Shown: in pieces, positions 1 through 64,000 of the stretch
Position numbering within the stretch: the stretch's first letter is position 1
Layout: every line of letters starts with the position of its first letter
DNA from: Bdellovibrionales bacterium
GTDB lineage: Bacteria > Bdellovibrionota_C > UBA2361 > SZUA-149 > JAGRAN01
Direction of reading: 5' to 3'
DNA: 64,000 bases
Assembly (NCBI GenBank): GCA_020434585.1
Contig: JAGRAN010000043.1
Span: 1,157-65,156, forward strand
The notes under the pieces: model-generated
The model's input: the letters and a program-made list of their open reading frames with translations, nothing else
Told to the model about the DNA's origin: nothing
The model's database searches: none
Program-made: the position numbers and the translations under genes

Positions 1-484
1 TGAACAAAAGCCAAAGTCCGAGAAAGCAGCACCCGTAACAAATTTGGCGATGAGAAAAAGAATACTCGAGCAGCGCCATGCGCCCAGCCGTAACTTTCGA
101 CCATCCTAGAAATAGCACGGGAACTAACCGAAGCAGCATCGACTTCGTGAACAAACTTGTCAAAACATACATGCTGCAAAACAAGAATATCCAAACGACG
201 ACGGTCACGTTTTTCATGATGTCGCCGTCGAGCCAGATGTCCGGCAGATACGGAGCTAGATACCAGAAGAAATCAAAGTGCGTATCCTTAAGTCCGGCAA
301 ATACATCGCGCGCGAACCGTTCAGGGTTAATCCGGGCGTAAAGGAATGTCGTGTAAATAATCAAATCCTGCCGCGGATAAATATATCCGGCAGTCAGCGC
401 CTTAATAATGCAAATCATTGTGACAATGACTGGCGGGAAAAGCAGCGCTTCAGCGAGTTCGTCTTTGGAGGTCTTCTTTAGCAT
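1..484 (-). CDS. Partial polytopic membrane protein, unknown function. Its N-terminus is inside the window and the gene continues beyond the window start.
   Basis: Manual reverse-strand translation from ATG at 484..482 gives MLKKTSKDELAEALLFPPVIVTMICIIKALTAGYIYPRQDL..., open through position 1 and hydrophobic-helix rich. It is not in the ORF track because it runs off the edge. Confidence 0.4.
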   Translation of the reverse strand, partial: MLKKTSKDELAEALLFPPVIVTMICIIKALTAGYIYPRQDLIIYTTFLYARINPERFARDVFAGLKDTHFDFFWYLAPYLPDIWLDGDIMKNVTVVVWIFLFCSMYVLTSLFTKSMLLRLVPVLFLGWSKVTAGRMALLEYSFSHRQICYGCCFLGLWLLF

Positions 485-597
485 TACTCGAAAGGTTAAT
501 TAGGAAACTTACCGCTGTCACGACTTATCCTGAAATCCGTACACACCGATAGCGTTCCGCATCAGCGGACAACAGTAATATAGACATTCTCCAGGAT

Positions 598-714
598 AAA
601 AGGTTGAGTACGGGACCCCGAAACCAGCTTCACCCGAGGGTAGAAGCTGGACACGGAATGCCGTTCCCAACCAACCCGGGGGTGATAACCTCCAATATCA
701 CACCCCGGGGTTGG
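598..714. repeat. Conserved structured element A, copy 1. Core is AAAGGTTGAG-N-ACGGGACCCC followed by GC-rich stems CCCGGGGGTGATA...TATCACACCCCGGGG.
   Basis: About 115 nt, shared with 2126..2239. It contains strong hairpins, with compensatory G-U/G-C changes between the two copies. It lies between two minus-strand genes. Confidence 0.6.
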
Positions 715-730
715 ACCAGCGACGACGCGG

Positions 731-1714
731 CTACTCGAGAATGAAGTAGCGCACGCCGGCGAAGTCGTCGGGAGCCGTACCGGTACCAGCGAAGCGAGCC
801 AGAACACCGTAGTCCGGAGCAGTCCACTCGGGCCAGAGCACGTCCTTGACATAGGCGCGCCAGGTGAGCGGATTGCCGTCTCCAGTGCGATTGGCCGGCG
901 GAAGCTGGTAGTACTCCTGCCAGCTGACCACCTTGGTCTGCGGCGGCGTGCTGGGATCACCATCGTGATCCACCTCGATGCGCGTGTAGAACGCAGCGCG
1001 TCGAGACAGCTCGTCCGTCGTCATCGGCCGGCGGTAGTACGGATCCCACTTCTGCCAACAAACGAACTCGAACTTGCCGTAGTCGTTGTACAGCGACGGA
1101 CGCGAACTCCGGAGAGCCCATACCGTGATGCCGCGAACGAACGGGAAGTCCTTGATCAGACGCTCGTCGTGGTGCTTCCAGTACTCGGCCATCAGGCGGT
1201 TGTACTCCGCGAGATCGCCAGCGGCCTTCGCATCCTCTGCGGCAGCCAAGGCTTCCGCGGCGAGGAGCATCAGACGCTGACGCTCGTTCCACCACTTCAG
1301 TTCGGCCTGCGAGATGAGACCGGCCTGCTGCAGCTGAACGAGCCGATCCTCCTCCTCCGCGTTCAGGCCGTCACGGTCGATGTTGACCGTGTTGCCCTGA
1401 CCGTTGATCTGGATGATCGTCCCGGTACCCGTGTTGACCGCCGCTTGACCGCCCGAGGGCGAGTTGACGGTAGCCGAAGGGGTGCTGGGATCCGAAGCCG
1501 CCGGCAAGCCGGAAGCCGCGGGGTCGGAGGTGGTGCCGCCCGTCGAAGCCGAACCCGAGGGATCGACCGCGGTGGAGGCCGTGGAGGCCGTGGTCGTCGC
1601 AGTCGGCTCGCTGGTGCCGCGCCTGTTGTTGAACAGCACGTACACGAGCAAGAAGACGACGGCGACGGACAGAAGGAACAGAGCGATGTTTTTCTTATCC
1701 CTGAGCCAGTTCAT
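731..1714 (-). CDS. Hypothetical signal-anchored protein (327 aa). It has a Ser/Thr/Pro/Ala/Gly-rich linker and a Trp/Tyr-rich C-terminal domain of unknown family.
   Basis: Long ORF. N-terminal KKNIALFLLSVAVVFLLVYVLFNN is a signal-anchor/TM. A low-complexity STP-rich region follows. The antisense 282-aa ORF at 965..1813 is judged spurious. Confidence 0.7.
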   Translation of the reverse strand: MNWLRDKKNIALFLLSVAVVFLLVYVLFNNRRGTSEPTATTTASTASTAVDPSGSASTGGTTSDPAASGLPAASDPSTPSATVNSPSGGQAAVNTGTGTIIQINGQGNTVNIDRDGLNAEEEDRLVQLQQAGLISQAELKWWNERQRLMLLAAEALAAAEDAKAAGDLAEYNRLMAEYWKHHDERLIKDFPFVRGITVWALRSSRPSLYNDYGKFEFVCWQKWDPYYRRPMTTDELSRRAAFYTRIEVDHDGDPSTPPQTKVVSWQEYYQLPPANRTGDGNPLTWRAYVKDVLWPEWTAPDYGVLARFAGTGTAPDDFAGVRYFILE

Positions 1715-1885
1715 GATGTTGCCTTCCTATTCCTTTCGGAATGGTTGGTGGACACCGAAACGCCGTTTGAGCGCGTCGGCAGATTGGTTTGGGAGCGCCA
1801 GACGCATGTCTGACTACAACTCCCCGGGAGCTGCCGAACAACGGTGTCCGACGAACAACTCCCTCCTGGGTGTGTAAGTGAAAGA

Positions 1886-1960
1886 AACCCTATCGTGCGC
1901 GAGCACAATGGGGTCCCGCTACTCATATGGCTTGGTTAGCTAACCAAGAAATCAAGGACC
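1886..1960. repeat. Conserved element B, copy 1. Core is AAACCCTA...GGGGTCCCGCTACTCATATGGCTTGGTTAGCTAACCAAGAAATCAAGGACC.
   Basis: About 75 nt, shared with 2476..2556 at about 85% identity over the core. It contains the palindrome TTGGTTAGCTAACCAA. It sits 170-250 nt upstream (minus sense) of the paralogous genes. Confidence 0.6.
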
Positions 1961-2125
1961 AGCACTTTGATGGCACCCGTGGTGATACACGGAGCCGTGC
2001 ATATCATTGTTATGGAGCTTGCGGGCCTTTTAGTGATGGGAATTAGCGGATGGGGTAGAACGATTATTCTAGTGTTCGCTATTTTGTTCTGCTCGTACGA
2101 CTCTAGGTACACAGGTAACTGGGTT

Positions 2126-2239
2126 AAAGGTTGAGAACGGGACCCCACAAACAGTTTCGCCCACATGGGTGAAGCTGAGTGTGCTGTCTAGAGCTCAGCC
2201 TTCCCGGGGGCAACAACCTCCTACTTGTCACCCCCGGGC
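2126..2239. repeat. Conserved structured element A, copy 2.
   Basis: AAAGGTTGAGAACGGGACCCC...CCCGGGGGCAACAACCTCCTACTTGTCACCCCCGGG. Same architecture as 598..714. Confidence 0.6.
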
Positions 2240-2251
2240 CAGTCATCGCGT

Positions 2252-2410
2252 TCACTTGCCAGAGCCCTCCTCGAAAGGAATGGCGGTCTTGAACTTGTAA
2301 CCTGAATTTCCGTGGAAATTGTAGGTCAGGGCCAAGCCGAGCAGAAACGCGACCAGTAAGCCCAGCAGCAGAGCTACGAACTTTCGCTTGTTCATCACGA
2401 ACTTCGTCAT
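2252..2410 (-). CDS. Unannotated small protein (52 aa), a signal-anchored peptide. It is a paralog of the N-terminus of the 731..1714 product.
   Basis: Manual translation gives MTKFVMNKRKFVALLLGLLVAFLLGLALTYNFHGNSGYKFKTAIPFEEGSGK. The TM segment aligns with KKNIALFLLSVAVVFLLVYVLFNN of the 327-aa protein. It falls below the 60-aa ORF-track cutoff. It is flanked by elements A2 and B2, exactly as the larger paralog is flanked by A1 and B1. Confidence 0.5.
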   Translation of the reverse strand: MTKFVMNKRKFVALLLGLLVAFLLGLALTYNFHGNSGYKFKTAIPFEEGSGK

Positions 2411-2475
2411 GGCTGTTCCTTCCTGTCCGCGTCGGGACGGTTGATGTATTCGAACTGGGTGTGATCTCCTAGGAC

Positions 2476-2556
2476 AAAAACCCTAGTACGCGGGTAAGCG
2501 TGTAGGGGTCCCATTACTCATACGGCTTGGTTACTAAACCAAGAAGTCAAAGACCC
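2476..2556. repeat. Conserved element B, copy 2.
   Basis: AAACCCTAGTACGCGGG...GGGGTCCCATTACTCATACGGCTTGGTTACTAAACCAAGAAGTCAAAGACCC. Arms TTGGTT/AACCAA are conserved and the centre varies. Confidence 0.6.
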
Positions 2557-2638
2557 GCGGGGCTAGAACGCGCGCGGGAATGCGTGTCTGAATTATAGGA
2601 AGCTCGACGAGGAGTGTGCCAAATAATCCGAGCTAAAC

Positions 2639-4012
2639 CTATAACTGCTGATAAAGCTTCTGTATCGCACTAAGGGCATTCTCGGACGCCACCAGTCTGC
2701 GATCACGCTTCGACAGACGCCTGCCGGAAGCATCCTTGGTCGAACCCAAGGTATAAGAAGGCATTAAGCCAAAGCTAATGTTCATTGGCTGAAAGTCTTT
2801 TCGCTGCGGGTCGCTAATGTAGCGCATTAAGGATCCGATGGCGGATTCGTGAGGAAACTCCACCATCTCCTCTCCACTGACTATTCGCGAAGCGTTGATC
2901 CCCGCAACCAAACCTCCGGCTGTTGATTCTACGTAGCCCTCCGTTCCGGTAACCTGACCCGCGAAGAACAAGCCTGGGCACGCACGAAAACTGAGCGTCG
3001 CATCGAGGCATTTAGGAGAATCGATAAAAGTGTTTCGATGGACCGAGCCAAGTCTAACAAACTCAACATTTTCCATCCCACTAAGAGTTTTAAAAATTCT
3101 GGTCTGCTCGCCGTGGCGCATTCGGGTCTGCATTCCGACCATACTCCACAGCGTCCCCGCCCTGTCGTCCATGCGCAGCTGCATAACCGCATACGGTTCG
3201 CGGCCAGTTCGCGGATCTTTCAGCCCCACTGGCTTGAATGCGCCAAAGCGCAAGGTATCTGGCCCACGACGGATGACATCTTCGATCGGCATGCAGCCTT
3301 CGAATGGCCGCAGATTATCGACCATGTCCGACTCCACCTCATCATGTCCGCCAAACTTTTCTGCGCGCGTAACTTCGTCAATGAAGGTGTAGTACTGCTC
3401 CCTGCTAAACGGAATGTTTAGATAATCATCTCCGTCGCCCTTGTCATATCGAGATGCTCGATACATCTGACTCATATCTAGCGATTCACCCAAGACAATC
3501 GGACTTATTGCGTCAAAAAAAGCTAAACTGCTCGACCCCGTAACTTTTTCTATCGCCGATGCTAAGGGCGCTGAGGTCAGCGGACCGGTGGCCACAATCA
3601 GCGGCTCAGACGGGTTGGCCTCTGGAAGCTGCTCTATCTCCTTTTCGCTAAAATTGATTAAGGGATGCGAGCGAATACGCTCATCGATATACTTGCTAAA
3701 TAGGACTCGATCTACGGCTAGCGCGCCGCCCGCAGGAACTGCAGTGGCATCAGCAGCTTCCATAATCAACGATTTCATCTCGCGCAGTTCAGCTTTCAAC
3801 AAGCCGACTGCATTGCTCAAATCTGCTCCGCGAAAGGAGTTGGAACACACTAGTTCCGCGCAGGAACCGGTCTTGTGTGCTTTCGTCATCGACTTGGGAC
3901 GCATTTCGAACAGCTGCACCGCTACGCCTCGCTCAGCTAGCTGCCACGCCGCCTCGCTTCCCGCTAAGCCGGCACCGATAATCTTTACGCACTTGCTCAT
4001 TGAACCAGACAC
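2639..4012 (-). CDS. trmFO: Methylenetetrahydrofolate--tRNA-(uracil54-C5)-methyltransferase TrmFO (Gid)
   Basis: 457 aa. N-terminal FAD-binding GAGLAGSEAAWQLA motif. Global similarity to TrmFO/GidA-like flavoenzymes. Confidence 0.85.
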   Translation of the reverse strand: MSGSMSKCVKIIGAGLAGSEAAWQLAERGVAVQLFEMRPKSMTKAHKTGSCAELVCSNSFRGADLSNAVGLLKAELREMKSLIMEAADATAVPAGGALAVDRVLFSKYIDERIRSHPLINFSEKEIEQLPEANPSEPLIVATGPLTSAPLASAIEKVTGSSSLAFFDAISPIVLGESLDMSQMYRASRYDKGDGDDYLNIPFSREQYYTFIDEVTRAEKFGGHDEVESDMVDNLRPFEGCMPIEDVIRRGPDTLRFGAFKPVGLKDPRTGREPYAVMQLRMDDRAGTLWSMVGMQTRMRHGEQTRIFKTLSGMENVEFVRLGSVHRNTFIDSPKCLDATLSFRACPGLFFAGQVTGTEGYVESTAGGLVAGINASRIVSGEEMVEFPHESAIGSLMRYISDPQRKDFQPMNISFGLMPSYTLGSTKDASGRRLSKRDRRLVASENALSAIQKLYQQL

Positions 4013-4159
4013 AGCATATTACCGCATTTTATACTAGGTAATTAAATTCAAGATCCCGCAACGCTGGACTTTTGTCAGCAAAAACCGATAGAAGGACTAC
4101 CACAAATCGTATCATTCGCTAAACTTCCCCCTACCCCATGCATTGAAAGGAGAACATCA

Positions 4160-5413
4160 ATGGCGATTGAGGTAACCATGCCCCAGCTCAGTGACACTAT
4201 GAGTGAAGGCAAAATTCTCAGCTGGCTAGTTAAAGAAGGCGACACAGTTCAGCGCGGCGACGCCCTGGCTGAGGTTGCAACTGATAAAGCAGACCTCGAA
4301 ATCGAGTCCTTTAACGCAGGAACGCTGCTTAAGATTCACGCGCCTGCCGGGACCACGGTAAGCGTTGGGTCAATCATTGCCCATATCGGCGAGGCTGGAG
4401 AAAACGTTCCCGAAATAGGGTCGGGTGCCGGCAAAGCAGAAAATCAACAGCCCGCCCCGATGAGCGAGCCTGCAGCTAGTCCTGCTCCCGCAGCCACTAC
4501 CACACCTCAACAGCAACATATCGCACCTTCCGCCAACTCAGACGGTGGAAGAATTAAAATCTCGCCATTAGCTAAAAACTTAGCGCTGTCTCACGGTGTT
4601 GATGTTGCCAGCATCCAAGGCAGTGGAGATGGAGGAAGAATAGTTAAGCGAGATATCGAATCCGCGATGAACCAAGCACCGACCCAACCGGCTGCCGCCC
4701 CCCGTGCTGTAGCTCCCGCCACCGCACAGGTACAGGGTTCTTCTGCACCGCTTAGCTCAATGCGCCAAACAATCGCTAATCGAATGGTCCAGAGTGTAAA
4801 CGAAATTCCGCACTTTTTTATGACCACGAAGATATTGATGGATGAGTGCATCAAGGTTCGTGCAAGCCTTAAAGCACTGCCTCAATACGAAGGCATTACT
4901 TTTAATCACTTAATTGTAAAAGCCGCTGCGCTTGCACTGCGGGCACATCCGCGAATAAATGCTGCATACCGCGACGGCTCGCTGCTGCAACCCGGTAATA
5001 TCAACGTTGGAATTGTTACGGCCCTCGACGACGGCCTTATGATTCCCGTTGTAAAGAATGCCGACCAGCTTCAACTTGCTGATGTAGTTTATGAAGCTCG
5101 CGGCTTGGTCCAGCGCGCGCGTGCCGGTCGTCCCAAGTCTGATGACCTTACCGGAGGAACCTTCAGCATTTCTAATGTCGGTAATCTGGCGGTCGAGAGT
5201 TTCACTGCGATAATCAATCCGGGACAGGGAGCAATTCTTGCAGTCGGCGCAATTGAAGAGGAAGCTGTCGTAGTCGAAGGCGAACTGCTTATTAGTTCGG
5301 TAATGCGCATTACTTTGTCTGTAGATCACCGAATAATTGACGGTGTCGTAGGCGCTCAGTTCTTAACCGAACTCAAGCGTCTACTAGAAGACCCAATTCT
5401 ACTGCTCGCGTGA
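4160..5413 (+). CDS. 2-oxoacid dehydrogenase complex E2 component (dihydrolipoamide acyltransferase)
   Basis: Lipoyl domain with lipoyl-Lys in ATDKADLEIES. E3/E1-binding domain ISPLAKNLALSHGVDV. Catalytic domain with DHRIIDG motif. Strong SD AAAGGAGA upstream. No E1 or E3 gene is adjacent. Confidence 0.9.
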   Translation: MAIEVTMPQLSDTMSEGKILSWLVKEGDTVQRGDALAEVATDKADLEIESFNAGTLLKIHAPAGTTVSVGSIIAHIGEAGENVPEIGSGAGKAENQQPAPMSEPAASPAPAATTTPQQQHIAPSANSDGGRIKISPLAKNLALSHGVDVASIQGSGDGGRIVKRDIESAMNQAPTQPAAAPRAVAPATAQVQGSSAPLSSMRQTIANRMVQSVNEIPHFFMTTKILMDECIKVRASLKALPQYEGITFNHLIVKAAALALRAHPRINAAYRDGSLLQPGNINVGIVTALDDGLMIPVVKNADQLQLADVVYEARGLVQRARAGRPKSDDLTGGTFSISNVGNLAVESFTAIINPGQGAILAVGAIEEEAVVVEGELLISSVMRITLSVDHRIIDGVVGAQFLTELKRLLEDPILLLA

Positions 5414-5422
5414 GCTCGCTGC

Positions 5423-7027
5423 ATGAAGCAAGATGTTCGATTTTTTAAGATTGTAGATCGCGAGGGTCCCGAAGACTTCGAGACAACGCTGGCGTTTCAG
5501 CAGAACCTGCTTAAATCAAAAGTCGAAGATCGCAGCCTGCTCGACACTCTGGTTCTCGTTGAACATGAAGAGGTATACACTGCAGGGCGCGGATGCGATT
5601 TTCAAACTCCGCTTGCCTCCGATGCCTCCCGCGTGCCCTGGGTAGAAATTGGCAGAGGTGGGCAGGCCACATTTCACGGCCCAGGACAGCTCGTCGCCTA
5701 TCCGATTTTCGACTTAGAACATCATGGACGTGATGTTCACATATTTCTGCGGATGCTCGAAGAAACAATCATCAAGACCCTGGCCGAATTTGATGTTGCG
5801 GGCCAGCGACGCGAGGGCCTGACCGGTGTGTGGGTGACGCTAGACGGACAGTGGAGAAAAATTGCGTCTTTAGGCATCGGAGTACGGCGCTGGGTGTCCT
5901 ACCACGGATTGGCGCTCAATGTTTCTCCTAACCTCGATTTCTTTAAAGCAATCTCCCCTTGCGGCCAGGACGGCGCAATAATGACATCGCTGGAAGAGGT
6001 CAGACGATCAATGGATCGAGTCACTCCGAGCATGGCTGAGATTAAGCAGGCCCTAACTCTTGCCTTTTGCGACGTGTTTTCAATGTCGCTCGACGAGGAG
6101 AAAAGCTTACTTGCCGGCAAACGTCCGCGTTGGATTAAAGCTAAGGCTCCAGGGTCCCCGGAGTTCATGGAAACGCTCAACATCGTAAAGAGCAAAGGAC
6201 TAGTAACAGTTTGCGAAGAAGCGCGCTGCCCCAATATCGGCGAGTGCTGGTCACACCACACCGCAACCTTCATGATTATGGGCGAGCTGTGCACGCGCCG
6301 CTGTGCCTTTTGCTCAGTAAAGGATGGTCTTAAAACTACATTAGAACCACTCGATATTTTTGAACCGCTGAAAGTTGCGCGAGCCGTCAAAGAATTGAAC
6401 CTGAAGCATATCGTCGTTACCTCGGTAAACCGAGATGACCTCGAAGACATGGGAGCTGCTCACTTCTATCGGACGGCAAAGGCCATCAGAGAGGCCAATC
6501 CCGAATGTAAAATCGAGTTTTTAATCCCCGATATGCGCGGGCGACGCGAACTGCTTGAGACTATTTTAAAAGACAACCTCGTACACGTGCTTAACCACAA
6601 CATCGAAACTGTACCCAGACTCTATAGAACCGTTCGACCTGGAGCGAAGTTCGATCGCTCCCTTGACATTCTGCGTTGGGCTAAAGAAATCCACCCATCC
6701 GTGAAAACGAAGTGCGGCATTATGGTCGGTTTAGGCGAACGCCGCGACGAAGTTACTCAAGTTATGGATCGACTTCGTGAGATCGATGTAAACATTATGA
6801 CTATCGGTCAATACTTGCAGCCGTCCAAAAAGCAGCTGCCCGTCAAACGCTTCGTCACTCCTGAAGAATTTGAAGACTACAAGCAGGAAGGCATCAATCG
6901 CGGCTTTTCGTTTGTGGAATCTGGGACTTTTGTAAGAAGTTCATACCACGCATGGAAACACACAGAAGAAGCTGAGCGGGCCGAGAGGCATTCTGAGGCA
7001 CCTACGCACGCACACGCAACTTTGTAG
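5423..7027 (+). CDS. lipBA: Fused octanoyltransferase LipB / lipoyl synthase LipA (534 aa)
   Basis: N-terminal half has the LipB fold (HEEVYTAGRG, GQLVAYPI). C-terminal half is radical-SAM LipA, with CEEARCPNIGEC and CTRRCAFCSV cysteine clusters. Single continuous ORF. Confidence 0.85.
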   Translation: MKQDVRFFKIVDREGPEDFETTLAFQQNLLKSKVEDRSLLDTLVLVEHEEVYTAGRGCDFQTPLASDASRVPWVEIGRGGQATFHGPGQLVAYPIFDLEHHGRDVHIFLRMLEETIIKTLAEFDVAGQRREGLTGVWVTLDGQWRKIASLGIGVRRWVSYHGLALNVSPNLDFFKAISPCGQDGAIMTSLEEVRRSMDRVTPSMAEIKQALTLAFCDVFSMSLDEEKSLLAGKRPRWIKAKAPGSPEFMETLNIVKSKGLVTVCEEARCPNIGECWSHHTATFMIMGELCTRRCAFCSVKDGLKTTLEPLDIFEPLKVARAVKELNLKHIVVTSVNRDDLEDMGAAHFYRTAKAIREANPECKIEFLIPDMRGRRELLETILKDNLVHVLNHNIETVPRLYRTVRPGAKFDRSLDILRWAKEIHPSVKTKCGIMVGLGERRDEVTQVMDRLREIDVNIMTIGQYLQPSKKQLPVKRFVTPEEFEDYKQEGINRGFSFVESGTFVRSSYHAWKHTEEAERAERHSEAPTHAHATL

Positions 7028-7044
7028 CGGAACCGGGGTCCTAT

Positions 7045-10000
7045 ATGACGAATTCGCCGCCCCCTCCTCGCCGTCGAGTTTCGGTGAAGCGGCTAATTGT
7101 TGTGCTACTGTTGTTGGCCGGCTTTTTTGCAATCCGCCCATCGCTTGATGATACATTAAAGTCGATTGTTGAAGACGTTTTCACTAAGGGCACTGGCTGC
7201 AATACAACGATCCAGTCGGCACACCTACAATTTATCCCAATTGGAGCGACTGCTGAAAATGCCGCAATTCGCTGTGAAGGAGAAAACGCGCCTGGCGGAT
7301 TCACCGCCAAAAAGGTTTCTATCCGGATCGATCCGCTGCAGTTATTAGGCAAGAAGATCTACTTGCAGGATTTGCACATCTCCGGTGCTCAAGTAGTCAG
7401 TATTGGAACAAAGTCGGCACTAATTAAGACTGTCGAATTCGTAACGGAGAAACCAGCCCCCAAACCCAACGCCAAAAAGAGCTGGCACTCGTTCATTTCA
7501 ACTGGTTGGAAGGTTGAGCTCTCTGGTCTTGAAATAAGTTCAGCTCCCCAATCCGCTTTTGACACTCCTCGCTCCGGACCCGAAGACGAGCTGTGGCAGT
7601 CGCCGGATCTTACCATCGGAGTCGATGACTTTGAATTTGTTTGGAAGGACGTTCGCTTTACAGCCACGCATACCGAACGCAAGTACCCTTTCAGCCGACT
7701 CTTTGCTAGAGCGGGAGGTTTCGGAGTTAAACGCCGCGATGCGGGAGGGATCAGTTTAGGATATATCGACGCTGGCGTTTCCATCGAGAACGGACGGCTC
7801 GAAGTAATCCACGCCTATACGCGCTACGGACCTCCGGCAGGCCAGCCGCAAGTCTCACGCTTAACCGCCGAGGGCGGTATGAACATCCGCGACCGAACAT
7901 ACGATTTCCGCGCAAAAGCAGACCTCTATCCCGAATTCCTGGCCACATTGCTTCCCGCCGCGTCTAAGACAATTTTCGACAGCGAGCTTAAAGCTAGCAT
8001 AGACGGTACAGTCACTGGAAAGTTAAGCGACCCAATCCTTACCGGCGACTTCAATTTCCGCGTAGCATCGCCGCTTGCCATGTATGAACAAGAGGCCTGC
8101 GCGTTTAAGCGTATTGATTCTAAATTTAAGCTGACAACTGACCTGCTCCACCTTTACGACATTCAAATTGGGGACCTCATATCGAGTTCTGACGTATCGC
8201 TGCAGCTTCTTGGCGATTATGCGTTCACTGCCGATCTTGATTATGCCATCAATCGCAGCTCGCCATTTGTCGAGAAGTGCCTAGCCGCGACTGACAGCTC
8301 GGGCGAACAATGGCTTGACGTCACTCTACGCAACGCTGTCGCAAACTCTAGGGGAAATGTTGCTGCAAGAGGCACAGTCTCTCCACTATTTGCAAACGGA
8401 ACTTGGGTTTCTCACTTTCACAGCACAGACGTAAGCGACAAAGCTACCCTCAAAAGCACGTTTAACCTTTCCGATGGCAAACTTTCCGTTTCACTTAAGG
8501 AACGTGGGGATGTGGCGCAGGTTAGGGAGTCGCCAATTATTGACGAAGGAGCTGCGACTGCGCGCTCAACAACCTTTCAGACCACAACAAACGCAAATAT
8601 TGATCTCGTGCTGGCCTACTACTTCGGCAGCGGTAAACTTGGTTTAGAAAAGTGCCGCGTCAAGCGCTACCCCTTAAGCCGATTGCTCGCCAGACTTGCG
8701 CCGTTTATGCCGCAGCGTGTTCTTGCAAATGCGAGCGATTTCGTTACGGAAGACAGTTTGCTTGACTTGAATTTCAAGCTTTCGAGAGACGCGGCAGATA
8801 AACCGTGGATCGGCAATGGCACTATCAATGCCCGCAGCCTTGAGTATCACGGATTCCCCGTCACCAGCCTCGATGCTCCGTTCTCGATGCAAGGGGGAGC
8901 ACTTGAAATTTCCGAGATAACGGCGACATCGGCATTTGGACAGCTTAATGGCTCCATTGCACTCGGAGCGAAGGATACCCTAAGCGGCACTCTCCGATTG
9001 GACGTACCGGACCTTTCCTACGTCCCGTGGTGGAAGGACGTCATGCCCGACATGACCGCCGCACTTCAAGGTGTAGTTGAACTGCAAGGCACTACCGATT
9101 CACCGAATATAAAGGGCGAACTGCAAATACAACCCTCGACGGATTTAGACTCGCCGATCGAGCTCGTTTCTTACACATCTTTTAAAACGGAATCTGGGGC
9201 ACTAATCGGAGATGCGGAACTTTTTGGTAAACGAGCATCCGCAACTTGGTCTTACCCGTTAAGTGAAGATTCCAAGAAACCGTTGAAGATCGAAATGCGT
9301 GCCGACAAATTCCCAATCAGCGTTTTGCTTCCTTCACATATTCGTAAGCTGCTGTCCGAACAAGTTTCGGATCAAAATGGCTCGCTCAGCGGCACTTTGA
9401 TTTACTCGGCTGCTCCCCCGAATCTTAACCGGGGGAACGGCGAACTCACCTTAGACGAGCTCACGTTACAAACACCCTCTGCCCGAATTCGCAATCCGCA
9501 GCCAATATACATAGATATCGTCGAAGGCACGTTCAAATTTAACGACTTAATTCTACTTGCTAACGACCGGGAGCTAAGCATTAAGGGCTCAGCTGGTGCC
9601 GTGACAGGTTGGAACGTCGACTTAAGTTCAAATTGGGAACTCGGCGCGCTGACGTCAATGATCCGACAAGTTGAGCAGCTCTCCGGCGAACTAGAACTAA
9701 ACGCCAGTATATATGGAGACTTTGACAGCCCGCGTTTGGCCGGCTCAGCTAAACTTCGCAAGGGTACGGCATCAATGAAGCTGGATGAAACCTTCATCGG
9801 TGCAAACAAACTAGAGGGAGAAATCCGGATCGCCGATGATTCGCTGCTGCTTGAACGATTAGAAGGTCAAGTCGGGCAAGGACACTTAATAGCTCAAGGT
9901 CGTCTGGATCAGCTGTTTAGTCCTACATCAAGAAACGGCGTGATTGAAATTGTCGCGACCGAGGTATCAATTCAGCCTTCCGATGTAATTAATATTCGAT

Positions 10001-11004
10001 TCAGTGGATACTCCGACATTGTTTTGGAACCTAGCCTGCCCCCGCTGATTAAAGGAGAGATCGAGATTCTGGGCGCCCTTTACGAAAGGAACGTCTCGCT
10101 CGGAGATATCATCGAAGCAGCTCTTTCCCTGCTGCGCGACCAACAAAGCGTTAAGGTAAAACGTGGGGTAGCTGCCGACCGAGACAGCACACGTCTCGAC
10201 GTTCGACTGCACGCCGGCGAATCGCTTCAAATTGAGAGCGATCTACTTAAGACCACGATGCGCGGTGACGTCAGAATCGGCGGAACGACTCTTCAACCGA
10301 CCGTTGAAGGCGATATTCAAGTGCTCGAGGGCTCGTTTGGACTGAGCTCTTCAAAATTTGATATCCTCAGCGGTTCGATAACATTTCCCAAGAACTCACT
10401 CGTAATCGACCCAGAAATATCGTTTGCAGCTGAAACTGTCGTCCAGACAAGCTCTCGCGAAGAACATCGCGTGCTGCTAACTCTAGGCGGCACAGCCAGA
10501 AATCCGGATGTCGGCATGTCGACCGACAGCGGCATGAGTGAAAGGGAAATTGTTGGCCTGCTCAACATCGGCGGATCTACTGGGAGTCTTTCCCTTCTAT
10601 CTTGGGAACAGGGCCGCGATGACTACACTTACGCCGAACTCCTTAGCCCAAAAACTGACATCAGCTTGCGCAATAGATTAAAGAGTCTGCTTGGATTTAG
10701 TAGATTCGAAATTGAAACTAGACGCAGAGTGGAAACGAACGAGCTAATCCCTCGTGTTGCGGGATCGCGCGAGGTTACACCCGATCTTTCCTTCACTTTG
10801 TACTCAGATCTTGGCGGCAGCTCCAATGAGCAAGGGGCCAAACTGGACTACGAACTAACTCCGTATGTCGGTGCCTTTGCCGAATGGCGGAGCGAACCGT
10901 ACACGAAGGATGAATCATCCGCAGGTGTGCCGGGCGCAGGCCTCATCTTTCGCCGAAATTTTCCCGGGACAGGCATTCTCCCAAGACAGCTGGTGGAAGA
11001 ATAG
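7045..11004 (+). CDS. tamB: TamB-like translocation and assembly module protein (1319 aa)
   Basis: N-terminal signal-anchor. Very long beta-rich repetitive body. C-terminal DUF490-like region. It is immediately followed by an Omp85 gene. Confidence 0.7.
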   Translation: MTNSPPPPRRRVSVKRLIVVLLLLAGFFAIRPSLDDTLKSIVEDVFTKGTGCNTTIQSAHLQFIPIGATAENAAIRCEGENAPGGFTAKKVSIRIDPLQLLGKKIYLQDLHISGAQVVSIGTKSALIKTVEFVTEKPAPKPNAKKSWHSFISTGWKVELSGLEISSAPQSAFDTPRSGPEDELWQSPDLTIGVDDFEFVWKDVRFTATHTERKYPFSRLFARAGGFGVKRRDAGGISLGYIDAGVSIENGRLEVIHAYTRYGPPAGQPQVSRLTAEGGMNIRDRTYDFRAKADLYPEFLATLLPAASKTIFDSELKASIDGTVTGKLSDPILTGDFNFRVASPLAMYEQEACAFKRIDSKFKLTTDLLHLYDIQIGDLISSSDVSLQLLGDYAFTADLDYAINRSSPFVEKCLAATDSSGEQWLDVTLRNAVANSRGNVAARGTVSPLFANGTWVSHFHSTDVSDKATLKSTFNLSDGKLSVSLKERGDVAQVRESPIIDEGAATARSTTFQTTTNANIDLVLAYYFGSGKLGLEKCRVKRYPLSRLLARLAPFMPQRVLANASDFVTEDSLLDLNFKLSRDAADKPWIGNGTINARSLEYHGFPVTSLDAPFSMQGGALEISEITATSAFGQLNGSIALGAKDTLSGTLRLDVPDLSYVPWWKDVMPDMTAALQGVVELQGTTDSPNIKGELQIQPSTDLDSPIELVSYTSFKTESGALIGDAELFGKRASATWSYPLSEDSKKPLKIEMRADKFPISVLLPSHIRKLLSEQVSDQNGSLSGTLIYSAAPPNLNRGNGELTLDELTLQTPSARIRNPQPIYIDIVEGTFKFNDLILLANDRELSIKGSAGAVTGWNVDLSSNWELGALTSMIRQVEQLSGELELNASIYGDFDSPRLAGSAKLRKGTASMKLDETFIGANKLEGEIRIADDSLLLERLEGQVGQGHLIAQGRLDQLFSPTSRNGVIEIVATEVSIQPSDVINIRFSGYSDIVLEPSLPPLIKGEIEILGALYERNVSLGDIIEAALSLLRDQQSVKVKRGVAADRDSTRLDVRLHAGESLQIESDLLKTTMRGDVRIGGTTLQPTVEGDIQVLEGSFGLSSSKFDILSGSITFPKNSLVIDPEISFAAETVVQTSSREEHRVLLTLGGTARNPDVGMSTDSGMSEREIVGLLNIGGSTGSLSLLSWEQGRDDYTYAELLSPKTDISLRNRLKSLLGFSRFEIETRRRVETNELIPRVAGSREVTPDLSFTLYSDLGGSSNEQGAKLDYELTPYVGAFAEWRSEPYTKDESSAGVPGAGLIFRRNFPGTGILPRQLVEE

Positions 11005-11005
11005 C

Positions 11006-13852
11006 ATGCTGCATCGCGCTTACATACTAGGTGTCGCTGCTCTTATTTGGAGCGTATCATTCGCGGCACCCGCTGCTGCAGCAGAACCACAACTAGACTA
11101 CACTCAGTTATCTGGCGCGCTGTCGGGCAAGTCCGTAAGCACTGTTAGTTATTTGCGCGGCCAAAGTGTAGTAGCGCTACAGCGAGTTCCAAAAGCTGCT
11201 CGAATTTTGCCTGAGACTGTGCTTGAAGCAGAGTCCGTATCTAACGCAGTAAAAGCGCTGTATCGCCAGGACATTTACAGCCACATTGATGTTGAAGCAA
11301 AAGTTGAAAAGGGCAATCAAGTTGCGCTCAAGTTTTATCTAACACCGACGTTGATAGTTAGAGATACCGAATTCTTCGGCGTAACTGCATATAAATCGCG
11401 AGAGCTGCGTCGGATTGCAGGACTTAGACGAGGCAGGCCCGTTGACCCGCGAACAATGCTTGATGCGGTTCAAAAACTCGAAACAGCTTTTCACCAAGCC
11501 GGTTACTACCAACCTCGCATTGACGTTACGCTTAGACAAAGCCGGAGTCTTTCTTCAGTGCTGGTCCAATTCACTGTTATTGAAGGCAAGCGTTCTGTTG
11601 TCAGTAATATAACTCTCGACGGCGAAATTCCTCCCGATTTATCAGCAGTTGTCGAGAAATATATTAAGCGCTCTCGCAAGGCTATCGCGTCAAAACGCCG
11701 AGTTGAAGAGCTACGTCGTGAGCTGGTTCGGACCCTGCGGGGCGAAGGATACCTTGAGGCTGCTGTGCGCACGGAGAGCTTGCGCTACCTCCATGAGTCA
11801 GGTGACATTGCTTTAGAGTTTGCAGTCGATGTTCAGCAGCCGATAAGCATCAGCTTTACTGGAAATGTTCACTTCAGCGCGTCGGAACTTATCGAATTGC
11901 TGAAACTTGACACTAGGACAGCACCATTCGGCCCCAACGCCATCCCTAATTTTGTTCGAGATATTCGCGACCTTTACGAACGCGACGGTTATTACGGCGT
12001 TAAGCTCTCGCATCAGGCATTGTCCGATTCCGGAGCAAGACGCCGCCATCTAATCGAAATAACCGAGGGTCCAGTCAGTCGGATTAAGAGAATTCGCTTC
12101 GACGGCAATGCTGCGTTCAGCGATGACGAACTTAGCCGCCTGATCTCGACTAGCGAACCCAGCGTAGTCTTTGCACCTTGGAAGAAAGGCTTCCTGGTCA
12201 GCGCTCGCCTGGCAAAGGATGTTGAATCGATAAAGGATTTCTACCGAACTAATGGATTCTTTTATGCAGAGATAAATTCAGACGTTCAAACACGCAGCGA
12301 CGGCAAGCAGCTGGTTGTCAGTTTTGTTATTAAGGAAAACAAACAAACTACTGTTTCGTCTGTAATTGTTAATTGGATCGATGCCGCGAAGCCAAACCGT
12401 AAAGACATTGCTGCTAAATTGTTAACAATTAGTCCAGATATCATGTTGGGCGATGTTTTGTCGGTGGCTGCGCTCGAACAAGCCCGCCAAAAATTGCTCT
12501 CTGACATATACGCGCTCGGTTTCCCCGAAGCTCGAGCGACTCCACGCTATGACATAGACTCTGGAGAAGTTGGGTTCGATGTATCTCTCGGGCAGCAAGT
12601 CACCGTTGCGGACATAGTAATTCGAGGTAACCGCGCTACGCTTAACTCGGTAATTCGCCGTGAGTTGTTGGTTTCTCCGGGCGAGGCTTGGAACCCTGAG
12701 TTAATTCGAAAATCTGAACACTCATTATATCAACTTGGAGTTTTTCAGAATGTAAAACTCGAGCCGGAAGACGGCGCGATTGATCAAGCGGAAGAGGTCT
12801 TGGCGGTTTCGTTGATCGAACGTGATACTGGGGGTCTAGCAGCGGGCGTTAGCTACAACACGGAAGACGGGATTGGCTTGTTGACCGAGCTTTCCCAGCG
12901 CAACGTTTTCGGCAGAGCTCACAGATTCGTTTTAAGCGCAGAGTTGTTCTTTCGCAACGGAGACAGATTTATTGACGCCGCTCGGGGCCGAGTCGGTTAC
13001 AACCTTCCCCGCTTCATCACGCGCGACGGCGAACTTTACTCCGAGATATTTGCGCAGGAAGAAGTCGAGTTCTCTCAGAGCTTCAGTTACGACCGGCACG
13101 GCGCGTCAACGGTATACCGTCAGCAGCTTACCGAATCGCTCAGCGGTAGCCTCGGTTATACTATTTTCAACGAAAACTTGTTTGACGTCCCACAGGCGAT
13201 AGTTGCGGGACCGAATGATAGCGGCCACACATTTTATTCAGGAATCCGCACTGAGTTAATTCTTGATAGGCGAAACGATATTTACAATCCTTCTTCTGGT
13301 TATCAATCAAAACTTGCCCTGTTCGCGATGCCGGAAGCTTTTGGTTCAGAAGTATCGATTGTTGGCGCTACATTTACCCAAAGCTTTTTCTTGAAATTTA
13401 ATGAATCGCTTGTCTGGGCGAATAACGCTCGAGCCGAGATTATCGAGCCTTTCGCTAGTACCGACGTAGTTCCTTTAGGACGCCGGCTGTTTTTGGGCGG
13501 CCGCACAACTCTTCGCGGCTACTCACCTAATTCAATCGGCCCAAAAGGCGACGAAGGCTACGTTGCTGGAGGTGATTCCAGCTTGCTGCTCAATTCGGAG
13601 CTGCACTTCGAAGTTGCCCAGGACGTAATACTCTTGACGTTTCTTGACGTCGGCCAAGCGGTGCTACGCCATCGAGGCACTTTCGAAGGAGACACTCAGT
13701 CGTACTTCGGCGACCTTAGATACTCCCCGGGATTGGGGCTGCGCTATCGCAGTCCGATCGGCCCGATCGGTGCGGACCTGGGATTTGCCGTTAATCAGAA
13801 AAAGGGAGAAGAATTCGGTCGCTTGTCGATCAACATCGGCGGAGCGTTTTAA
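11006..13852 (+). CDS. bamA: Omp85-family outer membrane protein assembly factor (BamA/TamA-like, about 948 aa from ATG 11006)
   Basis: Signal peptide MLHRAYILGVAALIWSVSFAAPAAAA. Multiple POTRA-like repeats. C-terminal beta-barrel ending in aromatic-rich strands (...GFAVNQKKGEEFGRLSINIGGAF). The ATG at 11006 lies 1 nt after the tamB stop. The track start at 10865 overlaps tamB and is rejected. Confidence 0.8.
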   Translation: MLHRAYILGVAALIWSVSFAAPAAAAEPQLDYTQLSGALSGKSVSTVSYLRGQSVVALQRVPKAARILPETVLEAESVSNAVKALYRQDIYSHIDVEAKVEKGNQVALKFYLTPTLIVRDTEFFGVTAYKSRELRRIAGLRRGRPVDPRTMLDAVQKLETAFHQAGYYQPRIDVTLRQSRSLSSVLVQFTVIEGKRSVVSNITLDGEIPPDLSAVVEKYIKRSRKAIASKRRVEELRRELVRTLRGEGYLEAAVRTESLRYLHESGDIALEFAVDVQQPISISFTGNVHFSASELIELLKLDTRTAPFGPNAIPNFVRDIRDLYERDGYYGVKLSHQALSDSGARRRHLIEITEGPVSRIKRIRFDGNAAFSDDELSRLISTSEPSVVFAPWKKGFLVSARLAKDVESIKDFYRTNGFFYAEINSDVQTRSDGKQLVVSFVIKENKQTTVSSVIVNWIDAAKPNRKDIAAKLLTISPDIMLGDVLSVAALEQARQKLLSDIYALGFPEARATPRYDIDSGEVGFDVSLGQQVTVADIVIRGNRATLNSVIRRELLVSPGEAWNPELIRKSEHSLYQLGVFQNVKLEPEDGAIDQAEEVLAVSLIERDTGGLAAGVSYNTEDGIGLLTELSQRNVFGRAHRFVLSAELFFRNGDRFIDAARGRVGYNLPRFITRDGELYSEIFAQEEVEFSQSFSYDRHGASTVYRQQLTESLSGSLGYTIFNENLFDVPQAIVAGPNDSGHTFYSGIRTELILDRRNDIYNPSSGYQSKLALFAMPEAFGSEVSIVGATFTQSFFLKFNESLVWANNARAEIIEPFASTDVVPLGRRLFLGGRTTLRGYSPNSIGPKGDEGYVAGGDSSLLLNSELHFEVAQDVILLTFLDVGQAVLRHRGTFEGDTQSYFGDLRYSPGLGLRYRSPIGPIGADLGFAVNQKKGEEFGRLSINIGGAF

Positions 13853-14088
13853 GATCCTGTAAGCTTCAAGCCCCAGACGCGACTAAGGAACATGAAGTGC
13901 ATGAGAGAAATTTTGAGGGATTTCGAGACATTGAAATTCGTGTCCCTTTACTTAAATGAGCAGCTTGGTGGATAAATACTAATACGCTTGCCTTGCTCAG
14001 AGCTGATTTCATGCTTACATAAAATTTGATAGGGTTTCGACAATTAAAGTCAATTCAGCGCCGCTGAGGCATAGGAGATTGTATTCTA

Positions 14089-14415
14089 ATGGCAGACAAT
14101 GTTTTGGAAGTAAGTGACGACACCTTTGACGCAGAGGTTCTGAAAAGCGACACACCGGTGCTGGTCGATTTTTGGGCACCTTGGTGCGGTCCGTGCCGCA
14201 GCATTGCACCAGTAATTGAAGAATTGGCTGGAGAATATGCCGGGAAGCTTAAGGTGGCGAAGATTAATGTTGATAACAACCCTAAGTCTCCGGCGAACTT
14301 CCACGTCCGCGGCATCCCAAATCTGATCATCTTCAAAAATGGTGAGCTTCAGGAACAAATCGTCGGCGCCGTGGCGAAGCAGGAAATAGTCAACGCAATA
14401 GAGAAAGTCCTCTAA
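14089..14415 (+). CDS. trxA: Thioredoxin
   Basis: 108 aa. WAPWCGPC active site. Confidence 0.9.
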   Translation: MADNVLEVSDDTFDAEVLKSDTPVLVDFWAPWCGPCRSIAPVIEELAGEYAGKLKVAKINVDNNPKSPANFHVRGIPNLIIFKNGELQEQIVGAVAKQEIVNAIEKVL

Positions 14416-14435
14416 GGCCAAGTTTCTCACTCGTA

Positions 14436-14636
14436 ATGAGCGAAATTGTATTAAACGGCGAGGCACGCTCCATAGCTGCCGGAACAGTCTCTGAGCTGCT
14501 CGAGGAGTGCAAGCTCGGCGGAAAGCGCGTTGCCGTGGAACTGAACCGTGAAATTGTCCCGCGCGATCGGTACGGTGCGACGGCTATCCATTCCGGAGAC
14601 AGTATCGAAATAGTGCACTTCGTCGGGGGCGGCTGA
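14436..14636 (+). CDS. thiS: Thiamine biosynthesis sulfur carrier protein ThiS
   Basis: 66 aa ending in a Gly-Gly C-terminus (VHFVGGG). Upstream of thiG. Confidence 0.8.
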   Translation: MSEIVLNGEARSIAAGTVSELLEECKLGGKRVAVELNREIVPRDRYGATAIHSGDSIEIVHFVGGG

Positions 14637-14671
14637 AGCTGTCCTCAAGTTCGCAGTAAGGGTGTTGTAAA

Positions 14672-15460
14672 ATGAACCCATCTACCAGCTCTGATACCTT
14701 CATTCTCGGAGGAAAGACGTTTAGCTCGCGCTTAATCGTTGGCTCAGGAAAATACGAAAGTTTTCAGCAAACACGAGAAGCAACCATTGCCGCTGGTGCG
14801 GAAATGATTACCGTTGCAGTCCGCCGGGTGAACATCACTGACCCGGCCAAGGAAAATCTACTTGAGCATCTCAGCGACTTAGATATTACAATCCTCCCGA
14901 ACACGGCGGGCTGCTACACCCTCGACGACTGCTTGCGCACCGCCCGACTTGCAAGAGAAGCCGGTGTCGGAGATTTCGTAAAAGTTGAAGTAATCGGCGA
15001 CGACAAGACCTTATTTCCAGATAATGAAAAAACGATTGAGGCGTGCAAGATTCTTTCAAATGAAGGTTTCGTCTGCATGCCGTATATTACGGACGATCCG
15101 ATAGTAGCTAAGAAGTGCGTCGACGCAGGGGCGGCTGCAGTAATGCCGCTAGCGGCACCTATCGGAAGCGGCTTGGGGCTACAGAACCCTTACAACCTCG
15201 CGATCATCATCGAACAATCCAGTGTCCCCGTGATAGTTGACGCTGGTGTCGGCACTGCATCCGATGCTTCGCGTTGCTTGGAGCTTGGCGCCACTGCAAT
15301 TCTAACAAACTCTGCAATTGCCTGTGCTAAGGACCCAGTAAAAATGGCGGGAGCTATGAAGCACGCTGTCCACGCAGGACGTGAAGCATTTCTCGCTGGC
15401 AGAATGGAGCGCAGGCTTTACGCCAATGCTTCAAGCCCGCTTTCCGGCCTAATTGCTTGA
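14672..15460 (+). CDS. thiG: Thiazole synthase ThiG
   Basis: 262 aa. ThiG TIM-barrel signature regions ([17 protein letters not shown]). Confidence 0.9.
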
Positions 15461-16110
15461 TGGCCGCCGGCCCGATCCACCTAATTACAGACGGGGGCGA
15501 CTTACGCACTGCAGGACGTCTCGCCCATGTCGTTAGCGAAGCGCTTATCGGTTCCAGCGGTGCAATTTCTCACGTTCACCTAAGAGAACAAGCCGCGAAG
15601 TCGAACCCTGCCTCAGATGATGACGTAACAGCCGCTGCCGAAGAGCTGCTCGAAATTTGCCGCGAGCACGGTGCGAAACTAATCATCAATCGCAGACTGG
15701 ACATCGCAACCGCAGTAAATGCGGACGGTGTACATTTGGGCGGAAGCATCAGCGGAGTGGAGTCCGCTAAATCAATCTGCACTTCAGACTTTGTTATTGG
15801 TTACTCTGCTCATAGCGCTGACGAAGCTGCCGCCGCCGTTGAAGCAGGTGCTGACTATGTGTACTTGAGTCCCATTTTTGATCCGATTTCCAAGCCGGCG
15901 GAATTGCCCGCTCTTGGTCTCGAGGCACTTAAAACCACCGCGACTAAATTGCCCGGCAAAATAATTGCCCTCGGCGGCATCTCCTTGGAAAACGCTGCTC
16001 TGTGTCGGGACGCGGGAGCCGCCGGTATCGCGCTTATCGGGTCTCTAGTGTTAACAGAAGATCCGAAAGCAGCGGCGGCGGCACTCGCGCATGCTTGGCT
16101 GCAAAAGTAA
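15457..16110 (+). CDS. thiE: Thiamine-phosphate synthase ThiE
   Basis: 217 aa. Overlaps thiG stop by 4 nt. ThiE-like GGI/VxxxN motifs ([10 protein letters not shown]). Confidence 0.8.
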
Positions 16111-17961
16111 CTATTGCAGTGTGAGCATCTGAGCCCTCGAGCACACTACATTCTCGGCCGCACCACTAGTCAGCTGGGTAGAAATAAAACGGCCGCCGAA
16201 CAATTCTGCCAATTCTTGAATGTCCTCAGGAGCCGAGCCCGGAGCTTGTGCAGCTGCCATACCAATCCATGGGCGCACCATCTGCAGCAGGAGCTCAGTG
16301 TTAGCGTAGATAAAGTAGTCTCCGCCCTCTAGCGCCTCTTGCGAATTCTCCAAGCCTTTCGAATTCGAAGCCAAATACGACGCTCCACTTTCAAGCTGCT
16401 TGCTAACCTTATCGAACGCGTAAGGATTAGAGGTAATGTAGACCGAATTTTGTCCAACCATCGCACCTCCGACCGGAACTGGCTGGCCAGTATTTATTTG
16501 AAGCCGGGGACTACCAGTTGAGCTGTCAACGGACGCAACCGGTTGCGGCAGAAACTCATTGAGTGACTCAGCAACGGCGGTCAGTGCCTCTTCTCCCTGG
16601 AGTGAGCCTTGTCCTAAGAACAGGCCTACTTCGGGCATTGGATTACCCGGAGCAAGGCTGGCAACGATTCCTAGTTCTTTAAAACCAAGGCGGTTGAATG
16701 CAGCTTCAGCATTGTCGAGCATCGCGCGGAAACGCTGAGCGTCTTGTCCTGCCTGAGCCTGATCCAAGGCGTCACCGTAATATTCCCTGAAAAAGTCAAA
16801 ATAGAACGGAACCGTGTCTAACTGAAATCGAAAAGCAAACAAGGCATTTTCCGAAACCAGTTTATGGAAGATTCCAGGCTGAGTACTATTGCTGCGAGCC
16901 TCCATTAGGCGCTTATAGAAGTTCCCCATTTTGGAGCCTTCTTCGGTCTTAACGCAGGAAAGCGAATTAAACCCTCCGTCAAAATCTACGGACGCACCCA
17001 AAACTCCCAAATCAGCAAACTGGCTGTTCAGCTGCTTTCTCAAGTCGTCCGCTGATGCAGCATCCTCTTGGCCCACGTTAACCGCCACATCGACCAGACC
17101 GTCAATCATTGTCTGCAGTTTCGGATAATCCAAATACATAAATAAGCCGGTTGCCGGCAGCAGACTTACACCGATAGCCCGCCAATCGTTGCCGGATACA
17201 AGCATCTGCTCTTCATCCGTTGCTTTAAACGAATCAATGTCTGTTGCGCCGATCGTGAACGCAACGGTATCCCCGTTTAAAAAGACAGCTCCAGGGATAT
17301 TGTGCTCTGGTCCTCCAGACATCTCATAATCGTAAACGCCTTCAGCTCCAGCGCGTTTTGAAATTTTGCCATCGTTGTCCGTCAGAGACTCCTGTCCTTT
17401 GAGAATCTCTTTGTTCAGGTAGTCGTTAAGCTTGTCGGTTGTCGCGCTGTTGGAAAACTTACCTTGAACCAGCATGTACGGAATCTTCGCTCCCTGCGGT
17501 CCCTCAATTGATTGACTGGATACGATGAACACCGCTTCCTGTAACTCATTCCAACCGTTGGAGAGTATTTCGAACGCCTTCTCGGCCTTTTCTACTTCCG
17601 CCGGATCCTGGGTGTTCTTTGCCTGCGCTCTAGCAGTCTCAATCAACGAGTTCTTCAAACCGTTAGCCTGACCGAGCTTAGTGGCGGCAATTCTTCCCCA
17701 GAAACGCTCGAGATAATTGACGGCAGGATCAACGTTACGAGGCGACACGTGCATTACAGCCAACACATCTGAGCGTACTCCGTGCAGCATCGAACCCGAG
17801 GGCACCTCTCCTCCCCCAGACGGGAGCACCACAGCTCCTTGCTGCATCGCCATGCCGCCAGAAGATGTTCCCATAACCCCTGAACCGCCTTTGCGAGAAA
17901 AATAAATCCCCGCAACAAGCGCAATCAGTACTACCGCTATCAATGCTTTTTTTGAATCCAT
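16111..17961 (-). CDS. Hypothetical signal-anchored/secreted protein (616 aa)
   Basis: N-terminal TM/signal (ALIAVVLIALVAGIYF). No recognised catalytic motif. Convergent with thiE. Confidence 0.6.
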   Translation of the reverse strand: MDSKKALIAVVLIALVAGIYFSRKGGSGVMGTSSGGMAMQQGAVVLPSGGGEVPSGSMLHGVRSDVLAVMHVSPRNVDPAVNYLERFWGRIAATKLGQANGLKNSLIETARAQAKNTQDPAEVEKAEKAFEILSNGWNELQEAVFIVSSQSIEGPQGAKIPYMLVQGKFSNSATTDKLNDYLNKEILKGQESLTDNDGKISKRAGAEGVYDYEMSGGPEHNIPGAVFLNGDTVAFTIGATDIDSFKATDEEQMLVSGNDWRAIGVSLLPATGLFMYLDYPKLQTMIDGLVDVAVNVGQEDAASADDLRKQLNSQFADLGVLGASVDFDGGFNSLSCVKTEEGSKMGNFYKRLMEARSNSTQPGIFHKLVSENALFAFRFQLDTVPFYFDFFREYYGDALDQAQAGQDAQRFRAMLDNAEAAFNRLGFKELGIVASLAPGNPMPEVGLFLGQGSLQGEEALTAVAESLNEFLPQPVASVDSSTGSPRLQINTGQPVPVGGAMVGQNSVYITSNPYAFDKVSKQLESGASYLASNSKGLENSQEALEGGDYFIYANTELLLQMVRPWIGMAAAQAPGSAPEDIQELAELFGGRFISTQLTSGAAENVVCSRAQMLTLQ

Positions 17962-17989
17962 TTAAGTCCTCTCCTGATGAAGCGAAAAT

Positions 17990-18580
17990 TTACTCTACCG
18001 CTAAGACGTCGCCGCTTTGCAGCTGCGGGTTCGGCTCTTTCCCCGCAATCACGTCGTTATAATCCAATACATACCGTTTCTCTCCCTCTGGAGATTTTCG
18101 GATAAGCGTAACGCGTCCCGGATTAGCGAATGGTGCGAAGCCCCCACCGGTAGCGATTGCCTGCAGAAAAGTTACGGAACCTTCACTGCGGTGCTCACCC
18201 GGTCGCTGGAAAGCCCCGAGCAAGAAATATTTCACCGGAGCGCTTTGCACGACAGACACTACAACTGAAGCTGCCGGAATAAAGCGCTTAAGATCCTCAG
18301 TTATCTGTCTTGTAAATTCGTCGATGGTTAGGCCCTGCGCGTGAACTTCCTTGATAAGCTTAACCGATACTTTCCCATCGTCTCTGACAAATACTTCACC
18401 GGAAACTTCCGGCTCTCCCCAAACCTGGATATTCAGCGTATCGCCTGAACGGATGCGGTAATCCGGCGCCTTCCCGGTCGCAGACTCAAGTTCGTCTAGC
18501 GGACGGCTGGAAACTCCTCCGATACAGCCTATTAAAAGCGTTAGAAGAGAAACTGCCACAAGAACTCTCATTACGCGCAT
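17990..18580 (-). CDS. Polysaccharide export protein (Wza/EpsE-like; Poly_export + SLBB)
   Basis: 196 aa. Lipoprotein-type signal (LLIGCIGG). YRIRSGDTLNIQVWGEPEVSGEVFVRDDGKVSV matches the Poly_export motif. Confidence 0.8.
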   Translation of the reverse strand: MRVMRVLVAVSLLTLLIGCIGGVSSRPLDELESATGKAPDYRIRSGDTLNIQVWGEPEVSGEVFVRDDGKVSVKLIKEVHAQGLTIDEFTRQITEDLKRFIPAASVVVSVVQSAPVKYFLLGAFQRPGEHRSEGSVTFLQAIATGGGFAPFANPGRVTLIRKSPEGEKRYVLDYNDVIAGKEPNPQLQSGDVLAVE

Positions 18581-18583
18581 TGG

Positions 18584-20839
18584 TTACTTTTCCCCCTTTT
18601 GCAATCGTCGCCGCAAAACTTTCGCTTTCTTTGCGACCTCCGGTGAAAGCGCTCCCGAAGACTCAGCTCGGGTGAGCGCTTCAGATGCACCATCCTTATC
18701 ATTTAACGCAAATTTTATCTCTGCCAGCCGGTAATAGCGTGGTCCGAGTGGGGCCTTACCTCCACTCCCCGCGTCGAGCTTTATCGCCTCGTCCATCAGC
18801 CCGAGCGCCGCACGCGGCTGACCGCGTAAGAAATAAATCCAGGCCAAGGTGTCGGTAATACTACCATCTCGTGGAGCTTCTTCCTTTGCGATCTTGGCAA
18901 AGCGCAGCGCCTCATCCAAATTTCCGTCGAGTTTATCCACCAGTATCCAGGCTAAATTATTGGCGGCCTGTGGATGGCGGGGAGATACCTCCAGCACCTT
19001 GCGGTAGTACTCCGCGGCTGCAGCAAAGTCAGAATGCTTTTGTCGTATTCCGGCAAGTATCATCAGCGAAGGCACGTGAGACGGATGCTTCTCAACCAGC
19101 GCCTTGTAGCCTTGCTCTGCTGAGTCCAAATCTCCTTCAGCCAACAATACGGATGCTAACAAGGCATGCGCTTCAGCCATGTCTGAACGCTCCTGCGCAG
19201 CAAAGCTCAGCAGCTCTTTCACTCGCTCGATATTCTTTTCATTCGCGCGTTCGCGCACCAACAGAGATGCGAGCAGCATACTGTACTCTGGTTTGGAGTT
19301 CGTGCTCGACGCAAGATACTTCTCTAATTCATCGAGCGCCGCCTGAGGACCATTCTTTTGAGACACTATTGCTACAACGCGCTGAGCGGGCAGCAATACC
19401 TTGCGATCAAACTCCAAAGCTTTGCGATAGTTGGAAAGAGCTGACTCATAGTCTCCAGATCTTTCGTCAACTACGCCGAGCTTCACGTATCCCGACGGAT
19501 TATTGGGCGAGCGTTTTACCAACGCCTGATAAATCGATCTTGCTTGTTTAAGATCGCCTTTAATCATCAGAATATCGGCGTTCAATACGTTAGCCGCTTG
19601 CTGCGACGGATATCGTTTCAAGACATGTGAGATATGCTCGGCAGCCGCGCCGTAGTTTTTTGTCGCAAAAGCGTCTCGCGCCAAAGCAATTCTCGCAGCA
19701 ACATCCCCCGGATCAAGCGTCACGGTCTGACTCAAATGTTCAATTCCTTCCGTTCGTCGGCCAAGACGCAGCTCGGTCAGGCCGGCTCGCCTAAACGCCG
19801 GAGCAAAATTGCGCATCAGTTGAATTGCGTCGATATAGTGCTGAAGCGCCGCATTAAATTCGCCGTTCAGTTCATCGTCACGACCGAGGAAATAAGCATG
19901 GGCTCCGTCTGCATCCGGCACCTGCTCCAATTCCTTAGTTAACGCAAACGCCTTGTCTTTCTCACCGCGCAGCACATACAGATCATACAGGCGATCTCGC
20001 GCAAGATGGCGCAGCGGATCGGTCTTTAAGGTCACAATATATTCTTCATACGCGGGCTCAATCATTCCGCGACGCAGAAGAAACTCAGCGTAATACAACC
20101 GCAGCGCGGCAGCATCAGGCTCCTGCGCGACCACTTCCTGAATCAATTCTTGTGCTTCCTCAAACCGACCCTGGGAAACATACAGCATCGCCAGCCCCAT
20201 GCGAATCGTTGAGTTATCAGGCGCGCCAGCAACTGCCTTTAGCAGATTCTCTTCCGCATCCTTCCTGTTACCTGAGGCAATTTGCACATCAGCGAGTTTG
20301 GCCAAGACAATTGCATCAGTATCATCGTCCTCGACCAGCTTGGTTAGAATTTTCAGGGCTGCTTCCAACTTACCGCGGCCTTGGAGAATGCTCGCCTTTA
20401 GCATTTGGCCATCTCTGTCTTGCGGATTGGATTCGAGCAGCTTGCTAAGTTCGCTTTCGGCAAACTCGTATTGGCGTGCTGCAATTAGCATTGAGACTAG
20501 TCGCAGCCGTGCGGTTCTGTTGTTCGGGTCTAAGTCTGTAACCGCTTTGAAGCTCTCGAGCGCTTTGCGATACTGGCGCAACCGAAGCTGCACTTCCGCA
20601 AGTTCTAGAACTACTTCAGGATCATCCGCTTTGACCTCCATCGCCTGCAGAAGTGATATCCTGGCCTCCTCAAGCTGATCCTGCTCCCGATACTCCGCAG
20701 CGCGCTTTTTCAGGCGAGCCAATTTCTCCTCAGGAGTCTCGCTGCAGCCGACAGAGGACAGCAGAAACAATATAAGCATAGATAGCTTGAAGGCTGACGA
20801 CAGACGCATGTAGTTGAGATAGTTTCCCTGCAAAACCAA
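18584..20839 (-). CDS. TPR-repeat lipoprotein (PEP-CTERM-system PrsT-like)
   Basis: 751 aa. Lipobox LLSSVGC. More than 15 tandem TPR units (AxxxYxxALxxxP periodicity). Confidence 0.8.
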   Translation of the reverse strand: MVLQGNYLNYMRLSSAFKLSMLILFLLSSVGCSETPEEKLARLKKRAAEYREQDQLEEARISLLQAMEVKADDPEVVLELAEVQLRLRQYRKALESFKAVTDLDPNNRTARLRLVSMLIAARQYEFAESELSKLLESNPQDRDGQMLKASILQGRGKLEAALKILTKLVEDDDTDAIVLAKLADVQIASGNRKDAEENLLKAVAGAPDNSTIRMGLAMLYVSQGRFEEAQELIQEVVAQEPDAAALRLYYAEFLLRRGMIEPAYEEYIVTLKTDPLRHLARDRLYDLYVLRGEKDKAFALTKELEQVPDADGAHAYFLGRDDELNGEFNAALQHYIDAIQLMRNFAPAFRRAGLTELRLGRRTEGIEHLSQTVTLDPGDVAARIALARDAFATKNYGAAAEHISHVLKRYPSQQAANVLNADILMIKGDLKQARSIYQALVKRSPNNPSGYVKLGVVDERSGDYESALSNYRKALEFDRKVLLPAQRVVAIVSQKNGPQAALDELEKYLASSTNSKPEYSMLLASLLVRERANEKNIERVKELLSFAAQERSDMAEAHALLASVLLAEGDLDSAEQGYKALVEKHPSHVPSLMILAGIRQKHSDFAAAAEYYRKVLEVSPRHPQAANNLAWILVDKLDGNLDEALRFAKIAKEEAPRDGSITDTLAWIYFLRGQPRAALGLMDEAIKLDAGSGGKAPLGPRYYRLAEIKFALNDKDGASEALTRAESSGALSPEVAKKAKVLRRRLQKGEK

Positions 20840-21368
20840 AAAACTTAATACGCCAGCGAGTTTAGACCAATCAGCAGTAATGTGACAGCCGCTTATCGCC
20901 GTTCAGTTCGCTTGACGAACCGTCAACTCCGAGCGAAAAACCAATTCAAAGATACAAGCAGCTGATTGGTTTTGCCTGTCTTACGATTGTGCATTCAGCT
21001 GTTGCCTTCCCGGAGAGCAACATGTGTTCGCTTTGGAGGTGTTAGGCTGCTAATTGCTGTGTAGGCTGCCAGCTGTCTCAATTTGCCGTGCCGCTCCTTG
21101 GCCAAAGAAGTAGTCCGACAGAGCCGCCAAGGGGAATTGACTCTGTATTTCTAGTAGTTTAGCATCAACGCAGATAATTATTGTTCTTTTTAGTAAAAAA
21201 TATGAGCTGGGACTCTAGTATTTCCGACAATTTTCGTTATAATACCGCCTCGCATGCAGCGGTTTGGTAAGGTAGTTTAAGTAAAAACCAGTACTTAACT
21301 TAGATAAAGCACGCAGGCGTTCAGGATCTTGATAACCCTGAAGCGAAATAAATCGAGCAATTAAACGC

Positions 21369-22931
21369 ATGAAATCTCTTAGTTTTTCTAACGCCCCCCA
21401 GAGAAACACCAACGAAGTGCTGGCCCTGGTCGCGCAGGCGATTAAACGGTATTGGCGAATTGCTGTCGGTCCGGCAGTGGTGCTCTGCGGTCTGATCATT
21501 ACATTTAGTATCGCAGTTCCCGATTACTACTCGGCTAGCTCCCTGCTTTACATCCAGCCTCAGCGCGTTCAGACCAAGATTGTTCAGGAGCCGGACGAGC
21601 GTGAGATGCGCTCAAGACTCGATTCAATCGTCCAGGAAATTCTTTCTCGCCCTCGCCTTCGCGCAATCATTGAAAAGTTTGATCTATATCCTTCGCTGCG
21701 CGGCCCCAAGGGCATCGAATCTGCGATCTATACGTTGCGCAAGAAGGTAAACATCACGCCAGTGAAGTCACCCACGGGTCTTGAGCTGCTTCAAACCTTT
21801 CGCTTAACTTTCACCCATGGCAATCCGGAGACCGCTTATCGCGTGACTCAGGCCGTAACAAATTTATTTATCGAAGAAAGCCTTCTCTCTCGAAGGACTG
21901 AGATACAAAGCACTGAAGAGTTTATTGACGCTCAGCTTTACGACGCGCGAAAAAAGCTCGAAGAGACTGAGGCAATGGTTCAGAAGTTTGTCAGCGGCAA
22001 TTTTAAACAGCTGCCTGAGCACCTGAACGCTGCAATCGCCAGGCTTGAGAATCTCCAAGCGCAGCTGACTGCAAACAGCCAAATGATTTCTGCGAATAAT
22101 GTTCGCCGACAAAGTTTGCAAACCGAGCTGGTCACGGCCCGAAGTTCAGGAGCGGGTCTTCCGTCTGCCCGAGAAACTTCTTCCGATCCAAACGAGGCGG
22201 TGGCACAGCTGGAATCTGCACTCGTAGTACTTCAGAGCAAGTACTCGGACGCACACCCCGATGTCATCAAAACCAAGCAGCGCATTAAAGCTCTGAAGGC
22301 CCAGCTTGGCTCAGGTAGTTCCGGCGGAAAAAGCGCCCCCGCAGCTAGTTCGCCGGTAGTGCGCTCGATTCGAAGCCAAATCAATGAAGTGGATGCTCAA
22401 CTGGCGGCACTGCAGAAGGAAAACGCTTCATTGAAGAAATCAATCGAGGTGCTTCAGGTTGATATTCAGGCGATGCCGCTCAAGGAGCAGGAACTGCTGA
22501 AAATCAAACGGGACTACACTAACGTTAAGGCAAACTATGAAAGGCTGCTTGCCGCAAAGGAAGATGCTTCACTTCAGAACAGCCTGATGCAAAGCCAAAA
22601 AGCCTCTCAGTTTAAGATAATTGAGCCGGCCGAACTGCCCGCGTTCCCTGCAGGTCCCAACCGAAAGTTGTTTATGACAGCAGGCATTGCAGTTTCTGGT
22701 ATTCTATTCGTCTCGCTGCTCATGTTGCTCTTTTTCTTAAATGGCGCTTACAAAGATCGTGACGAAATGGAGTCCGAAACTGGATTACCGGTTCTCGGAC
22801 TTATTCCACCGATGACAACACCTGAAACCGTTGCTTACCAAAAGCGTTTGACCTCAGTTTCCGTATTTGCGTCAGCGCTGTCTCTGGCAAGTGGAAGTTT
22901 GTTGATAGTTTTCTTAATTAACAGAGTGTAG
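21369..22931 (+). CDS. Polysaccharide chain-length determinant / co-polymerase (Wzz/GumC-like, PEP-CTERM-locus type)
   Basis: 520 aa. N-terminal and C-terminal TM helices flank a long coiled-coil periplasmic region. Confidence 0.75.
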   Translation: MKSLSFSNAPQRNTNEVLALVAQAIKRYWRIAVGPAVVLCGLIITFSIAVPDYYSASSLLYIQPQRVQTKIVQEPDEREMRSRLDSIVQEILSRPRLRAIIEKFDLYPSLRGPKGIESAIYTLRKKVNITPVKSPTGLELLQTFRLTFTHGNPETAYRVTQAVTNLFIEESLLSRRTEIQSTEEFIDAQLYDARKKLEETEAMVQKFVSGNFKQLPEHLNAAIARLENLQAQLTANSQMISANNVRRQSLQTELVTARSSGAGLPSARETSSDPNEAVAQLESALVVLQSKYSDAHPDVIKTKQRIKALKAQLGSGSSGGKSAPAASSPVVRSIRSQINEVDAQLAALQKENASLKKSIEVLQVDIQAMPLKEQELLKIKRDYTNVKANYERLLAAKEDASLQNSLMQSQKASQFKIIEPAELPAFPAGPNRKLFMTAGIAVSGILFVSLLMLLFFLNGAYKDRDEMESETGLPVLGLIPPMTTPETVAYQKRLTSVSVFASALSLASGSLLIVFLINRV

Positions 22932-22941
22932 TGAGGGACCC

Positions 22942-23805
22942 TTGGAAGAAGCAATGAAGCCGCAAGCTAAAGTAATTAAGCTAAGCGAACCCGATACCGA
23001 TCGTAATCGGCTCAAAAAGGAAAACACGCTCTACCAAGGCAGCATCCTTCTCGCTGACGGCGAGGTTGAGTCCCCGGCCGCTGCGGAGCGCTTCCGAATA
23101 TTGCGCGCCAAGATCGAACGATTAAATCTGCGTCGAGAAAACAATTACCATGTCTTGGCGGTAACAAGCGCTGTCGCCCAAGAAGGTAAAAGCGTTACTT
23201 CAGTTAACTTAGCGCGAGCTCTCAGTATCGACCCGGCAGGGAAAACTCTGCTGATCGACTGCGACTTACGCCGCCCTACTGTCCATAAGTTCTTTGGACT
23301 GGAACAGGAACAGGGGCTGAGCGATGCCATCGCAGGTGAAGCAGGTATTTTTGATGTAATTAAGCCGGTGACGCCCCGTTTGGACATTATTACGGCGGGA
23401 ACACCTATTTCCGACCCACCGCAGGCGATTGAGCGCCCTGACATTCCGCGATTTTTACACCTGCTGCGAAGCAAGTACAGGTATATCGTTGTTGACTGCC
23501 CGCCTGCTCTGCTATGCTCTGAGCCAATACGGCTAAGTTCAATCGTGGATGCGACTTTGCTGGTAGTCAGGGCGTGGCGCACTGAGAAGCGCCTCGTTAA
23601 GGATGCCGTGGAAGTCATTGGGGAATCGAAGATTCTCGGAGTCGTGATGAACGACGCTGTTGACGCATCGAAGCCATATCTGGACTACGGATATTACGGC
23701 TATCGACCGCGTCGTGTGGACGGTGCACTAGACTTTGAATTTAACAATGACAATCAAGACTCAGCTCCAATACAACAAAGCGCGGCCAACGGAGGAGCAG
23801 ATTAG
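22942..23805 (+). CDS. BY-kinase-type (CpsD/EpsG-like) P-loop ATPase, exopolysaccharide tyrosine autokinase
   Basis: Walker-A-like VTSAVAQEGKSVTS. ParA/MinD fold. C-terminal tyrosine cluster YLDYGYYGYRP. Confidence 0.7.
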   Translation: MEEAMKPQAKVIKLSEPDTDRNRLKKENTLYQGSILLADGEVESPAAAERFRILRAKIERLNLRRENNYHVLAVTSAVAQEGKSVTSVNLARALSIDPAGKTLLIDCDLRRPTVHKFFGLEQEQGLSDAIAGEAGIFDVIKPVTPRLDIITAGTPISDPPQAIERPDIPRFLHLLRSKYRYIVVDCPPALLCSEPIRLSSIVDATLLVVRAWRTEKRLVKDAVEVIGESKILGVVMNDAVDASKPYLDYGYYGYRPRRVDGALDFEFNNDNQDSAPIQQSAANGGAD

Positions 23806-24412
23806 GGGAGCGCGGCTTGTTCGCCTTCTGCTGCTGTTAATTAGCGGCTCGACGCTGCTGCTTTCCGGCTGTCGATTCACTTCCCCCAGTGTTGAAGAGC
23901 AAGAGGTATTGGCGCAAAAAGGCGCCTTTGCCGGCGGCGCACCCGCCTGGTCGTCGATGTCAAATATTGGCCGCTCGAAAAACGAACTTATCCCGACAGA
24001 GTACGGCACTCGCTCAATCAACGACAGCACCGACAGAACTTTTTCCGCATCGCGCAACGAACGCTTCGAACAGCGTGCGAAGCTTGATGAACTAATGAAG
24101 GAAGAAGACACAGGCGCAATCGAAGACGTTAGGGACAGTTCTCCTATCGCACGCATTACTGCCCTTTGCCCCTCAGCGGAACAACCCGTCACTGAAGCAA
24201 TAACAACAACCGATCGTGACGCAAGAATTCAAAAATACCGACGCCTAACACGAAGCTGTCCCAACAGCGCAGATTTGTGGCTGTGGCTTGGTCGAGACTA
24301 TAAGGACGCGGGCAGAGCATCCGAAGCTAGACAAGCACTTGAGCAGGCTGCCTATCTAGACCCCAACAACGCTGAAGTTAAGCAACTCCTGAGCGAAGTC
24401 GGTACGGAATAG
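23735..24412 (+). CDS. Putative lipoprotein with C-terminal TPR-like helices
   Basis: Track start is TTG at 23735; an ATG lies at 23747. Lipobox LLLSGC. C-terminus is TPR-like (ALEQAAYLDPNNAEV). It overlaps the preceding gene by about 70 nt, so the start is uncertain. Confidence 0.5.
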   Translation: MNLTMTIKTQLQYNKARPTEEQIRGARLVRLLLLLISGSTLLLSGCRFTSPSVEEQEVLAQKGAFAGGAPAWSSMSNIGRSKNELIPTEYGTRSINDSTDRTFSASRNERFEQRAKLDELMKEEDTGAIEDVRDSSPIARITALCPSAEQPVTEAITTTDRDARIQKYRRLTRSCPNSADLWLWLGRDYKDAGRASEARQALEQAAYLDPNNAEVKQLLSEVGTE

Positions 24413-24422
24413 GTCGCGAGAC

Positions 24423-25571
24423 TTAGGCCTTCGTAGGCTCCCAGGTTACCATTCGCTTTCCACGGACCAGGTCGATCCAGGCGTGAACAATCGCTACATT
24501 GCTAAGAGCAAAAAACAGCGCGACGCGACATAAGATGTTTTCGTGCGCGGCTGGAAGATACCAGGCAAACCCGGCGGCCAGCAAAAATAAATAGACGCCG
24601 ACCAAGCCTAGGCTAAAAGTCATAACGCTTTCTGTCGATACCAGCAGCACTGCAACTCCAGCTATCAGGAAGAAGGGAATTAGCCAGCGGCAAAGCTTAT
24701 GGCTGAAAAATTGAAAGCTAAAAAACCCATATTTCAGCGGAACCAATAACGTCCAATAACTAAAGAAGCACGTTAACCCTCTAAGCACAGTTCTAACTTT
24801 GCGGCTGTACTCTTTCGACGTGTCTTTCTGCACTCCATAAGTGCAGGGGATATCTCTTGCTAAAACACTGCGATAACCCGCACGGACTGTATTCAGCGCA
24901 GTAAAAAAGTCGCTTGGAATATCTTCGTGCCAGTTGTCACAGACACTTCGTCGCGCCGCAAAACAAGAACCGCTAAGTCCGACAAGTGAGCATACCCGCG
25001 ACTCGAGTGCGCGCAGCCACATTTCATAACGAACGTAAAGCGCCTCGCCGCTCAAACCTTCCGGAATTGCATCGATGCTGCTAACGGCCCCAATTTTCGG
25101 GTCCTTAAAGTAGGCCAAAAAATTAGACAAGGATTCGGGCTCGAGCTGTGCCCTAACGTCAGTAAAAACTATAATCTCGCCGTCGGTATTCTCGATTGCT
25201 ACCTGCTGACCGCTCTCCTTGCCGGCCCGATCCTCGAGACGAATCAAGCGCACATCCATATTTTGATATTCACGAACGATATCATCTGTTCCATCAGTGC
25301 TCTCATCCGAAACAATGACAATCTCAACAGAGCGGGCGTCCTGCTGGTTAATTGCCAGAGTGTTCACTATTTTCTCGCGAATGAAATGTTCGGAATTTCG
25401 CGCAGGAATAATAAAAGTGACGCTTGGACGCTCGCAATTCTCGTCAGGCTTGACTTTTCGCCTAATCACAAGCGAAAGCACCAGCATCAGCAGCGGATAA
25501 CCCACATAGGTGTAGGCAACAAAACCTAAACAGCTGGTTACAAAAATATTGTCTGGAAACATTGCGTTCAC
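24423..25571 (-). CDS. Glycosyltransferase family 2 (membrane, with terminal TM segments)
   Basis: GT2 DxD region (IVIVSDESTDGTDD). Confidence 0.8.
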   Translation of the reverse strand: MNAMFPDNIFVTSCLGFVAYTYVGYPLLMLVLSLVIRRKVKPDENCERPSVTFIIPARNSEHFIREKIVNTLAINQQDARSVEIVIVSDESTDGTDDIVREYQNMDVRLIRLEDRAGKESGQQVAIENTDGEIIVFTDVRAQLEPESLSNFLAYFKDPKIGAVSSIDAIPEGLSGEALYVRYEMWLRALESRVCSLVGLSGSCFAARRSVCDNWHEDIPSDFFTALNTVRAGYRSVLARDIPCTYGVQKDTSKEYSRKVRTVLRGLTCFFSYWTLLVPLKYGFFSFQFFSHKLCRWLIPFFLIAGVAVLLVSTESVMTFSLGLVGVYLFLLAAGFAWYLPAAHENILCRVALFFALSNVAIVHAWIDLVRGKRMVTWEPTKA

Positions 25572-26866
25572 GACTCGCTCAATACATCCCGGACGATAGC
25601 CCGTCCGCTCTCGATATCATCCTCAGATACATACTGATGAACGGGCAAGGTCACAATCCTTCGGGCAACTTCTTTAGCGGCAGCGCAGTCACCTTCGTCA
25701 ATATACGGCCGCAGTTCGGGAAAGTCGGTTAGTGCCCTGTCATAAGACGCACTCGCCCCTAGTCCGGATTCCTCCATCAACTCAAGCAGTTCCGTGCGCT
25801 GCTCAGGAGAATTGAGGATAATTGGATATCTCGTCGGGATCACACTGCCGTCAAACTTGCAGCCTCGCTCCATGAATGGTTCAAGCAGGTCTAAATCCTC
25901 GAGCCGTTCATGCCACCGCCGGGCGTTAGCCAGGTTTCTTCTAGTAATCTCCTGCGCGATACACAACTGCGCTACGGCAGCACTCAGCATTGGCTCGGTT
26001 AGCAATGCATCCGAGAATGATAAGTCGCAATTAGTTTCCCCCAGTCCCAGTCCTGGAATTGAAGTTACTTTGCTGTACCACTTCGGCTTCTCTAAAGTAG
26101 GCAGAAGCGATAGCAACAATCTGCCCTTAAGCGATCCAAAGGGAGACGAGTGAATCTGTCTTGCGCGCTGAATTTCGCGCACGATTCCCCGAATCGAAGA
26201 TGCGTCTAGAATTTGATGGTCGGATTCATTTTCCGAACGTACCAGCACACCTCCTCCACCAATACCGCAGAGTGCCTTCCCGCGCCCGAAACTGACGATA
26301 CCGAATTGAGTTCGCGCTCCGACTGAATAATCACCTGAGGCGGAAAGTATTGCCTGGCAAGCATCGTCAACAACGAATCTTGTGCTGTCGTTCCAGATGT
26401 CCACCCTGTCGGGCAGGCCATACAAATTGGAGAGAACGACTAGTTCCGGACTGCCTGACGGAGAGAGCAGCAGCATGTCTAGGGTGTCGGGGCGAACGTC
26501 CGCCACGCGAAGGCGAAGACCACCGCGCACAATTGCCGCGGCTACGTCCGGACATGTGTACGCCGCAACGACGGCATGCTTGCACCCAAATCGCTCTTTG
26601 AGCTGCCCGCACAGCGCCGCCAGCGCTTCCTTCCCGCTACCAAAGCAAACAACCCGATCCAGCCCGAGAGCCTGGCTGATTAGCCTCTCGGCTGCCTTAA
26701 GCATTAAACGGTATTTACCACTGGCGTCAGCATCGCCGTCTCTGCCATGCTCCCCTGACGCCTGCTTTATCAGGAGACGTGCATGCTTGAGCTCGGCCGA
26801 ACCGGGGAAATTCCCAGCCGGGGCAAGCATCCTAGACGGCTTTGGGCGTGAGTCTGTTCGTGCCAT
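25568..26866 (-). CDS. DegT/DnrJ/EryC1/StrS-family PLP-dependent sugar aminotransferase
   Basis: Fold-type I aminotransferase pattern. C-terminal LPVHQYVSEDDIE is typical of DegT. Stop overlaps the GT2 start. Confidence 0.7.
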   Translation of the reverse strand: MARTDSRPKPSRMLAPAGNFPGSAELKHARLLIKQASGEHGRDGDADASGKYRLMLKAAERLISQALGLDRVVCFGSGKEALAALCGQLKERFGCKHAVVAAYTCPDVAAAIVRGGLRLRVADVRPDTLDMLLLSPSGSPELVVLSNLYGLPDRVDIWNDSTRFVVDDACQAILSASGDYSVGARTQFGIVSFGRGKALCGIGGGGVLVRSENESDHQILDASSIRGIVREIQRARQIHSSPFGSLKGRLLLSLLPTLEKPKWYSKVTSIPGLGLGETNCDLSFSDALLTEPMLSAAVAQLCIAQEITRRNLANARRWHERLEDLDLLEPFMERGCKFDGSVIPTRYPIILNSPEQRTELLELMEESGLGASASYDRALTDFPELRPYIDEGDCAAAKEVARRIVTLPVHQYVSEDDIESGRAIVRDVLSES

Positions 26867-26876
26867 AATCCAGGTT

Positions 26877-27752
26877 ATGCTAAACGCAATATCAGTCGAC
26901 GTCGAGGAGTACTTTCACGCAACTAATCTTGACCCTTACGTGGGAAGATCTCGTTGGAATGAGATGAGCACCCGCGCACCGGAATCGATTAACGCAACTT
27001 TGGAAGTATTTGAAAAAACAGGCACGCTTGGCACTTTCTTCGTGCTAGGAGATTTCGCACGCCGTAACCCCCAACAAGTAAAGCGCCTTGCCGAAGCCGG
27101 TCACGAGATCGCCTCTCATGGTTTCAATCATCAGCTTGCGTATCTGCTTTCGCCTGAAGATTTCTATGAAGATATCAGAAGCGCTAAACAACTGTTGGAA
27201 GACATTTGCGGAACTGAAGTCACCGGCTACCGTGCGCCAAATTTTTCTATCACCGAAAAAAACCCCTGGGCATACGACAAGCTCGTCGAAGCAGGCTACA
27301 CATATGACTCGAGCGTGTATCCGGTGTGGCACCCTCGCTACACAAATCTAGACAAACCAAGAGTCATAACCGTGCGACCGACAAATGGCGGAGAACTTCT
27401 GATAGTCCCGCTTGCTGCCAGCGAACTATCACTCTTAGGAAAGAAGCTTCGGCTGCCGGTAGCTGGAGGTGCCTACTGGCGCCTTTTCCCAGAATTTTTC
27501 ATTCGTTGGGGCTTGTCACGGATTAACGCGCGGGACCATATCCCTTTTTGCTGCTATATACACCCCTGGGAACTCGACCCGGGACAGCCGCGGTTCGAAG
27601 AAATGCCCGCCCTGACGAAGCTGCGCCACTACGGGGGCATTGCTGATTTTAGCAGTCGCGTCGAGCGCTATCTTCGAGCGTTTGAGTTTTCAACAATCCA
27701 AAAACTAATTGAAGAGTGGAGAAGCGGGCAAGGGTCTGCAACTGAGAAATGA
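26877..27752 (+). CDS. Polysaccharide deacetylase, PEP-CTERM-locus subfamily
   Basis: Start reassigned to ATG 26877 (MLNAISVDVEEYFH...). NodB motifs (DVEEYFH, HGFNH). The track's 165-aa N-terminal extension (26382..26876) is antisense to the DegT gene and is rejected. Confidence 0.8.
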   Translation: MLNAISVDVEEYFHATNLDPYVGRSRWNEMSTRAPESINATLEVFEKTGTLGTFFVLGDFARRNPQQVKRLAEAGHEIASHGFNHQLAYLLSPEDFYEDIRSAKQLLEDICGTEVTGYRAPNFSITEKNPWAYDKLVEAGYTYDSSVYPVWHPRYTNLDKPRVITVRPTNGGELLIVPLAASELSLLGKKLRLPVAGGAYWRLFPEFFIRWGLSRINARDHIPFCCYIHPWELDPGQPRFEEMPALTKLRHYGGIADFSSRVERYLRAFEFSTIQKLIEEWRSGQGSATEK

Positions 27753-28807
27753 CTTGTAGTGTGCGCGTTGCAAGTGACGCCGACAGACAAAGCTGGGATG
27801 ATTTTCATCGCAGCGCAGCAACCTTGCATCACGCGTTCGACTGGGGTTGGCGCTCGATTATCCGCGACACTTTCGGACACAAACCGCTGTATTTCATCGC
27901 CACGGATGACTCTGGACAAGTCCAAGCAGCAGCGCCCGTGTTCCACGTAAAAAGTTTTCTGTTTGGCAGCGCATTGATTTCGGTGCCCTACCTTAATGCG
28001 GGAGGCATCATTTCGAAAACGGACGACGCAGCCGAAGCGGTCGAACGAGCGATTGATGAGAAGGCCAAGGAGCTCGGCGTCGACTATGTAGAGCTGCGCT
28101 GCCGCAAGGTAGAACCGCTGCTCGAGGGCCGCTACTCGCCGCGCTCGCACAAAGTCGCAATGGAACTCCAATTAACAGCTGATCCGGAAGAGCAGTTCAA
28201 AACCTTCCCCGCAAAATTGAGAAGCCAAATTCGCCGACCAACAAAAAGCGGACTGTACGTGAAAGTTGCGCCGGCGGATCAAAACTACTCCGAAGATTTT
28301 AAGGGATTCTACTCTGTCTTCGCGGAAAACATGCGCGATTTAGGCACACCGGTTTACCCCAAATCGCTTTTCAGTAGGACCCTTAAGCATTTTGGCAAGC
28401 GGGCGCAAATCATTACTGTTTGGCAGGAACAGCGACCGCTTGCTGCGGGAATCACCTTGCAGGATCGCGGCCACGTTGAAATTCCGTGGGCCTCATCTCT
28501 CAGGAAAGCAAATAAACTTTCGCCGAATATGCTGCTCTACTGGGAATCGATTAAGGCGGCGTGCCAAGCCGGGGCAGATGTATTTGACTTCGGCCGCAGT
28601 TCTCCAGACTCAGGCACTTTCAGATTTAAGAAGCAGTGGGGAGCAGAGCCAGTGGAGCTGTGCTGGTATTACCATCAGGAAATGAAAAAAATACCTGATA
28701 TCAATCCCAATAATCCCCGCTTCAATGCAGTCGTTGCATGCTGGAAAAGGCTTCCAATCCCCGTAGCAAACGCAATTGGACCATGGATTACCAAAGCTAT
28801 TCCTTAG
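27749..28807 (+). CDS. FemAB-family / GNAT-fold protein, PEP-CTERM-system-associated type
   Basis: 352 aa. Overlaps the deacetylase stop by 4 nt. This gene pair is typical of exosortase-associated EPS loci. Confidence 0.65.
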   Translation: MTCSVRVASDADRQSWDDFHRSAATLHHAFDWGWRSIIRDTFGHKPLYFIATDDSGQVQAAAPVFHVKSFLFGSALISVPYLNAGGIISKTDDAAEAVERAIDEKAKELGVDYVELRCRKVEPLLEGRYSPRSHKVAMELQLTADPEEQFKTFPAKLRSQIRRPTKSGLYVKVAPADQNYSEDFKGFYSVFAENMRDLGTPVYPKSLFSRTLKHFGKRAQIITVWQEQRPLAAGITLQDRGHVEIPWASSLRKANKLSPNMLLYWESIKAACQAGADVFDFGRSSPDSGTFRFKKQWGAEPVELCWYYHQEMKKIPDINPNNPRFNAVVACWKRLPIPVANAIGPWITKAIP

Positions 28808-28843
28808 CTGGCTGTTTGGGTTGCGATTCGATAATATACCGGC

Positions 28844-29350
28844 ATGGATGAGAAAAAGGTCCTGATTTTTGGCACATTTCTGCTAGTCGGCTTGATGGTC
28901 ATAACCTTCATTGAGCTTACGTCGGGCGGGATCTTTAATCGTAACGCCGTGCCGCCGCAAATGACTCCTGAAATGCAGCGAGCCCTGCAGGAGCGAATAA
29001 TGCAGCAGCAGGGCAATCCCTATATGACCCAACCAACGAGCTGCGGCGATGTTTCAGTCGACTGCAAAGTCTCTGCGACTGCTCGAATCAAACACTGCAA
29101 AGCCGACGAGGCAGAAAAGCAAATTAGCGACGAACTGGCCTACCCGCTCAGGTCTGAGACCTGCAAGCAGGCGGAAAGAGCTCTCGCAGAACGCTGCCCG
29201 AGGGGCTGTCCACTCGATTATTCGACGGTTACCGTATTCGGGGGTCAGCTTAATTTTCGCCCCAGCCCTCGTGACGATGAGGGATTTTGCAGCTATGTAG
29301 GGGAAAAATCCGTTACAATTAAAGGAACTTGCAAGCCTGGACAAAGCTAG
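28844..29350 (+). CDS. Hypothetical secreted/anchored Cys-rich protein (168 aa)
   Basis: N-terminal TM (VLIFGTFLLVGLMVITFIEL). Eight Cys in the mature part. Confidence 0.5.
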   Translation: MDEKKVLIFGTFLLVGLMVITFIELTSGGIFNRNAVPPQMTPEMQRALQERIMQQQGNPYMTQPTSCGDVSVDCKVSATARIKHCKADEAEKQISDELAYPLRSETCKQAERALAERCPRGCPLDYSTVTVFGGQLNFRPSPRDDEGFCSYVGEKSVTIKGTCKPGQS

Positions 29351-29426
29351 CCTAAAATCCTTTACTTTTCTCATCAGTTTTATAAGCTCGCTAACTCCTA
29401 AACTTATAGAGCACTAGGCACATCGA

Positions 29427-31286
29427 ATGGGTCAGCCAGACAAAAGCGGTAAACGCAAGCGGCGAATAGCGCGCAATCTCGCGCTGGGATTTGCCGTGTC
29501 CGGTCTGGCAATGTGGTGGATCCTTCACGATATTGAACGCGAACGCATCTTTGCCATTCTCTCAGAAGTTGATCCTTCCTATTTGCTGCTCGCCACCGCC
29601 GCAACGCTGCTGAGCTACGTTATTCGCGCCTGGCGTTGGCCTGTATTCTTTGAATCTTCAGCCCCGGGGTTCGGCGACTCTTTTCGCTGCCTGATGGTCG
29701 GCTTTTTCATGAACAATGTGCTCCCGGCGCGCTTGGGAGAATTTGTGCGCGCTCATCTCGGCGGCCGTGCCACCAATTTAAGCCGCTCGCTCGTCCTTGC
29801 CACCATCGCCGGCGAACGACTTGCTGATGGATTGATGATCAGCACAATGTTTGCGGTTTTATTTGGCTTAACTTCGACGCGGGCAGAATTCAACGACAGC
29901 CAAGAGCTGCTGTATGTTGCATACGGATTTGCCGGAATCGCGTTAATGACCGGAATAGTTCTCTGGCAGCGCCACCGCGCTTATCATTATCTGGAAAGAC
30001 TAGGCCACATCTTCCCTGGACACCTATCCAATTACACGCTGGTTCGCATAGGCAAGTTCATCGAAGGTCTCGAACCAATGCTGCATTTGCCGCGGCTTGT
30101 GCGAATATCCCTGATGACAATAGTCGCCTGGTCGGTCGAGCTGCTGGTCTATTCTTTTGTTGCCAAAGCATTTGGTCAGTCGCTTTCCGTGGGTAATTTG
30201 GCCTTATTCCTTGCCGCAGTGAACTTTAGCTCTCTAATACCCGCCGCTCCCGGCGGCGTCGGTGTTATCGAGGCGTTTGCAACTCTTGCACTTGTGCATG
30301 TTGGAGTTGAACGCGAAACCGCTCTAGCCATGGTTGTCTCCCAGCATATTATCCAGATGCTCGTAGTCGGCATCCCAGGAAGTCTGTACTTCGTATTCTC
30401 GATGGGCGGGAAACTTCCCGAGTCTGACGAAGAAGAGAACGGTCAAATAGCATCAGCGGAATTTGCAGACGTCAGCGGCTCTGCTACGAACAATGATCAG
30501 GATGCTGATTCCTTCCCGATTTGGCCTGACGAAGGGACAAAGGTTTACCTTAGCGTCATTGTGCCCGCCTACAACGAAGAAGACCGACTGCCCAAAACGC
30601 TGCTTTCCATTACGGAATTTCTAGAGGCATCGGACCGCACTTACGAAGTCCTAGTCGTCAACGACGGTAGTTCTGACGGAACTGATAAAGTAGTCCATCA
30701 ATTTGAGCGCCTCTCCCCTGAAGTTAAGCTGCTGCAGTATGGTGAAAACCGCGGTAAAGGTTACGCGGTGCGCTTCGGAGTTATGCATGCGGCCGGTGAA
30801 CTTATTCTTTACACCGACGCAGATGGAGCTTCCCCGATCGAAGAACTCTCTCGCCTTGAAAATGCGATTACTAAAGGTGCTCAGGTAGCGATTGGTTCGA
30901 GAGCACTTTACTCGCAGGATACACAAGTCAGCACCTTGTGGGTCAGGAAGTTTATGGGTCGGGTTTTTAACGGAATTGTAAATTTCGTAATGCTGCCTGG
31001 AATCGCCGATACACAATGCGGTTTCAAGCTATTTCGCCGACCTGTAGCACGCTACGTCTTCTCCCGTTCCAAATCTGAAGGCTTCTCCTTCGATGTCGAA
31101 ATTCTTTATCTCGCAAGAAAGGCCGGCGCAAAAATAGCAGAAGTTCCGATTAACTGGACTAATGTACCCGGCTCCAAAGTTAATCTTGTCAGCGATTCAG
31201 CTAAAATGTTTCGCGATATTTTAATCTTTAGAATGCGGGATGTCTTCGGAGGCTACGGAAAGACTGTCGGCGTCGATGAGCTATAA
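29427..31286 (+). CDS. Fusion: flippase-like polytopic membrane domain (UPF0104 / lysyl-PG-synthase TM-like) + GT2 glycosyltransferase (Dpm1-like)
   Basis: 619 aa. About 330 aa of N-terminal TM helices. C-terminal VIVPAYNEEDRLPKTL...YEVLVVNDGSSDGT and a TDADG motif. Confidence 0.8.
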   Translation: MGQPDKSGKRKRRIARNLALGFAVSGLAMWWILHDIERERIFAILSEVDPSYLLLATAATLLSYVIRAWRWPVFFESSAPGFGDSFRCLMVGFFMNNVLPARLGEFVRAHLGGRATNLSRSLVLATIAGERLADGLMISTMFAVLFGLTSTRAEFNDSQELLYVAYGFAGIALMTGIVLWQRHRAYHYLERLGHIFPGHLSNYTLVRIGKFIEGLEPMLHLPRLVRISLMTIVAWSVELLVYSFVAKAFGQSLSVGNLALFLAAVNFSSLIPAAPGGVGVIEAFATLALVHVGVERETALAMVVSQHIIQMLVVGIPGSLYFVFSMGGKLPESDEEENGQIASAEFADVSGSATNNDQDADSFPIWPDEGTKVYLSVIVPAYNEEDRLPKTLLSITEFLEASDRTYEVLVVNDGSSDGTDKVVHQFERLSPEVKLLQYGENRGKGYAVRFGVMHAAGELILYTDADGASPIEELSRLENAITKGAQVAIGSRALYSQDTQVSTLWVRKFMGRVFNGIVNFVMLPGIADTQCGFKLFRRPVARYVFSRSKSEGFSFDVEILYLARKAGAKIAEVPINWTNVPGSKVNLVSDSAKMFRDILIFRMRDVFGGYGKTVGVDEL

Positions 31287-32474
31287 GGCGTACTGCTGCT
31301 CGTAGCGATTAAGTATTCTCTCAATTCCAAAAGCATCTCGAACGAAATTCTGGCCACTTTTTGCTTTTTCAGCACAGCTTGCTCGGTTCTCACAAACTGA
31401 ATTCATAATCCTAGCGAGTGCAGAATTATCCTTAGGCGGAAACAAGTAGCCCCGCTCACTATCAAGGACCTCAGTCACTCCGCCTACACTCGTGCTTACG
31501 CATAGCAAACCAGCACTCATCGCCTCAAGCAGTGACATCGGCATTGACTCCGAAAGCGACGACAAGATAAATCCGTCCGCAGCCGACAATAGGTCGGGCA
31601 CATCGTCTCTAAACCCTAGAAACAGGACTCTGTCTTCTACCCCACATTTTGCAGCCTCTTTCTTAAGCGCTTCTCTAAGCGGCCCATCTCCCGCCAAAAG
31701 CAGATACTGGTTCTCCGTGCAGGACTGCATCGCATGCAGCATGGTTTTTTGATCTTTCACCCGAGTCATCATTGCCGCATGTATCCAAACCCACGCATCG
31801 TCTGAAAGTCCAAGCTCTTGCCTAATTGCGGTGCGGGTTTTGGCGGATCGTTCAATCGGAACAATCGGATTGTAGATACAGCTCACGAGCTGCCGCGATA
31901 CGCCCAGGTCAATCAATTTGTCCGCCGTAAACTTAGACACGGCGGTCATAGAACTACCCAATAGTGAAACGGCACGAAGCTTCAACTTGAGCAGCTTCTT
32001 TCTAGCAGGCAGATGGATATCGCCGTGATCTGTTCCGACATGACGAACCCCAGCCAACCTGCAAGCCAAGGCGCCGTAAAAATTCGAATCTAACAAATGG
32101 GAGTGAACGACATCCGCCTTAAGATCCTTGAAACGCGCCGCCAAGCGAAATGGCAGAGTAACATCGAGGGACCTGCGACTGTCTATACGGGAGCGCGGCA
32201 GGCTAAGGCGATCCAGCTCCTCGGTCAGCCAGCCGTCTTGCATCGTAATGATACTTACATCGTGGCCTCTGGTTCTAAACGCGTCGGCCAGGGTCACAAC
32301 AATTTGCTCCGCCCCGCCAGCCTCTGCGCTTTCTATGAAGTAGACAATTCGCATGCTTATCAGGCTAGTGGTTAAAACTCGCTTAGTAGCGTATCGTATA
32401 GAAAGGCAATCAGTCTTGAATTTTGTCGCGAGGTTCAGTCCCCATGTCGAAAGACGATTTAGAGCAGCCCCCAT
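31281..32474 (-). CDS. Glycosyltransferase family 4 (GT-B, retaining)
   Basis: E-x7-E region EAMSAGLLCVSTSVGGVTEV. Confidence 0.8.
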   Translation of the reverse strand: MGAALNRLSTWGLNLATKFKTDCLSIRYATKRVLTTSLISMRIVYFIESAEAGGAEQIVVTLADAFRTRGHDVSIITMQDGWLTEELDRLSLPRSRIDSRRSLDVTLPFRLAARFKDLKADVVHSHLLDSNFYGALACRLAGVRHVGTDHGDIHLPARKKLLKLKLRAVSLLGSSMTAVSKFTADKLIDLGVSRQLVSCIYNPIVPIERSAKTRTAIRQELGLSDDAWVWIHAAMMTRVKDQKTMLHAMQSCTENQYLLLAGDGPLREALKKEAAKCGVEDRVLFLGFRDDVPDLLSAADGFILSSLSESMPMSLLEAMSAGLLCVSTSVGGVTEVLDSERGYLFPPKDNSALARIMNSVCENRASCAEKAKSGQNFVRDAFGIERILNRYEQQYAL

Positions 32475-32755
32475 CCGGGGAAGGCATGATTCGCTTCATT
32501 CCGACGATTCAGTATTACATTCGCAGCTACGGCAACAGCGCCGAGGGTAACGACAAGAAGGGCTTTGAAACCTTCAAAATGTACGAGGCTCACGAAAAGA
32601 CCAGACGCCTCCAAACCGAGCTCAGCTGGCTCAAAAGCGGTCGAGTCGACATCAACGTCTGCGACAACGTCATCGGCAAAAAGCGCGCTCAAAAGTGGCA
32701 GAGCTACGAACACTGGGCCTCCCTTGCCCTGATGTGGCTGATGAAGAAAGTGTAG
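32423..32755 (+). CDS. Hypothetical small protein
   Basis: ORF only. Charged/helical. Confidence 0.3.
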   Translation: MSRGSVPMSKDDLEQPPSGEGMIRFIPTIQYYIRSYGNSAEGNDKKGFETFKMYEAHEKTRRLQTELSWLKSGRVDINVCDNVIGKKRAQKWQSYEHWASLALMWLMKKV

Positions 32756-32969
32756 TTCTAAACGCCGGAAAATGTCTTGTCATATTGGCGTGTTAAGCCT
32801 AATATCGTGCTTGCATCACCTCATACTTAACACTTAGGGCTTTTTGTCCGATGATGTAAGTATCTGGTTCCGCTGGTTTCCTACTGATTTTTTAATGAAT
32901 TTTTTTAGCAAATTCAACCACCTAGTCCTAGACTAGGGGTAAAAACCCAGTAATAATGGAGGTGGAGGT

Positions 32970-33815
32970 TTGCTTACAGCGATTGACGGTGAGGTTTTAG
33001 CGATGCTTTGTAAGTTGATTGACGATCTAAATGGTCGACTTAAAGTTCTGCGCTCCGATTGCAGGGGAAGCGCGTTTCTGATTTTCCTACCAATAGTCAT
33101 TCTGATTGCAGTCATTCTGTCCGTCGGCGGGTGGATGATGGCAATGGAGATTATCACTCCAGCCTCAGGAGAACTGAGCGGAAAAGACGGTGCTCTTAAA
33201 ACAGGCGGCGGCGTTTCTACGGTCGACTACCTCGGGCTTGCTCAGCCAAACGATCCTTTAATGGACGTTACGATTCAGCGTTTGCAGCGAAACGTGGCGC
33301 AAATTACTGGCTTCACGGCTCAAGACGTTAGCGAGTCCAAAGGTCAGGTGAGTATTTTTCTCACAGATGTTGCTATCTATCCGTCTTGCCAAGCGGACGG
33401 AACGCCTGTTGGAGCGCAATATGCGGATTTGCAGAGCGCGCGAGACGATCTAGGCTCAACGGATCTCTGCTGTGTTCACACTGTTCAACCACCTCCTCCG
33501 ATCAAAAAGCAGAACCTTGTAACACCCGGTGACGGCGTTACCCAGAACGTCGGTGGCGACGACACTGAAATGGTCAACGCCGCTTACAATAGATGCCTTG
33601 CCCTAACCGGCTCTACTGTCGAGCAGGCTGATTGGCGCAATGGCCGTATCGGAATTGCGGGGTGCACACAGTACAACTGTATGTGCAACGTGAATTGGGT
33701 TATGGAGTCGGCTTTTGATACGACCTGGAATAAGAGCGTTTTTTGTCGCTTAACGCCAAAAGGCAGCCAGTATCGTCAGAAAAAGTACGATGAACCAGGC
33801 GCCTACATGGGGTAA
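32970..33815 (+). CDS. Hypothetical protein with TadE-like N-terminal segment (possible Tad pseudopilin)
   Basis: RGSAFLIFLPIVILIAVILSVGG resembles the TadE/TadG N-terminal motif. Start is uncertain. Confidence 0.45.
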   Translation: MLTAIDGEVLAMLCKLIDDLNGRLKVLRSDCRGSAFLIFLPIVILIAVILSVGGWMMAMEIITPASGELSGKDGALKTGGGVSTVDYLGLAQPNDPLMDVTIQRLQRNVAQITGFTAQDVSESKGQVSIFLTDVAIYPSCQADGTPVGAQYADLQSARDDLGSTDLCCVHTVQPPPPIKKQNLVTPGDGVTQNVGGDDTEMVNAAYNRCLALTGSTVEQADWRNGRIGIAGCTQYNCMCNVNWVMESAFDTTWNKSVFCRLTPKGSQYRQKKYDEPGAYMG

Positions 33816-33930
33816 ACTGGCGTCCTAGGTGTTGACGCAAAGCTCTGCCGATACGCACTTAAATTTTAAACGAAAGTACTTCGAGGGGAAGAGGTATCAT
33901 CAGCAGTCATTCAAAATAGAGGGCCATTAA

Positions 33931-34698
33931 ATGATCGCATTGCTCCTAAGGCGCGGTCGTGTTGGGTCACGCTTTCGCACGGAAACTGGCGTGCACATGA
34001 TCGAACTCGCTATCGGCCTTCCGCTGCTCTTCATCACTATCTTTATTACGTTCGACCTCGCGAAGGTCACGGCAGGCTATATGTCGATGCACTCAGCAGT
34101 CAGCTTGGCCACGAGGCGCGCTGCTGCTATTTCCCGACCTGAGTGGGGCAATGTCACTATAGCTTACAACAATACTAATCCTGTTACCGGAGACCAATCA
34201 ATTCCCGCAGGGGGGGGGCAGTTGGCCGGTGTTTTGCGCAACTATACTGAATTCGTTTCCCCTGGAATTGATGGAAGTTGGTATGACGCCATAGCAGACG
34301 ACAATATCCAATTCGCAAACGAAGACCGAGATCCGATAGGCAATTTATTCAGGATTGAAGCCAGAGCGATTGCATACGCAAACTCCGCTATCACAAACAA
34401 CGTTGGTGGCTCTCAATACCCATGCGACGCAGGCATTCCTAACGGCAACCCTGGTGCCGGACCTCCCGGCTGCTTCCGCTGTTTTACTCTGAGAGGAGAC
34501 AACACAGATTATCGCAACAAATTTACCCAAGGGGGACTTGGCCAAGTCTGGGAAAACAAGGTGCTTGCAATTCGCTGCGATTACGATATCCCGATCCTGA
34601 CATCAGCTTTTTTTGGGGCGGCACCATTCTGGACAGTCTCGTCGACTGTATATGTAGCCATCAACGACTACTCCGACTGGTTCTACTTCCTGCTATAA
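33931..34698 (+). CDS. TadE-like protein (Flp-pilus-assembly pseudopilin family)
   Basis: N-terminus TETGVHMIELAIGLPLLFITIFITFDLAKV matches the TadE-like domain pattern (charged, then EFALxxPxLL). Confidence 0.6.
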   Translation: MIALLLRRGRVGSRFRTETGVHMIELAIGLPLLFITIFITFDLAKVTAGYMSMHSAVSLATRRAAAISRPEWGNVTIAYNNTNPVTGDQSIPAGGGQLAGVLRNYTEFVSPGIDGSWYDAIADDNIQFANEDRDPIGNLFRIEARAIAYANSAITNNVGGSQYPCDAGIPNGNPGAGPPGCFRCFTLRGDNTDYRNKFTQGGLGQVWENKVLAIRCDYDIPILTSAFFGAAPFWTVSSTVYVAINDYSDWFYFLL

Positions 34699-34713
34699 GC
34701 GAGAGATTTTCTA

Positions 34714-37389
34714 ATGACGAACAAATGGCAGAGAACGTTATCTAGGCTGAGTTGTGAGGGCGGCGCTGCCCTTGCCTATTTAGCGATATTCATGTTTCTT
34801 CTGTTGATCATCGCTTTTGGCTATCAAATCGACATGTCGTTTACCGCCGCCTCATCTGCGCAAGGTCAAATTGCAATGGATGAAGCCGGATTCCATGGTA
34901 TCGCTGAGATTCCTGATTACGACGCGATGTACAACGTCGCGCAGGGCGAAGCAAGAAGCCTCCTCGATGTTGGCAGCGGCTTCACGGGTCCCTTTTATTC
35001 CGGGGGCCTGCCTTCTGGTATTGGGAATTCGACTTTTAGCTCTGTCCCAGGATTTGCAATTTGGATTCCGAGGAAAGGCCTCGGCTCCGGCGCTTTCTAT
35101 CCTGAAAGCCTCACGCCCGCTGACAATGCTAACCTATATAACGATGTAATTCGACGCGCAGTGGACCCCTGTCTGGACGGAAACCCTTTTACTTGCGGCA
35201 CCGGTCAATTAGACACATGGGGCAACGCAGTAGTAATGCGAGCTGTCCTGAGCCCCACTCAAGTTTTTGCAATCGGCAACATCCTCCCTGCCACCAATGT
35301 TGAGATTATTTCGGTTGCCCACGAGCAGTCGAGCTGGGTTTATATAGTTGTAGACCCTACCTTCCCGTTCTTTAACGGCAATGCCCAGCACATCTGGGGT
35401 CCCAGTTTTCAATGGCAGGTCGGCGCTGGAACAGAGCCTGGCCAGTGGCCACTAGTTGATGCAATCGAGCCAATTTCAGCAGCGGCGATAGACGCAGGGG
35501 GGGTTGGTTTTCCAGGATTCGATCAGAGCTATACGTGGCTTTCAACTCCGACTTCTCCCCTCGGTGCAAACATCTCGGGAAATACTCCGTTCGTCCCCTT
35601 CTTCCCTTCCATGGGTGCACTTGAGGAAACTTTTCATAAAGTCTACGGCTCCGCCTGTAATAACTTTGTTTGGCAGAACTACCTACGTGGAATTGTGCGC
35701 GTAATTGACTTGTTTACGCGTAGTTCTGCCTACAACTACTTTACAATGGTCGGCATCGACAGTGGCATTCCAGATGACAACATCTCCTCTTTGAACGGGG
35801 GTAACTTTGACCCTTCATCCGGTGGAGGACCAACCTCATTAACTGACACTAACTCTTGGAGCAGCTGGAGCAACCAAACTGTTGATCATCTCAGAACGAT
35901 CGCAGTGCACCCTACGGTCGCCTACGGCCAAGTTCCTACACTGACCACTGGAGCAATATCAATTCATTCAGACGGGTCAGATCCAGCGCTTAGTGTCTCT
36001 CAGTTTAACAATCCAGACGGCACTGATACTGGCGCACTTCACTCTCCTAAAACGTTTGGATTTCGAGGCTGGATTAACGTTACCGATCCAAGCTCGAACC
36101 CTGCAGTAAAGACTGTTGCAACGCAGATGAGTTCTGCGGCGTTCGGCAGAGAGTATGTTAACAACAAGTGGCTCGAGCTATGCGTGTGCCACGGAGTAAA
36201 TGCTGGGTCCGGGGGAAGCGGGTGCGATGGAAGCGGATCGGAAAACTGCCTTTCGCCTGATGTAGATTCCGAGGACTATTTCAGCGACTGGTTTCGCCAC
36301 GACGAAAGCGGCGACACGCGTGAGCGCCAGAGGGCACAACCAGGAACCACTACCTTCAACTGGTGCAGCGATACACTGAACTCGGACAACGTTGATTTCT
36401 CAGATCATCGCCAAGGTGCGGACGAATCTGTTAGAAACATTATCGCAGGCTTAGGCCCCAGAGTTTTAAATCCCAACATCCCACGTAACGGTGCCCTCAA
36501 TAACACTACCGGGAATCCGCAAAACTGTAACGGCAGTGGTGAGCCTTGCTGGAGAACTCCGGTCGACGACGATCCCGACGGCGCCGGCCCAATTACGGCC
36601 ATTCCTCAGCCAGATCTATCTCCGTCTGGTTGTCTATTGGAAAACAATAATGCTAGCTGCCAGGCTTTTTTCCCGAACTCTGCGGTCGGGTACACTGATT
36701 ACCCTCCCGAAAAATGGTGGCTACCCGGACACCAAATGCTTGCGCACTCATTGCGTCACGCGGTCGATATGATTTCAATTTCCGCAGCTGCCTATTCTAA
36801 CAATATCGGTTTTCAGAACTATGCGGCAGTTAATCCCGTCCTGCCCGAGAATCGGGCAATAGTCCTTTTTGGTCTTCGACCCTACAGCCCTATTACTGGC
36901 GCGACTATAAACGGAACAGGGCTAACCAAGAACCAAATGGCCAATGAATGGCGCGCAAGCCTTGCTTGGGCCGCTTGCACCAACAGTACGCAAGTGGTCA
37001 TTGCTGCGCTTGCCCTTGACGACTACGGAGCCAGCAGGTGGGGTGACATTGCTCTGGTTGTGGAGGATTTTAAGAACTATTTTAATGCTCAGAGCGAAGG
37101 TTGCACTCAAGCGGGCTTCGGCGCCAACTGTCTTGACGATGTTCTGCCCTCGCTAGGTGGCGGAGGAGCTGCTCCTCACCCAGCTTGCACGACAACCGCG
37201 ATGGGCAACAACCAGCAGCCCGGTGCCAGCGGAGAAATGGCCCGCGTATCGATGTATATTAGAGACTTCAATGAACCCGGGCTAACAGGTACTCCGGCTG
37301 TCAGAAAGGCCAAGGCCGCGCAAGGTTTTGCGGCAGAAGCATGGTCTGTCATTCAGTCTCTGATATCAAAACAAGACGCACTGCTCTGA
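34714..37389 (+). CDS. Large TadG-like protein (891 aa) with Gly/Asn/Ser/Pro-rich extracellular body
   Basis: N-terminus CEGGAALAYLAIFMFLLLIIAFGYQIDMSF is TadG/TadE-like. The remainder is low-complexity beta-rich with scattered Cys. Confidence 0.55.
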   Translation: MTNKWQRTLSRLSCEGGAALAYLAIFMFLLLIIAFGYQIDMSFTAASSAQGQIAMDEAGFHGIAEIPDYDAMYNVAQGEARSLLDVGSGFTGPFYSGGLPSGIGNSTFSSVPGFAIWIPRKGLGSGAFYPESLTPADNANLYNDVIRRAVDPCLDGNPFTCGTGQLDTWGNAVVMRAVLSPTQVFAIGNILPATNVEIISVAHEQSSWVYIVVDPTFPFFNGNAQHIWGPSFQWQVGAGTEPGQWPLVDAIEPISAAAIDAGGVGFPGFDQSYTWLSTPTSPLGANISGNTPFVPFFPSMGALEETFHKVYGSACNNFVWQNYLRGIVRVIDLFTRSSAYNYFTMVGIDSGIPDDNISSLNGGNFDPSSGGGPTSLTDTNSWSSWSNQTVDHLRTIAVHPTVAYGQVPTLTTGAISIHSDGSDPALSVSQFNNPDGTDTGALHSPKTFGFRGWINVTDPSSNPAVKTVATQMSSAAFGREYVNNKWLELCVCHGVNAGSGGSGCDGSGSENCLSPDVDSEDYFSDWFRHDESGDTRERQRAQPGTTTFNWCSDTLNSDNVDFSDHRQGADESVRNIIAGLGPRVLNPNIPRNGALNNTTGNPQNCNGSGEPCWRTPVDDDPDGAGPITAIPQPDLSPSGCLLENNNASCQAFFPNSAVGYTDYPPEKWWLPGHQMLAHSLRHAVDMISISAAAYSNNIGFQNYAAVNPVLPENRAIVLFGLRPYSPITGATINGTGLTKNQMANEWRASLAWAACTNSTQVVIAALALDDYGASRWGDIALVVEDFKNYFNAQSEGCTQAGFGANCLDDVLPSLGGGGAAPHPACTTTAMGNNQQPGASGEMARVSMYIRDFNEPGLTGTPAVRKAKAAQGFAAEAWSVIQSLISKQDALL

Positions 37390-37399
37390 GGACACGCTA

Positions 37400-37648
37400 A
37401 TGAGACGCGAATCAGCACTGCATAATGAGAACGGAGCCGAAATTGTAGAACTGCTGCTTGGAGCAGCTATTTTAATTGTGGGGCTCCTTGCAGTTATTTC
37501 TTTTAATGAGGACGCGTGGTCCAACCGAACTCGAACTGCCCGCTGTCAGTATCAGGATTGGCAGCAAGTTGACCCGAGCGGCGGAACCGTACAGATGCTT
37601 TACAACGATTCTCAAGGTCGATGCTGTCGTAACGGCGTCTGCACCTAG
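37400..37648 (+). CDS. Small TadE-like/pseudopilin-like protein (82 aa)
   Basis: ENGAEIVELLLGAAILIVGLLAVISF N-terminal motif. Three Cys in the C-terminal tail. Confidence 0.45.
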   Translation: MRRESALHNENGAEIVELLLGAAILIVGLLAVISFNEDAWSNRTRTARCQYQDWQQVDPSGGTVQMLYNDSQGRCCRNGVCT

Positions 37649-37650
37649 GG

Positions 37651-39072
37651 CTAATTCCCCCGATAGTTTGACACGCCGTCTCTTCTTGAGCGGTTTCTCT
37701 GGCGCTTCGTGCTGTATGTTTCCCAATCAGAGCGCTTCCAAAACAAGTATTGCTCCGCAGACTGCCAAATGCTGCGACCGGGAATTCGTTCCGAGCCTGA
37801 GTCGACCTCGTATCTTGTAGTTATCCCTTGCTCACGCGCGTAGTCTTCTAGGTATTGCTTGAATTGCGTTGCTCCGTAAAGCACGTCTCCACCCTCGAGA
37901 AAAACAAGTCTAACATCGGTTTTTACAAAGTTATACATGTCGATAGATACATCTTTTGCGAGCGGTGACGGTTTCAGTCCGTCCGGGAAAAGCTCGTTTG
38001 TGTCTAGCCTGAGAAAATTTGACGAAGCGGCAAACGCGCGCGCAATGCGCTTGGGATGAGTCATGACAAACCTCTGGACAAAAGCACCGCCACCGCCAAT
38101 GCCGTACAGATACATTTCGCGCGCCTCGATGTCGGCTTCTTTTGCAACGTATTCGGCAACATCAAGAAATACTTTGTCCGCTCTACGTCCTCCGAGATTA
38201 AATGTCCCATAGTTTGGAAAGGTCAGGAAGTCGTAGTGAACCACCAGCGTGGCCAAACCGTGGTCACGGGCACGCTTCTGGCAGTACGCGAAGACCGAGT
38301 CCCAATCTAAGTCATAGTCGTGAAAGCACGCAAGGAGACGCGGCTTGTCGCCGTTTCGCGCTCGGACCGTAGGATAGTAAAACTGATAGTCTACTCCCTG
38401 ATACCTACGCACGTCGCGTTCACCGGCTTTATTGACGGGATCAATTTTCTCGGTGTCCAGCTCGCCCTTCGCAAATGCGATGGCGTGATTGATCGCGAGA
38501 GTGACTTTCGGTTCGTCAATACGAGCTCCCGCCTGCTCCAACGCATACATTGCTTCCCGGCTTCCTAGTATCCCTAAAGCCTGCGCCGCGGCGTAGCGAA
38601 CCCTTGGTTTAGCTGAGCGGTCTACCAAAATCTTAGTTAAACGGGGGACAGCCCACTTATGCTTAAGCTTGCCAAGAGTAAGTACTGCCTCAATCTGCAC
38701 ATCTTCGCTGCCTTCCAAAGTGTACTTCTCGACCAGTTTGCCAGCTCTCGGATCGGCGACCACTCCAAGCGAAGCGAGTATTGATCGCTGCGCTCTCTCG
38801 CTCGAAGCCAGCGGAAGCGCCTCAATCAATCGAAAAAAATCTGTTTTATCTACCAGTTCGGGAAGGGCCAGCGACGCTTCAATCACACCAGCTTCGTCAT
38901 CTCCCATCAGTCTTTGTAAAACAGCCGAGACCAACGCACCGTGATCCTCAGGCGCAGCATCTTGGGCGGCTGCAAAACTTACCGGGGCAAAGAATAGTGA
39001 AAATATAAAAAATGCAAGAAATTTCATGAAGACCCGCGTCGCGTCTGTAAGCAATCCATTTGAGAGTATCAA
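37651..39072 (-). CDS. HEAT-repeat protein fused to alpha/beta-hydrolase-like (esterase/depolymerase-like) domain
   Basis: Signal peptide. PBS-lyase-type HEAT repeats (PRVRYAAAQALGILG). A C-terminal hydrolase-like region carries GIGGGG where GxSxG is expected. Confidence 0.55.
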   Translation of the reverse strand: MILSNGLLTDATRVFMKFLAFFIFSLFFAPVSFAAAQDAAPEDHGALVSAVLQRLMGDDEAGVIEASLALPELVDKTDFFRLIEALPLASSERAQRSILASLGVVADPRAGKLVEKYTLEGSEDVQIEAVLTLGKLKHKWAVPRLTKILVDRSAKPRVRYAAAQALGILGSREAMYALEQAGARIDEPKVTLAINHAIAFAKGELDTEKIDPVNKAGERDVRRYQGVDYQFYYPTVRARNGDKPRLLACFHDYDLDWDSVFAYCQKRARDHGLATLVVHYDFLTFPNYGTFNLGGRRADKVFLDVAEYVAKEADIEAREMYLYGIGGGGAFVQRFVMTHPKRIARAFAASSNFLRLDTNELFPDGLKPSPLAKDVSIDMYNFVKTDVRLVFLEGGDVLYGATQFKQYLEDYAREQGITTRYEVDSGSERIPGRSIWQSAEQYLFWKRSDWETYSTKRQRNRSRRDGVSNYRGN

Positions 39073-39159
39073 TCAGCCCAGCAGCGTGACAAGCAAATGA
39101 GAGCGCTTGGCTTTAATCAATACCGAACTTCCTCCGTCCTATGTTAGACTCGCGCTGCA

Positions 39160-39447
39160 ATGAATTCTTCAAATTCGGGCTGTGCTCATTTCAGGGTCGC
39201 CGACCCGGTCGGCTGGCGCAAGGTCGACGATCGGGTTGTCGTAGCTGATGTCTTTAGCGGTCGTTCCTTTATCCTAGAAGACGTGGAGGCCTTTATTTGG
39301 CAGCATATTGCTGAGAATCAGCCTGTCGCAGAGATCGTCTCCCTGATCTGTCAAGCATACAGCGTCGATCGAACCACGGCGGAAGCTGACCTAGCTGAGT
39401 TTATTGCGCAGCTCGTAGATGCCGAGCTAATTACCGGTGCCGAATAA
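39160..39447 (+). CDS. PqqD-family protein (RiPP recognition element-like peptide chaperone)
   Basis: 95 aa. Typical PqqD pattern (hydrophobic core, EDVEAFIWQHIAENQPVAEIVSLI...LAEFIAQLVDAELI). Confidence 0.8.
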   Translation: MNSSNSGCAHFRVADPVGWRKVDDRVVVADVFSGRSFILEDVEAFIWQHIAENQPVAEIVSLICQAYSVDRTTAEADLAEFIAQLVDAELITGAE

Positions 39448-41378
39448 TGTCCCTCAAGAGTTCCATTCCCAAGTTCGACGCGAAAATAAGTCAAGCGGTA
39501 GCGGAGATAGTGAGGGAGAAACTTGAAGCTGGACGCACGTTCCGTCTGGCCATCCAAACCCCCAGCATGTCCCCACTGATCACTCCAGGCGATGTCGTGC
39601 AAGTTCAAGGTAAAAATTTGACCGATATAAAACGAGGCGAAGTGGTCTGCTATAAACTACTCGGGGGATTTGGCGTACACAGAGTCGTCATTCCGTTCAG
39701 ATCTGAGAGCAAAACAATTACCACCCGCGGAGAACGCAATCTTGAAAATGACTATCCGATATCTGAGCAGGAATATATTGGAGTCGTTCGTGCGGTCGAA
39801 AGAGACGGTGAAGTAATTCACCTAGATACAATTCGCGGCAAATTCTTTGACTGGCGCTGCTGGCTCAGTGCCTCAAAGAAGCGCTTCGAGGCGCTTTCGC
39901 GCAAAAAGCTTGCGCGTATCGTTGTTCGCACACAAACGTTCCGACCGTTGCGTGCACTTTACGAATCTTTATATACACTGGGCCTCAATTCTTGGGTCAG
40001 ATTGCTGCCGCGGAAGAATCAAGTTAAAGCGGTGTTTGTCTATGGAAGCATGGCTGTAAAACGGATCATTCCTGGCTTAAGTGATATCGACTTAGTGGTC
40101 ATAGTTAAGCCGGAGAAAAAAGAAGACCTCTTTCCACTGCTAAGCTCGATTCACAAATATCACTACCGCATGATGCGCTGCTTCCCGTTTATATCACCAC
40201 CTAAGGTTTGCACTGAGAACGAATTCCGTAATTGGAACCGTTTCGGCAACTTCTACTTTCAGGATCACAAACGCTCAAAACTAATGTTCGGGGTAGATGA
40301 CCGTCCTGCCCCAATTTATGGAACGCCGATAAAACGGGAGCGAGACTTCGTTCATTTGCTAACCTTCGCGCACGGCTACTTTATCAATCATGCGTATGCG
40401 ATTATTTCCGGCACCGCATCCAAGCGCGATTACAATTCAATTGCAAAGCATGCGTCAGATATTCTCCGATATGCCGAGCAGGTATACATGACGATCGAGT
40501 CATACAGCGATCTTCCGATCAGTCGTGATGAGTTTCTTCGCTGGATTAAGAAGAAACACCCGAAAACAGAACGTGAAGCGATTGCTGAGCTGGCTGAAAG
40601 AGCCCGGATGTCAAATTCCGCACCCCAATCAGAACGTGCACTTCTCGCCGCGGAACTTTTCCTCCGCACGGTAAACGAAATGGTCTCGTTTGTTAAGTCA
40701 TCTTTCGCAATCTGGAGCTTTCTGCCAAACCCAGCAATCAAACTGTCCGAAGCGATGCTCGACAATGTTAGAATTCAACTCGTTGAAAGTAGTGTCCAAA
40801 AATTTACAACTAATAAATTTCAGCCGCTACTCGGCATTCTAATCGAGGCCGATACCACTCCTGAAGATTTGGTAAACAAAGTCGTCAAACTTCGTGAACA
40901 TGCAAGGCACACGGCCGCTCATCCGCTTCTCGTACACAGCAAGATGTTCAAGCTGATCAAAGCTTTGAATTCTAGTTCATATTTCGAAATGAGGGCGAAG
41001 GGTCAAATTTCCGAACTCGACTTCTGGCAGTGCCTTTGCGCCCAGCTGCTTGACCTTCAGACTTACGGATGGATTTCAGGAAAATACCCCGAGATTTCTA
41101 ACCGCCTGCACAGCATGAATATTCAACTCTTACTAAACCTGCGCTATGCACTTCGTTACGAATATCTGGAAGGCAGATTTAGCAGCGGATTTCAGATTGT
41201 TCCGCCTACGAGTGATCCACTCTCCGAGCCAATTAAAAACTTCATCCACGACATAAGCAGTGGAAACGAGTGGCTTTACCGCAGTGATTTTTGCAGCAAA
41301 TACTATCTCCTGGCCCGGGAAGTTTGGGACGAAGTGTATGCTCTAGCTCAGAATGGCTTAAAACAAAACGAAATCTGA
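39447..41378 (+). CDS. Fusion protein: S24/S26-type Ser-Lys peptidase domain + Pol-beta-superfamily nucleotidyltransferase + C-terminal helical domain (643 aa)
   Basis: Residues 38-65 TPSMSPLITPGDVVQV...DIKRGEVV match the SPase-I/LexA catalytic Ser and Lys. The domain ends in IGVVRAVERDG. Residues 195-216 VFVYGSMAVKRIIPGLSDIDLVVIV carry the NTase GS...DxD motif. Start overlaps the PqqD stop (ATGA). Confidence 0.75.
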   Translation: MSLKSSIPKFDAKISQAVAEIVREKLEAGRTFRLAIQTPSMSPLITPGDVVQVQGKNLTDIKRGEVVCYKLLGGFGVHRVVIPFRSESKTITTRGERNLENDYPISEQEYIGVVRAVERDGEVIHLDTIRGKFFDWRCWLSASKKRFEALSRKKLARIVVRTQTFRPLRALYESLYTLGLNSWVRLLPRKNQVKAVFVYGSMAVKRIIPGLSDIDLVVIVKPEKKEDLFPLLSSIHKYHYRMMRCFPFISPPKVCTENEFRNWNRFGNFYFQDHKRSKLMFGVDDRPAPIYGTPIKRERDFVHLLTFAHGYFINHAYAIISGTASKRDYNSIAKHASDILRYAEQVYMTIESYSDLPISRDEFLRWIKKKHPKTEREAIAELAERARMSNSAPQSERALLAAELFLRTVNEMVSFVKSSFAIWSFLPNPAIKLSEAMLDNVRIQLVESSVQKFTTNKFQPLLGILIEADTTPEDLVNKVVKLREHARHTAAHPLLVHSKMFKLIKALNSSSYFEMRAKGQISELDFWQCLCAQLLDLQTYGWISGKYPEISNRLHSMNIQLLLNLRYALRYEYLEGRFSSGFQIVPPTSDPLSEPIKNFIHDISSGNEWLYRSDFCSKYYLLAREVWDEVYALAQNGLKQNEI

Positions 41379-41398
41379 ATCGCTAGTTGGTATGAGAA

Positions 41399-41590
41399 CT
41401 ACATTTCAAGATTGATAAATTCGCCAGAATAGCCTAGCGAGCCCTCTTCAACCAGCTCGCCAGCCTCGTTTAGCGTTTCGATGGACGTAGCTCCGAAGCC
41501 TTCCACCTTCGACCCGTTCTCTAGGCAAGGCTTGTTGTATGCTTTGCGATCTTGGATTTTAAGCGTGCTGGTATTGTTTACTTCTGACAT
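41399..41590 (-). CDS. Candidate small acidic peptide (63 aa), possible precursor/substrate peptide
   Basis: MSEVNNTSTLKIQDRKAYNKPCLENGSKVEGFGATSIETLNEAGELVEEGSLGYSGEFINLEM. SD GAGAGGA lies 7 nt upstream. It is first in the minus-strand string peptide->ABC->kinase, and convergent with the fusion gene. Confidence 0.5.
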   Translation of the reverse strand: MSEVNNTSTLKIQDRKAYNKPCLENGSKVEGFGATSIETLNEAGELVEEGSLGYSGEFINLEM

Positions 41591-41687
41591 GCGTTTGGTC
41601 CTCTCGTTAACCCTGCTCTAGGAAACCATCTTAATTCTAGCACAGCAAACGCGATAAATTCAATAAAAATGATGTGTTTTTGGACAT

Positions 41688-42410
41688 TTAAACCTCAAGC
41701 CCCGCCTCTGAAATCGCCCGTTCAAGCGAGTCAAAAGCCTTGAAATTACCCTCATGATAAACTAGCAATTTGGTGCAAATTTCTCTAATGATTTCGAGAT
41801 CATGGGATGCCACTAAGCACCCCCCACCCTTTTGCGAAAAGCGCTTTATTTGTTCGCAGCAGTGTCTCTTAGCTTGGAGATCGAGCGATCGTTCGAATTC
41901 GTCGAGGAGCAGAATTTCCGCCGCAGAATGTTGGACGATGCTGAAAGCAAGTCGCGCACGCATCCCAGGGCTAAGGAGGCGAATTTGAGTATCTGCTTCG
42001 ACGTCAATTCCGCTTGATTTAATTACGTCCGCAGCAGCTATGGCTAAATTAACCGGCACCCGCATCAATGCACTACAAAGGTCTATATTCTCTTTAACAT
42101 CTAGTTCCGCACTGAAATACGCATTGGGAGACATAAATGGCATCACCCCCGCAGTTATATTTACAGCACCTTCATCCGGCGCATAGATACCGGCAGCAAG
42201 CCGTAGAATTGTGGACTTACCTGAACCGTTTGGCCCAACAATCCCAATTATATCACCTGGGCCGAGCGCGAAGCTCAGCGGCTGTAAAACTTGTTTTGAC
42301 TCATGTTTACTCGGTCTTAGTCGAGCCAATGCCCAAGCAACAAACCGCTCCCTCTTCCACCAAGTCGGAAATGATTTTACCACACTATCAAACTGAAGCA
42401 GTGCGCTCAT
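41688..42410 (-). CDS. ABC transporter ATP-binding protein (ABC-2/Wzt-like, short)
   Basis: Walker A GPNGSGKST. ABC signature LSPGMRARLAF. Walker B ILLLDE. Start set at the internal Met (MSALLQFDSVVKSF), giving a 4-nt overlap with the permease stop. Confidence 0.85.
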   Translation of the reverse strand: MSALLQFDSVVKSFPTWWKRERFVAWALARLRPSKHESKQVLQPLSFALGPGDIIGIVGPNGSGKSTILRLAAGIYAPDEGAVNITAGVMPFMSPNAYFSAELDVKENIDLCSALMRVPVNLAIAAADVIKSSGIDVEADTQIRLLSPGMRARLAFSIVQHSAAEILLLDEFERSLDLQAKRHCCEQIKRFSQKGGGCLVASHDLEIIREICTKLLVYHEGNFKAFDSLERAISEAGLEV

Positions 42411-43192
42411 ACCACCTCCGCCACACGCTGCTTTAGACCGTGCGCAACTGCAGCGCCGACTGCAAACACAATTAAAGCGAACAACACAGCGTACCCAACT
42501 GACCACAACGCAAGAACACCACTCTCGCCCACGCCACTGCGAGCAAGGCGAAAAACGTGCGTAAGCGGATTAAGCTGAAGCCAGCTTATTCGCCGGCCTA
42601 CAAATACTTCGGGGTAGAATATTGGAGTTGCAAAAAAAGCGATCCGAGAAACTATGCCCCAAAGGTAGGGGGTATCTCTAATAAACACGTTAGCAACTGA
42701 AAGCAGCAAAGCTAGTCCGGAACAAACTAGCAGCAACAGCACTGCTGCGACGCAATAGCCGGCGAAAATTGCTGCTCCGTGCATACCATTCAGGTAACTG
42801 ACTAACAGCAAAACTAAGACGCTCTCTAAACAAAATGCCCCAAAAACCGCAGCAACTGGAGACAAGACAACTATCCAAAACGGTACACTCATGGATCGCA
42901 GCCATTCACGGCGAGTAAGTGCGGAAGACATGCCAGCACTAGTCGCTCGCGAAAAGAAACCCCACATAACGAGGCCAACTAACAGAAATGTCCCATAGCC
43001 GCTTTGGTACTTTTCGAAAGCAGGTCCGAGAAACGCGTAAATGATGCACCAGCTCAGCAAAGGGCTGAATAAGGTCATCATAAATCCCGCGAAACTGGAT
43101 TGATCACGGCTTCTCCACTCTGCTAGCACAAGCCTGACAAAAAGTTTCCAGTTTGTGAGCTGTTTCGATTTCAAACTAAGCGCGACCCTCAA
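42407..43192 (-). CDS. ABC-2 type transporter permease
   Basis: 261 aa with six predicted TM helices. Adjacent and translationally coupled to the ATPase. Confidence 0.8.
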   Translation of the reverse strand: MRVALSLKSKQLTNWKLFVRLVLAEWRSRDQSSFAGFMMTLFSPLLSWCIIYAFLGPAFEKYQSGYGTFLLVGLVMWGFFSRATSAGMSSALTRREWLRSMSVPFWIVVLSPVAAVFGAFCLESVLVLLLVSYLNGMHGAAIFAGYCVAAVLLLLVCSGLALLLSVANVFIRDTPYLWGIVSRIAFFATPIFYPEVFVGRRISWLQLNPLTHVFRLARSGVGESGVLALWSVGYAVLFALIVFAVGAAVAHGLKQRVAEVV

Positions 43193-44198
43193 GAAGAAGC
43201 TTCAATATCAATTCTCGATTTCGCTCCAGATCGCGAGAAAGATAAACGCGATAGCATTTGCTGCGAACTGAAATTACCAAGCTCGCATAAATTCGCGACC
43301 ACGCCAGCATCATTTTGCTCAACGTGTCGCGAGTCGTTGACTGCAAAAAAAATTCCACAATTTGCGGCAAGCCAAGGCCAAAAACACAGTCGCGCAAGAG
43401 CGCCCTAAACGCCGAGAAAACTCCTATCGCTGAGACAGAGGGATTCTCAGCGGCTGTCCACTGCCCAACGATCAGTATTCTCGGGGGCACAGCTGAATTC
43501 ACATGGACTTTATCGCCAAACGCATCAAGGCTAATCAACGTCTTGGGCTCCCTGTTCTCCCTAGAAAAAGAGCGAAGAAACTGTTTCGGCACAGAATCGG
43601 GTTCATCTCCGGTTCTGACCCCCAAGCGCACCGGAAATGGCAGCACCGTCCCCGCTCTGGAAATAAGCGGAGTGTCGTCAGACAGAAGCTTGAAGCCGGG
43701 TTCAGACATCAGGGCCAGGCCCAGCGTCGATTTTCCGCCGTGCATTGGAAGCAGTACTAACGCAGCTCCCTCCGGAGTAGATAGTCCAAGGGCATGAACT
43801 CTGTGAATTCCTCTGCGGTCCAATAGCTCGCCGACACGGGACAATACTATTAGGTAAAGCTTTTCGTAGACGAAGTCTCTATTAGTACCGACAATTTCAA
43901 CATGCTCGCTAGTTCGATGGTGAATTGCGAGTGCCTTTCCGAAGTAATCTACGTAACGCACACTACCACTGTCATAACAAACATATTCGGGACTATGCAT
44001 GCTGGCTGATACTGGTGGTATCAATCCCCACTGCGGCTCTGCCAGCACAGCCTTAACGCTAACATCAGGGTTGTCAATTGCTTCAGACCTAAGGCAGCCG
44101 CAATCAAACTCTAGCCACTGCTGAAGCTGCTTGTCGTCGGTGTCCACCCGAACGCTCACGCCATGAAATAAGAAAAACTGTGTCGCCCCTCCTGCCAT
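43176..44198 (-). CDS. HprK-related P-loop kinase (HPr kinase C-terminal-domain-like)
   Basis: LVLLPMHGGKSTLGLALM P-loop followed by LLSDDTPLI. This resembles the HprK C-terminal kinase fold used by peptide-tailoring kinases. It overlaps the permease start by 17 nt. Confidence 0.7.
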   Translation of the reverse strand: MAGGATQFFLFHGVSVRVDTDDKQLQQWLEFDCGCLRSEAIDNPDVSVKAVLAEPQWGLIPPVSASMHSPEYVCYDSGSVRYVDYFGKALAIHHRTSEHVEIVGTNRDFVYEKLYLIVLSRVGELLDRRGIHRVHALGLSTPEGAALVLLPMHGGKSTLGLALMSEPGFKLLSDDTPLISRAGTVLPFPVRLGVRTGDEPDSVPKQFLRSFSRENREPKTLISLDAFGDKVHVNSAVPPRILIVGQWTAAENPSVSAIGVFSAFRALLRDCVFGLGLPQIVEFFLQSTTRDTLSKMMLAWSRIYASLVISVRSKCYRVYLSRDLERNRELILKLLLEGRA

Positions 44199-44283
44199 CC
44201 TCGAATCGTATCACTCGCTACCCGGACCCAACAAGCGGATCAATCATCGACTACCCTACCGGCAAATTGCTATGCTTTAGTTC

Positions 44284-45972
44284 ATGTCACCCGCAGGCAG
44301 CGACTCAACTATTGGAATCTCTCGCTCGGAATTGAGCGCAAGGGCTCACCGTGCCCTAATCTGTCGAATCTTCCTGACAGCCTTCGTAACTTACGCTGTT
44401 TTTATCAATTTCTTCGGTTGGAATGAGGCAGCTGGTCTAGCTATGACGCGGAGCCTCGCCGATCAGAGACAATTCGAGATCGACTCATACTGTAATCTCC
44501 CGGGAGCCGGCGAAAGAAGATTTTTCGAATTCACCGGCGATAGAGCTTACTTTAACAATCACTTTTATTCGACCAGAGCTCCGCTTGGGCCTATCTTAGG
44601 CATTCCAGCCTACCTGACGTATCGCACATATTATATGTTGCGATATGGTCACAACGTCGTTGGCCATGGCTTTCCGGAAAAATTCCTGCCAAGCGTTTAT
44701 TTTTGGGTAACAGCCAGTACAAGCTGTTTGTTCGGTGCGCTGCTTACCGTTCTAATTTTTGATTTCTCAAGACACTTTTTGAGAAACACTAACTCACGAA
44801 TATTTGCCGCCCTTCTTTTTTCTTTTGGTACATTAATATTTAACTTTAGCACAGTTGCCTTTCCTCACACCCCAAGTGCATTCTTTGTTTTTGTATCGTT
44901 CTACCTGCTTTACGAACTACAGTCGCCAACTGGATGCATGCGGCTGAAAAACAAGCCAAATCTTAGCGCGTTCTTTTCCGCAGCCGCTTTTGGATGCGCT
45001 GTCCTTCATCACTATCTTGTCGCGACAATGGGGCCGGCTTTTTTAATGTACGTTCTAATGAGTGAGCACCGAAGAAAACTTATCTTCCCTTGGCTTCTCG
45101 GCGCAGCAATTACAGCTAGTCTTTTCGGCGCCTACAACTATGAAATATTCAAGACGCCCTTCGATTGGACGCAGAACCATGAAGATAGCCAAATATTTAG
45201 TAGGGGGAGCGACGAGCCCTTAACTCAGCAAACGAAAACCCTTATCAAGAAAATTCCGAGAATTGAATGGACTATATCCGATCGACTAATCCAAGTTTTT
45301 AAGCGTGTGGCCAAAAGGAGGATGTTTCTTCGCGCTACGCGCTTAATGATATATCCGTACCGTGGACTTTTACTTTATAATCCACTGCTAATCTTCGCGT
45401 TCGTAGGTCTTTTCATTCTTTGCCACACCAACTTTAAGTCAGCATTGGCAATCCTCTTTGCGTTTGGCCTAACTCTTTTTTTCAATGCGCTTCACACAGA
45501 TTGGTGGGGTGGTGGCAGCTTCGGGCCTCGTTTTCTAGTGCCGACCATTCCGTTGCTGTTTGTTGGACTTTTAGAATTTCTCCGCTGGGTACGCACGGCA
45601 CGGAACCGAAAGGTTTGGACCGCTATTTTCGGATTTGTTTTGCTCTTTAATTGTGTCACTATTTGGAGCGGACTGCGGGACTGGGTGTATCATGTTGGCC
45701 AACCGCTCGACAGTAATGCTCAAATAATGATGAACGCACTCAAAACCCACCAACAGCTAATGCTCGAGTTTTCGCTTCCCAAAAGCCCGCTGTTCACTAC
45801 CTATGTACCAGGCTTGTTTTCTGATGGAGTGAAAAGCGTCGTACTAGAGGGAATGCAGGGCTCGTCTTGGTCGTTTCCGAACAATGTGCTGTATCTAGTT
45901 GGCGTGCTCACCCTAATATGGCTGCCTTTCAATCGCCTCACTTTAAAAAACCTTAAAGGCGTCCGTGGATAG
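44284..45972 (+). CDS. Polytopic membrane protein, GT-C-like (ArnT/PMT/YfhO-like) putative glycosyltransferase
   Basis: 562 aa with at least 10 TM helices. The first periplasmic loop has acidic/aromatic motifs (FEIDSY...RAPLGPILGIPAYLTY). Confidence 0.5.
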   Translation: MSPAGSDSTIGISRSELSARAHRALICRIFLTAFVTYAVFINFFGWNEAAGLAMTRSLADQRQFEIDSYCNLPGAGERRFFEFTGDRAYFNNHFYSTRAPLGPILGIPAYLTYRTYYMLRYGHNVVGHGFPEKFLPSVYFWVTASTSCLFGALLTVLIFDFSRHFLRNTNSRIFAALLFSFGTLIFNFSTVAFPHTPSAFFVFVSFYLLYELQSPTGCMRLKNKPNLSAFFSAAAFGCAVLHHYLVATMGPAFLMYVLMSEHRRKLIFPWLLGAAITASLFGAYNYEIFKTPFDWTQNHEDSQIFSRGSDEPLTQQTKTLIKKIPRIEWTISDRLIQVFKRVAKRRMFLRATRLMIYPYRGLLLYNPLLIFAFVGLFILCHTNFKSALAILFAFGLTLFFNALHTDWWGGGSFGPRFLVPTIPLLFVGLLEFLRWVRTARNRKVWTAIFGFVLLFNCVTIWSGLRDWVYHVGQPLDSNAQIMMNALKTHQQLMLEFSLPKSPLFTTYVPGLFSDGVKSVVLEGMQGSSWSFPNNVLYLVGVLTLIWLPFNRLTLKNLKGVRG

Positions 45973-47440
45973 AATCTCTTCATCCTCCCCCAGCCTTACG
46001 CGTTGGATTCTTAGAGGGGCTTTTCAGTATGGTTCAGTCTTCGGGACGATTGTCGCGATACTGACAACATATATAAATGCCGCTGATTCCGGTGCGGCAC
46101 AGCTTAGCTTGGCAGATTCGCAGCTGCTTTACCTTTATCTGTTTGCCTTTTACGGAACTATGGGGGCCGTGTGCGCGGCAGGCGGCTATGTAGTCACTCA
46201 AGTCCTAAGTAAACTGATTCGAGTCGACCTAAATTTGCCTCTTCTGTTTACTTTCTTATGGTTTTGGCCATTGCTAATTATCACGATGCTGCCGGATATA
46301 GCCATTCTCTCTCCATATCCATTTGAATACTTTTGGCACACATTGCATTGGCCTTTTCAATTGCTAGCAATCGCCGTAATTTCAACTTTATTTGTGCTAT
46401 TGTATTTCGCGCTTATTCGTCCGCTACGAATAGAATCCATTGGTTTGAATTCCAATTTATTTAACGTTTTTTTGTTTGTGCTTGGAATAGCAGCTGTCGC
46501 GGTCGCAAACTCCCATATTTCACATCAGAATTACGATTTAGAAAGTCCCTCCCCTGTATCGCCGCTCGCCATCGGCTCAGCTTCTCCTTTGATTGTCATA
46601 GGAGTTGACGGTCTGGGCAAAGCCGCAATCGATAAACACTCGACTGAAGTCTTGCCAAACTTAAAGCACATCTTCGGAAGCTCTTGTGCTTATTCGCTCG
46701 ACGGTCACTACCCAGGGCTTACTCCGAAAAAGTGGCCGGTAATCACAACCGGTGCGAGATCACGCGAAACCGGAGTCCATTTTTACTTTAGCTACAAGCT
46801 TCCAGGCCTTAAAAGTTCAATTCAGCGCTGGCCTCTTGAAACCTTAACTAGCCTTACGGCCTTAATGTACGTTGATAAATATATCGACATTGCTGAAAGA
46901 ATGAATTGTGCGCATCACCTCAAAGCCGAGCCAGTTTGGAAAGAAATAGAGCAACGTGGCCTACATGCTTCGACAGTGTGTTGGCCAAACAGTAAGAACT
47001 GCCTTGAAGAGACAACAAAACATACGACTAGCTGCCCGAAGGGTGATTGGACGAGCACCGAACGTATTAAGGAAATAGCAGACGATGCCCTAGCCTCCAT
47101 TAAGTCAGGTCATGATCTGGTAATGGTCTACTTTTCACAACTAGACACAGTGTCCCACGACTCTTGCAGAGAATCGGGCGATTCCGCCGAAGTCGAGCAG
47201 GTCATACGGGAAATTGATCGAAACATTGGACGGCTAATTTCCGCCTTACCCGAATCAGGTGCAGTTATGATCGTATCTGACCATGGCTTTGATTACTCAA
47301 TATGTACCCATGTACTCGGTGTACCAGCTGTTGCGATTGTTTGGAAAAAACAGGGTGATTTAAACTGCGTTGGACCGGATTCAGAATTATCGCTGCGCTC
47401 GATTGCTCCAACGATTAAAGAGCTTTTATTATCAAACTAA
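45965..47440 (+). CDS. Membrane-anchored alkaline-phosphatase-superfamily enzyme (phosphodiesterase/phosphotransferase-like)
   Basis: Five or six N-terminal TM helices. The soluble domain (PLIVIGVDGLGKAAIDK...MIVSDHGF) carries AlkP-core metal-binding-type motifs. Confidence 0.6.
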   Translation: MDRISSSSPSLTRWILRGAFQYGSVFGTIVAILTTYINAADSGAAQLSLADSQLLYLYLFAFYGTMGAVCAAGGYVVTQVLSKLIRVDLNLPLLFTFLWFWPLLIITMLPDIAILSPYPFEYFWHTLHWPFQLLAIAVISTLFVLLYFALIRPLRIESIGLNSNLFNVFLFVLGIAAVAVANSHISHQNYDLESPSPVSPLAIGSASPLIVIGVDGLGKAAIDKHSTEVLPNLKHIFGSSCAYSLDGHYPGLTPKKWPVITTGARSRETGVHFYFSYKLPGLKSSIQRWPLETLTSLTALMYVDKYIDIAERMNCAHHLKAEPVWKEIEQRGLHASTVCWPNSKNCLEETTKHTTSCPKGDWTSTERIKEIADDALASIKSGHDLVMVYFSQLDTVSHDSCRESGDSAEVEQVIREIDRNIGRLISALPESGAVMIVSDHGFDYSICTHVLGVPAVAIVWKKQGDLNCVGPDSELSLRSIAPTIKELLLSN

Positions 47441-48459
47441 CGCGAGTTTACTCTGGTAGAAGCGCGAGAGAGCATTTCACTCAATCCTCCGCAAATACTT
47501 CCAAGACCGTAAGCAACATGAACAAAGAACGTTACACTCATGATCGTTGGCGTCAGCAGCAGCTGCTCGGCTTTAATCGCTGCCCTTAGGCTAAATGCCA
47601 AGTTTAGCAGCAGATACATTAACAGCGGAAGCGCCAGCCAACCGTGCGGATGCACTAACAGAGCAATAAGATAATAGACAAACAGCATAGGGACAAAAAA
47701 CGCTGGAGAAACAATACTTGAATCGAAAAAGAAACTCCGAAAGCGATTGAAGCCAGATCTAAAGACGGGAATCCAAAGCTCTTTAAAGGATTTTTTTCTT
47801 TCGTGCAGAACAACCAGGGCAGGTTGATAAACCATTTTAACACCGGCGGAGTGGAGTTCCGAGAGGAGCACATTTTCCTCATTGCGATTAAGCTCAGGAG
47901 GAAATCGATAGGCGCCAGAAGCAAAGACAGAAGTTCGAATCCACAAATTGCATAAAATCAAACTTGTTTCGTCCACGTCGGGGATAACCCCACCTACAGT
48001 GGAATGCCGGCGGCGAGTAGCTCCGGTGCAGAAGTATGAAGAGTAGGCTAAGCCAACTGCTCTTTGAAACGAACTGGCTTCCTTGGCTGTTGTGTCCGGG
48101 CCGCCGATAACTTCAGCATTAGGATATGCTGCCATCGTCTCTTCAGCAATTTTGAAATACTCAGGACAAAGTTCGACATCGTCATCTAAGAAACAAATCC
48201 AGTCTCCCCTGACTAGAGGTAACGCTTTATTTCTGGCGGCCCCGCTATGCTGAGGCTGCACACGCTCAACGTGCAAAGATTTTCGTTTAGCAACGAATTC
48301 CAGCTTACTGTCTGGCAGAGTTTGTGCGTCTTGATTTACTATCAGGACTATTTCAAAGTGCCTTGAGCCCACGGCTGCTTCAATACTGGCGATGCACCGC
48401 TCGAGCAATTTGAGCCGCCCGTAAGTAACAATAACGATTGAAATCGGCGATTGGTCCAT
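47437..48459 (-). CDS. Glycosyltransferase family 2
   Basis: IVIVTYGR...DD(D)VE motifs. C-terminal TM helices. Confidence 0.75.
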   Translation of the reverse strand: MDQSPISIVIVTYGRLKLLERCIASIEAAVGSRHFEIVLIVNQDAQTLPDSKLEFVAKRKSLHVERVQPQHSGAARNKALPLVRGDWICFLDDDVELCPEYFKIAEETMAAYPNAEVIGGPDTTAKEASSFQRAVGLAYSSYFCTGATRRRHSTVGGVIPDVDETSLILCNLWIRTSVFASGAYRFPPELNRNEENVLLSELHSAGVKMVYQPALVVLHERKKSFKELWIPVFRSGFNRFRSFFFDSSIVSPAFFVPMLFVYYLIALLVHPHGWLALPLLMYLLLNLAFSLRAAIKAEQLLLTPTIMSVTFFVHVAYGLGSICGGLSEMLSRASTRVNSR

Positions 48460-48562
48460 GTAGAAGGTAATAGACGCTAGTCAACTTTTCTCTATTGTTA
48501 TAGTCAAAATGCCCCAACTTAGCGAGACACTCGTTTCTACAGCGATAAATGCTCGGTAGCGC

Positions 48563-49270
48563 ATGAATCAGACAAACCGCTCAGCAACCGTAATCATCCC
48601 TACCCTTAACGAGGAGCGCTCCATCGGTGCCCTGATCGATGAAATTGTTGCAACTGATGCGACTCTCAAAATCATTGTTGCCGACGATGAAAGCAGAGAC
48701 GCAACATCAGCCGAAGTCGAAAAACGCGCTGCTGTATTCCCGGATCTCATTAGATTCTTCTCAAGAGAAGCAGTCGAATTGCGCGGCATTACCGTGAGCG
48801 TTCTTGATGCACTCGGACTGGTCGACACTGAATTCGTGGTTATTATGGACGGTGACTTGCAGCACCCACCTTCGGCGATACCAGAAATGATAAGCAAACT
48901 GGAGCAAGGCGCAGACCTAGTCGCAGGGTTCCGCCTACCTTACGAAGAGAAGCAAGCTTTTCACCGCGTGTTAGCAACCCGCATATCAACACTACTTGCG
49001 AAGGCCGCGCTTCGCGCACGCGGAATATCCGTAAGAGATCCAATGTCAGGTTTCTTTGCCGCGAACACAAAAGTGTTTCAAAGCGCCGCCAGTCTCGATC
49101 GACATCGCTTCGAGCTTGAAGGATATAAGGTATTATTTGATTTAATTCGAGCGACAGGCACCAAACTAAAAATTGAAGAAGTCCCTTACACGTTTCGACT
49201 TCGTTTGGGGGGCAAATCCAAGCTGAATGCACGCCACGGTTGGCTCTTCCTGAAATCGCTTTTCAAGTGA
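48563..49270 (+). CDS. Glycosyltransferase family 2 (polyprenyl-phosphate sugar synthase, Dpm1/ArnC-like)
   Basis: VIIPTLNEERSI...IIVADDESRD...MDGDLQH motifs. Confidence 0.8.
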   Translation: MNQTNRSATVIIPTLNEERSIGALIDEIVATDATLKIIVADDESRDATSAEVEKRAAVFPDLIRFFSREAVELRGITVSVLDALGLVDTEFVVIMDGDLQHPPSAIPEMISKLEQGADLVAGFRLPYEEKQAFHRVLATRISTLLAKAALRARGISVRDPMSGFFAANTKVFQSAASLDRHRFELEGYKVLFDLIRATGTKLKIEEVPYTFRLRLGGKSKLNARHGWLFLKSLFK

Positions 49271-49275
49271 ATTGA

Positions 49276-51795
49276 TCACTTCATTGGAAAGCCGTCGTAT
49301 CGGTAACGATCAATCCAGTCCTCTGCAAAATAGGCGGAACTTCCGTCAGCCCAGTACTGTACAACTATTTTGCGAAACCCGTTATCCGGCCCGATATTCC
49401 AAGTCGTAATTGGTTCATAATCGGTCCAAGGCCCCCACGTAAACCCTCCATCGCTTGAGACCCTAAAATATTTTGCGCCCACTGCCTTGTGTCTTATCGT
49501 GATACTTTCTGTGTTAGAAGTAAGCGTCCCGTCGTTAATCAGCTTTCCATCTTTTCTTGCAAAGCTATAGAGCAAGACGTTTTCTCGGGTGCCAATCTTA
49601 AATCGCGAGCTAAAGTTAATACCAATTTCTCTTCCGTCTAACGTCTGAGCTTCCGAGCCGAGAGCAATATGATGTAAGCCGTCTTCTAGGCTGCTCAACT
49701 CTGCGGTTACAAACTTGCCGCCGCCACCGTTCCTAATTTTGCCTGACGATACTTTCTTGCCATCTACTGTTAACGCACTTTTTACTGATTCCAGCCGCAT
49801 CGCTTCGCTGAAGGCGAGCTTAATCAATACCGTCCCTCCCTCAACCACTGCGTCATGGGGAGGCGAAACCATTATCACTTTTGGTTTTGGCTGTCTGAAG
49901 TGATCCGCTAACACGAAAATCTTACCTTCAAAGGAATCTACGCTCAAATTGAGCAGCTCACCTTGCGCACTAAGAAAATACGACTCGCTCGGATTCAGCA
50001 CGTTGACTATCTTTCGGCTATCGCCCCATGGAGTTTTTATTTTATTCTCTGGTTCGGCCTTCAGCGCTTTGTCGGAAGTGTTCGCAATTACTAGCACTGT
50101 TGAATCAATGTCGCCGGTCGACCTTGAAAACGCATAAATACCCCGACGACCCTCGGCAGGAGCGTAATGTTCAACAATAGAATTATTGTGCCTCAGCGCC
50201 GGGTATAGCTGGCGTGCTTCCATCAACTGTTGAACGTAAAGGTAGTCGCGGTGGGTCATATTGAAGTTGTCACCTGAGGCCGGATTCTCTCCCACCGGAG
50301 AGGGATGGTCCTTCCAAGCAATGCTAGTCATAAATGACTCACGGCTGTGCCCCTCCAATGCCGTTCCGTAAGAACAAAGTCCTTGTTCATCACCGTAGTA
50401 GAACAAAGGAATCCCGGGCCAAGTGCTAATAAAAAATGCCGCCAGTCTATTTTTCTCAGGACCATGGGGCGTAATACACATGCGGCGCTGATCGTGGTTA
50501 TCGTAAAAATTCCACATGCGGTAGCGGGTTTCGCCAGTCGGCGGATGAACCAGATCAAAATTACTCAATCCCCAGTCAAGCTGATTCTTAGCGCCAGACA
50601 TGTATCCATCCAACTCATGATACAAGACAGGAAGAAAAAACTGATGATAGAGGCGGTAGTTAATTCCCCCGTCCATTAGATAACGTGAATCAATGACGTT
50701 CGAGGTTCCGTACTGATCAGCCGATTTTCCTCTTCCGATCATCGTCGCTGCGACTTCGTAGGTATTATAAAACTCGCCAAAAATTCCAAAATTTTTCTTT
50801 CCAAGCTCTGCAGCGTACTTACGGACTTCAGGTGCCCAATGCTTAAAAAAGCAAAGTGGCACCAGCATCGGCGAATCCATTCTGATACCATCTATATCAG
50901 TCGTCGCGATCATCGCCTTTGTCATCGCTGTTATTTTGTTCTGAACGCGGGGGTGGGTAGTGCGCAAATCATCTAGAAATCCATACACCTCTCCTAACTG
51001 ACGGCTCCAAGGATCCGTCCAATCTGAAAGGTCTCCGTTATGATGAAAGTCGCTGTCCCAAAATGAACCGCGACCTTTATCCTCTACTTTCTCACCCGCA
51101 TTATTGTACACGTCGCAATACTTGCCATCGGCGTAGTATTTATTTTCTATATTAAAGTCCTGATAGCGCCTGCCTCCATCAAACCATTCAAGTTCATACT
51201 CCCCATCGTGAAATCGAAATGGAGCAGGCCGACTGCGATTGCCTTTGGTGTAAATAAAGTTGTTCAAATGATTAACAACAACATCTACGATTACGTAAAT
51301 TCCTCGTTTGTGCGCCGCTTCAACCAACAGCCTCAGCTCCTTGATCGTTCCCAATCGATCATCAACTAGCGTAAAGTCGATCGGGCCATAACCGTGATAG
51401 TCGTTGTGCGCGTTCTGAAAAACTGCAGAGACCCAAATTGCCCTAAAGCCCATTCCAGCTATGTAATCGAGCTTGCTGCGCAGACCTTTTAGATCACCGC
51501 CCTGGCGCATTGTGGGATTGTATACATTGAATCCGCCGAACTTTCCGTCGTTGTTAAGCGGATTCCCGTCTGAGAATCGGTCAATCATCACATGATAAAC
51601 GGGAATATCGCGCCAGTCGTCTGGTGACGTAAAGTAGGTGTGCCCCTTCCATTGTCCAAAATACTTTGAAGGGTCGCTACCGTCGGAATTGAAATTCATA
51701 TTCCATGGCGCGTTCTGCTCAGTCCAAGGCGCCGCAAAAGCAGAGGCAGCACCATAAAGCATCAAAACAGCCAGGAAAGCTAACCTCGGGACCAT
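49276..51795 (-). CDS. Secreted GH13 alpha-amylase-family glycoside hydrolase with extra C-terminal beta-domains (839 aa)
   Basis: Signal peptide. GH13 conserved regions (DVVVNH, GIRMDSP, FYDNHDQ). Confidence 0.8.
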   Translation of the reverse strand: MVPRLAFLAVLMLYGAASAFAAPWTEQNAPWNMNFNSDGSDPSKYFGQWKGHTYFTSPDDWRDIPVYHVMIDRFSDGNPLNNDGKFGGFNVYNPTMRQGGDLKGLRSKLDYIAGMGFRAIWVSAVFQNAHNDYHGYGPIDFTLVDDRLGTIKELRLLVEAAHKRGIYVIVDVVVNHLNNFIYTKGNRSRPAPFRFHDGEYELEWFDGGRRYQDFNIENKYYADGKYCDVYNNAGEKVEDKGRGSFWDSDFHHNGDLSDWTDPWSRQLGEVYGFLDDLRTTHPRVQNKITAMTKAMIATTDIDGIRMDSPMLVPLCFFKHWAPEVRKYAAELGKKNFGIFGEFYNTYEVAATMIGRGKSADQYGTSNVIDSRYLMDGGINYRLYHQFFLPVLYHELDGYMSGAKNQLDWGLSNFDLVHPPTGETRYRMWNFYDNHDQRRMCITPHGPEKNRLAAFFISTWPGIPLFYYGDEQGLCSYGTALEGHSRESFMTSIAWKDHPSPVGENPASGDNFNMTHRDYLYVQQLMEARQLYPALRHNNSIVEHYAPAEGRRGIYAFSRSTGDIDSTVLVIANTSDKALKAEPENKIKTPWGDSRKIVNVLNPSESYFLSAQGELLNLSVDSFEGKIFVLADHFRQPKPKVIMVSPPHDAVVEGGTVLIKLAFSEAMRLESVKSALTVDGKKVSSGKIRNGGGGKFVTAELSSLEDGLHHIALGSEAQTLDGREIGINFSSRFKIGTRENVLLYSFARKDGKLINDGTLTSNTESITIRHKAVGAKYFRVSSDGGFTWGPWTDYEPITTWNIGPDNGFRKIVVQYWADGSSAYFAEDWIDRYRYDGFPMK

Positions 51796-51928
51796 ATCAA
51801 TTCTTTTCGCTGGGAGCTCAAACCTTCAGAATCCTAACATGCAGAGATGCACGAAGAAATATGCGACTGACATACACCTTCCAATATCTTAGGTTAGGGG
51901 GTGTATCACCACACAGAAAGATGCGGAC

Positions 51929-54352
51929 ATGCCATTTAGGTCTCTCAAGACACTTTCAGAAGAACAGCAGTGGCGCTACGTCGAATATATGCTGCTGGCT
52001 GCCGCTGCTATTCCAATTTTATTGGTTCTGCGAGCGTTTTTCTCCACCGACATGGTCAGCGGCTGGGACATGGAGCCGCAATACCACTTAGTGGAACTGA
52101 TGGTCGGCTACTTACGCGAAGGCAGAATTACAGGCTATGACCGTGCTTGGTTTGCTGGATATCCCGCTTTCACGTTCTATGGACCATTCACCTATATTCT
52201 GGCTGCCGCTCCTTCATTACTAAGCGCCGACATTTTTCCTCCCGCATTCGGACTGCATATTATTATTATCGCTCTTCCGTTTTTGTATCTTTGGGCTCTG
52301 CGCTTTACCACAAAGACTTTCTTCGGTAGCCGCGCCGGCTGCGTATCTATTTTGTTCGGAATATTTTTCCTGCTTAGCCCTAGCAATAACCTGAGCGGCC
52401 CTTTCGGAATTCACGGAAGCCTGACACACGGCACAATAAACGGATTCGTCGGTGCAGTCCTGATTCTGCTTTTGCTCGGCATAGTAGAGTCGCATCGACA
52501 AGCAAGCTCATCCATTAAGGCGGCCCTGGCGACTATTGTATTTGCCGTATTAATTCTAACTCACACGCTTTCAACTATTTTCGCACTCAGCCTATTGCTT
52601 ACTTACTCTCTAGTTCACGGCAAGGAAGGATTTAAGATATCCGCGACTATTGTGGCGATAGCAGCTGTTGTGACAATCCCTTGGTGGATCCAATTCGTTC
52701 GCAATCTAGACTTCACGTCCGGCCGTCTGCTTAGTATACTTTGGGACGATCCAATCATTTCGCTTCTGCCTGGCAGCCAGTTTGTATTGGAATGCGTACA
52801 CAATTTCACAGCAGGAAGTCTGCTTAGACTTCCAGTTCCAGCGCTGTTGCTTGCTGTTTGTACGATTATTTCAATTGTTGCTTTAATCCGCGAACAGAAT
52901 TACGCACTGCCGGCGATTTTCCTAACTTTGCTGTTGTTATTGCCTCGCAACGTATTGCCGCAGTTCATTGAATTGCCGATTCATTACTATCGATTTGTAA
53001 TGCCGCTGTTTGGAATAATGCTGCTGCTCGCGTCAAACGGGCTGCTAATCATTGTCAATCGCCTTCAGGACGTGAGCAGTCCGTTTGGTCGAAACATTTC
53101 CTCCGGGCTACTTTCCCTGTTTATAGTTTGGTCTTTGACAACTGTTTTTGTTCAGGACTATTCAGGACCGCTTACAACTTCCGGACCTTATGCCAGAATT
53201 TTCAAGTCGGCACAGCAGGCTTGCGCCAATCGACGCCTACCGGCAAGCCCTATAAAAATTAGCGAAACCAGTGCCTATGCCGCCGGAAGCAGCGTCATAG
53301 AATTCCTAAAAGAATCTGGGGTCTCAGGCCGCGTCGCATCTGAAATGCCGCACTACAACAATGACTTGCTTGGCTCCCCTCATTTTTTTAGCTCACTGAT
53401 ACCAAAAGAAGTTGGGGCTGAAGTAATTCCAGGTCTCTTAGCGGAGTCTTCTTACTCAGCTGGGTTCTTTCCGGCCACTATAGGCTACGAGAGCGATAGC
53501 ATCCGCTGGGGCCGCGACCATTTGAGCATTTATTTTCATGAAGAAAATCCGTTTGTATCTCTCGAAGGCATGATGCACCGCCTTAGACTTTGGGGAGTCG
53601 AGTTTTTAATCGCGACAAGTTTAAAGTACAAGGACGCACTCAGAACCTTAAAAGCTGACATCATCGAGGAAGTGTTTGAGTCCGCACCTTTTGCTGTCTT
53701 CAAAATATCCCACCCGATGCCCAAGATACGGGCGATTCGCGGCAAGCCGTTCTTGTTCGTAAATCTGGGCGGTATGGACTTCCGCGAATTTGCCGAGGAA
53801 TGGTACAAATCCGATTCGGCAATCCATGTGCCGGTCATTACAACTAGCAAAGATTACCGCGAACTTTCGTCTGTCGAGCGAGAACAAATCGGTGGCTTCA
53901 TCTTGAGCGTGCGCGGAAGCGCAAGGCGCAGCAAGTTAGAGATGAAGCCTTGGATGATTCCGGGAAAATCGCTTATGGTAGTGGGTAGAATTAGTGATTT
54001 CCAAGGACAGCCAAACTATTGGATCGCAACTTCCCAACAGGACGGAGGAATCGTTTTCTTCGAAACAAAAACTGATTATCAGCTTGGCGCATATTCATTC
54101 GAGAGCGATTTGTACGACGGCCTCAATCGATTTCTGCACTCCCCTCAGAGCGCTCTAGATGGCGCAACCCAGATAGAACCGATCGAAATCTCAAATTCCG
54201 CGATAACTTTCGAACATAGCGGCGGCGCCATCATAAACTACTCTTTCTTTCCGCGATGGAAGAGTAAAGATCCTCAGCAAACTGTCTTCGCCGCAGCGCC
54301 AAGCGTAATGTACGTCGTCTCTCGTGGACGAACCGAATTGTATTACGACTAA
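51929..54352 (+). CDS. Large polytopic membrane protein, GT-C/YfhO-like (807 aa)
   Basis: About 14 TM helices then a roughly 350-aa soluble domain. The first loop (DMEPQYH...GYDRAWFAGYPAFTFYGP) loosely resembles the 44284 protein. Confidence 0.5.
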   Translation: MPFRSLKTLSEEQQWRYVEYMLLAAAAIPILLVLRAFFSTDMVSGWDMEPQYHLVELMVGYLREGRITGYDRAWFAGYPAFTFYGPFTYILAAAPSLLSADIFPPAFGLHIIIIALPFLYLWALRFTTKTFFGSRAGCVSILFGIFFLLSPSNNLSGPFGIHGSLTHGTINGFVGAVLILLLLGIVESHRQASSSIKAALATIVFAVLILTHTLSTIFALSLLLTYSLVHGKEGFKISATIVAIAAVVTIPWWIQFVRNLDFTSGRLLSILWDDPIISLLPGSQFVLECVHNFTAGSLLRLPVPALLLAVCTIISIVALIREQNYALPAIFLTLLLLLPRNVLPQFIELPIHYYRFVMPLFGIMLLLASNGLLIIVNRLQDVSSPFGRNISSGLLSLFIVWSLTTVFVQDYSGPLTTSGPYARIFKSAQQACANRRLPASPIKISETSAYAAGSSVIEFLKESGVSGRVASEMPHYNNDLLGSPHFFSSLIPKEVGAEVIPGLLAESSYSAGFFPATIGYESDSIRWGRDHLSIYFHEENPFVSLEGMMHRLRLWGVEFLIATSLKYKDALRTLKADIIEEVFESAPFAVFKISHPMPKIRAIRGKPFLFVNLGGMDFREFAEEWYKSDSAIHVPVITTSKDYRELSSVEREQIGGFILSVRGSARRSKLEMKPWMIPGKSLMVVGRISDFQGQPNYWIATSQQDGGIVFFETKTDYQLGAYSFESDLYDGLNRFLHSPQSALDGATQIEPIEISNSAITFEHSGGAIINYSFFPRWKSKDPQQTVFAAAPSVMYVVSRGRTELYYD

Positions 54353-55344
54353 ACCGCAGCAGGAGTTAGGTCATTCAGCTCTAGCAGCCGATGCACATCT
54401 CCTTCAAGCCTAGCGCCAAGCTGCGCAACCACTTTGCTCGCGAGAAAATTTGCGACCTTAACGGACTGCTCAACCTTTAGCCCTTTATGCACGCCGTAGA
54501 GAAAACCCGCGGCAAACATATCGCCAGCTCCTGTGGTATCCACCGCGCTCGCATCGAAAGCCGGAACAAAGCAGTCTACTCCCTGCCATGACGCGCGCGC
54601 GCCCTTGTCGTGCTGAGTCATTACAACATTTGGCGCAGCTGATTTGAGTGCAGCGAAAACGTCGTCCTCGTTTTCTTTCCCGGTGAATGCTCGTGATTCC
54701 ATTTCGTTGGCAAAGATCAGGTCGGACATTGACACAATCTGCTCAAGCGGACGGCGAAAGCCATTTACAATAAACGCGTCGGAGAAAGTTATTGAGACTT
54801 TCGTCCCGCAGCCTTTTGCAAACTCCGCGGCTTCGAGAGCAGCTCTACAAGCAGTCTCGGATGTAAGAAGATAGCCTTCGATATAAATCCATTCCGATTT
54901 CTCAATATACTCTCGGCTGACATGCTCAGGTCCGAACAGTGCACTTGCTCCCAAATTGGTGTTCATTGTTCGTTCAGCATCGGGTGTAATCAAGATGAAA
55001 CACGTGCCCGTTGCTTCGTCGGCGGCATCGTTGTGAAGGACTACGCCTAACTGCTTCATTTCCTCAGCGTAGTAAGAACCGAATGTATCGTTTCCTACCG
55101 TGCAGGCATAGGCTACCGGCACCCCGAGTTGAGCAAGCGCGATAATCGTATTGGCCGCAGAGCCTCCGCTGCGCTGCACCAGCTCCTGGCCGTGAAAGTG
55201 CTCGACTAGGTGCTTTTGCTTGGCTGTATCAACTAGCTGCATTCCGCCTTTTTGTAGGCCCAATTCGGCAATAGCTTTGTCCGCAACTTGAACCTGAAGG
55301 TCCATAATGGCGTTGCCCAATCCGTAAATACCCAAGCTTTTCAT
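54349..55344 (-). CDS. PfkB-family carbohydrate/nucleoside kinase (adenosine-kinase/ribokinase-like)
   Basis: DTTGAGDMFAAGFLYG anion-hole motif. GG dipeptide near the N-terminus. Confidence 0.85.
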   Translation of the reverse strand: MKSLGIYGLGNAIMDLQVQVADKAIAELGLQKGGMQLVDTAKQKHLVEHFHGQELVQRSGGSAANTIIALAQLGVPVAYACTVGNDTFGSYYAEEMKQLGVVLHNDAADEATGTCFILITPDAERTMNTNLGASALFGPEHVSREYIEKSEWIYIEGYLLTSETACRAALEAAEFAKGCGTKVSITFSDAFIVNGFRRPLEQIVSMSDLIFANEMESRAFTGKENEDDVFAALKSAAPNVVMTQHDKGARASWQGVDCFVPAFDASAVDTTGAGDMFAAGFLYGVHKGLKVEQSVKVANFLASKVVAQLGARLEGDVHRLLELNDLTPAAV

Positions 55345-55516
55345 CGTCTACACCCCAAAGTGTTTGTAAATACTAAAGAATTGGCGAATAATTGCCGACT
55401 CAGCCTTCATCCTTGCGGGAACCATTGTGTTAAGGCTACTCAGTGCTCTAACCTAAAATGGACACCGCAGGATAACCGACAACGAACAGTTAGCTGATAG
55501 GAACCGACAGAGCAAC

Positions 55517-56425
55517 ATGACTGGCGACTGGAAGATTCCCGACCCTACGCAGCGCCCATCCGGTTCTGTTCCACAGCAAAGACCCAGCCAGTTCGGTTCA
55601 TCAATGCGCAATTCAACCGTTCGACCCGCACAACGTTCCTTTCCGATTGCGCTGACAATTTTCTTAATCGCAATCCTCCTGCCCATATTCGGAATGTTTG
55701 CCTACATGCTCGTAGTTCCGGCATTGAAGAACGTCTCCAGCAACGCGCCGGTCACTGAGCAGCCTAAACTTGTTTGGCTCCAAGGTGATGAAGCTAATTC
55801 GGAGTTTGGTGAGAAATGGTCCGGTGCCACCATCATCGACCGCGAAAGCGTCTTAAAATATGGCACAAGCCTCTGGGATCTACACGAGCAAGGCTTTTCA
55901 TCCAACAATCCGGACGCCGTCACCAACTTTCAGCAAGAGAGCAAGGCTTTATTCAGCACTGTCTTCGGCGATCAAGGACTGATCGGATTCGAGATCCCGC
56001 TGTCCTTGTTTAACGTTACGACTAGCACCTTAGAGCCCTCCAAGTTAATTTTTGAAGTCTCGAGCGGGACACGAAACCTTTCTGACGGAGGCGAGCGCCT
56101 GTTCAAGATTTTACTGTCGACTAAAATCGAGCAGTCGCTGATTGATGAAACCATACTAACTGACGATAGCTCGCAGGGTAAACAAACTGTGCGCTTGCTA
56201 ATTGTCCCCTATTACGCTGAGCTAAGCGAAGAGCGCAAAAATGTTCGTTCCCTCGACTTCGACAATCAGTCCAAGCTTGGACATATGAATAAATGGATTA
56301 CCTCGAGTACGGTCGAAGTTAAGATTACCGCTGATTTTGCAGGTGCTCAAATTACAAAGAACAACGTGCCGCAGCGCTCGCTGATTAAAGGTCATTCTAG
56401 ATCCAGCTCTGTCGAGCCGGAGTGA
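55517..56425 (+). CDS. Hypothetical signal-anchored protein (302 aa)
   Basis: Pro/Ser/Gln-rich N-terminus, then a single TM. Confidence 0.5.
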   Translation: MTGDWKIPDPTQRPSGSVPQQRPSQFGSSMRNSTVRPAQRSFPIALTIFLIAILLPIFGMFAYMLVVPALKNVSSNAPVTEQPKLVWLQGDEANSEFGEKWSGATIIDRESVLKYGTSLWDLHEQGFSSNNPDAVTNFQQESKALFSTVFGDQGLIGFEIPLSLFNVTTSTLEPSKLIFEVSSGTRNLSDGGERLFKILLSTKIEQSLIDETILTDDSSQGKQTVRLLIVPYYAELSEERKNVRSLDFDNQSKLGHMNKWITSSTVEVKITADFAGAQITKNNVPQRSLIKGHSRSSSVEPE

Positions 56426-56432
56426 CCTAGCC

Positions 56433-57221
56433 TTGTCAAACCAGCGCCACTCCTCCCTGATGCACAAGTTTCTCGGCTCTGCGAGATGGGAAAAACTTTT
56501 CTCTGCGCTAAGAACGGAATCGGAAACTACCTGCGAACCGCCGGTGGGAACACTCGCTTTGGTCGCTGCGCTTGCAATTGCTGTTACACCCGTTGTCCTG
56601 ACTTTGCTACAGCATGTGTCGCCTTCTACATCGGTTGACCTTCCGACTCTAAGCTTCGCCGTTTGCACAGTAATGGCGATTCTAATGCGACGCTGGCTCA
56701 AACTCGACTATCGTCCCACCGTCAAATGGAAGGAGTCGCTCAGTCTCACCCACACAGCATTTGCATTAGGCTGTTTACCGGCCGCGATTTTGATCGCGCT
56801 TAATCCGACAATGTTTGCTGAACGGCACGACATTTTGACTACCGCAGTTCCGCTTGAGCCGACCACCGACACAAATCCAATTCTGTTTGCAATCCATGCG
56901 GGCGGAGTTGTGGTCTTCCTCGCAGCCTGGGCCGCGGTAACTGAAGAGTTTTTATTTCGAGGGCTGCTCGTTAGCGTCATTCGAAGATGGTCTTTTATAT
57001 CTTCCCAACGCACAAAAGACGCTATCGCCGCCCTTTCCAGTGCAACCATTTTCGGAATCGCCCACTACCCCACTTGGGGACTAACCGCAGCTCTGGCGCT
57101 TGGCTGCATCGGCAGCGGATTTGTGATTGGATACATAGCAAATGGGGAGCGGCTGACTCCGCTTATTTTTTATCATTTCTGCTTTGATACTCTAAGTATT
57201 TTAGTAATTTTTATGCTTTAA
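56433..57221 (+). CDS. CPBP-family intramembrane glutamic endopeptidase (CAAX protease-like)
   Basis: TEEFLFRGLL motif, FGIAH, and a later His. Confidence 0.8.
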   Translation: MSNQRHSSLMHKFLGSARWEKLFSALRTESETTCEPPVGTLALVAALAIAVTPVVLTLLQHVSPSTSVDLPTLSFAVCTVMAILMRRWLKLDYRPTVKWKESLSLTHTAFALGCLPAAILIALNPTMFAERHDILTTAVPLEPTTDTNPILFAIHAGGVVVFLAAWAAVTEEFLFRGLLVSVIRRWSFISSQRTKDAIAALSSATIFGIAHYPTWGLTAALALGCIGSGFVIGYIANGERLTPLIFYHFCFDTLSILVIFML

Positions 57222-57291
57222 TCAGGGCTTTTTTCCGCCCCTCGACCTCTACCTGCCTTAAGGCCTTAAGCTCCTGATTCTTCATCGATCT

Positions 57292-57322
57292 CTACTGCAT
57301 CTAAGCAGTAGGGCTGTTTTTA
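57292..57322 (+). terminator. Putative Rho-independent terminator after CPBP gene
   Basis: CTACTGC-ATCTAA-GCAGTAG stem-loop followed by GGCTGTTTTTAT. Confidence 0.4.
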
Positions 57323-57351
57323 TATTCCTAAGAGCATTACTAGGTTTTACC

Positions 57352-58170
57352 TTGGCAGATTTCTTCGGCAGCACGTTCGCAAGGCGATCCTTTAATCCAC
57401 GCCGCTTGGACTACGGAACAATCGCCGGCGCAATCGCTGCGTTCGGTCTCGTCTTCTTAGCGATCTATCTCGGCGGCGGCATTGAGTCCTTCGTCGACGT
57501 GAAAGCATTGCTGATCGTGCTGGGAGGAACTATTGGAGCAACCCTAATCAATTTTCCGCTAGATGATTTTGTTCGTGCGGTATCTGGCTTAAAAACCGCG
57601 TTCTTTCCCGATACCAAATCAGAAATGCAGCGTGTTCGAAAAATACTAGAACTATCGAGAAAGGTTCGTGCGGATGGAAGTCTTGCAATTGAAGGCGAAG
57701 TGTACAGCGAGCCAGATGCATTTCTACGTAAGTGTATTGAACTAATAGTCGACGGGACTGACAAGGAAGAGATACGCCAGATCTTGGAAATTGAGCTTTC
57801 GTTTTTGGAAGAACGGCACCGCAGAGGTGCTCAATTATTTCAGACGATGGGTGGGATTGCTCCTGCAATGGGCCTGATCGGCACACTGATTGGTTTGGTT
57901 CAGATGCTGCAAAACCTAAACGACCCTACTCAGATCGGTCCGGCCATGGCCGTAGCACTGCTGACCACATTTTACGGTGCAGTTTTCGCGAACCTAGTCT
58001 TTCTCCCAATCGCTGGAAAGCTGCGATCTCGGAGCGAAGAAGAGTTCCTCGTAAAAGAAATGACGATTGAAGGAATTACCGGTGTTGCCAGCGGCATCAA
58101 CCCCCGCATGATTGAAGCTAGAATGCTAAGCTTCCTCGCACCCGAGCTGCGGCACTCCGAGTTCAATTAA
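57352..58170 (+). CDS. motA: Flagellar motor stator protein MotA
   Basis: 272 aa with four TM helices. MotA/TolQ/ExbB signature (GLIGTLIGLVQM...ALLTTFYG). Confidence 0.85.
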   Translation: MADFFGSTFARRSFNPRRLDYGTIAGAIAAFGLVFLAIYLGGGIESFVDVKALLIVLGGTIGATLINFPLDDFVRAVSGLKTAFFPDTKSEMQRVRKILELSRKVRADGSLAIEGEVYSEPDAFLRKCIELIVDGTDKEEIRQILEIELSFLEERHRRGAQLFQTMGGIAPAMGLIGTLIGLVQMLQNLNDPTQIGPAMAVALLTTFYGAVFANLVFLPIAGKLRSRSEEEFLVKEMTIEGITGVASGINPRMIEARMLSFLAPELRHSEFN

Positions 58171-58180
58171 CGGCTGCGCT

Positions 58181-58996
58181 ATGAGCAGTGAGCCCAAAGA
58201 CGAACAGAAAGATCCTGCCGAGGAGCCTAAACCGAGCGCCTCGATCGAAGCGGCTTACGAATCGTTTCGCAGTAGGAAAGCGGCCACAGGACGACAGTCT
58301 GAAGAACAATCAGTAGAAGCATTTGGTGTGTCATTTACGAGCTTCTCGATGATCATGCTCGCGTTTTTTGTGTATTTGAATTCGCTGGCCGTACCAGATG
58401 TCGTCAGAAAGAGAACTGTTATTGGCTCATTATCCGAGCATTTTGTTCGAGCCGACGCAGCAACACCAATTGATGGTCCGCCAAGTGGTCAACAAATCGA
58501 CATACCGATTCCAGAGCTGATCCAGGGTTTTCCTGAGCTTACTTTTTCGACTAAGCACAGCATGGTTGCGGATGCAGCCGAAGACGCCTCATTTGACGTA
58601 GTGCGTGAAACCGACCGCTTCATAATAACGCTACCTGGAGAAGAGCTGTTCGCCAGCGGGGACGACAGGCTCAAGGCCGAAGTCCTCCCGGCACTAAAGC
58701 GCATCGGCGAACTGGTCAAGCAGCGAAAGTTGTATGCTGAAGTTGAAGGCCATACAGATAACCAGCCAATTAGCACCAGACGCTTTCCCTCCAACTGGGC
58801 ATTATCAATTGCGCGCGCCGTGTCAGTCCTCAGATTGTTTATCGATATTGGAGTAACGCCAGGCCACATTTCTGCAAGTGGTCGCGGAGAGTTTGTTCCG
58901 GTAGCATCGAACGACACGCTCGACGGCAGAGCAGAAAATCGACGAGTGGTACTTGTCATCTCCGAAAAAGATCCTCTTGGAGGTGACAACGCATGA
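58181..58996 (+). CDS. MotB-like paralog with OmpA/PG-binding domain but lacking the conserved TM aspartate
   Basis: The TM helix SFTSFSMIMLAFFVYL aligns to MotB YADLMTLLMAFF with D->S. The OmpA-like C-terminus is intact (NQPISTRRFPSNWALSIARA...ENRRVVL). Confidence 0.65.
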   Translation: MSSEPKDEQKDPAEEPKPSASIEAAYESFRSRKAATGRQSEEQSVEAFGVSFTSFSMIMLAFFVYLNSLAVPDVVRKRTVIGSLSEHFVRADAATPIDGPPSGQQIDIPIPELIQGFPELTFSTKHSMVADAAEDASFDVVRETDRFIITLPGEELFASGDDRLKAEVLPALKRIGELVKQRKLYAEVEGHTDNQPISTRRFPSNWALSIARAVSVLRLFIDIGVTPGHISASGRGEFVPVASNDTLDGRAENRRVVLVISEKDPLGGDNA

Positions 58997-59724
58997 GCAC
59001 GCTGGCCCGCAAACGAAAAGGTCGCCCAGCGCACGACATGCCGGACAACGCATGGATGCTGACGTTTTCGGATTTACTCACACTCCTGCTGACCCTATTC
59101 GTCCTTAGACTCTCGATGTCGTCGCTTTCAAAGAACCCGGAGGTTGCTGGGGAAATTCCTGGTGACGGAACAGCGGCCCAGACCACCGACCCAGATACCG
59201 AGGGCACGCACAAAACTCCAGAACAGTCGCCAGGGGCATTGTTTACTGGAATCGCCACACGACAGCTAACCGAGACGCTGGGTGAGCCGTTGCAGCAACA
59301 GGGCGAAAAGGCCTACTTCGCATCGGACTTTGAGGTAGAGCGTCTGGGTGACGGAAGTGTGATTAAGCTTGGAGGCAGCACTTTCCAGGCGGGAAGCGAC
59401 GAGCTGTCATTCAGAGCAGCTGAGGCTGTTTCCGCACTAGCAAAAGGACTTATCGGCACTAACTCCCGTATCAGAATTGCTGGGCACACCGACGATGTTC
59501 CAATAAATACCGATCGTTTTCCGTCAAATTGGGAGCTTTCCGGTGCTCGTGCGATTAGCGTCGCGCGACAAATGATTGACGCAGGTGTCGATGAACGGTC
59601 AATTTCAGCTGTTGGTTATGCTGACACCAGGCCGCTTGTCGACAACCGCGATGAAGCAAAGAAGCATCTTAATCGACGGGTGGAGATTTACGTCTTCCCC
59701 GACAAGAGCGGAGGGCCCTCTTAG
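58993..59724 (+). CDS. motB: Flagellar motor protein MotB
   Basis: N-terminal WMLTFSDLLTLLLTLFVL carries the conserved Asp. The OmpA-like domain carries (NRRVEI). Confidence 0.8.
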   Translation: MSTLARKRKGRPAHDMPDNAWMLTFSDLLTLLLTLFVLRLSMSSLSKNPEVAGEIPGDGTAAQTTDPDTEGTHKTPEQSPGALFTGIATRQLTETLGEPLQQQGEKAYFASDFEVERLGDGSVIKLGGSTFQAGSDELSFRAAEAVSALAKGLIGTNSRIRIAGHTDDVPINTDRFPSNWELSGARAISVARQMIDAGVDERSISAVGYADTRPLVDNRDEAKKHLNRRVEIYVFPDKSGGPS

Positions 59725-59819
59725 GTTTATTTCACCAAGGGCCTTAAATTTAGCCTTGATTTATAAGCACTTAGCTGATTGACTATAGGGGACGATCAGC
59801 ATCCAGAGCGGAGCGGCAC

Positions 59820-60326
59820 ATGGCAGAAGAAGAAGCAGAAGCATCAGAAGACGGAGGAGGAGGCGGTAAATCCGGCTCTAAGCTCATCATTATTATCGTT
59901 GTTGTAGTGCTGCTTTTGGGCCTGATCGGAGCTGGCGCGTTTTTCGCATTAAGTGGCGGTGGCGGAGATCACGGTGATGATGAGGGTGATGACGAAGAAC
60001 TCGAGGAAGAAGAAGAGCTGGGTGAACTTCCCGGCGCAATTTTCCCGCTTGAGGTCTTTATCGTCAACTTGGGGGTAAAGGGAAGTTTTCTCAAAGCTGC
60101 AATTCAGCTTGAGTTCATTGACCCGGAACCACCTCCTTCGATCGAGAACAACGTGCCGAAAGTGCGAGATGCGATCATTCGCGTTTTAAGCAGCAAGAAG
60201 GCAAACGAGATCTTAAGTATCGAAGGAAAGGAAAAGCTTCGCGGTGAAGTCGTAAATGCTGTTAACGACACGCTCGGCGGAGAAGATGTACTTCAAGTCT
60301 ACTTCACGGAGTTTATCATTCAGTAA
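59820..60326 (+). CDS. fliL: Flagellar basal-body-associated protein FliL
   Basis: TM helix, then a poly-Gly/acidic stretch, then the FliL core (FPLEVFIVNLG...AAIQLEF). Confidence 0.75.
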   Translation: MAEEEAEASEDGGGGGKSGSKLIIIIVVVVLLLGLIGAGAFFALSGGGGDHGDDEGDDEELEEEEELGELPGAIFPLEVFIVNLGVKGSFLKAAIQLEFIDPEPPPSIENNVPKVRDAIIRVLSSKKANEILSIEGKEKLRGEVVNAVNDTLGGEDVLQVYFTEFIIQ

Positions 60327-60360
60327 TTAACACGGCGGTTGCTACTAACGGGTTTTAAGG

Positions 60361-61359
60361 ATGAACCAGGTTCTAACTCAGGACGAAATTAACGCGCTGC
60401 TGCGCGGTCTCACCGATGGCGACATCGAGACAGACGAGTTTGACAGCCAGCAGGTCGAAGGCATTCGCAAGTATGATTTAGCCAGTCAGGAGCGAATCAT
60501 ACGAGGCCGAATGCCGACGATGGAACTTATCCACGATCGCTTCGCCCGATCCTTCAGAACCCAGCTGTCCAAATTTCTAGGCCGCTCATGCTTCATTAAC
60601 GTTGGCGGAATCGAGATCGTAAAATTCGGTCTCTTTATGAAGAAGCTTCCGCTTCCTTCAAGCCTGCACATTTATCGCATGCCCCCGCTTCAGGGATACG
60701 CTCTACTAGTAGTCTCGACGCCGCTGGTCTTTGCGATCGTCGACAGCCTGTTTGGTGGAAACGGAACAGGCAAAGTTAAAATCGAAGGACGTGAATATAC
60801 GGCAATCGAAACTCGCCTTATCGGCAAGGTCGTAATGATGGCGCTTGAGGTCTTGAAAGACGCATGGGCGCCGATTCACCCGGTTGATTTCGTTTATGTT
60901 CGTTCTGAGTTCAACCCGCTCGCGATTGCGATCGTACCACCAACTGATGTGGTAATTATTGTCACAATCGAAGTCGAACTCGAGCAGGAGAGCACTACTA
61001 TTACCTTCTGCACTCCGTATTCGACCATTGAGCCGCTCAGACAAAAACTTTCCACGGGATTTCAAAGCACCCGGCTCGAAGTTGACCGCACTATTATCCA
61101 GCGAATGGATCGAAACGTTCGCGGAACCAGCGTTAACCTCAGTGTCGAGCTCGGCAACGGAACTATTTCTACCCGAGACGCCTTGGAGCTCAAAGTTGGT
61201 GACATTATTCCGCTTGAGCAGTGCCCCTCAGAAGAGGCGGTTATCAAGGTTGAGGGAGTGCCTAAGTATCGAGGATTTGTCGGCTCGTCGAAAGGTAATC
61301 GCGCAATTCGCATGACCAGCGCGATTGATAACACTTTCATGACGAGTGATAAGAATTAA
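60361..61359 (+). CDS. fliM: Flagellar motor switch protein FliM
   Basis: N-terminal LTQDEINALL CheY-P-binding motif. FliM middle and SpoA-like C-terminal domains. Confidence 0.85.
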   Translation: MNQVLTQDEINALLRGLTDGDIETDEFDSQQVEGIRKYDLASQERIIRGRMPTMELIHDRFARSFRTQLSKFLGRSCFINVGGIEIVKFGLFMKKLPLPSSLHIYRMPPLQGYALLVVSTPLVFAIVDSLFGGNGTGKVKIEGREYTAIETRLIGKVVMMALEVLKDAWAPIHPVDFVYVRSEFNPLAIAIVPPTDVVIIVTIEVELEQESTTITFCTPYSTIEPLRQKLSTGFQSTRLEVDRTIIQRMDRNVRGTSVNLSVELGNGTISTRDALELKVGDIIPLEQCPSEEAVIKVEGVPKYRGFVGSSKGNRAIRMTSAIDNTFMTSDKN

Positions 61360-61376
61360 TAGGAACGGAGAAAGGT

Positions 61377-61745
61377 ATGGCAGACGAAACGCAGGATACC
61401 GAACAAGCAGTGAAGGGCGTTGCGCAAGCAGCAGAAGGAATGGTAGCAGCCACAGCCGAACAGCCGCAGCTGACAGGCGGGGGCCAGCAAAACCTCGATT
61501 TTCTTCTTGATGTTGCGCTGCAGGTAAGCGTGGAAGTAGGACGCTGCCGGATGTCAATTCAGGACCTTTTGCAACTTGGCCAAGGATCGGTCATCGAGCT
61601 CACCAAACTGGCCGGTGAGCCGCTCGATATTTTCATCAACGAGCGACCAATTGCCCGCGGCGAAGCTGTGATTGTAAACGAAAAGTTTGGTGTTCGAATA
61701 ACAGACATCATCTCGCAGCAAGAGCGTATCGAAGGCCTCGGTTAA
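61377..61745 (+). CDS. fliN: Flagellar motor switch protein FliN
   Basis: 122 aa. C-terminal SpoA domain (GSVIELTKLAGEPLDIFINERPIARGEAVIVNEKFGVRI). Confidence 0.8.
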   Translation: MADETQDTEQAVKGVAQAAEGMVAATAEQPQLTGGGQQNLDFLLDVALQVSVEVGRCRMSIQDLLQLGQGSVIELTKLAGEPLDIFINERPIARGEAVIVNEKFGVRITDIISQQERIEGLG

Positions 61746-61783
61746 GTCCGAGATTCTGCAGGTAAAGTTAAGGAAATTGAACC

Positions 61784-62323
61784 ATGTTTTATGGCAACGC
61801 TACCCGTTTATCTTTTGGGCCACAGCGCAGAGCGGTGCTTGCATCGCTTCTAATATTATCACTTTCGATTGCGTGCTTTGCAGTGCTGTTGACCCCCTCA
61901 TCGGCTCACGCTGACGAAGCAACAGCAGACTCTCCTGCGGCCAAGGCCGCGGAGCAAATGAAGAAGATCAAACCGCAGCTTCTCGGCTCGGCCGTTCCCT
62001 CAACCAACACACTGGCTTCAAGCGCGATAAAGGGAACTCTTTACTGCGTCGGCGCACTGCTTCTCGGATTCGCTTTAATCAAGCGCTTCTCGCCGCAGGA
62101 AAATTCCGGACAAAATCCTATTTCGATTCTCGCCAGGAAATCTATTGGAAACAAAAACAGTTTAATCTTGATTGAAGTTTTCGATCAGCAGTTCATCGTT
62201 GGCGCAGCCGGTGAGAACCTTTCGCTGATTACTAAGATCGAAAAGTCGGGCAGCTTCAGCGACGCGCTTGCTGAACAGTTTGCGGAAGAAGCACAGCCGA
62301 TCCTCAAGCAGGTAGGAGCTTAG
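61784..62323 (+). CDS. fliO: Flagellar biosynthesis protein FliO-like
   Basis: Single TM. Position between fliN and fliP. Confidence 0.55.
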   Translation: MFYGNATRLSFGPQRRAVLASLLILSLSIACFAVLLTPSSAHADEATADSPAAKAAEQMKKIKPQLLGSAVPSTNTLASSAIKGTLYCVGALLLGFALIKRFSPQENSGQNPISILARKSIGNKNSLILIEVFDQQFIVGAAGENLSLITKIEKSGSFSDALAEQFAEEAQPILKQVGA

Positions 62324-62329
62324 CAGTAG

Positions 62330-63088
62330 ATGTCTAAAAAACTTTACGCAGTTGGCGCGTTAGCAGCGATCATCTTGCTGATCCCGGCCGCAGCTGGAGC
62401 CGACGTACTTTCGCCGTCAATTACAATTAACCCTAGCGGCAGCTCGGACACGAGCAACGCCGAGGTTTTCACCGGGCTCAAGCTAGCCCTATTGCTTTCT
62501 GCGCTGACTTTTCTGCCGTCGCTGCTGATGAGCGTAACTTGCTTTGCTAGGTTCGTGATCGTTCTTTCGTTAACTCGGCAAGCTCTAGGCACAGCACAAA
62601 CTCCACCAAACCAGCTGCTAATCGGCCTCGCGCTGTTTCTGACGTTTGCGGTTATGTCGCCTGTTTTCAGCTCGATGTACAACGATTCACTCTTGCCATA
62701 TTCAGAGGACCAGATCGGACACAAAGAAGCTTACGACAAGGCATGGTCTCCCCTAAGGGACTTTATGCTGCGTCACACGCGCGAACAGGATCTTGAGCTG
62801 TTCATGGAAATCGGAAAAATGGAGCCGCCTGAGGCCCCGGAAAACTTGAGCCCAGTTGCAGTCGTTCCTGCGTTTTTACTGAGTGAGCTTAATTCAGCTT
62901 TCCAAATAGCGTTTTTGATTTATTTGCCGTTTCTGGTGCTAGATATGATTGTCTCCTCGGTGCTGACGTCGATGAGTATGATTACCCTTCCGCCGACGGT
63001 TATATCGCTGCCGATTAAGCTCATGCTGTTTGTCGTGATCGACGGATGGCATTTAATCATCGGCAATCTAGTGCAAAGCTACCACTAA
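62330..63088 (+). CDS. fliP: Flagellar export apparatus protein FliP
   Basis: Signal peptide plus conserved FliP core (FARFVIVLSLTRQALG). Confidence 0.9.
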   Translation: MSKKLYAVGALAAIILLIPAAAGADVLSPSITINPSGSSDTSNAEVFTGLKLALLLSALTFLPSLLMSVTCFARFVIVLSLTRQALGTAQTPPNQLLIGLALFLTFAVMSPVFSSMYNDSLLPYSEDQIGHKEAYDKAWSPLRDFMLRHTREQDLELFMEIGKMEPPEAPENLSPVAVVPAFLLSELNSAFQIAFLIYLPFLVLDMIVSSVLTSMSMITLPPTVISLPIKLMLFVVIDGWHLIIGNLVQSYH

Positions 63089-63100
63089 CGGAGGCAATCA

Positions 63101-63370
63101 ATGGGAATCGAAGATTTCATGCGAGTAACAACCTTCGGTATTGAGACCGCAATGATTGTTGCTGCCCCCGTACTGCTGATGGGCCTCGCTGCAGGTTTGA
63201 TGGTTAGTGTGTTTCAAGCCGCAACTCAGATTAACGACGCCGCCTTGGCATTTATTCCGAAAATATTAGCAACGGTTCTTGCGCTGTTTTATTTCGGACC
63301 GTGGATGATTTCCAAAATGGCTGCTTTTGCAACTTTCGCTCTGGGACAAATTCCACACGTAACGGGGTAA
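63101..63370 (+). CDS. fliQ: Flagellar export apparatus protein FliQ
   Basis: 89 aa with two TM helices. FliQ consensus. Confidence 0.9.
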   Translation: MGIEDFMRVTTFGIETAMIVAAPVLLMGLAAGLMVSVFQAATQINDAALAFIPKILATVLALFYFGPWMISKMAAFATFALGQIPHVTG

Positions 63371-63371
63371 G

Positions 63372-64000
63372 GTGAGCGCCGACCTAAGCAGCTACTATGA
63401 CGTGTCCTTTCTCTGGACTTTGTTCCTGTTAACTACACGTTCAACTGGAATATTGTTTGCGCTGCCCGGAGTCGGCACCAGCCAAATTCCTGCACTCGTG
63501 AGAATGTCAGTTGCGATACTAATCGGCCTAGCTGCTACCACCTCTGGAGTAAAAGCGCCGCAGCCAGAGCACTTGATTGACGGCGGCTTGATGGTAATTT
63601 CAGAATTTACTCTGGGATACCTACTCGCAACGATTCCAGCCATGATTGTGAGTAGCTTAGCGATCACCGGCCAAGTGGTGTCAGGTACAATCGGTCTCGG
63701 CTTTGCCAACCTTATTGACCCGTCCATCGGACAAAGTCTCGCAATTTTAGCTAGAATTGAGTCACTGGTTGCAACACTGGTGTTCCTACTCGTAGATGGG
63801 CATCACGTGATCATTCGAGCAGTCACAGGCTACGGCGGCAATCTGCCGATCGGTTCGTTTTATCCGGGAATGGAGACGGGGCTGTTCTTCCTCGAAAGAT
63901 TCTCAGCCGTGTTTGAGGTGGCTATTATCTGCAGTGCACCCATCTTGGTCAGTATTCTCGTAACTCAGTTCGTGTTGGGTCTAATCACAAAGTCTGTTCC
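63372..64000 (+). CDS. fliR: Flagellar export apparatus protein FliR (partial, runs off window end)
   Basis: GTG start 1 nt after the fliQ stop. VSADLSSYYDVSFLWTLFLLTTRSTGILFALPG... is FliR-like and polytopic. Not in the track because it is open at the 3' edge. Confidence 0.75.
   Translation, partial: MSADLSSYYDVSFLWTLFLLTTRSTGILFALPGVGTSQIPALVRMSVAILIGLAATTSGVKAPQPEHLIDGGLMVISEFTLGYLLATIPAMIVSSLAITGQVVSGTIGLGFANLIDPSIGQSLAILARIESLVATLVFLLVDGHHVIIRAVTGYGGNLPIGSFYPGMETGLFFLERFSAVFEVAIICSAPILVSILVTQFVLGLITKSV

Follow-up and report, generated by a model that had tools for sequence, protein, structure and literature searches.

The question raised by this locus is why two neighbouring genes are bracketed by the same pair of hairpin-rich repeats, and whether these repeats act as RNA, as DNA sites for a regulator or as parts of a mobile cassette. 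Both genes lie within a 64,000-nt stretch of a Bdellovibrionales contig (hereafter the window), and all three options had been offered in the initial annotation. The most likely answer is that the repeats, A and B, are the conserved hairpin-rich end (A) and start (B) of an mRNA. The gene behind it encodes a membrane-anchored protein, is rare, and is present here in two tandem copies, one of them a stub.

The repeats are genuine. B1 (1910-1963) and B2 (2505-2558) are 83% identical, while A1 and A2 share 81% identity over one block (594-635 and 2121-2162) and 72% over another (668-710 and 2196-2238). Each of the two core patterns occurs exactly twice in the 64 kb, against expectations of 0.03 and 0.00, and the palindrome TTGGTT-N4-AACCAA is found in both B1 and B2. 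The reverse complement of ACGGGACCCC is GGGGTCCCGT, identical to the sequence in B1, and the B2 counterpart reads GGGGTCCCA. An inverted repeat of 9-10 bp had been described as framing each gene; the cores are indeed complementary, but the length was underestimated, as the complementary cores, TGAGTA(N)CGGGACCCC, are 15-16 nt long and match over 15 bp with one bulge.

Both ORFs enclosed by the repeats are present on the minus strand as first reported, at 731-1714 (327 aa) and 2252-2410 (52 aa), and the description of two tandem duplicated units, one truncated, holds. The 327-aa protein has an N-terminal membrane anchor, a Ser/Thr/Pro-rich linker and a conserved C-terminal domain. Searches of 5.8 billion and 1.84 billion proteins recovered only two full-length homologues and one distant homologue, and the protein had no match in a PDB sequence profile search. 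For either protein, Pfam, PHROGs and NCBIfam gave nothing meaningful. A tblastn search of phage and plasmid collections gave no match. The AlphaFold models reached a pLDDT of 47 for the full-length protein and 68.6 for the C-terminal domain, and no PDB fold matched the latter model at E<=0.001. The 52-aa ORF comprises the membrane anchor and the next ~20 residues, and its stop codon abuts A2. It had been taken for a truncated copy of its neighbour; it is a paralogue remnant, but of another subtype, since BLASTP gives no alignment with the 327-aa protein and instead aligns it with the N-terminus of the homologue P0002 (E=1e-9, 39% identity over 41 aa). Judged by its sequence, unit 2 is a deletion remnant in which most of the ORF and the 3' domain of the leader have been lost.

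A and B are not confined to this contig. The entire B-leader-gene-A unit recurs beside trmFO in related uncultured bacteria, at two fully assembled loci (L001 and L004), with compensatory changes in its helices, and on the short contigs of a distant homologue (L011, ~31% protein identity) only stretches of the leader and part of A hairpin 1 remain. All comparisons rest on four units (unit 1, unit 2, L001 and L004) and one partial unit. The trmFO proteins of three genomes are 77-81% identical, whereas the protein of the unit is merely 52-62% identical. At the nucleotide level, identity is 83-88% for A, 81-88% for the B core block and 67-74% for the coding sequences; the trmFO-E2 intergenic region is likewise 72-80% conserved between these genomes, and the conservation of A and B is therefore not exceptional. 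In L004, the entire unit is inverted relative to trmFO. The GC3 of the 327-aa gene is 0.81, compared with 0.43-0.58 in the 43 other window ORFs, which makes it the sole outlier among 44; the value is 0.81-0.85 in four homologues, against 0.43-0.65 in host genes, and 0.74 in the 52-aa ORF. This GC3 anomaly and the flipped unit of L004 are the only hints of anything less ordinary.

Since the minus strand carries both genes, a unit begins with a promoter-like box, continues with B and the remainder of a long leader, and then reaches the ORF and finally A. B had been given an extent of about 70 nt; the repeat and its palindrome are present, but conservation runs on in both directions, upstream as far as the promoter-like box (about position 2037 for unit 1 and 2620 for unit 2) and downstream through the entire leader up to the start codon. 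The conserved unit exceeds the cores by ~110-170 nt past the B core and by ~10 nt past the A core. Upstream of the unit-1 box, a further stretch (2038-2079, minus strand) is alignable with the homologous locus L001/L003 and forms the upstream limit of conservation, as judged by blastn (L003 341-1473 against window 2079-982) and by reading of the sequence.

The predicted box follows the pattern (A/G)(T/G)CAC(T/A)-N17-(C/T)ATAA(C/T) and occupies an equivalent place upstream of B in 4/4 units, with a spacer that is fixed in length and variable in sequence. In unit 1 (2009-2037, minus strand), it consists of ATCACT (2032-2037), a 17-nt spacer and CATAAC (2009-2014), and in unit 2 (2592-2620, minus strand) of GGCACA (2615-2620), a 17-nt spacer and TATAAT (2592-2597). 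The pattern, which was defined post hoc from the sequences themselves, has two matches in the entire window, both at these units. Its -35-like hexamer is weak, and a sigma-70 scan of the region reported no promoter. A sigma-70 promoter within B (TTGAYT ... TATGAG) was also considered and dismissed because its spacing is 22 nt.

B forms the initial ~120 nt of the ~290-nt unit-1 leader. In B1 (1880-2003, minus strand), the alignment and the gene-strand consensus fold place hairpin Pa at 1986-2001, the extended "palindrome" hairpin Pc at 1922-1957, the core at 1910-1925, the terminator-like hairpin Pd at 1884-1917 and a U-tract at 1880-1886, and the corresponding parts of B2 (2473-2586, minus strand) are Pa at 2569-2584, Pc at 2517-2552, the core at 2505-2520 and Pd at 2477-2512. 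The consensus fold is more stable on the gene strand than on the opposite strand (-24.7 vs. -17.6 kcal/mol). Across the aligned units, 93.9% of the cells in the B helices are paired and nine pairs are double-changed, a count that no more than 2 of 500 shuffles attained. In Pd, the outer stem stays 100% paired through four changes from G·U to G-C or A-U, and these G·U pairs are valid on the gene strand only. Pd is also the sole terminator-like site that the terminator scan found in 400-2800.

The 3' domain of the unit-1 leader (1715-1879, minus strand) contains the helices P-I (1843-1849/1750-1756) and P-II (1831-1837/1776-1782), followed by P-III (1791-1824), a pre-SD hairpin (1730-1741) and the Shine-Dalgarno sequence (SD, 1722-1728), and it is kept even in the distant homologue. 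In this domain 92.4% of the cells are paired and eight pairs are double-changed (0-1 of 500 shuffles reach that), a pair count somewhat biased towards unit 1, because the structure was taken from the minimum free energy fold of that unit. Moreover, the domain contains mutually exclusive pairings (GGGAG/CUCCC twice, and hairpin X vs. P-I/P-II). In the alignment, the leader of unit 2 (2411-2472, minus strand) is shortened by a deletion of ~110 nt of the 3' domain and retains the pre-SD hairpin and the SD.

Coding readings of the leader were ruled out. An ORF from the ATG in CCATATGAGTAGC lacks an SD and is constant neither in length nor in frame from unit to unit (10-12 aa vs. 71 aa); the reading frame of a TTG/CTG ORF after AGGAGG shifts between the window and L001; and a 54-55-aa ORF on the opposite strand (1967-2134) is not present in L001.

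The palindrome in B admits a DNA-level reading as well, in which CTTGGT-N6-ACCAAG, possibly together with the cores, would serve as an operator for a dimeric regulator of the gene. Its half-sites are invariant around a variable centre, the L004 change preserves the dyad, and the element lies near the promoter-like box. However, the helix extends past the palindrome in pairs that are not palindromic, namely a U·G that never varies and a U-A replaced on both sides by C-G, so that the operator reading explains less; in addition, the predicted start is ~50-80 nt upstream of the site, which does not overlap the promoter-like box, an adjacent regulator gene is absent, and A and the remaining leader are left unaccounted for. 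We regard an operator as very improbable.

At the other end of the unit, A1 (594-712, minus strand), in the putative 3' UTR of unit 1, consists of hairpin 1 (675-710), with the loop UUGGAGGU, a long hairpin 2 (602-672), which contains the core (605-619), and a T-run tail (594-601). A2 (2121-2238, minus strand) has the same parts in unit 2, with hairpin 1 at 2203-2238, displaying GGAGGUU in its loop, and hairpin 2 at 2129-2200, containing the core at 2132-2146. This architecture, a hairpin with a GGAGGUU loop followed by a long terminator-like hairpin, is found in 4/4 units with 91.2% of the cells paired. The A1 fold has an energy of -68.9 kcal/mol (z -5.7). The gene strand is favoured in the consensus fold (-51.1 vs. 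-42.0 kcal/mol) and in 3/4 single-sequence folds. The long hairpin is followed by TTTT, TTT, TTTTCTTCT or TTTTCTTCG, tails with only 3-4 consecutive T, and it does not fit the loop-length and T-count limits of the terminator scan. A1 had been placed in the 5' leader of the partial gene at 1-484; it does lie upstream of that gene, but a terminator-like hairpin and a T-run end A1, and it is more likely the end of the unit-1 transcript than part of that leader.

At gathering thresholds, a search of the entire window returned zero matches to Rfam families. When E was relaxed to 10, the region 400-2800 gave only spurious sub-threshold matches to mir-191 (33 bits against a gathering threshold of 54, on both strands), SAM-Chlorobi and osmY, of which the mir-191 match is generic long-hairpin similarity. 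Among the options first proposed, a 5'-UTR/3'-UTR RNA pair is the best fit, with more favourable helices on the gene strand, covariation counts above controls for B and the leader, and the promoter-like box in 4/4 units. We consider it somewhat more probable than not that both repeats are transcribed as UTR elements of a lineage-restricted membrane-anchored protein gene. The UTR reading leaves the GC3 of 0.81-0.85 and the inverted L004 unit unexplained.

Whether the two ends of the mRNA pair with each other through their cores is a separate matter. The B-A core duplex of 15 bp and one bulge is present in 4/4 units with 96.7% of the cells paired, and it persists although one G-C pair has become A-U by a double change in L004 and the bulge has shifted twice; two G·U pairs on the sense strand (L001 and unit 2) are also accommodated. 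Local complementarity scoring was used, as RNAduplex on the whole regions gave long spurious duplexes with z about -1, and when the full upstream region is compared with the full downstream region in this way, this same core pair scores highest in every unit. The L004 change from GGGACCCC to GGAACCCC is mirrored in A; because the co-varying position lies in an internal loop of the A hairpin, the local fold of A does not explain it. Duplication of a whole hairpin also fails to explain the match, because B and A share only one arm per hairpin. Covariation differs among the helices: the counts exceed shuffles for B and the leader, but the long-range core helix is not significant among these four sequences, as 111 of 500 shuffles equal it. 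With one compensatory change and two G·U pairs, the B-A covariation is suggestive, not significant.

The same observations bear on a reading in which A and B are UTR elements, an attenuator leader and a 3' terminator, and the complementarity between them has no function, being either a leftover of hairpin origin or a locally constrained coincidence. Both cores are buried in stable local hairpins in every unit, and the probability of the long-range helix in full-transcript folding is ~1.0 in unit 2, 0.39 in unit 1 and 0.00-0.01 in L001 and L004, where local hairpins win in equilibrium folding; moreover, the long-range covariation amounts to a single double change. Against functionless complementarity stand the single shared hairpin arm, the L004 change mirrored in A where the A hairpin itself is unpaired, and the top score of the core pair in all four units. 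We judge functionless complementarity rather unlikely, and we propose tentatively, as a possibility somewhat short of even chances, that the ends of the mRNA pair via the B and A cores.

The form that such pairing might take is narrowed by the layout of the unit. Transcription reaches the A core only 0.4-1.3 kb past the leader terminator, too late for the contact to steer attenuation in cis. The B core of unit 1 (1910-1925) is clear of the SD (1722-1728), and pairing would leave the ribosome-binding site uncovered.

The remaining option is that the units are mobile or recombining DNA, and it was addressed by searches for further copies and for enzymes. The nhmmer profiles of A, B and the leader found only the units themselves in the 64-kb window and the related loci, and pattern scans of viral (3), genome (1) and metagenome (2) contigs returned only the known MAG and two chance matches inside unrelated coding sequences (L006 and L007). 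The proposed cassette family accordingly lacks further A/B copies in the window, the related loci and the viral, genome and metagenome collections. The suggestion of mobilised cassettes fares no better, as both units carry one gene family and no differing cargo, and the MITE-like option finds no support in the position of the inverted cores, which are internal to the conserved unit and not at its ends. Another parse, with a ~240-bp MITE running from B1 to A2 between GGGG...CCCC ends, was dismissed because single-unit genomes would then carry half-elements only. Of the 44 long window ORFs, 31 were scanned with Pfam, and no recombinase, transposase or integrase was found among them. No recombinase or transposase is recorded among the called genes of L001/L002, the neighbours of L001 include no integrase domain, and no obvious target-site duplication was seen by eye in the flanks of the L001 unit.

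Rearranged forms of the locus were also considered. This organism is represented by five assemblies and the L001 organism by three, and all of them are collinear, with the caveat that assemblies show the majority form only. The contigs of the distant homologue break at identical points inside B and A in four samples, and their ends do not fall at the cores. Three further short contigs (L008-L010) that might be taken for rearrangements proved to be chimeras. Their matching parts agree with the window at 100%, 99.8% and 100% identity, after which they join unrelated GC-rich sequence within the CDS, away from A and B.

In the most developed version of a DNA reading, the unit is a small mobilisable or recombining module that combines promoter, gene and terminator. 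Its inverted cores of 15-16 bp would be bound, or used for crossover, by a recombinase supplied in trans, which might flip the gene as a surface-protein phase switch or bring the module beside trmFO. The outlying GC3, the opposite orientation of the L004 unit beside trmFO, the tandem duplication in the window, the inverted cores that flank the gene in every copy, and the recurrent contig breaks of the distant homologue are all in line with it. However, the promoter, Pa-Pc and the tail lie outside the cores, and the L004 inversion spans the whole unit instead of the core-to-core segment. Further copies, a recombinase and a target-site duplication are absent at the scopes given above, the assemblies of both organisms are collinear, the contig ends of the distant homologue are off the cores, and both arm mismatches are G·U-compatible on the gene strand. 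Such a module is improbable in our view. Slightly less probable again is its specific form as a minimal gene module of promoter, leader, single gene and terminator circulating among related uncultured bacteria, which a recombinase in trans would insert or flip beside trmFO via the 16-bp inverted cores. If true, it would account for a GC3 that looks foreign throughout, for the tandem duplication and for the flipped unit of one genome, and would represent a recombinase-less type of single-gene cassette, unlike integron cassettes or MITEs.

Comparison with known mobile elements gives a similar picture. Like an integron cassette, the unit is short and gene-sized with imperfect palindromes as bounds, and heptamers resembling GTTRRRY and RYYYAAC occur at the base of the A long hairpin. 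However, attC has RYYYAAC (R'') at its 5' and GTTRRRY (R') at its 3' side, whereas A reads GTTGAGT...TCCCAAC on the plus strand and GTTGGGA...ACTCAAC on the minus strand, with reversed polarity. Moreover, each gene here is flanked by two different elements instead of one attC and has its own promoter-like box, and neither an integrase, at the scope given above, nor an array of diverse cargo was found here. MITEs, IS-derived elements and dif-module-like elements share with the unit the inverted repeats of 15-16 bp, the foreign GC3 and either orientation at one locus, but here the repeats are internal, no further copies or recombinase were found, and the mismatches resemble RNA wobble pairs.

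Returning to the preferred reading of A and B as UTR elements, the two units would be old tandem paralogues, each a self-contained minus-strand transcription unit. A sigma-70-like box would drive a structured leader (~290 nt in unit 1) in which B presents, in order, a 5'-terminal hairpin, a variable hairpin, the extended "palindrome" hairpin and a G·U-rich terminator-like hairpin with its U-tract. Pd may act as an attenuator or mark where a short leader RNA stops. Next, a 3' domain of several helices would lead up to the Shine-Dalgarno sequence and the ORF, and A would form the 3' UTR, where a GGAGGUU-displaying hairpin precedes a ~70-nt hairpin whose U-run would end the transcript. The transcription start and the terminator function are predicted features in this scheme, as is the end-to-end pairing. 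The 16-nt B core would be the 5' arm of the leader terminator-like hairpin and the A core the 3' arm of the final hairpin, so that the two cores could swap their local partners for each other. The 3' end may in this way contact the leader, either inside a single mRNA or with the leader RNA and a separate transcript as partners, and the contact might tune mRNA stability or read-through of the leader terminator.

Several known RNA systems resemble this arrangement in part. Long conserved multi-helix leaders with a terminator-like hairpin, a U-tract and exclusive pairings are features shared with attenuator and riboswitch leaders, whereas the leader here falls below the gathering threshold of every Rfam family. 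In hok/sok-type mRNAs, which belong to type I toxin-antitoxin systems and encode a toxin of ~50 aa, the 5' and 3' ends pair through a fold-back-inhibition (fbi) element. The likeness lies in the complementary ends, the highly structured mRNA, the membrane-inserting product and the tandem or degenerate copies. However, the anchored protein encoded here has 327 aa and includes a large extracytoplasmic domain, neither an overlapping mok-like frame nor a Sok-like antisense promoter is evident at this locus, and the 52-aa ORF is the deletion remnant of a long gene. To our knowledge, examples of natural 5'-3' UTR pairing in bacteria are few, icaR and hok being the cases we know of. In the icaR mRNA of Staphylococcus aureus, a conserved 3' UTR stretch is complementary to the 5' UTR of the same mRNA, and its pairing with the Shine-Dalgarno region leads to RNase III cleavage (PMC3868564). 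Both systems have a 3' UTR complementary to its own 5' UTR, and in both, end pairing is proposed to govern the fate of the transcript; in contrast to icaR, the 5' partner here lies ~190 nt upstream of the SD in a terminator-like hairpin, and the 3' UTR loop displays an SD-like GGAGG and not an anti-SD.

The reach of the finding is small, covering three or four uncultured organisms and one orphan gene. Within this group, A and B are most likely a previously undescribed pair of regulatory RNA elements and not a demonstrated mobile cassette. If this is right, the gene would carry a structured leader and a 3' UTR without Rfam counterpart, whose complementary ends apparently co-vary, and the alternative pairings in its leader are typical of a regulatory switch.

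The A and B repeats described in the initial annotation are real: the repeat finder aligned B1 (1910-1963) with B2 (2505-2558) at 83% identity, and A1 with A2 at 81% (594-635 and 2121-2162) and 72% identity (668-710 and 2196-2238), and each core pattern matched twice in the 64-kb window (chance expectation 0.03 and 0.00). As read from sequence, they are best described as the conserved structured 3' UTR (A) and 5' leader (B) of a lineage-restricted gene for a putative membrane-anchored orphan protein, duplicated in tandem with one copy decayed. The two called ORFs, one of 327 aa (731-1714) and one of 52 aa (2252-2410), are both on the minus strand and, therefore, the unit order in gene direction is B, leader, ORF, A; they adjoin trmFO (2639-4012, minus; Pfam GIDA, E=1e-92). 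Gene callers also report an ORF of 54-55 aa between the units (1967-2134, plus; e.g. L015-L018), which, given its overlap with the promoter region of unit 1 and its absence from the related locus L001, is likely spurious. Further along, the ORFs for TamB (1319 aa, 7045-11004) and an Omp85/POTRA protein (995 aa, 10865-13852) overlap by ~140 nt, probably because the second ORF was taken from its earliest possible start.

The family of the 327-aa protein is very small. Among 5.8 billion proteins, a search and its repeat with a profile recovered only fragments from the window's own organism and, at full length, two relatives, P0002 and P0003. A single distant one, P0006, came in addition from 1.84 billion representatives scanned exhaustively with HMMER. 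P0002 is encoded at L001, in the MAG GCA_030431555.1, and P0003 at locus L004; both loci have the leader in full along with recognisable A and B elements, and share with the window a neighbourhood of TamB, a lipoate-synthesis protein (Radical_SAM and LplA-B_cat domains), an E2 acyltransferase and trmFO. The P0006 contigs (L011-L014), of ~1.2 kb only, retain the leader 3' domain (GTTCGTC.GGAC...GTCCGGCAGCTCCCAGGGAG) and the GGAGGTT loop of A hairpin 1. Among the three genomes, the trmFO proteins are 77-81% identical and the unit's protein only 52-62%, while nucleotide identity reaches 83-88% in A and 81-88% in the B core block, compared with 67-74% in coding sequences and 72-80% in the region between the divergent trmFO and E2 genes (4013-4159). 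The latter, whose conservation is about equal to that of A and B, presumably holds shared promoter or regulatory sequence. Thus, A and B are conserved like functional non-coding DNA, but not uniquely so. Three short metagenome contigs, L008 (JGI), L009 and L010 (ENA), match part of the window gene at 100%, 99.8% and 100% identity and then join, inside the coding sequence (~948, ~1520 and ~1325, respectively), unrelated GC-rich sequence, which in L008 holds a 2Fe-2S protein ORF; they are probably assembly chimeras.

Unit 2 bears out the proposal that the unit was duplicated and one copy truncated. The 52-aa ORF gave no BLASTP alignment with the neighbouring 327-aa protein but matches the N-terminus of P0002 (E=1e-9), it ends with a stop codon directly at A2, and its leader 3' domain lacks about 110 nt. 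Unit 2 is therefore an old paralogue, its B and A diverging by 17-28% from the unit-1 copies, and later lost most of its coding region; it brings no second kind of cargo.

In each of the four units, B is preceded by (A/G)(T/G)CAC(T/A), exactly 17 variable nt and (C/T)ATAA(C/T), a degenerate promoter-like pattern that matches twice in the whole window, both times at the units. As this pattern was derived after inspection of the sequences, and a stricter sigma-70 promoter scan found no site at the units, we only infer that transcription starts there; if so, the leader would open with B as its initial ~115-130 nt. Folded as a consensus on the gene strand, B comprises four hairpins: Pa at the 5' end, the variable Pb, the extended Pc, topped by the palindrome of the initial annotation, and Pd, which has the outer stem GGGACCC/GGGUUUC and is followed by a U-tract. 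Pd is the sole terminator-like site reported by the terminator scan in 400-2800. Pairs are kept in 93.9% of cells, with nine pairs changed on both sides, a level that no more than 2 of 500 column shuffles attained, while slid controls reached only 23-45% pairing. Four changes in the Pd outer stem, from G·U to G-C or A-U, leave it 100% paired and are compatible with the gene strand only, and the consensus fold of the opposite strand is poorer (-17.6 vs. -24.7 kcal/mol). A short ORF beginning at an ATG within the conserved CCATATGAGTAGC (MSSGTPLC...; 1711-1926 and 2479-2520, minus) has 10-12 codons in L001, L004 and unit 2 and 71 in unit 1, where it extends to the main start codon; lacking a Shine-Dalgarno sequence and consistent frame and length between units, it is probably untranslated, though it may represent a leader peptide.

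The adjoining leader stretch (1715-1879, minus) is likewise a conserved structure. Modelled on the unit-1 minimum-energy fold, 92.4% of cells pair across four sequences, the distant L011 included, and eight pairs are changed on both sides, such as U-A to C-G in the UCGGCAG/CUGCCGA helix, a count matched by 0-1 of 500 shuffles. RNAalifold builds a competing local hairpin (GUCGGAC/GUUCGGC) from the same nucleotides, so that it and the long-range GGACACC/GGUGUCC and UCGGCAG/CUGCCGA helices are mutually exclusive conserved folds, and two GGGAG and two CUCCC blocks offer additional pairing alternatives. In these models, the domain looks like a switch of riboswitch-like architecture. Small leader ORFs in the window, L001 and L004 show no conservation of frame or length, so conservation acts on the nucleic acid.

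The A element folds on the gene strand into the same two hairpins in all four copies (z-scores -4 to -8): hairpin 1 on a CCCGGGG/CCCCGGG base, and hairpin 2, of ~70 nt, on a GGUUG...CAACC base followed by UUUU or UUU. The gene strand gives the better consensus fold (-51.1 vs. -42.0 kcal/mol) and the better single fold in three of the four units, the exception being the decayed unit 2; pair counts (91.2% paired, three double changes; matched by 47 of 500 shuffles) are weakly consistent with structure. We read A as the putative 3' UTR and terminator of the unit rather than as a piece of the downstream membrane-protein gene's 5' leader. The hairpin 1 loop always shows a Shine-Dalgarno-like GGAGGUU (675-710 and 2203-2238, minus; ~6940-6975 in L001, ~1420-1453 in L004, ~1150-1185 in L011), AACCUCC on the opposite strand resembling an anti-Shine-Dalgarno sequence, and a second conserved AGGAGGGAG is placed ~170 nt ahead of the start codon; one idea is that ribosome binding might stabilise the mRNA.

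When whole upstream and downstream regions were compared, the best local complementarity in all four units was the same core pair, TGAGTA(N)CGGGACCCC with GGGGTCCCG(N)TACTCA, extending the complementarity already noticed between the cores to 15 bp with one bulge. L004 is changed on both sides (GGAACCCC paired with GGGGTTCC), L001 and unit 2 each carry one transition yielding G·U on the gene strand, and two apparent breaks are mended by a bulge shift. Local structure within A does not account for the co-varying position, which falls in an internal loop of the A hairpin. An inverted duplication of a whole hairpin was ruled out, as only one arm of each hairpin is common to B and A. In partition-function folding of whole transcripts, the long-range helix had a probability of ~1.0 in unit 2, 0.39 in unit 1 and 0.00-0.01 in L001 and L004, and the core duplex did not pass the shuffle control with four sequences (111 of 500). 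Given these mixed results, end-to-end pairing of the cores is plausible rather than demonstrated, and we hold it tentatively, at somewhat less than even chances. The hok mRNA carries a fold-back element that such pairing would resemble. It would also resemble the 5'-3' UTR interaction of icaR (PMC3868564), with the difference that the ribosome-binding site here is left uncovered.

The initial annotation also considered a mobile cassette, and some features suit a unit acting at the DNA level. The unit's gene has a third-position G+C of 0.81-0.85 in all four homologues (window 731-1714, L001 6001-6924, L004 438-1391, L011 231-1136), compared with 0.43-0.65 in host genes, and is the single such outlier among 44 long ORFs of the window, which may reflect foreign origin, biased gene conversion or expression-linked codon bias. 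In L004 (1-1600), whose contig ends 437 nt upstream of the unit's gene, the entire unit including the promoter box is convergent with the adjoining trmFO, whereas the two are co-directional in the window and L001. Besides the tandem copies, the P0006 contigs from four independent assemblies end at nearly the same two points, just after the expected B-core site and just after A hairpin 1, which suggests repeated or polymorphic flanks in that genome. Against mobility, profiles of A, B and the leader found nothing beyond the units in the window or related loci, and six pattern scans of public collections returned only the known MAG and two chance matches in unrelated genes. No recombinase was found in the 31 long window ORFs (of 44) scanned with Pfam or recorded among called genes of L001/L002, the cores lie inside the conserved unit rather than at its ends, the L001 flanks read by eye show no obvious target-site duplication, an attC signature occurs with reversed polarity only, and all assemblies of the window's and L001's organisms are collinear. 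As composition, inversion, tandem copies and contig breaks are unexplained by the UTR model, we keep the mobile reading as a long shot.

The unit, which occurs in only a few uncultured genomes, adds an undescribed case to element types that are already known, namely leaders of the attenuator type, 3' UTRs that bear a terminator and, possibly, 5'-3' pairing, and its compositional anomaly and the flipped unit of L004 may point beyond the UTR model.

Follow-up and report, generated by a model that had tools for sequence, protein, structure and literature searches.

The six tightly packed genes at positions 39160-44198 of the window (the whole stretch analysed, 64,000 nt of an uncultivated Bdellovibrionales genome, GCA_020434585.1, JAGRAN010000043.1 positions 1,157 to 65,156, forward strand) are, on balance, more likely than not to form the core of an undescribed ribosomal peptide (RiPP-like) pathway that depends on a RiPP recognition element (RRE). 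They encode a PqqD-type protein, a peptidase-nucleotidyltransferase fusion, a 63-aa peptide, an ABC ATPase, an ABC-2 permease and a kinase of the HprK/PEPCK fold, and as judged from their sequences they make a candidate new RiPP class with putative chemistry. An undescribed, non-lasso, RRE-dependent peptide pathway had been proposed in the first-pass annotation, and the conserved YxxPx(L/V) peptide, the linkage of the components and the lack of a cyclase and B2 protease support that proposal, the comparative part of this support being strong. The features discussed below, together with the flanking genes, are as follows (related loci carry L numbers).

39160..39447, + strand: discrete PqqD-family protein, putative RRE for the leader peptide (95 aa; PF05402)
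39447..41378, + strand: soluble 643-aa fusion of S26B, pol-beta nucleotidyltransferase (NTase) and helical C-terminal region (TIGR02228, PF01909)
41399..41590, - strand: putative precursor peptide, 63 aa, a conserved small ORF, MSEVNNTSTLKIQDRKAYNKPCLENGSKVEGFGATSIETLNEAGELVEEGSLGYSGEFINLEM
41420..41434, - strand: conserved core motif G53-Y-S-G-E57, with Ser55 a candidate phosphorylation/nucleotidylation site
41489..41500, - strand: G31-F-G-A34, candidate leader/core junction 13-16 residues past the Tyr
41522..41539, - strand: leader recognition motif Y18-N-K-P-C-L23 (YxxPxL), common to 12/12 peptides
41634..41663, - strand: promoter-like TTGAAT-18-TAGAAT with TG upstream, in the ATPase-peptide spacer (consensus match only)
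41688..42410, - strand: ABC transporter ATPase, 240 aa from the ATG at 42410 (PF00005, E 9e-17)
42407..43192, - strand: ABC-2 type permease (PF01061, 36.7 bits against 26.9)
43176..44198, - strand: P-loop kinase of PEPCK/HprK fold, unnamed family
44284..45972, + strand: PMT_2 / GT-C membrane glycosyltransferase, divergent from the kinase (PF13231, E 4e-7)
47437..48459, - strand: membrane-anchored GT2 glycosyltransferase, GT2a, which travels with the kinase family in different phyla (PF00535)
51929..54352, + strand: 807-aa polytopic membrane protein, unassigned to any family, which travels with the peptide gene

The ORFs lie where they were first placed and their coordinates bear out the tight packing, although the genes number six and not the seven first counted. 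On the minus strand they run kinase, permease, ATPase and peptide, so that the peptide gene, 97 nt past the ATPase, closes the kinase/exporter operon at its 3' end and does not head it as had been annotated. The ATGA assigned earlier to the PqqD/fusion junction belongs instead to the permease/ATPase junction, where the ATPase start (MSALLQFD, 42410) overlaps the permease stop with GGAGGTGG just upstream; the PqqD stop and the fusion start overlap by 1 nt as TAATG. A 272-aa GTG-started ATPase ORF was rejected as an over-extension, the orthologues being 218-240 aa. Promoter-like sites in the region are not above shuffled expectation. Neither the window nor any of the related loci was found to contain a lasso cyclase or a B2 protease, as had been claimed for the 39160-44198 locus.

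The sequence comparisons indicate that the peptide gene is real and conserved. An SD-like GAGAGGA ends 8 nt upstream of its ATG, in agreement with the strong SD described earlier, and SD-like sequences precede most peptide copies. The ORF stays open at the corresponding place in each related lineage whose contig reaches that far, and follows the kinase-ABC2-ABC genes in the window, L001/L007, L002, L088, L089 and L090, that is, in every clade contig long enough. Homologues are single in L001/L007, L002, L003, L088 and L089 and form a tandem pair in L090. Absence of the ORF elsewhere had been named as a possible refutation; it recurs in seven related lineages and three very distant loci, with the PqqD domain and the S26-NTase fusion nearby in nine of the ten lineages (the L090 contig ends within the fusion gene). 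Synonymous sites are saturated in most pairwise comparisons, and the only unsaturated pair, L001/L003, gives a dN/dS of 0.39. The peptide has no family match in Pfam or NCBIfam. It is acidic as first described (pI 4.36 overall), with the acidity in the C-terminal half and a neutral-to-basic leader half.

YxxPx(L/V) is present in all 12 detected peptide copies, against a background of 78 Y..P.[LIVM] matches among 8341 small ORFs (0.9%) in the fetched loci, and a leader HMM sets the peptides apart from ~9000 small ORFs, a separation that is partly by construction. On this evidence the leader motif is specific, and lasso-type PqqD RREs are documented to recognise YxxP(xL) (PMC6784204, PMC12710340). 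Beyond the motif, G-[FG]-G-[AP] occurs in shared register in the peptides of the window, L001, L003, L002, L090 (both copies, L090a and L090b), L088 and L089. The lasso leader consensus YxxPxLxxxGxxxxxTx places cleavage 17 residues from the Tyr, and in the 63-aa peptide this distance ends exactly after GFGA, which is hence a candidate cleavage site. G-F-G-(A/P) is not a clean fit to the preference of signal peptidases for small residues at -3/-1, and in L090 a Pro would fall at +1 or -1. Further on, the peptides of the window, L001, L003, L090a and L090b share GYSG(E/G), and x-S-G extends to L002, L088 and L089, which would make Ser55 a plausible modification site. In the peptides of L092, L093 and L011 just 12-17 residues follow the motif, so that the 'core' there must be organised differently.

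The PqqD protein matches PF05402 with E 1.7e-13 (51 bits, gathering cut-off 23.4), and its top NCBIfam matches, both below cut-off, are the lasso B1-type PqqD chaperones NF033536 and NF033530. In the fusion, an S26B signal-peptidase-like domain (about residues 30-125) and a pol-beta nucleotidyltransferase domain (about 186-260) are followed by a helical remainder. The peptidase part matches archaeal-type signal peptidase I over residues 31-115 (TIGR02228, below cut-off at E 1.9e-11), and the nucleotidyltransferase part matches NTP_transf_2 over residues 186-236 (PF01909, 24.9 bits, cut-off 21). The peptidase had been taken for an S24/S26 Ser-Lys enzyme; alignment of the fusion-family profile with human SEC11A/C matches Ser40, His78 and Asp102 to the catalytic residues, which rules out a Ser-Lys S24/S26A peptidase and identifies a Ser-His-Asp type (SEC11/SipW, S26B). 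Across 29 aligned fusions S40, M41, H78, R79, D102, D213 and D215 are invariant, while 26 also have S201. A hydrophobicity scan found no transmembrane segment or hydrophobic anchor. Both halves thus look active in a protein predicted to be soluble, with catalytic residues intact in 29/29; the AF2 model has low confidence (pLDDT 54).

PqqD orthologues lie upstream of the S26-NTase gene in L001, L002, L003, L007, L088 and L089. Closely related loci are collinear over ~20 kb, so synteny alone carries little weight among them. L088 and L089 have the PqqD-fusion pair 5-7 kb from the kinase-exporter-peptide operon, with the order changed and every component kept. The very distant loci L091-L093 came to light only through their fusion enzymes (E 1e-25 to 1e-37). 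L092 and L093 share the order peptide, PqqD, GT2(+PqqD-like), S26-NTase, with the GT2 gene between PqqD and fusion, and L091 has MT-GT2-PqqD (the PqqD domain fused to MT-GT2), S26-NTase, a convergent peptide, ABC, GT2a and a kinase fragment. The linkage of peptide, PqqD domain and S26-NTase fusion has thus outlasted the rearrangement of gene order in L088 and L089, and the three occur again in L091-L093.

The kinase had been called HprK-related. Its fold is clearly PEPCK/HprK, whereas by sequence it is remote (18 bits against HprK-like TIGR04352, cut-off 200), with HRVH / GGKS-T / LSDD as its conserved residues. The suggested resemblance to known HprK-related-kinase + PqqD neighbourhoods did not extend to membership, both proteins falling far below the family cut-offs. 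The permease has three strongly hydrophobic stretches in a sliding-window scan (KD19 >1.6), a rough count and no TM prediction. Throughout the clade loci, and also in L004, L006, L025, L026 and others, its gene comes after that of the kinase. The ATPase consists of the nucleotide-binding domain only, with no C-terminal carbohydrate-binding extension, and its top NCBIfam matches (TagH and Wzt-type exporters) are below cut-offs.

The kinase family has at least 238 members in many phyla, mostly, in other phyla, within GT2/GT4/PMT/ABC-2 clusters in which PqqD, an S26 domain and a YxxPxL peptide were undetected even with improved HMMs; the same three were not detected in L006, a close relative at 46% identity. 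It is accordingly possible that kinase, NTase and ABC-2 transporter act on a glycan and that the product is a glycan or glycopeptide. Some other members of the kinase family have neighbours typical of peptide pathways: L014 has two PqqD genes and an rSAM/SPASM gene, L005, L025 and L037 have rSAM/SPASM genes, L040 has a stand-alone S26-like gene and L011 a YxxPxL ORF.

GT2a is probably in the same pathway as the cassette. In a phmmer scan of the first 88 sequences (87 fetched loci and the window), GT2a-like genes, for which GT2a was the top window query, occur in 29, and also in L088-L091; they often adjoin the kinase. Its top NCBIfam matches, EpsD and MftF-like, are below cut-offs. PMT or PMT_2 genes lie near the kinase in L004, L005, L006, L034, L063, L088 and L089, and the PMT_2 / GT-C enzyme is a possible periplasmic glycosylation step. 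The 807-aa protein has seven hydrophobic segments, and homologues stand directly 3' of the peptide gene in L088 (11147-13504, E 4e-82; weak PTPS_related match) and L089 (12920-15379, E 3e-87).

For the RRE-dependent peptide pathway we infer the binding, order of steps, cleavage, chemistry and glycosyltransferase role as follows. The 63-aa precursor would be translated, possibly from its own promoter. The discrete PqqD protein would bind it at the leader motif (R/K)K-x-Y-x-K-P-x-L and hand it to the fusion enzyme, whose gene appears translationally coupled to the PqqD gene. The NTase domain and the kinase would then act on hydroxyl residues in the C-terminal core, which is acidic and rich in Ser and Gly; the conserved (Y/F/D/Q)-S-G serine is the best candidate, and it would receive a phosphate, NMP or nucleotide-activated group. 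The soluble Ser-His-Asp S26B domain would next remove the leader, plausibly at G-(F/G)-G-(A/P), and the ABC-2 transporter would export the product. Outside the cytoplasm, sugars may be added to it by two kinds of flanking enzyme, the GT2s that resemble polyprenyl-phosphate-sugar synthases and the GT-C (PMT_2) enzyme.

In the lasso peptide pseudomycoidin, the terminal Ser is decorated by the kinase PsmK and the NTase-like PsmN, and we propose that the kinase and NTase of the window parallel this pair. Lasso kinases act on linear precursors and carry a His-Lys-Asp-Asp motif (PMC9266682); the conserved residues of the window kinase are of the same kinds, a likeness at the level of residue type. 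Lasso pathways use a cyclase and a B2 protease, whereas the window, with neither, has the S26B-NTase fusion.

The cassette at 39160-44198 consists of six ORFs arranged as two convergent units, and judging from their sequences a precursor gene, a recognition element, modifying enzymes, a protease and an exporter would all be encoded inside this interval.

ORFs of the cassette (39160-44198), minus-strand genes listed as they are transcribed
Plus strand: PqqD-family protein, 95 aa (PF05402, E = 1.7e-13)
Plus strand: fusion protein, 643 aa, its start sharing one base with the PqqD stop (TAATG)
Minus strand: kinase-like protein, 340 aa
Minus strand: ABC-2 permease
Minus strand: ABC ATPase, start ATG at 42410
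Minus strand: 63-aa ORF

The first-pass annotation had described the cassette essentially correctly, apart from three details. It counted seven genes instead of six, it placed the peptide at the head of its operon whereas the peptide gene is the last of the kinase/exporter unit, and it assigned an ATGA junction to the PqqD/fusion pair which is found instead between the permease and the ATPase. The ATPase start overlaps the permease stop at this ATGA and has a Shine-Dalgarno sequence (GGAGGTGG) upstream. A GTG start 32 codons 5' of the likely ATG, giving a 272-aa product (ORF 41688-42506) that overlaps the permease gene by 100 nt, was rejected as an ORF-calling artefact. The 63-aa ORF follows the ATPase gene after a 97-nt spacer and carries a Shine-Dalgarno-like GAGAGGA 8 nt before its ATG. 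The reported combination of RRE, kinase, NTase, exporter and small peptide is indeed present at the locus, and components of it co-occur again at two rearranged relatives (L088 and L089) and three very distant loci (L091-L093).

The PqqD protein scores 51 bits against PF05402 (cut-off 23.4), and its best NCBIfam matches are lasso B1 chaperones, at 39.4 bits for NF033536 and 33.2 bits for NF033530 against cut-offs of 80 and 70, respectively. Lasso-type PqqD RREs bind the sequence YxxP(xL), and the same kind of motif is used by related RREs of other RiPP classes (PMC6784204, PMC12710340). Residues 18-23 of the window peptide, YNKPCL, match YxxPxL. The pattern Y-x-x-P-x-(L/V) is found in 12 of 12 related small ORFs, usually in the form (K/R)K-x-Y-x-K-P-x-L, and the bare motif occurs in just 0.9% of the small ORFs in the fetched DNA.

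The peptides of the window's clade have a second conserved block, G-(F/G)-G-(A/P), 13-16 residues C-terminal of the motif Tyr. Lasso leaders have the consensus YxxPxLxxxGxxxxxTx and end at about that distance from the Tyr, and by analogy the block is a candidate leader/core junction at which cleavage might occur. This block contains no conserved Thr in the clade peptides, and it fits the small -3/-1 rule of signal peptidases poorly, a Pro being present in the L090 relative. The C-terminal part of the peptides is acidic and free of Lys and Arg, and contains a (Y/F/D/Q)-S-G motif that reads GYSGE in five peptides; Ser, Thr and Gly are abundant in the cores. In L092, L093 and the kinase locus L011 the peptides stop 12-17 residues past the recognition motif, and a tail this short suggests a differently laid-out core. 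Shine-Dalgarno-like sequences lie 5' of most peptide copies, and dN/dS is 0.39 for the sole unsaturated pair, most pairs being saturated at synonymous sites and hence uninformative. Given the shared motif, the recurrence beside the enzymes, the Shine-Dalgarno-like sites and the dN/dS value, there is good evidence that the small ORF is a precursor peptide gene, the product of which would be recognised by the PqqD protein and processed by the fusion enzyme.

The N-terminal part of the fusion matches archaeal/ER-type signal peptidase I (TIGR02228, E = 1.9e-11; 44 bits against a cut-off of 51.85). When the family profile was aligned to human SEC11A/SEC11C (7p2q, 7p2p), Ser40 (SM.P), His78 (HR) and Asp102 (GD..D) fell on the catalytic positions. 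On the strength of this alignment the peptidase is predicted to be an S26B Ser-His-Asp enzyme, and the Ser-Lys S24/S26 assignment made at first pass was therefore discarded. The fusion has no hydrophobic segment anywhere along its length (19-residue hydropathy reaching at most 0.55 in the first 60 aa and nowhere exceeding 1.5), and as predicted from this absence it must act in the cytoplasm. Residues 186-236 form a pol-beta nucleotidyltransferase domain (PF01909, 24.9 bits against 21) with conserved S201, D213 and D215. The catalytic residues are invariant in 29 of 29 aligned fusions. The remaining ~340 C-terminal residues are helical and match no assigned domain, and an AF2 model made from four sequences was poor (pLDDT 54).

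An exhaustive profile search with the fusion returned 254 proteins at E <1e-10. Among the best 150 of these, 27 cluster representatives beyond the four query sequences have the S26 plus NTase architecture. Family members, where they are named, are called only 'hypothetical' or 'predicted nucleotidyltransferase'. A scan of metagenomes with the fusion alignment gave no match, and a scan of genomes gave only L007, which is of the same species as L001 (99.4% identity).

The kinase has no Pfam match and matches TIGR04352 weakly, as do 28 of the 34 members of its family (best E = 1.2e-5). An AF2 model from a 34-sequence alignment reached a pLDDT of 92. Searched against the PDB by sequence, the kinase profile gave insignificant P-loop matches only; a fold search detected the fold, and this fold together with the Walker-A Lys, the His and the Asp-Asp places the protein in the PEPCK/HprK P-loop superfamily. 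The motifs HRVH, GGKS/T and LSDD are kept across the family. A His-Lys-Asp-Asp motif has been reported for lasso-peptide kinases, which act on the linear precursor (PMC9266682); by residue kind, those kept in the window family resemble this motif.

A word-indexed search with the fusion found three relatives only, at 43-59% identity, leading to the contigs L001, L002 and L003. These and L007 share the window layout, including the small convergent ORF, and their collinearity over 20 kb could be mere ancestry. More informative arrangements were reached through kinase relatives (48-64% identity). Two of the loci, L088 and L089, have the PqqD gene and a 576- or 599-aa S26-NTase gene several kb away and in a changed order, and their kinase-ABC2-ABC operon is followed directly by a 58- or 68-aa ORF. 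In L090 the operon is followed by two tandem small ORFs. Three distant S26-NTase fusions could also be placed on contigs, as follows.

Gene order at the distant S26-NTase loci
L092: small ORF, PqqD, GT2 with a second PqqD-like domain, S26-NTase
L093: gene order identical to L092
L091: methyltransferase-GT2-PqqD fusion, S26-NTase, convergent small ORF, ABC transporter, homologue of the window glycosyltransferase GT2a, kinase fragment at the contig end

Conservation, which the first-pass annotation proposed to check, is seen for the set of peptide, PqqD and S26-NTase, which recurs across ten lineages; it does not extend to most loci of the wider kinase family, in which neither peptide nor PqqD was detected.

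This family is large, its 238 or more relatives being spread over Omnitrophota, Binatia, Verrucomicrobiota, Desulfobacterota, Oligoflexia and other groups. We surveyed the kinase neighbours in 80 metagenomic loci and six others, annotated with local profiles. The commonest were GT2 (38 loci), ABC-2 permease (17), ABC ATPase (17) and GT4 (14), along with GT-C enzymes of the PMT/PMT_2 type. GT2 genes that best match GT2a (47437-48459, minus strand, in the window) were present in 29 sequences out of the 88 scanned first (a number that includes the window) and frequently adjoin the kinase. Stand-alone NTases akin to the NTase domain of the fusion were found at 29 loci, often directly 3' of the kinase, and rSAM/SPASM genes at L005, L025 and L037.

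PqqD was found at a single surveyed kinase locus, L014, which has two copies and an rSAM/SPASM gene, and a stand-alone S26-like gene likewise at one, L040. Improved PqqD and S26 HMMs detected no such domains at kinase loci other than these two. Many of the contigs are short, which makes absences weak evidence, but the peptide module is clearly missing from several long loci, among them L006, the kinase of which is 46% identical. When ~9000 small ORFs of kinase-only loci were scanned with leader and motif HMMs, the sole further precursor, and the only significant leader-like ORF, was at L011 (E = 2e-4). From kinase loci that are largely without the peptide module we conclude that there are two modules, an RRE module (peptide, PqqD, S26-NTase and often GT2) and a kinase module (kinase, GT2, NTase, ABC-2 and GT-C). 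Both modules occur together in the clade of the window and in L091.

Four of the kinase loci carry further features. L014 belongs to a distant lineage and encodes, within 1-3249, the kinase followed by PqqD, a 232-aa GT2, the second PqqD and the rSAM/SPASM gene; it resembles a peptide-modifying cluster of another type, centred on this kinase family. At L040 a 186-aa S26-like protein (1682-2242) directly follows the kinase and reads GNCM where the fusions read xSM, so that its nucleophile may be Cys instead of Ser. In L037 (18695-19969 and 7910-9037) the kinase gene is preceded by the rSAM/SPASM gene, and about 8 kb from the kinase gene lies the sole asparagine-synthetase-type PP-loop ORF with SGGLDS in all the fetched DNA, which might be a cyclase-like enzyme of a related cluster. 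Finally, a small ORF directly 5' of the L042 kinase gene (63-209; ...RKYQRPTLTKLGNVRTVTM...) matches the full lasso consensus YxxPxLxxxGxxxxxT; it is a weak candidate and could be a spurious frame, and its score with the leader HMM of the clade was not significant.

The exporter is encoded by separate genes for the permease (PF01061, 36.7 bits against 26.9) and the ATPase (PF00005, E = 9e-17). The flanks of the cassette encode polyprenyl-phosphate-hexose-synthase-like GT2s, a flippase-like domain, a PMT_2 enzyme (44284-45972, plus strand) and an alkaline-phosphatase-type phosphodiesterase. An 807-aa polytopic membrane protein (51929-54352, plus strand) has seven hydrophobic segments and no Pfam family. 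Its homologues lie directly after the peptide gene in L088 (11147-13504) and L089 (12920-15379), moving with that gene on rearrangement, and the L088 copy shows a weak PTPS_related (GT-C-like) match.

Further out, the 5' 29 kb of the window holds housekeeping genes (ThiG, GidA, BamA/TamB, 2-oxoacid dehydrogenase E2) and the 3' end (55517-63088) holds the flagellar/motor genes MotA, FliM and FliP with two MotB/OmpA-like genes. Upstream of the cassette (32970-37648) are a 281-aa protein, a TadE-like protein (33931-34698), an 891-aa protein without a family and an 82-aa protein (37400-37648), the N-terminus of which (…NGAEIVELLLGAAILIVGLL…) resembles by eye a Flp-type pilin. This set is conserved in L001, L002 and L007. 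In L088 a TadE-like gene similar to that of the window (E = 3e-7) lies downstream of the peptide gene and is followed by 906-aa and 70-aa ORFs; these match the window genes by size and position only, queries with the 891-aa and 82-aa proteins giving no match in L088. The genes at 32970-37648 may travel with the pathway. Divergent from the adjoining PqqD gene, at 37651-39072, is a HEAT-repeat protein of 473 aa with a hydrophobic segment at its N-terminus, present in the window, L001, L002, L003 and L007 and not in L088 or L089. The window carries an intact GH13 alpha-amylase-like gene (49276-51795), which in L090 (2365-4941) is split into five or six consecutive ORFs, reflecting either long-read frameshift errors or a pseudogene.

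The domain identities, residue conservation, recognition motif and gene co-occurrence are what we observe, and they constitute the basis for proposing that the cassette is a RiPP pathway with binding, modification, cleavage and export steps, a reading that we consider probable. The PqqD protein would bind the YxxPxL leader, and the kinase and the NTase domain would decorate a core serine by analogy with PsmK/PsmN of pseudomycoidin (PMC9266682). The soluble S26B domain would then remove the leader near the GFG(A/P) block and the ABC-2 pump would export the product, which could be glycosylated further. Binding, the site of cleavage, the modification chemistry and the part played by the flanking genes are what we infer in this scheme.

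The cassette could instead be a pure glycan pathway, in which a polysaccharide or lipid-linked glycan is the substrate of the kinase, NTase domain and ABC-2 transporter, chain-end phosphorylation or a terminator step coupled to Wzm/Wzt-type export being one possibility, and PqqD and the small peptide would be unrelated neighbours or only regulatory. The neighbours of the kinase family are mostly GT2, ABC-2, ABC ATPase, GT4, PMT/PMT_2 and stand-alone NTases with PqqD nearly always missing, and glycosyltransferases, the flippase-like domain, the GT-C enzyme and the phosphodiesterase lie on both sides of the cassette. Furthermore, the best NCBIfam matches of the ATPase and permease are teichoic-acid and galactan exporters, equivalog models being far below cut-off. 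We nevertheless think this reading unlikely. It leaves unexplained the recurrence of the YxxPxL peptide, PqqD and S26-NTase in ten independent lineages, rearranged ones included, as well as the constant place of the peptide gene right after the exporter ATPase, and the set also recurs where 5-10 kb of available flank shows no kinase. PqqD domains are peptide-binding modules, and we know of none that binds a glycan. Lastly, the ATPase is a bare 240-aa NBD without an extra C-terminal domain, such as the carbohydrate-binding extension of terminator-dependent Wzt, although other glycan exporters also lack one.

The glycosylation genes could be accommodated by an extension of the RiPP model in which the peptide is the acceptor for this machinery. 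The kinase and NTase would make a phospho- or nucleotidyl handle to which RRE-guided GT2s and, after export, a PMT-like GT-C would add sugars, giving a heavily glycosylated peptide or a peptide-anchored glycan. In keeping with this, GT2 is fused to PqqD domains in L091, L092 and L093, GT2a and the kinase travel together and are joined by the peptide set in L091, and true protein O-mannosyltransferase-type PMT genes occur at kinase loci. The GT2 gene GT2b is similar to the polyprenyl-phosphate hexose synthases that supply GT-C enzymes, the Ser/Thr/Gly-rich cores would suit an acceptor, and the NTase-like PsmN puts hexoses on the phosphoserine of pseudomycoidin (PMC9266682). However, the window itself has no GT-RRE fusion, every GT assignment scores under its family cut-off, and the synteny of flanks among close relatives may reflect shared ancestry. 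The extension overlaps largely with the RiPP reading and differs mainly in how much of the flank is counted in the pathway; we regard it as rather improbable. The same low probability attaches to a RiPP-polysaccharide hybrid, with the peptide as glycoconjugate primer or anchor, a phospho-nucleotidyl handle put on the core serine by an RRE-guided kinase/NTase pair, removal of the leader by the cytoplasmic signal-peptidase-like domain, Wzm/Wzt-like export and a glycan added outside the cytoplasm by GT-C enzymes dependent on polyprenyl-phosphate sugars, which if true would account for the kinase family within the glycosylation clusters of many phyla.

A peptide-derived small molecule is a very unlikely product. 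Here the PqqD-bound peptide would be a scaffold, as in the PQQ and mycofactocin pathways where PqqD domains hold this role, and a few C-terminal residues would be modified, cut out by the S26 domain and perhaps given a nucleotidyl or sugar group, yielding a cofactor-like metabolite. The short tails of the L092, L093 and L011 peptides would fit such a route, as would the second-best NCBIfam match of GT2a, the mycofactocin glycosyltransferase MftF (below cut-off). Against it, no radical-SAM or cross-linking enzyme lies in or adjoining the cassette, the one Radical_SAM match of the window being in the 0-29 kb region; the long, variable, acidic cores of the clade and the tandem copies at one locus are more typical of secreted peptides, and a dedicated exporter is conserved.

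A split or incomplete lasso cluster, with PqqD as B1, the peptide as lasso precursor, PadeK/PsmN-type tailoring of the sort known from lasso clusters (PMC9266682) and the cyclase and B2 elsewhere, is extremely improbable: the B1 chaperone matches, the YxxPxL leader and an Asp or Glu at positions 7-9 past the putative junction in most cores speak for it, but the lasso-specific PqqD models stay under cut-off, no conserved Thr is seen at the putative leader end, acidic residues are entirely missing from the L088 core, and searches of the 64-kb window and of ten related loci, flanks of up to 10 kb included, revealed neither an asparagine-synthetase-like cyclase nor a transglutaminase-like B2, the place of B2 being taken by a dedicated conserved protease of another type.

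If the RiPP pathway works as we propose, it would represent a new class of RiPPs whose leader protease is a soluble signal-peptidase domain of the ER/archaeal type, a kind of RiPP protease for which we found no report in the literature searched. This protease is fused to a nucleotidyltransferase, and a lasso-type recognition element would serve without the making of a lasso. About half of the matches to the discrete lasso RRE model of RRE-Finder are without a cyclase (PMC7470986), and the pathway would give part of these 'orphan' lasso-like RREs a concrete function. It would also provide the first functional handle on a PEPCK/HprK-fold kinase family with >238 members in many uncultivated phyla, and on the S26-NTase fusions with their ~27 further clusters at 50% identity. 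A testable link would be raised between ribosomal peptide modification and envelope glycosylation machinery, and as the source is among predatory-type Bdellovibrionota relatives, the biological role of the product could also be of interest.

Among known systems the closest are lasso clusters with tailoring enzymes (paeninodin PadeK, ThcoK, pseudomycoidin PsmK/PsmN), which share with the window a discrete PqqD-type RRE, a YxxPxL leader, an HprK-superfamily kinase, an NTase-like enzyme, which in those clusters decorates the phosphorylated residue, and an ABC exporter (PMC9266682, PMC6784204). In contrast to these, the window has neither cyclase nor B2, its protease is of the S26B type, soluble and joined to the NTase, its leader shows no conserved Thr at the putative junction, its conserved Ser is internal (GYSGE) and not C-terminal, and its kinase, from an unnamed family, is PEPCK-like and has two domains. 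No Asn_synthase match was found among the flanking genes or, elsewhere in the window, among the best 25 of 53 Pfam families, no SGGxDS PP-loop ORF in the window or clade loci, and no transglutaminase-like B2 Pfam match in any scanned neighbour. As predicted from its gene content, and because the cyclase and B2 are absent and a different conserved protease stands in place of B2, the cassette is not a lasso cluster; the lasso reading was rejected, in agreement with the first-pass annotation.

The NCBIfam 'HPr-rel-A system', which is uncharacterised and comprises a TIGR04352 kinase A and a TIGR04353 PqqD chaperone, likewise pairs an HprK-like kinase with a PqqD-family protein in one neighbourhood. 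The partial resemblance noted at first pass holds for this gene pairing and stops short of membership, which we rejected because both window proteins are far under the family cut-offs (18.3 bits against 200 for TIGR04352 and 23.6 against 35 for TIGR04353). To our knowledge the definition of the system includes neither an S26-NTase fusion nor a peptide, and no literature on it was found within the library searched.

The peptidase domain shares the SM.P, HR and GD...D catalytic motifs with SEC11, SipW and the soluble S26 protease of NiSOD maturation, and fusion relatives give weak TIGR02754 matches. SipW serves a small dedicated substrate set and the Ni-superoxide dismutase protease takes off a short N-terminal propeptide. 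Unlike these enzymes, the fusion has no membrane anchor, is joined to an NTase and is paired with an RRE, and the leader of its candidate substrate is hydrophilic and not a signal peptide. O-antigen and teichoic-acid export with the WbdD kinase and Wzm/Wzt resembles the window in having a kinase gene adjoining an ABC-2 permease/ATPase pair in a GT-rich locus, and presumably the kinase/ABC-2 arrangement is comparable to WbdD-type chain-end modification. The kinase fold is, however, another one, the ATPase has no carbohydrate-binding domain, and the PqqD domain, protease and conserved peptide have no place in that model.

Finally, the GT2 (PF00535) fused to a PqqD-like RRE in L091-L093 is of the kind found by RRE-Finder and its 2025 follow-up, which describe RRE-GT2 fusions as unprecedented and uncharacterised (PMC7470986, PMC12710340). 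Neither survey covers the S26-NTase partner, the kinase or the precursor family, and the window has a discrete RRE only. A description of a PqqD, S26 and NTase cluster or of the peptide family was not found within the literature library searched. Set beside these systems, and as far as its sequence allows, the cassette is a candidate new RiPP class that would combine a known recognition logic with an unprecedented protease/NTase fusion.

Follow-up and report, generated by a model that had tools for sequence, protein, structure and literature searches.

The locus described here lies within the window, i.e. the whole 64-kb stretch of DNA that was analysed, and consists of two sets of genes converging on each other (Table 1). 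The forward strand carries the gene for a discrete RRE of the PqqD family, followed by that for a fusion protein combining a peptidase domain with an NTase domain. The reverse strand carries, in this order, the genes for a P-loop kinase-like protein, an ABC-2 type permease and an ABC transporter ATPase, then a gap of 97 nt and, finally, a small ORF with the translation MSEVNNTSTLKIQDRKAYNKPCLENGSKVEGFGATSIETLNEAGELVEEGSLGYSGEFINLEM. Both this translation and the start codon were checked, the ATG being the first start codon past the upstream in-frame stop, so that the ORF exists as it had been claimed in a preceding sequence-only reading of the same DNA. Between its TAG (41399-41401) and the TGA (41376-41378) that ends the convergent 643-aa gene lie 20 nt, in agreement with that reading, which had, however, placed the small ORF directly upstream of the exporter and kinase genes; it comes last in the order of the reverse strand and is therefore the 3'-most gene, not one upstream of them. 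As to the ATPase, the ATG at position 42410 is its likely start when compared with the 240-aa homologue from the related locus L004, the mechanically delimited ORF beginning with the GTG at 42506.

Concerning the expression signals of the small ORF, the Shine-Dalgarno sequence GAGAGGA had been recognized correctly, just its distance from the ATG being 8 nt instead of the 7 nt given; in the relatives, GGGAGGG or AAGGAG occupies the same place. The consensus scan of the 97-nt gap revealed a −35 and a TG-extended −10 element, preceded by a conserved A/T-rich stretch. This promoter block is kept in two related loci, L001 and L002, although the fusion proteins encoded there are just 59% and 43% identical to that of the window, and the gap as a whole exhibits a conservation far above that expected of neutral DNA at such divergence. 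Judged from these elements, the small-ORF gene appears to have a promoter of its own. No intrinsic terminator was found between the two convergent genes, and no Rfam family matched across positions 41250-41800. It should be noted that the surroundings of the cluster represent a polysaccharide locus, with genes for GT2, GT4, PMT_2, phosphodiesterase, GNVR, deacetylase and aminotransferase proteins.

Table 1 Genes, domains and signals of the locus, with positions given in the window
Feature	Position	Strand	Basis or remark
Discrete RRE, PqqD family, 95 aa, MCB0344633.1	39160..39447	+	Pfam PqqD E 1.7e-13; 1-nt overlap with the next gene
Fusion protein, 643 aa, MCB0344634.1	39447..41378	+	Peptidase and NTase domains
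SipW/Sec11-type S26 peptidase domain, N-terminal, ~residues 15-133	39489-39845	+	Triad Ser40/His78/Asp102
Pol-beta-type NTase core, ~residues 186-236	40002-40154	+	G210-x-S212-D213-x-D215; PF01909 and PF18765 matches
Putative precursor-peptide gene, 63 aa, MCB0344635.1	41399..41590	-	NCBI label "hypothetical protein" (MAG Bdellovibrionales bacterium)
Predicted core, residues 35-63, TSIETLNEAGELVEEGSLGYSGEFINLEM	41402..41488	-	Boundary uncertain by ~1 residue
Predicted leader, residues 1-34	41489..41590	-	Invariant columns and RRE-binding-type motif; cleavage position predicted
Invariant G31-F-G-A34	41489-41500	-	Alignment of peptides
Putative RRE-binding motif K16-x-Y18-x-K20-P21-x-L23	41522-41545	-	Matches [Y/W]xxPx[L/V] of lasso and LPP leaders
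Shine-Dalgarno GAGAGGA	41599..41605	-	8 nt ahead of the ATG
Promoter-like region in the 97-nt gap	41634..41681	-	Consensus scan and conservation; predicted function
TG-extended −10 TAGAAT	41639-41634	-	Consensus scan of the 97-nt gap
−35 TTGAAT	41663-41658	-	Consensus scan of the 97-nt gap
A/T-rich upstream element AAAAACACATCATTTTTA	41681-41664	-	Conserved; precedes the −35
ABC transporter ATPase	41688..42410	-	ABC_tran E 9e-17; nearest NCBIfam families TagH/Wzt-like
ABC-2 type permease	42407..43192	-	PF01061 E 4e-9; Wzm-like
P-loop kinase-like protein, HprK/PEPCK fold, 340 aa	43176..44198	-	TIGR04352 HprK_rel_A E 1e-3, P-loop region only

Conservation of the small gene and organization of its product

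The 643-aa fusion protein has only three close homologues among 5.8 billion proteins, with identities of 59%, 57% and 43%. All three of their contigs, as well as one GTDB MAG, contain an ORF of 59-66 aa that is convergent to the fusion gene, directly follows it and precedes the gene for the ABC ATPase; a homologous small ORF is thus present in the same position in all the relatives found. The scan of genome contigs with the fusion alignment yielded one locus, a duplicate of the lineage of L001, while the metagenome scan with the same alignment found no locus. The search for such homologues in related genomes had been proposed in the sequence-only reading, and its outcome is that both position and sequence of the small ORF are conserved in the relatives found. 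In all four close relatives, only the frame of the small ORF stays open. The alignment of the small ORFs gives pS values of 0.78-0.88, i.e. saturated, and pN values of 0.39-0.47, the differences at codon positions 3, 1 and 2 amounting to 42/58, 25 and 19, respectively, and dN/dS in the closest pair is 0.39. The small ORF is a real protein-coding gene, the protein being under purifying selection.

With regard to databases, the word-indexed protein search with the peptide matched the peptide itself only; neither the peptide nor its homologues matched any family of Pfam and NCBIfam, even at E ≤ 10, and the PDB profile search with the peptide alignment gave no match. The small ORF occurs, on the other hand, in strict co-location with both the RRE gene and that for the fusion protein. 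The motif Y.[KR]P.[LVIM] was found in 8 of the 926 small intergenic ORFs from 91 sequences—the count including L014, a short contig duplicating a part of L008—and all eight are the putative precursor peptides, none of them sitting in a locus without an RRE encoded nearby.

Eight columns, K16, Y18, K20, P21, G31, F32, G33 and A34, are invariant in the four aligned peptides. The tyrosine and proline of the motif, which in the window reads Y18-N-K-P21-C-L23, are invariant in all the homologues, and the pattern [Y/W]xxPx[L/V/I/A/F] is the one bound by discrete lasso RREs (PMC13381572). The N-terminal leader suspected in the sequence-only reading is thus supported by a motif of the RRE type, its predicted extent being, however, ~34 of the 63 residues and not a third of the peptide. 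The composition given in that reading, with the acidic character of the C-terminal half, was likewise confirmed, the predicted core, i.e. the C-terminal 29 residues, having a net charge of −7 and containing 5 Ser/Thr; across the relatives, it is more variable than the leader. The peptides end with M, F, Y and F; the homologue from L002 has no Ser/Thr within 15 residues of the predicted cleavage site, and the peptides from L008 and L092 have very short tails beyond the motif. As for the single cysteine emphasized previously, it is present in the window as C22, but since it is not conserved in the relatives, a functional role for it was rejected.

S26 enzymes are expected to want a small residue at the position −1. 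The distance from the tyrosine to the invariant alanine is 16 residues in the window, L001, L003 and L008, and 15 residues in L002, the alanine being followed by T, S or N in the aligned relatives. For comparison, LppA, rebuilt from the published primers (PMC13381572), reads MEENTKREQKLYARPMVLSQQPVRFET up to the cleavage point and AQSWNK behind it, its T(−1) lying 15 residues past the tyrosine. Because the Tyr-Ala distance of 15-16 residues resembles that from Tyr to T(−1) in LppA, the leader is predicted to be cut in G-F-G-A34/T35 between A34 and T35, with F32 as the −3 residue and a small residue at −1; the alternative would be the cut between T35 and S36. A searchable precursor motif is gained in this way, namely K-x-Y-x-K-P-x-L, followed after ~9 residues by G-F-G-A.

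Partner proteins and related loci

The best solved-structure relatives of the RRE from the window are the B1 proteins of lasso peptides—TbiB1 (5v1u; E 2.9e-12), TfuB1 and PbaB1—whereas LppB (9x8z), its counterpart from the clusters for linear polyphosphorylated peptides (LPPs), is absent from the structure matches. The hidden Markov models for LPP proteins used here were built from Supplementary Data 1 of the LPP study (PMC13381572); with that of 9 LPP RREs, the RRE from the window scores 41.6 bits. Its D77, F81, L85 and L90 align with D70, F74, M78 and L83 of LppB, where D70 hydrogen-bonds the tyrosine of the leader (PMC13381572).

The description of the convergent fusion enzyme in the sequence-only reading needs to be amended, the S26 SipW-like peptidase domain having been missed there. 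The domain is shown by the match to TIGR02228 (E 1.9e-11) and, at a lower level, to human SEC11C (7p2q; E 7e-4), and it scores 45 bits with the model of 11 LppS peptidases, the match covering also the N-terminal helix by which the RRE is contacted. Across the 15 diverse homologues with the fusion, the sole invariant residues are S40-M41, H78-R79 and D102, which contain the triad of the peptidase, then G112, the residues G210, S212, D213 and D215 of the NTase motif, and G282; the residues of the triad are spaced by 38 and 24 residues in the window and by 39 and 25 in LppS. The C-terminal region of the fusion protein, ~400 residues long, is helical. The AF2 model of the fusion protein, based on a four-sequence alignment, has a pLDDT of 53.6 and is too poor for use. 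According to the sequence, the fusion enzyme is probably the one that supplies the leader peptidase, in the form of its SipW-like S26 domain.

The kinase-like protein has no Pfam match and its homology with HprK is weak at the sequence level. Its AF2 model (pLDDT 91.6) has PEP carboxykinases as the top Foldseek matches (E 1e-10), a fold class that in the established structural classification includes the catalytic domain of HprK. The P-loop and the LxSDD motif are common to the kinase from the window and a true HprK, and 7 of its 34 homologues weakly match Hpr_kinase_C.

The kinase homologues are numerous, more than 238 at ~40% identity, and come from many phyla. In one of these loci, L005, where the kinase is 48% identical, the order kinase, ABC-2, ATPase and small ORF is retained, the small ORF reading ...KIPYKKPAL...GGGATQ..., and a PqqD gene together with a diverged S26-NTase fusion is found 7 kb off. 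In L008/L014, the peptide ...KKPYVKPQLVEQREIRSFCATDVLPG adjoins a GT2-PqqD fusion and the kinase. The fused S26-NTase architecture covers, according to an exhaustive HMM search, two to three dozen clusters at 50% identity, the contexts having been read for two of them. One, L091, has a convergent 65-aa ORF (...GGYQKPGLKRRRINQGLRGQGSTPTD...) after the fusion gene, neighboured by a protein with two RRE domains, ABC-2 genes, a GT2 and a kinase fragment; the other, L092, has a 68-aa ORF (...PKEYKKPTLQSPEKLDCFFMS) directly upstream of a PqqD gene, a GT2-RRE fusion and an S26-NTase fusion. A YxKPxL-type peptide thus stands beside RRE genes also in the distant loci L005, L008/L014, L091 and L092, and a GT2 is fused or adjacent to an RRE in L008, L091, L092 and the context of P0129. 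Many kinase loci without an RRE, an S26 domain or a peptide carry an NTase-only homologue beside the kinase (12 of the 29 evaluable metagenome loci).

Comparison with characterised systems and interpretation

LPPs were described from Bacillota (Popov et al., Nat Commun 2026; PMC13381572), the type cluster being lppA-K-B-S-D-N from Paenibacillus alginolyticus DSM5050, and the authors call them restricted to that phylum. Their precursors have 35-200 aa and the consensus YxxPxVLxHQxIxFET/xxS (the slash marking the cleavage), and they are served by the RRE LppB, the SipW-like peptidase LppS (S29/H68/D93), the HprK-like LppK, the NTP_transf_5 protein LppN and an MsbA-like (TIGR02203) pump. The clusters are set within capsular polysaccharide loci and contain no cyclase. 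The leader is cleaved off in an RRE-dependent manner after T(−1), F(−3) being important, and Ser3 of the core is polyphosphorylated, while LppN exhibited no activity in the sole LPP system tested (PMC13381572). The supplement of the same study names, without analysis, isolated SpI-plus-RRE pairs from a Bdellovibrionales MAG, Thiolapillus and Chondromyces (PMC13381572).

The cluster from the window resembles the LPP clusters in several respects, which are the YxxPx[V/L] leader of a short precursor, the RRE, discrete and lasso-like, a signal peptidase of the SipW/archaeal type with Ser/His/Asp—as a part of a fusion and not stand-alone—an NTase, an ABC exporter, the setting in a polysaccharide locus, no cyclase among the scanned ORFs, a variable core and a putative cleavage site 15-16 residues past the tyrosine in the window lineage. 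The kinase could be the counterpart of LppK, its fold being that of HprK/PEPCK, but its sequence scores are weak. There are, however, differences. The hosts are Bdellovibrionales or related MAGs, not Bacillota; the peptidase and the NTase are united in a single polypeptide; the NTase belongs to the PF01909/PF18765 type, no match to NTP_transf_5 having been obtained at E ≤ 1 for the protein from the window or 9 homologues; and in place of the MsbA-like exporter there is an ABC-2 system encoded by two genes and similar to Wzm/Wzt or TagH. The distal part of the leader is G-F-G-A-[T/S/N] in the window lineage, LxHQxIxFET being absent, and the model of LPP leaders aligns with the KKpYxxPxV segment only, with scores ranging from −0.3 to 14 bits and that of the peptide from the window being −0.3. 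Moreover, the core is strongly acidic, whereas that of LPPs is rich in Gly/Asn/Lys, and the genes for the RRE and the peptidase converge on that of the precursor, which closes the kinase-ABC operon at its 3' end.

A second group of relevant systems is formed by the lasso clusters of the paeninodin/pseudomycoidin type, in which a kinase homologous to HprK (PadeK/PsmK) acts on the precursor and the NTase PsmN decorates the phosphate, enzymes of the PsmN type attaching a hexose to phospho-Ser in pseudomycoidin; some lasso clusters have the NTase fused to the leader protease B2 (PMC8498205). The B1-type RRE and the [Y/W]xxPxL leader of the window are like those of these clusters, and the peptidase-NTase fusion looks like a functional analogue of the B2-NTase fusion. 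The cluster has, however, neither a lasso cyclase nor the cysteine protease B2, the fusion partner is a serine S26 domain, and the peptides have no C-terminal Ser. The S26 domain itself shares the catalytic motifs SM-P, HR and N-x-x-x-D with the SipW/Sec11 peptidases, from which it differs by its cytoplasmic location with no transmembrane anchor, by its fusion with an NTase and by its coupling to an RRE; its predicted target is also a RiPP leader and not a secretion signal. Weak matches connect the kinase (TIGR04352) and the RRE (TIGR04353, TIGR04248) with the HPr-rel-A/SynChlorMet (ScmC/ScmD) systems, and some kinase homologues carry the Pfam domain ScmC; the scores from the window are, however, far under the curated cut-offs and there are no radical-SAM genes in the cluster. 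The PQQ and SynChlorMet identities were rejected, the RRE matches being sub-threshold and a radical-SAM partner missing from the cluster.

Based on the above comparison, the product of the ORF 41399..41590 would be a precursor from which a linear modified peptide (RiPP) of the LPP type is made in a leader-dependent manner; the probability of this is estimated at roughly three in four. The precursor role—assumed already in the sequence-only reading, with the PqqD protein, the kinase and the NTase as partners—is supported because the position and sequence of the ORF are conserved, the leader bears YxxPxL and a characterised analogue exists in LPPs (PMC13381572). The peptidase-NTase fusion in such a cluster is most likely an arrangement not yet described. 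The binding to the RRE, the cleavage site, the phosphorylation, the chemistry of the NTase and the export are here modelled on the LPP and paeninodin-type systems. In the proposed course of events, the peptide gene would be transcribed from its own promoter and the segment K-x-Y18-x-K-P21-x-L23 of the product would join the PqqD-type RRE as an added β-strand, Tyr18 being held in a pocket closed by Asp77. The RRE might then hand the peptide to the convergent fusion protein, the Ser40/His78/Asp102 domain of which would cut off the leader of ~34 residues at or next to G-F-G-A34, with Phe32 as a counterpart of Phe(−3) of LppA. The kinase of the HprK fold could subsequently phosphorylate a Ser or Thr in the acidic core, the NTase domain could attach a further group to the core, and the ABC-2 transporter would export the product.

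Several other explanations have to be weighed against the LPP-type precursor. That the ORF could be just a chance one, or a non-coding spacer between convergent genes, might be suggested by its shortness and by its having no database family, but this view is already refuted: the frame is open in all the relatives, the protein is conserved in spite of the saturation at synonymous sites, the Shine-Dalgarno sequence and the promoter are conserved, no Rfam match was obtained, and the NCBI pipeline called the gene as well. It is very improbable, too, that the product is a small acidic protein that is neither cleaved nor modified, acting, for instance, in regulation or as an additional subunit of the kinase or the ABC exporter. 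Its gene does stand last behind those for the kinase, permease and ATPase, in the same order in L005, and it matches no family of Pfam or NCBIfam; conservation, however, falls precisely on the RRE-binding motif, the variability of the C-terminal half is like that of RiPP cores, and the peptide occurs only where the RRE occurs. Since the peptide gene is found directly upstream of the RRE gene in L092 and after the fusion gene in L091, it tracks the RRE and peptidase genes and not those for the ABC proteins. A precursor of a lasso peptide, with the cyclase and the B2 protease encoded elsewhere in the genome, is hardly credible, even if both the leader motif and the RRE belong to the lasso type, with TbiB1 as the best match of known structure, T35 could take the place of the Thr(−2) usual in lasso leaders and a Glu is found 9 residues past S36. 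Glu making up ~25% of the core, chance alone would be expected to put an acidic residue at positions 7-9; at the would-be −2 position T, S or N is found and at that of the would-be first core residue I, E or V, so that no rules of a lasso core are conserved. The S26 peptidase, translationally coupled to the RRE, replaces B2; no transglutaminase-like B2 is present in the cluster, nor is there any unassigned ORF of suitable size within 37-50 kb. Finally, no Asn-synthase-like cyclase was found among the scanned ORFs of at least 200 aa, i.e. approximately three-quarters of those in the 64 kb, or in any related locus, which agrees with the statement of the sequence-only reading that the peptide does not look like a canonical lasso core, in keeping with the missing cyclase.

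The remaining alternative, a variant of the LPP-type explanation rather than its opposite, considers glycosylation and not polyphosphorylation as the defining modification, with a Wzm/Wzt-like ABC-2 export within the polysaccharide pathway; it deserves consideration but is judged unlikely. It would be consistent with the GT2 fused or adjacent to the RRE in the relatives, with the location of the cluster amid genes for GT2, PMT_2 and phosphodiesterase, with Wzm/Wzt and TagH as the nearest relatives of the ABC-2 proteins, and with the T, S or N after the invariant alanine, all of them glycosyl acceptors; NTases of the PsmN type, moreover, attach a hexose to phospho-Ser (PMC8498205). On the contrary, none of the GTs encoded in the window is joined to an RRE, polysaccharide synthesis may be the sole task of the flanking GT genes, and LppN was inactive in the sole LPP system tested (PMC13381572). 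Against the LPP-type explanation itself it may be objected that kinase-NTase pairs are widespread in glycan loci without an RRE and a peptide, so that the kinase and the NTase may act on another substrate; the homologue from L002, with no Ser/Thr close to the predicted site of cleavage, and the very short tails in L008 and L092 count against it as well. Both modifications would be combined in a phospho-linked glycopeptide, a tentative and rather doubtful proposal, in which the S26 domain would first remove the leader under guidance by the RRE, the kinase would phosphorylate the first Ser/Thr of the core, the fused NTase would add a sugar or nucleotide to that phosphate, the neighbouring GTs, in relatives fused to RREs, would extend it and the Wzm/Wzt-type ABC-2 pump would export the product.

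With the LPP-type precursor as the preferred explanation, the LPP logic—a YxxP leader, a lasso-type RRE, a SipW-like serine peptidase and a kinase with an NTase—now appears also in Bdellovibrionales-like and other uncultured Gram-negative lineages. The phospho-linked glycopeptide, if true, would tie a RiPP pathway mechanistically to the assembly of capsule or exopolysaccharide outside Bacillota and would give the enzymes of the LppN type their missing function. The peptidase-NTase fusion, together with the RRE-GT2 fusions in the relatives, speaks for the peptide itself as the target of the NTase and probably of glycosylation. The fused gene sets themselves may represent a new and simpler means to learn the fate of the peptide and any tie it may have to the synthesis of capsule or biofilm polysaccharide.

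Genes and elements around the cluster

The genes flanking the cluster, namely that for the HEAT-repeat protein and the block encoding the TadE-like, 891-aa and 82-aa proteins, remain in synteny with it in the close relatives L001, L002 and L003, and a TadE-like gene together with a large gene is again present in the more distant locus L005. In front of the small gene, an A/T-rich element, AAAAACACATCATTTTTA, begins right behind the stop codon of the ATPase gene; it is near-identical in L001 and largely kept in L002, though the proteins of the flanking genes are only 43-59% identical. It could be a UP element or a binding site of a regulator.

As for the ABC ATPase itself, its mechanically delimited ORF covers 272 aa from GTG at 42506, and its homologues start at the equivalent of ATG 42410 (MSALLQF…, 240 aa). 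Since this ATG overlaps the stop of the permease gene, translation of the three genes, from the kinase through the permease to the ATPase, appears to be coupled.

Elsewhere in the window, an apparent LipB-LipA fusion of 534 aa is encoded, in which a radical-SAM domain is joined to the catalytic domain of a lipoyl(octanoyl) transferase of LipB/LplA type; its gene neighbours that for a 2-oxoacid dehydrogenase E2.

Features of the window and of related loci
Feature	Location	Strand	Remark
HEAT-repeat protein, 473 aa	window 37651-39072	-	divergent from PqqD gene
TadE-like, 891-aa and 82-aa proteins	window 33931-37648	+	upstream of HEAT-repeat gene
A/T-rich element	window 41664-41681	-	abuts -35 hexamer of small gene on upstream side
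ABC ATPase	window 41688-42506	-	mechanical ORF
LipB-LipA-type protein	window 5423-7027	+	
RRE-GT2 relative	L008 6325-7832		= L014 425-577
RRE-GT2 relative	L092 3502-5283		
RRE-GT2 relative	L091 1-2382		
Kinase-NTase pair	L044 1545-3833		
Kinase-NTase pair	L072 1402-3702		
Kinase-NTase pair	L082 3385-5650		

The kinase family and its settings

The family of the HprK/PEPCK-fold kinase spans many phyla, including Omnitrophota, Verrucomicrobiota, Thermodesulfobacteriota and Binatia (loci L006, L007, L010 and L011-L090). Its members there usually occupy glycosyltransferase/PMT_2 loci without an RRE, an S26 domain or a YxxP peptide, and the kinase gene is often followed directly 3' by an NTase-only homologue of the central region of the fusion.

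Relatives carrying the RRE

In relatives, RRE domains are fused to GT2 glycosyltransferases; L091 encodes a protein of 793 aa with two RRE domains. These RRE-carrying genes (L008/L014, L091 and L092) are adjoined by YxKPxL peptides, two of which have very short tails, each with Cys and Phe (…SFCATDVLPG and …LDCFFMS). The fusions and the adjoining peptides hint at a subfamily in which glycosylation would be guided by the RRE.

The Pfam family ScmC (PF27840), belonging to the SynChlorMet cassette, is present in some kinase homologues (protein P0065 and a neighbour of protein P0129), and the RRE of the window matches ScmD (TIGR04248) weakly; both observations suggest that the pair of kinase and RRE is linked in evolution to this cassette, which is of the radical-SAM kind.
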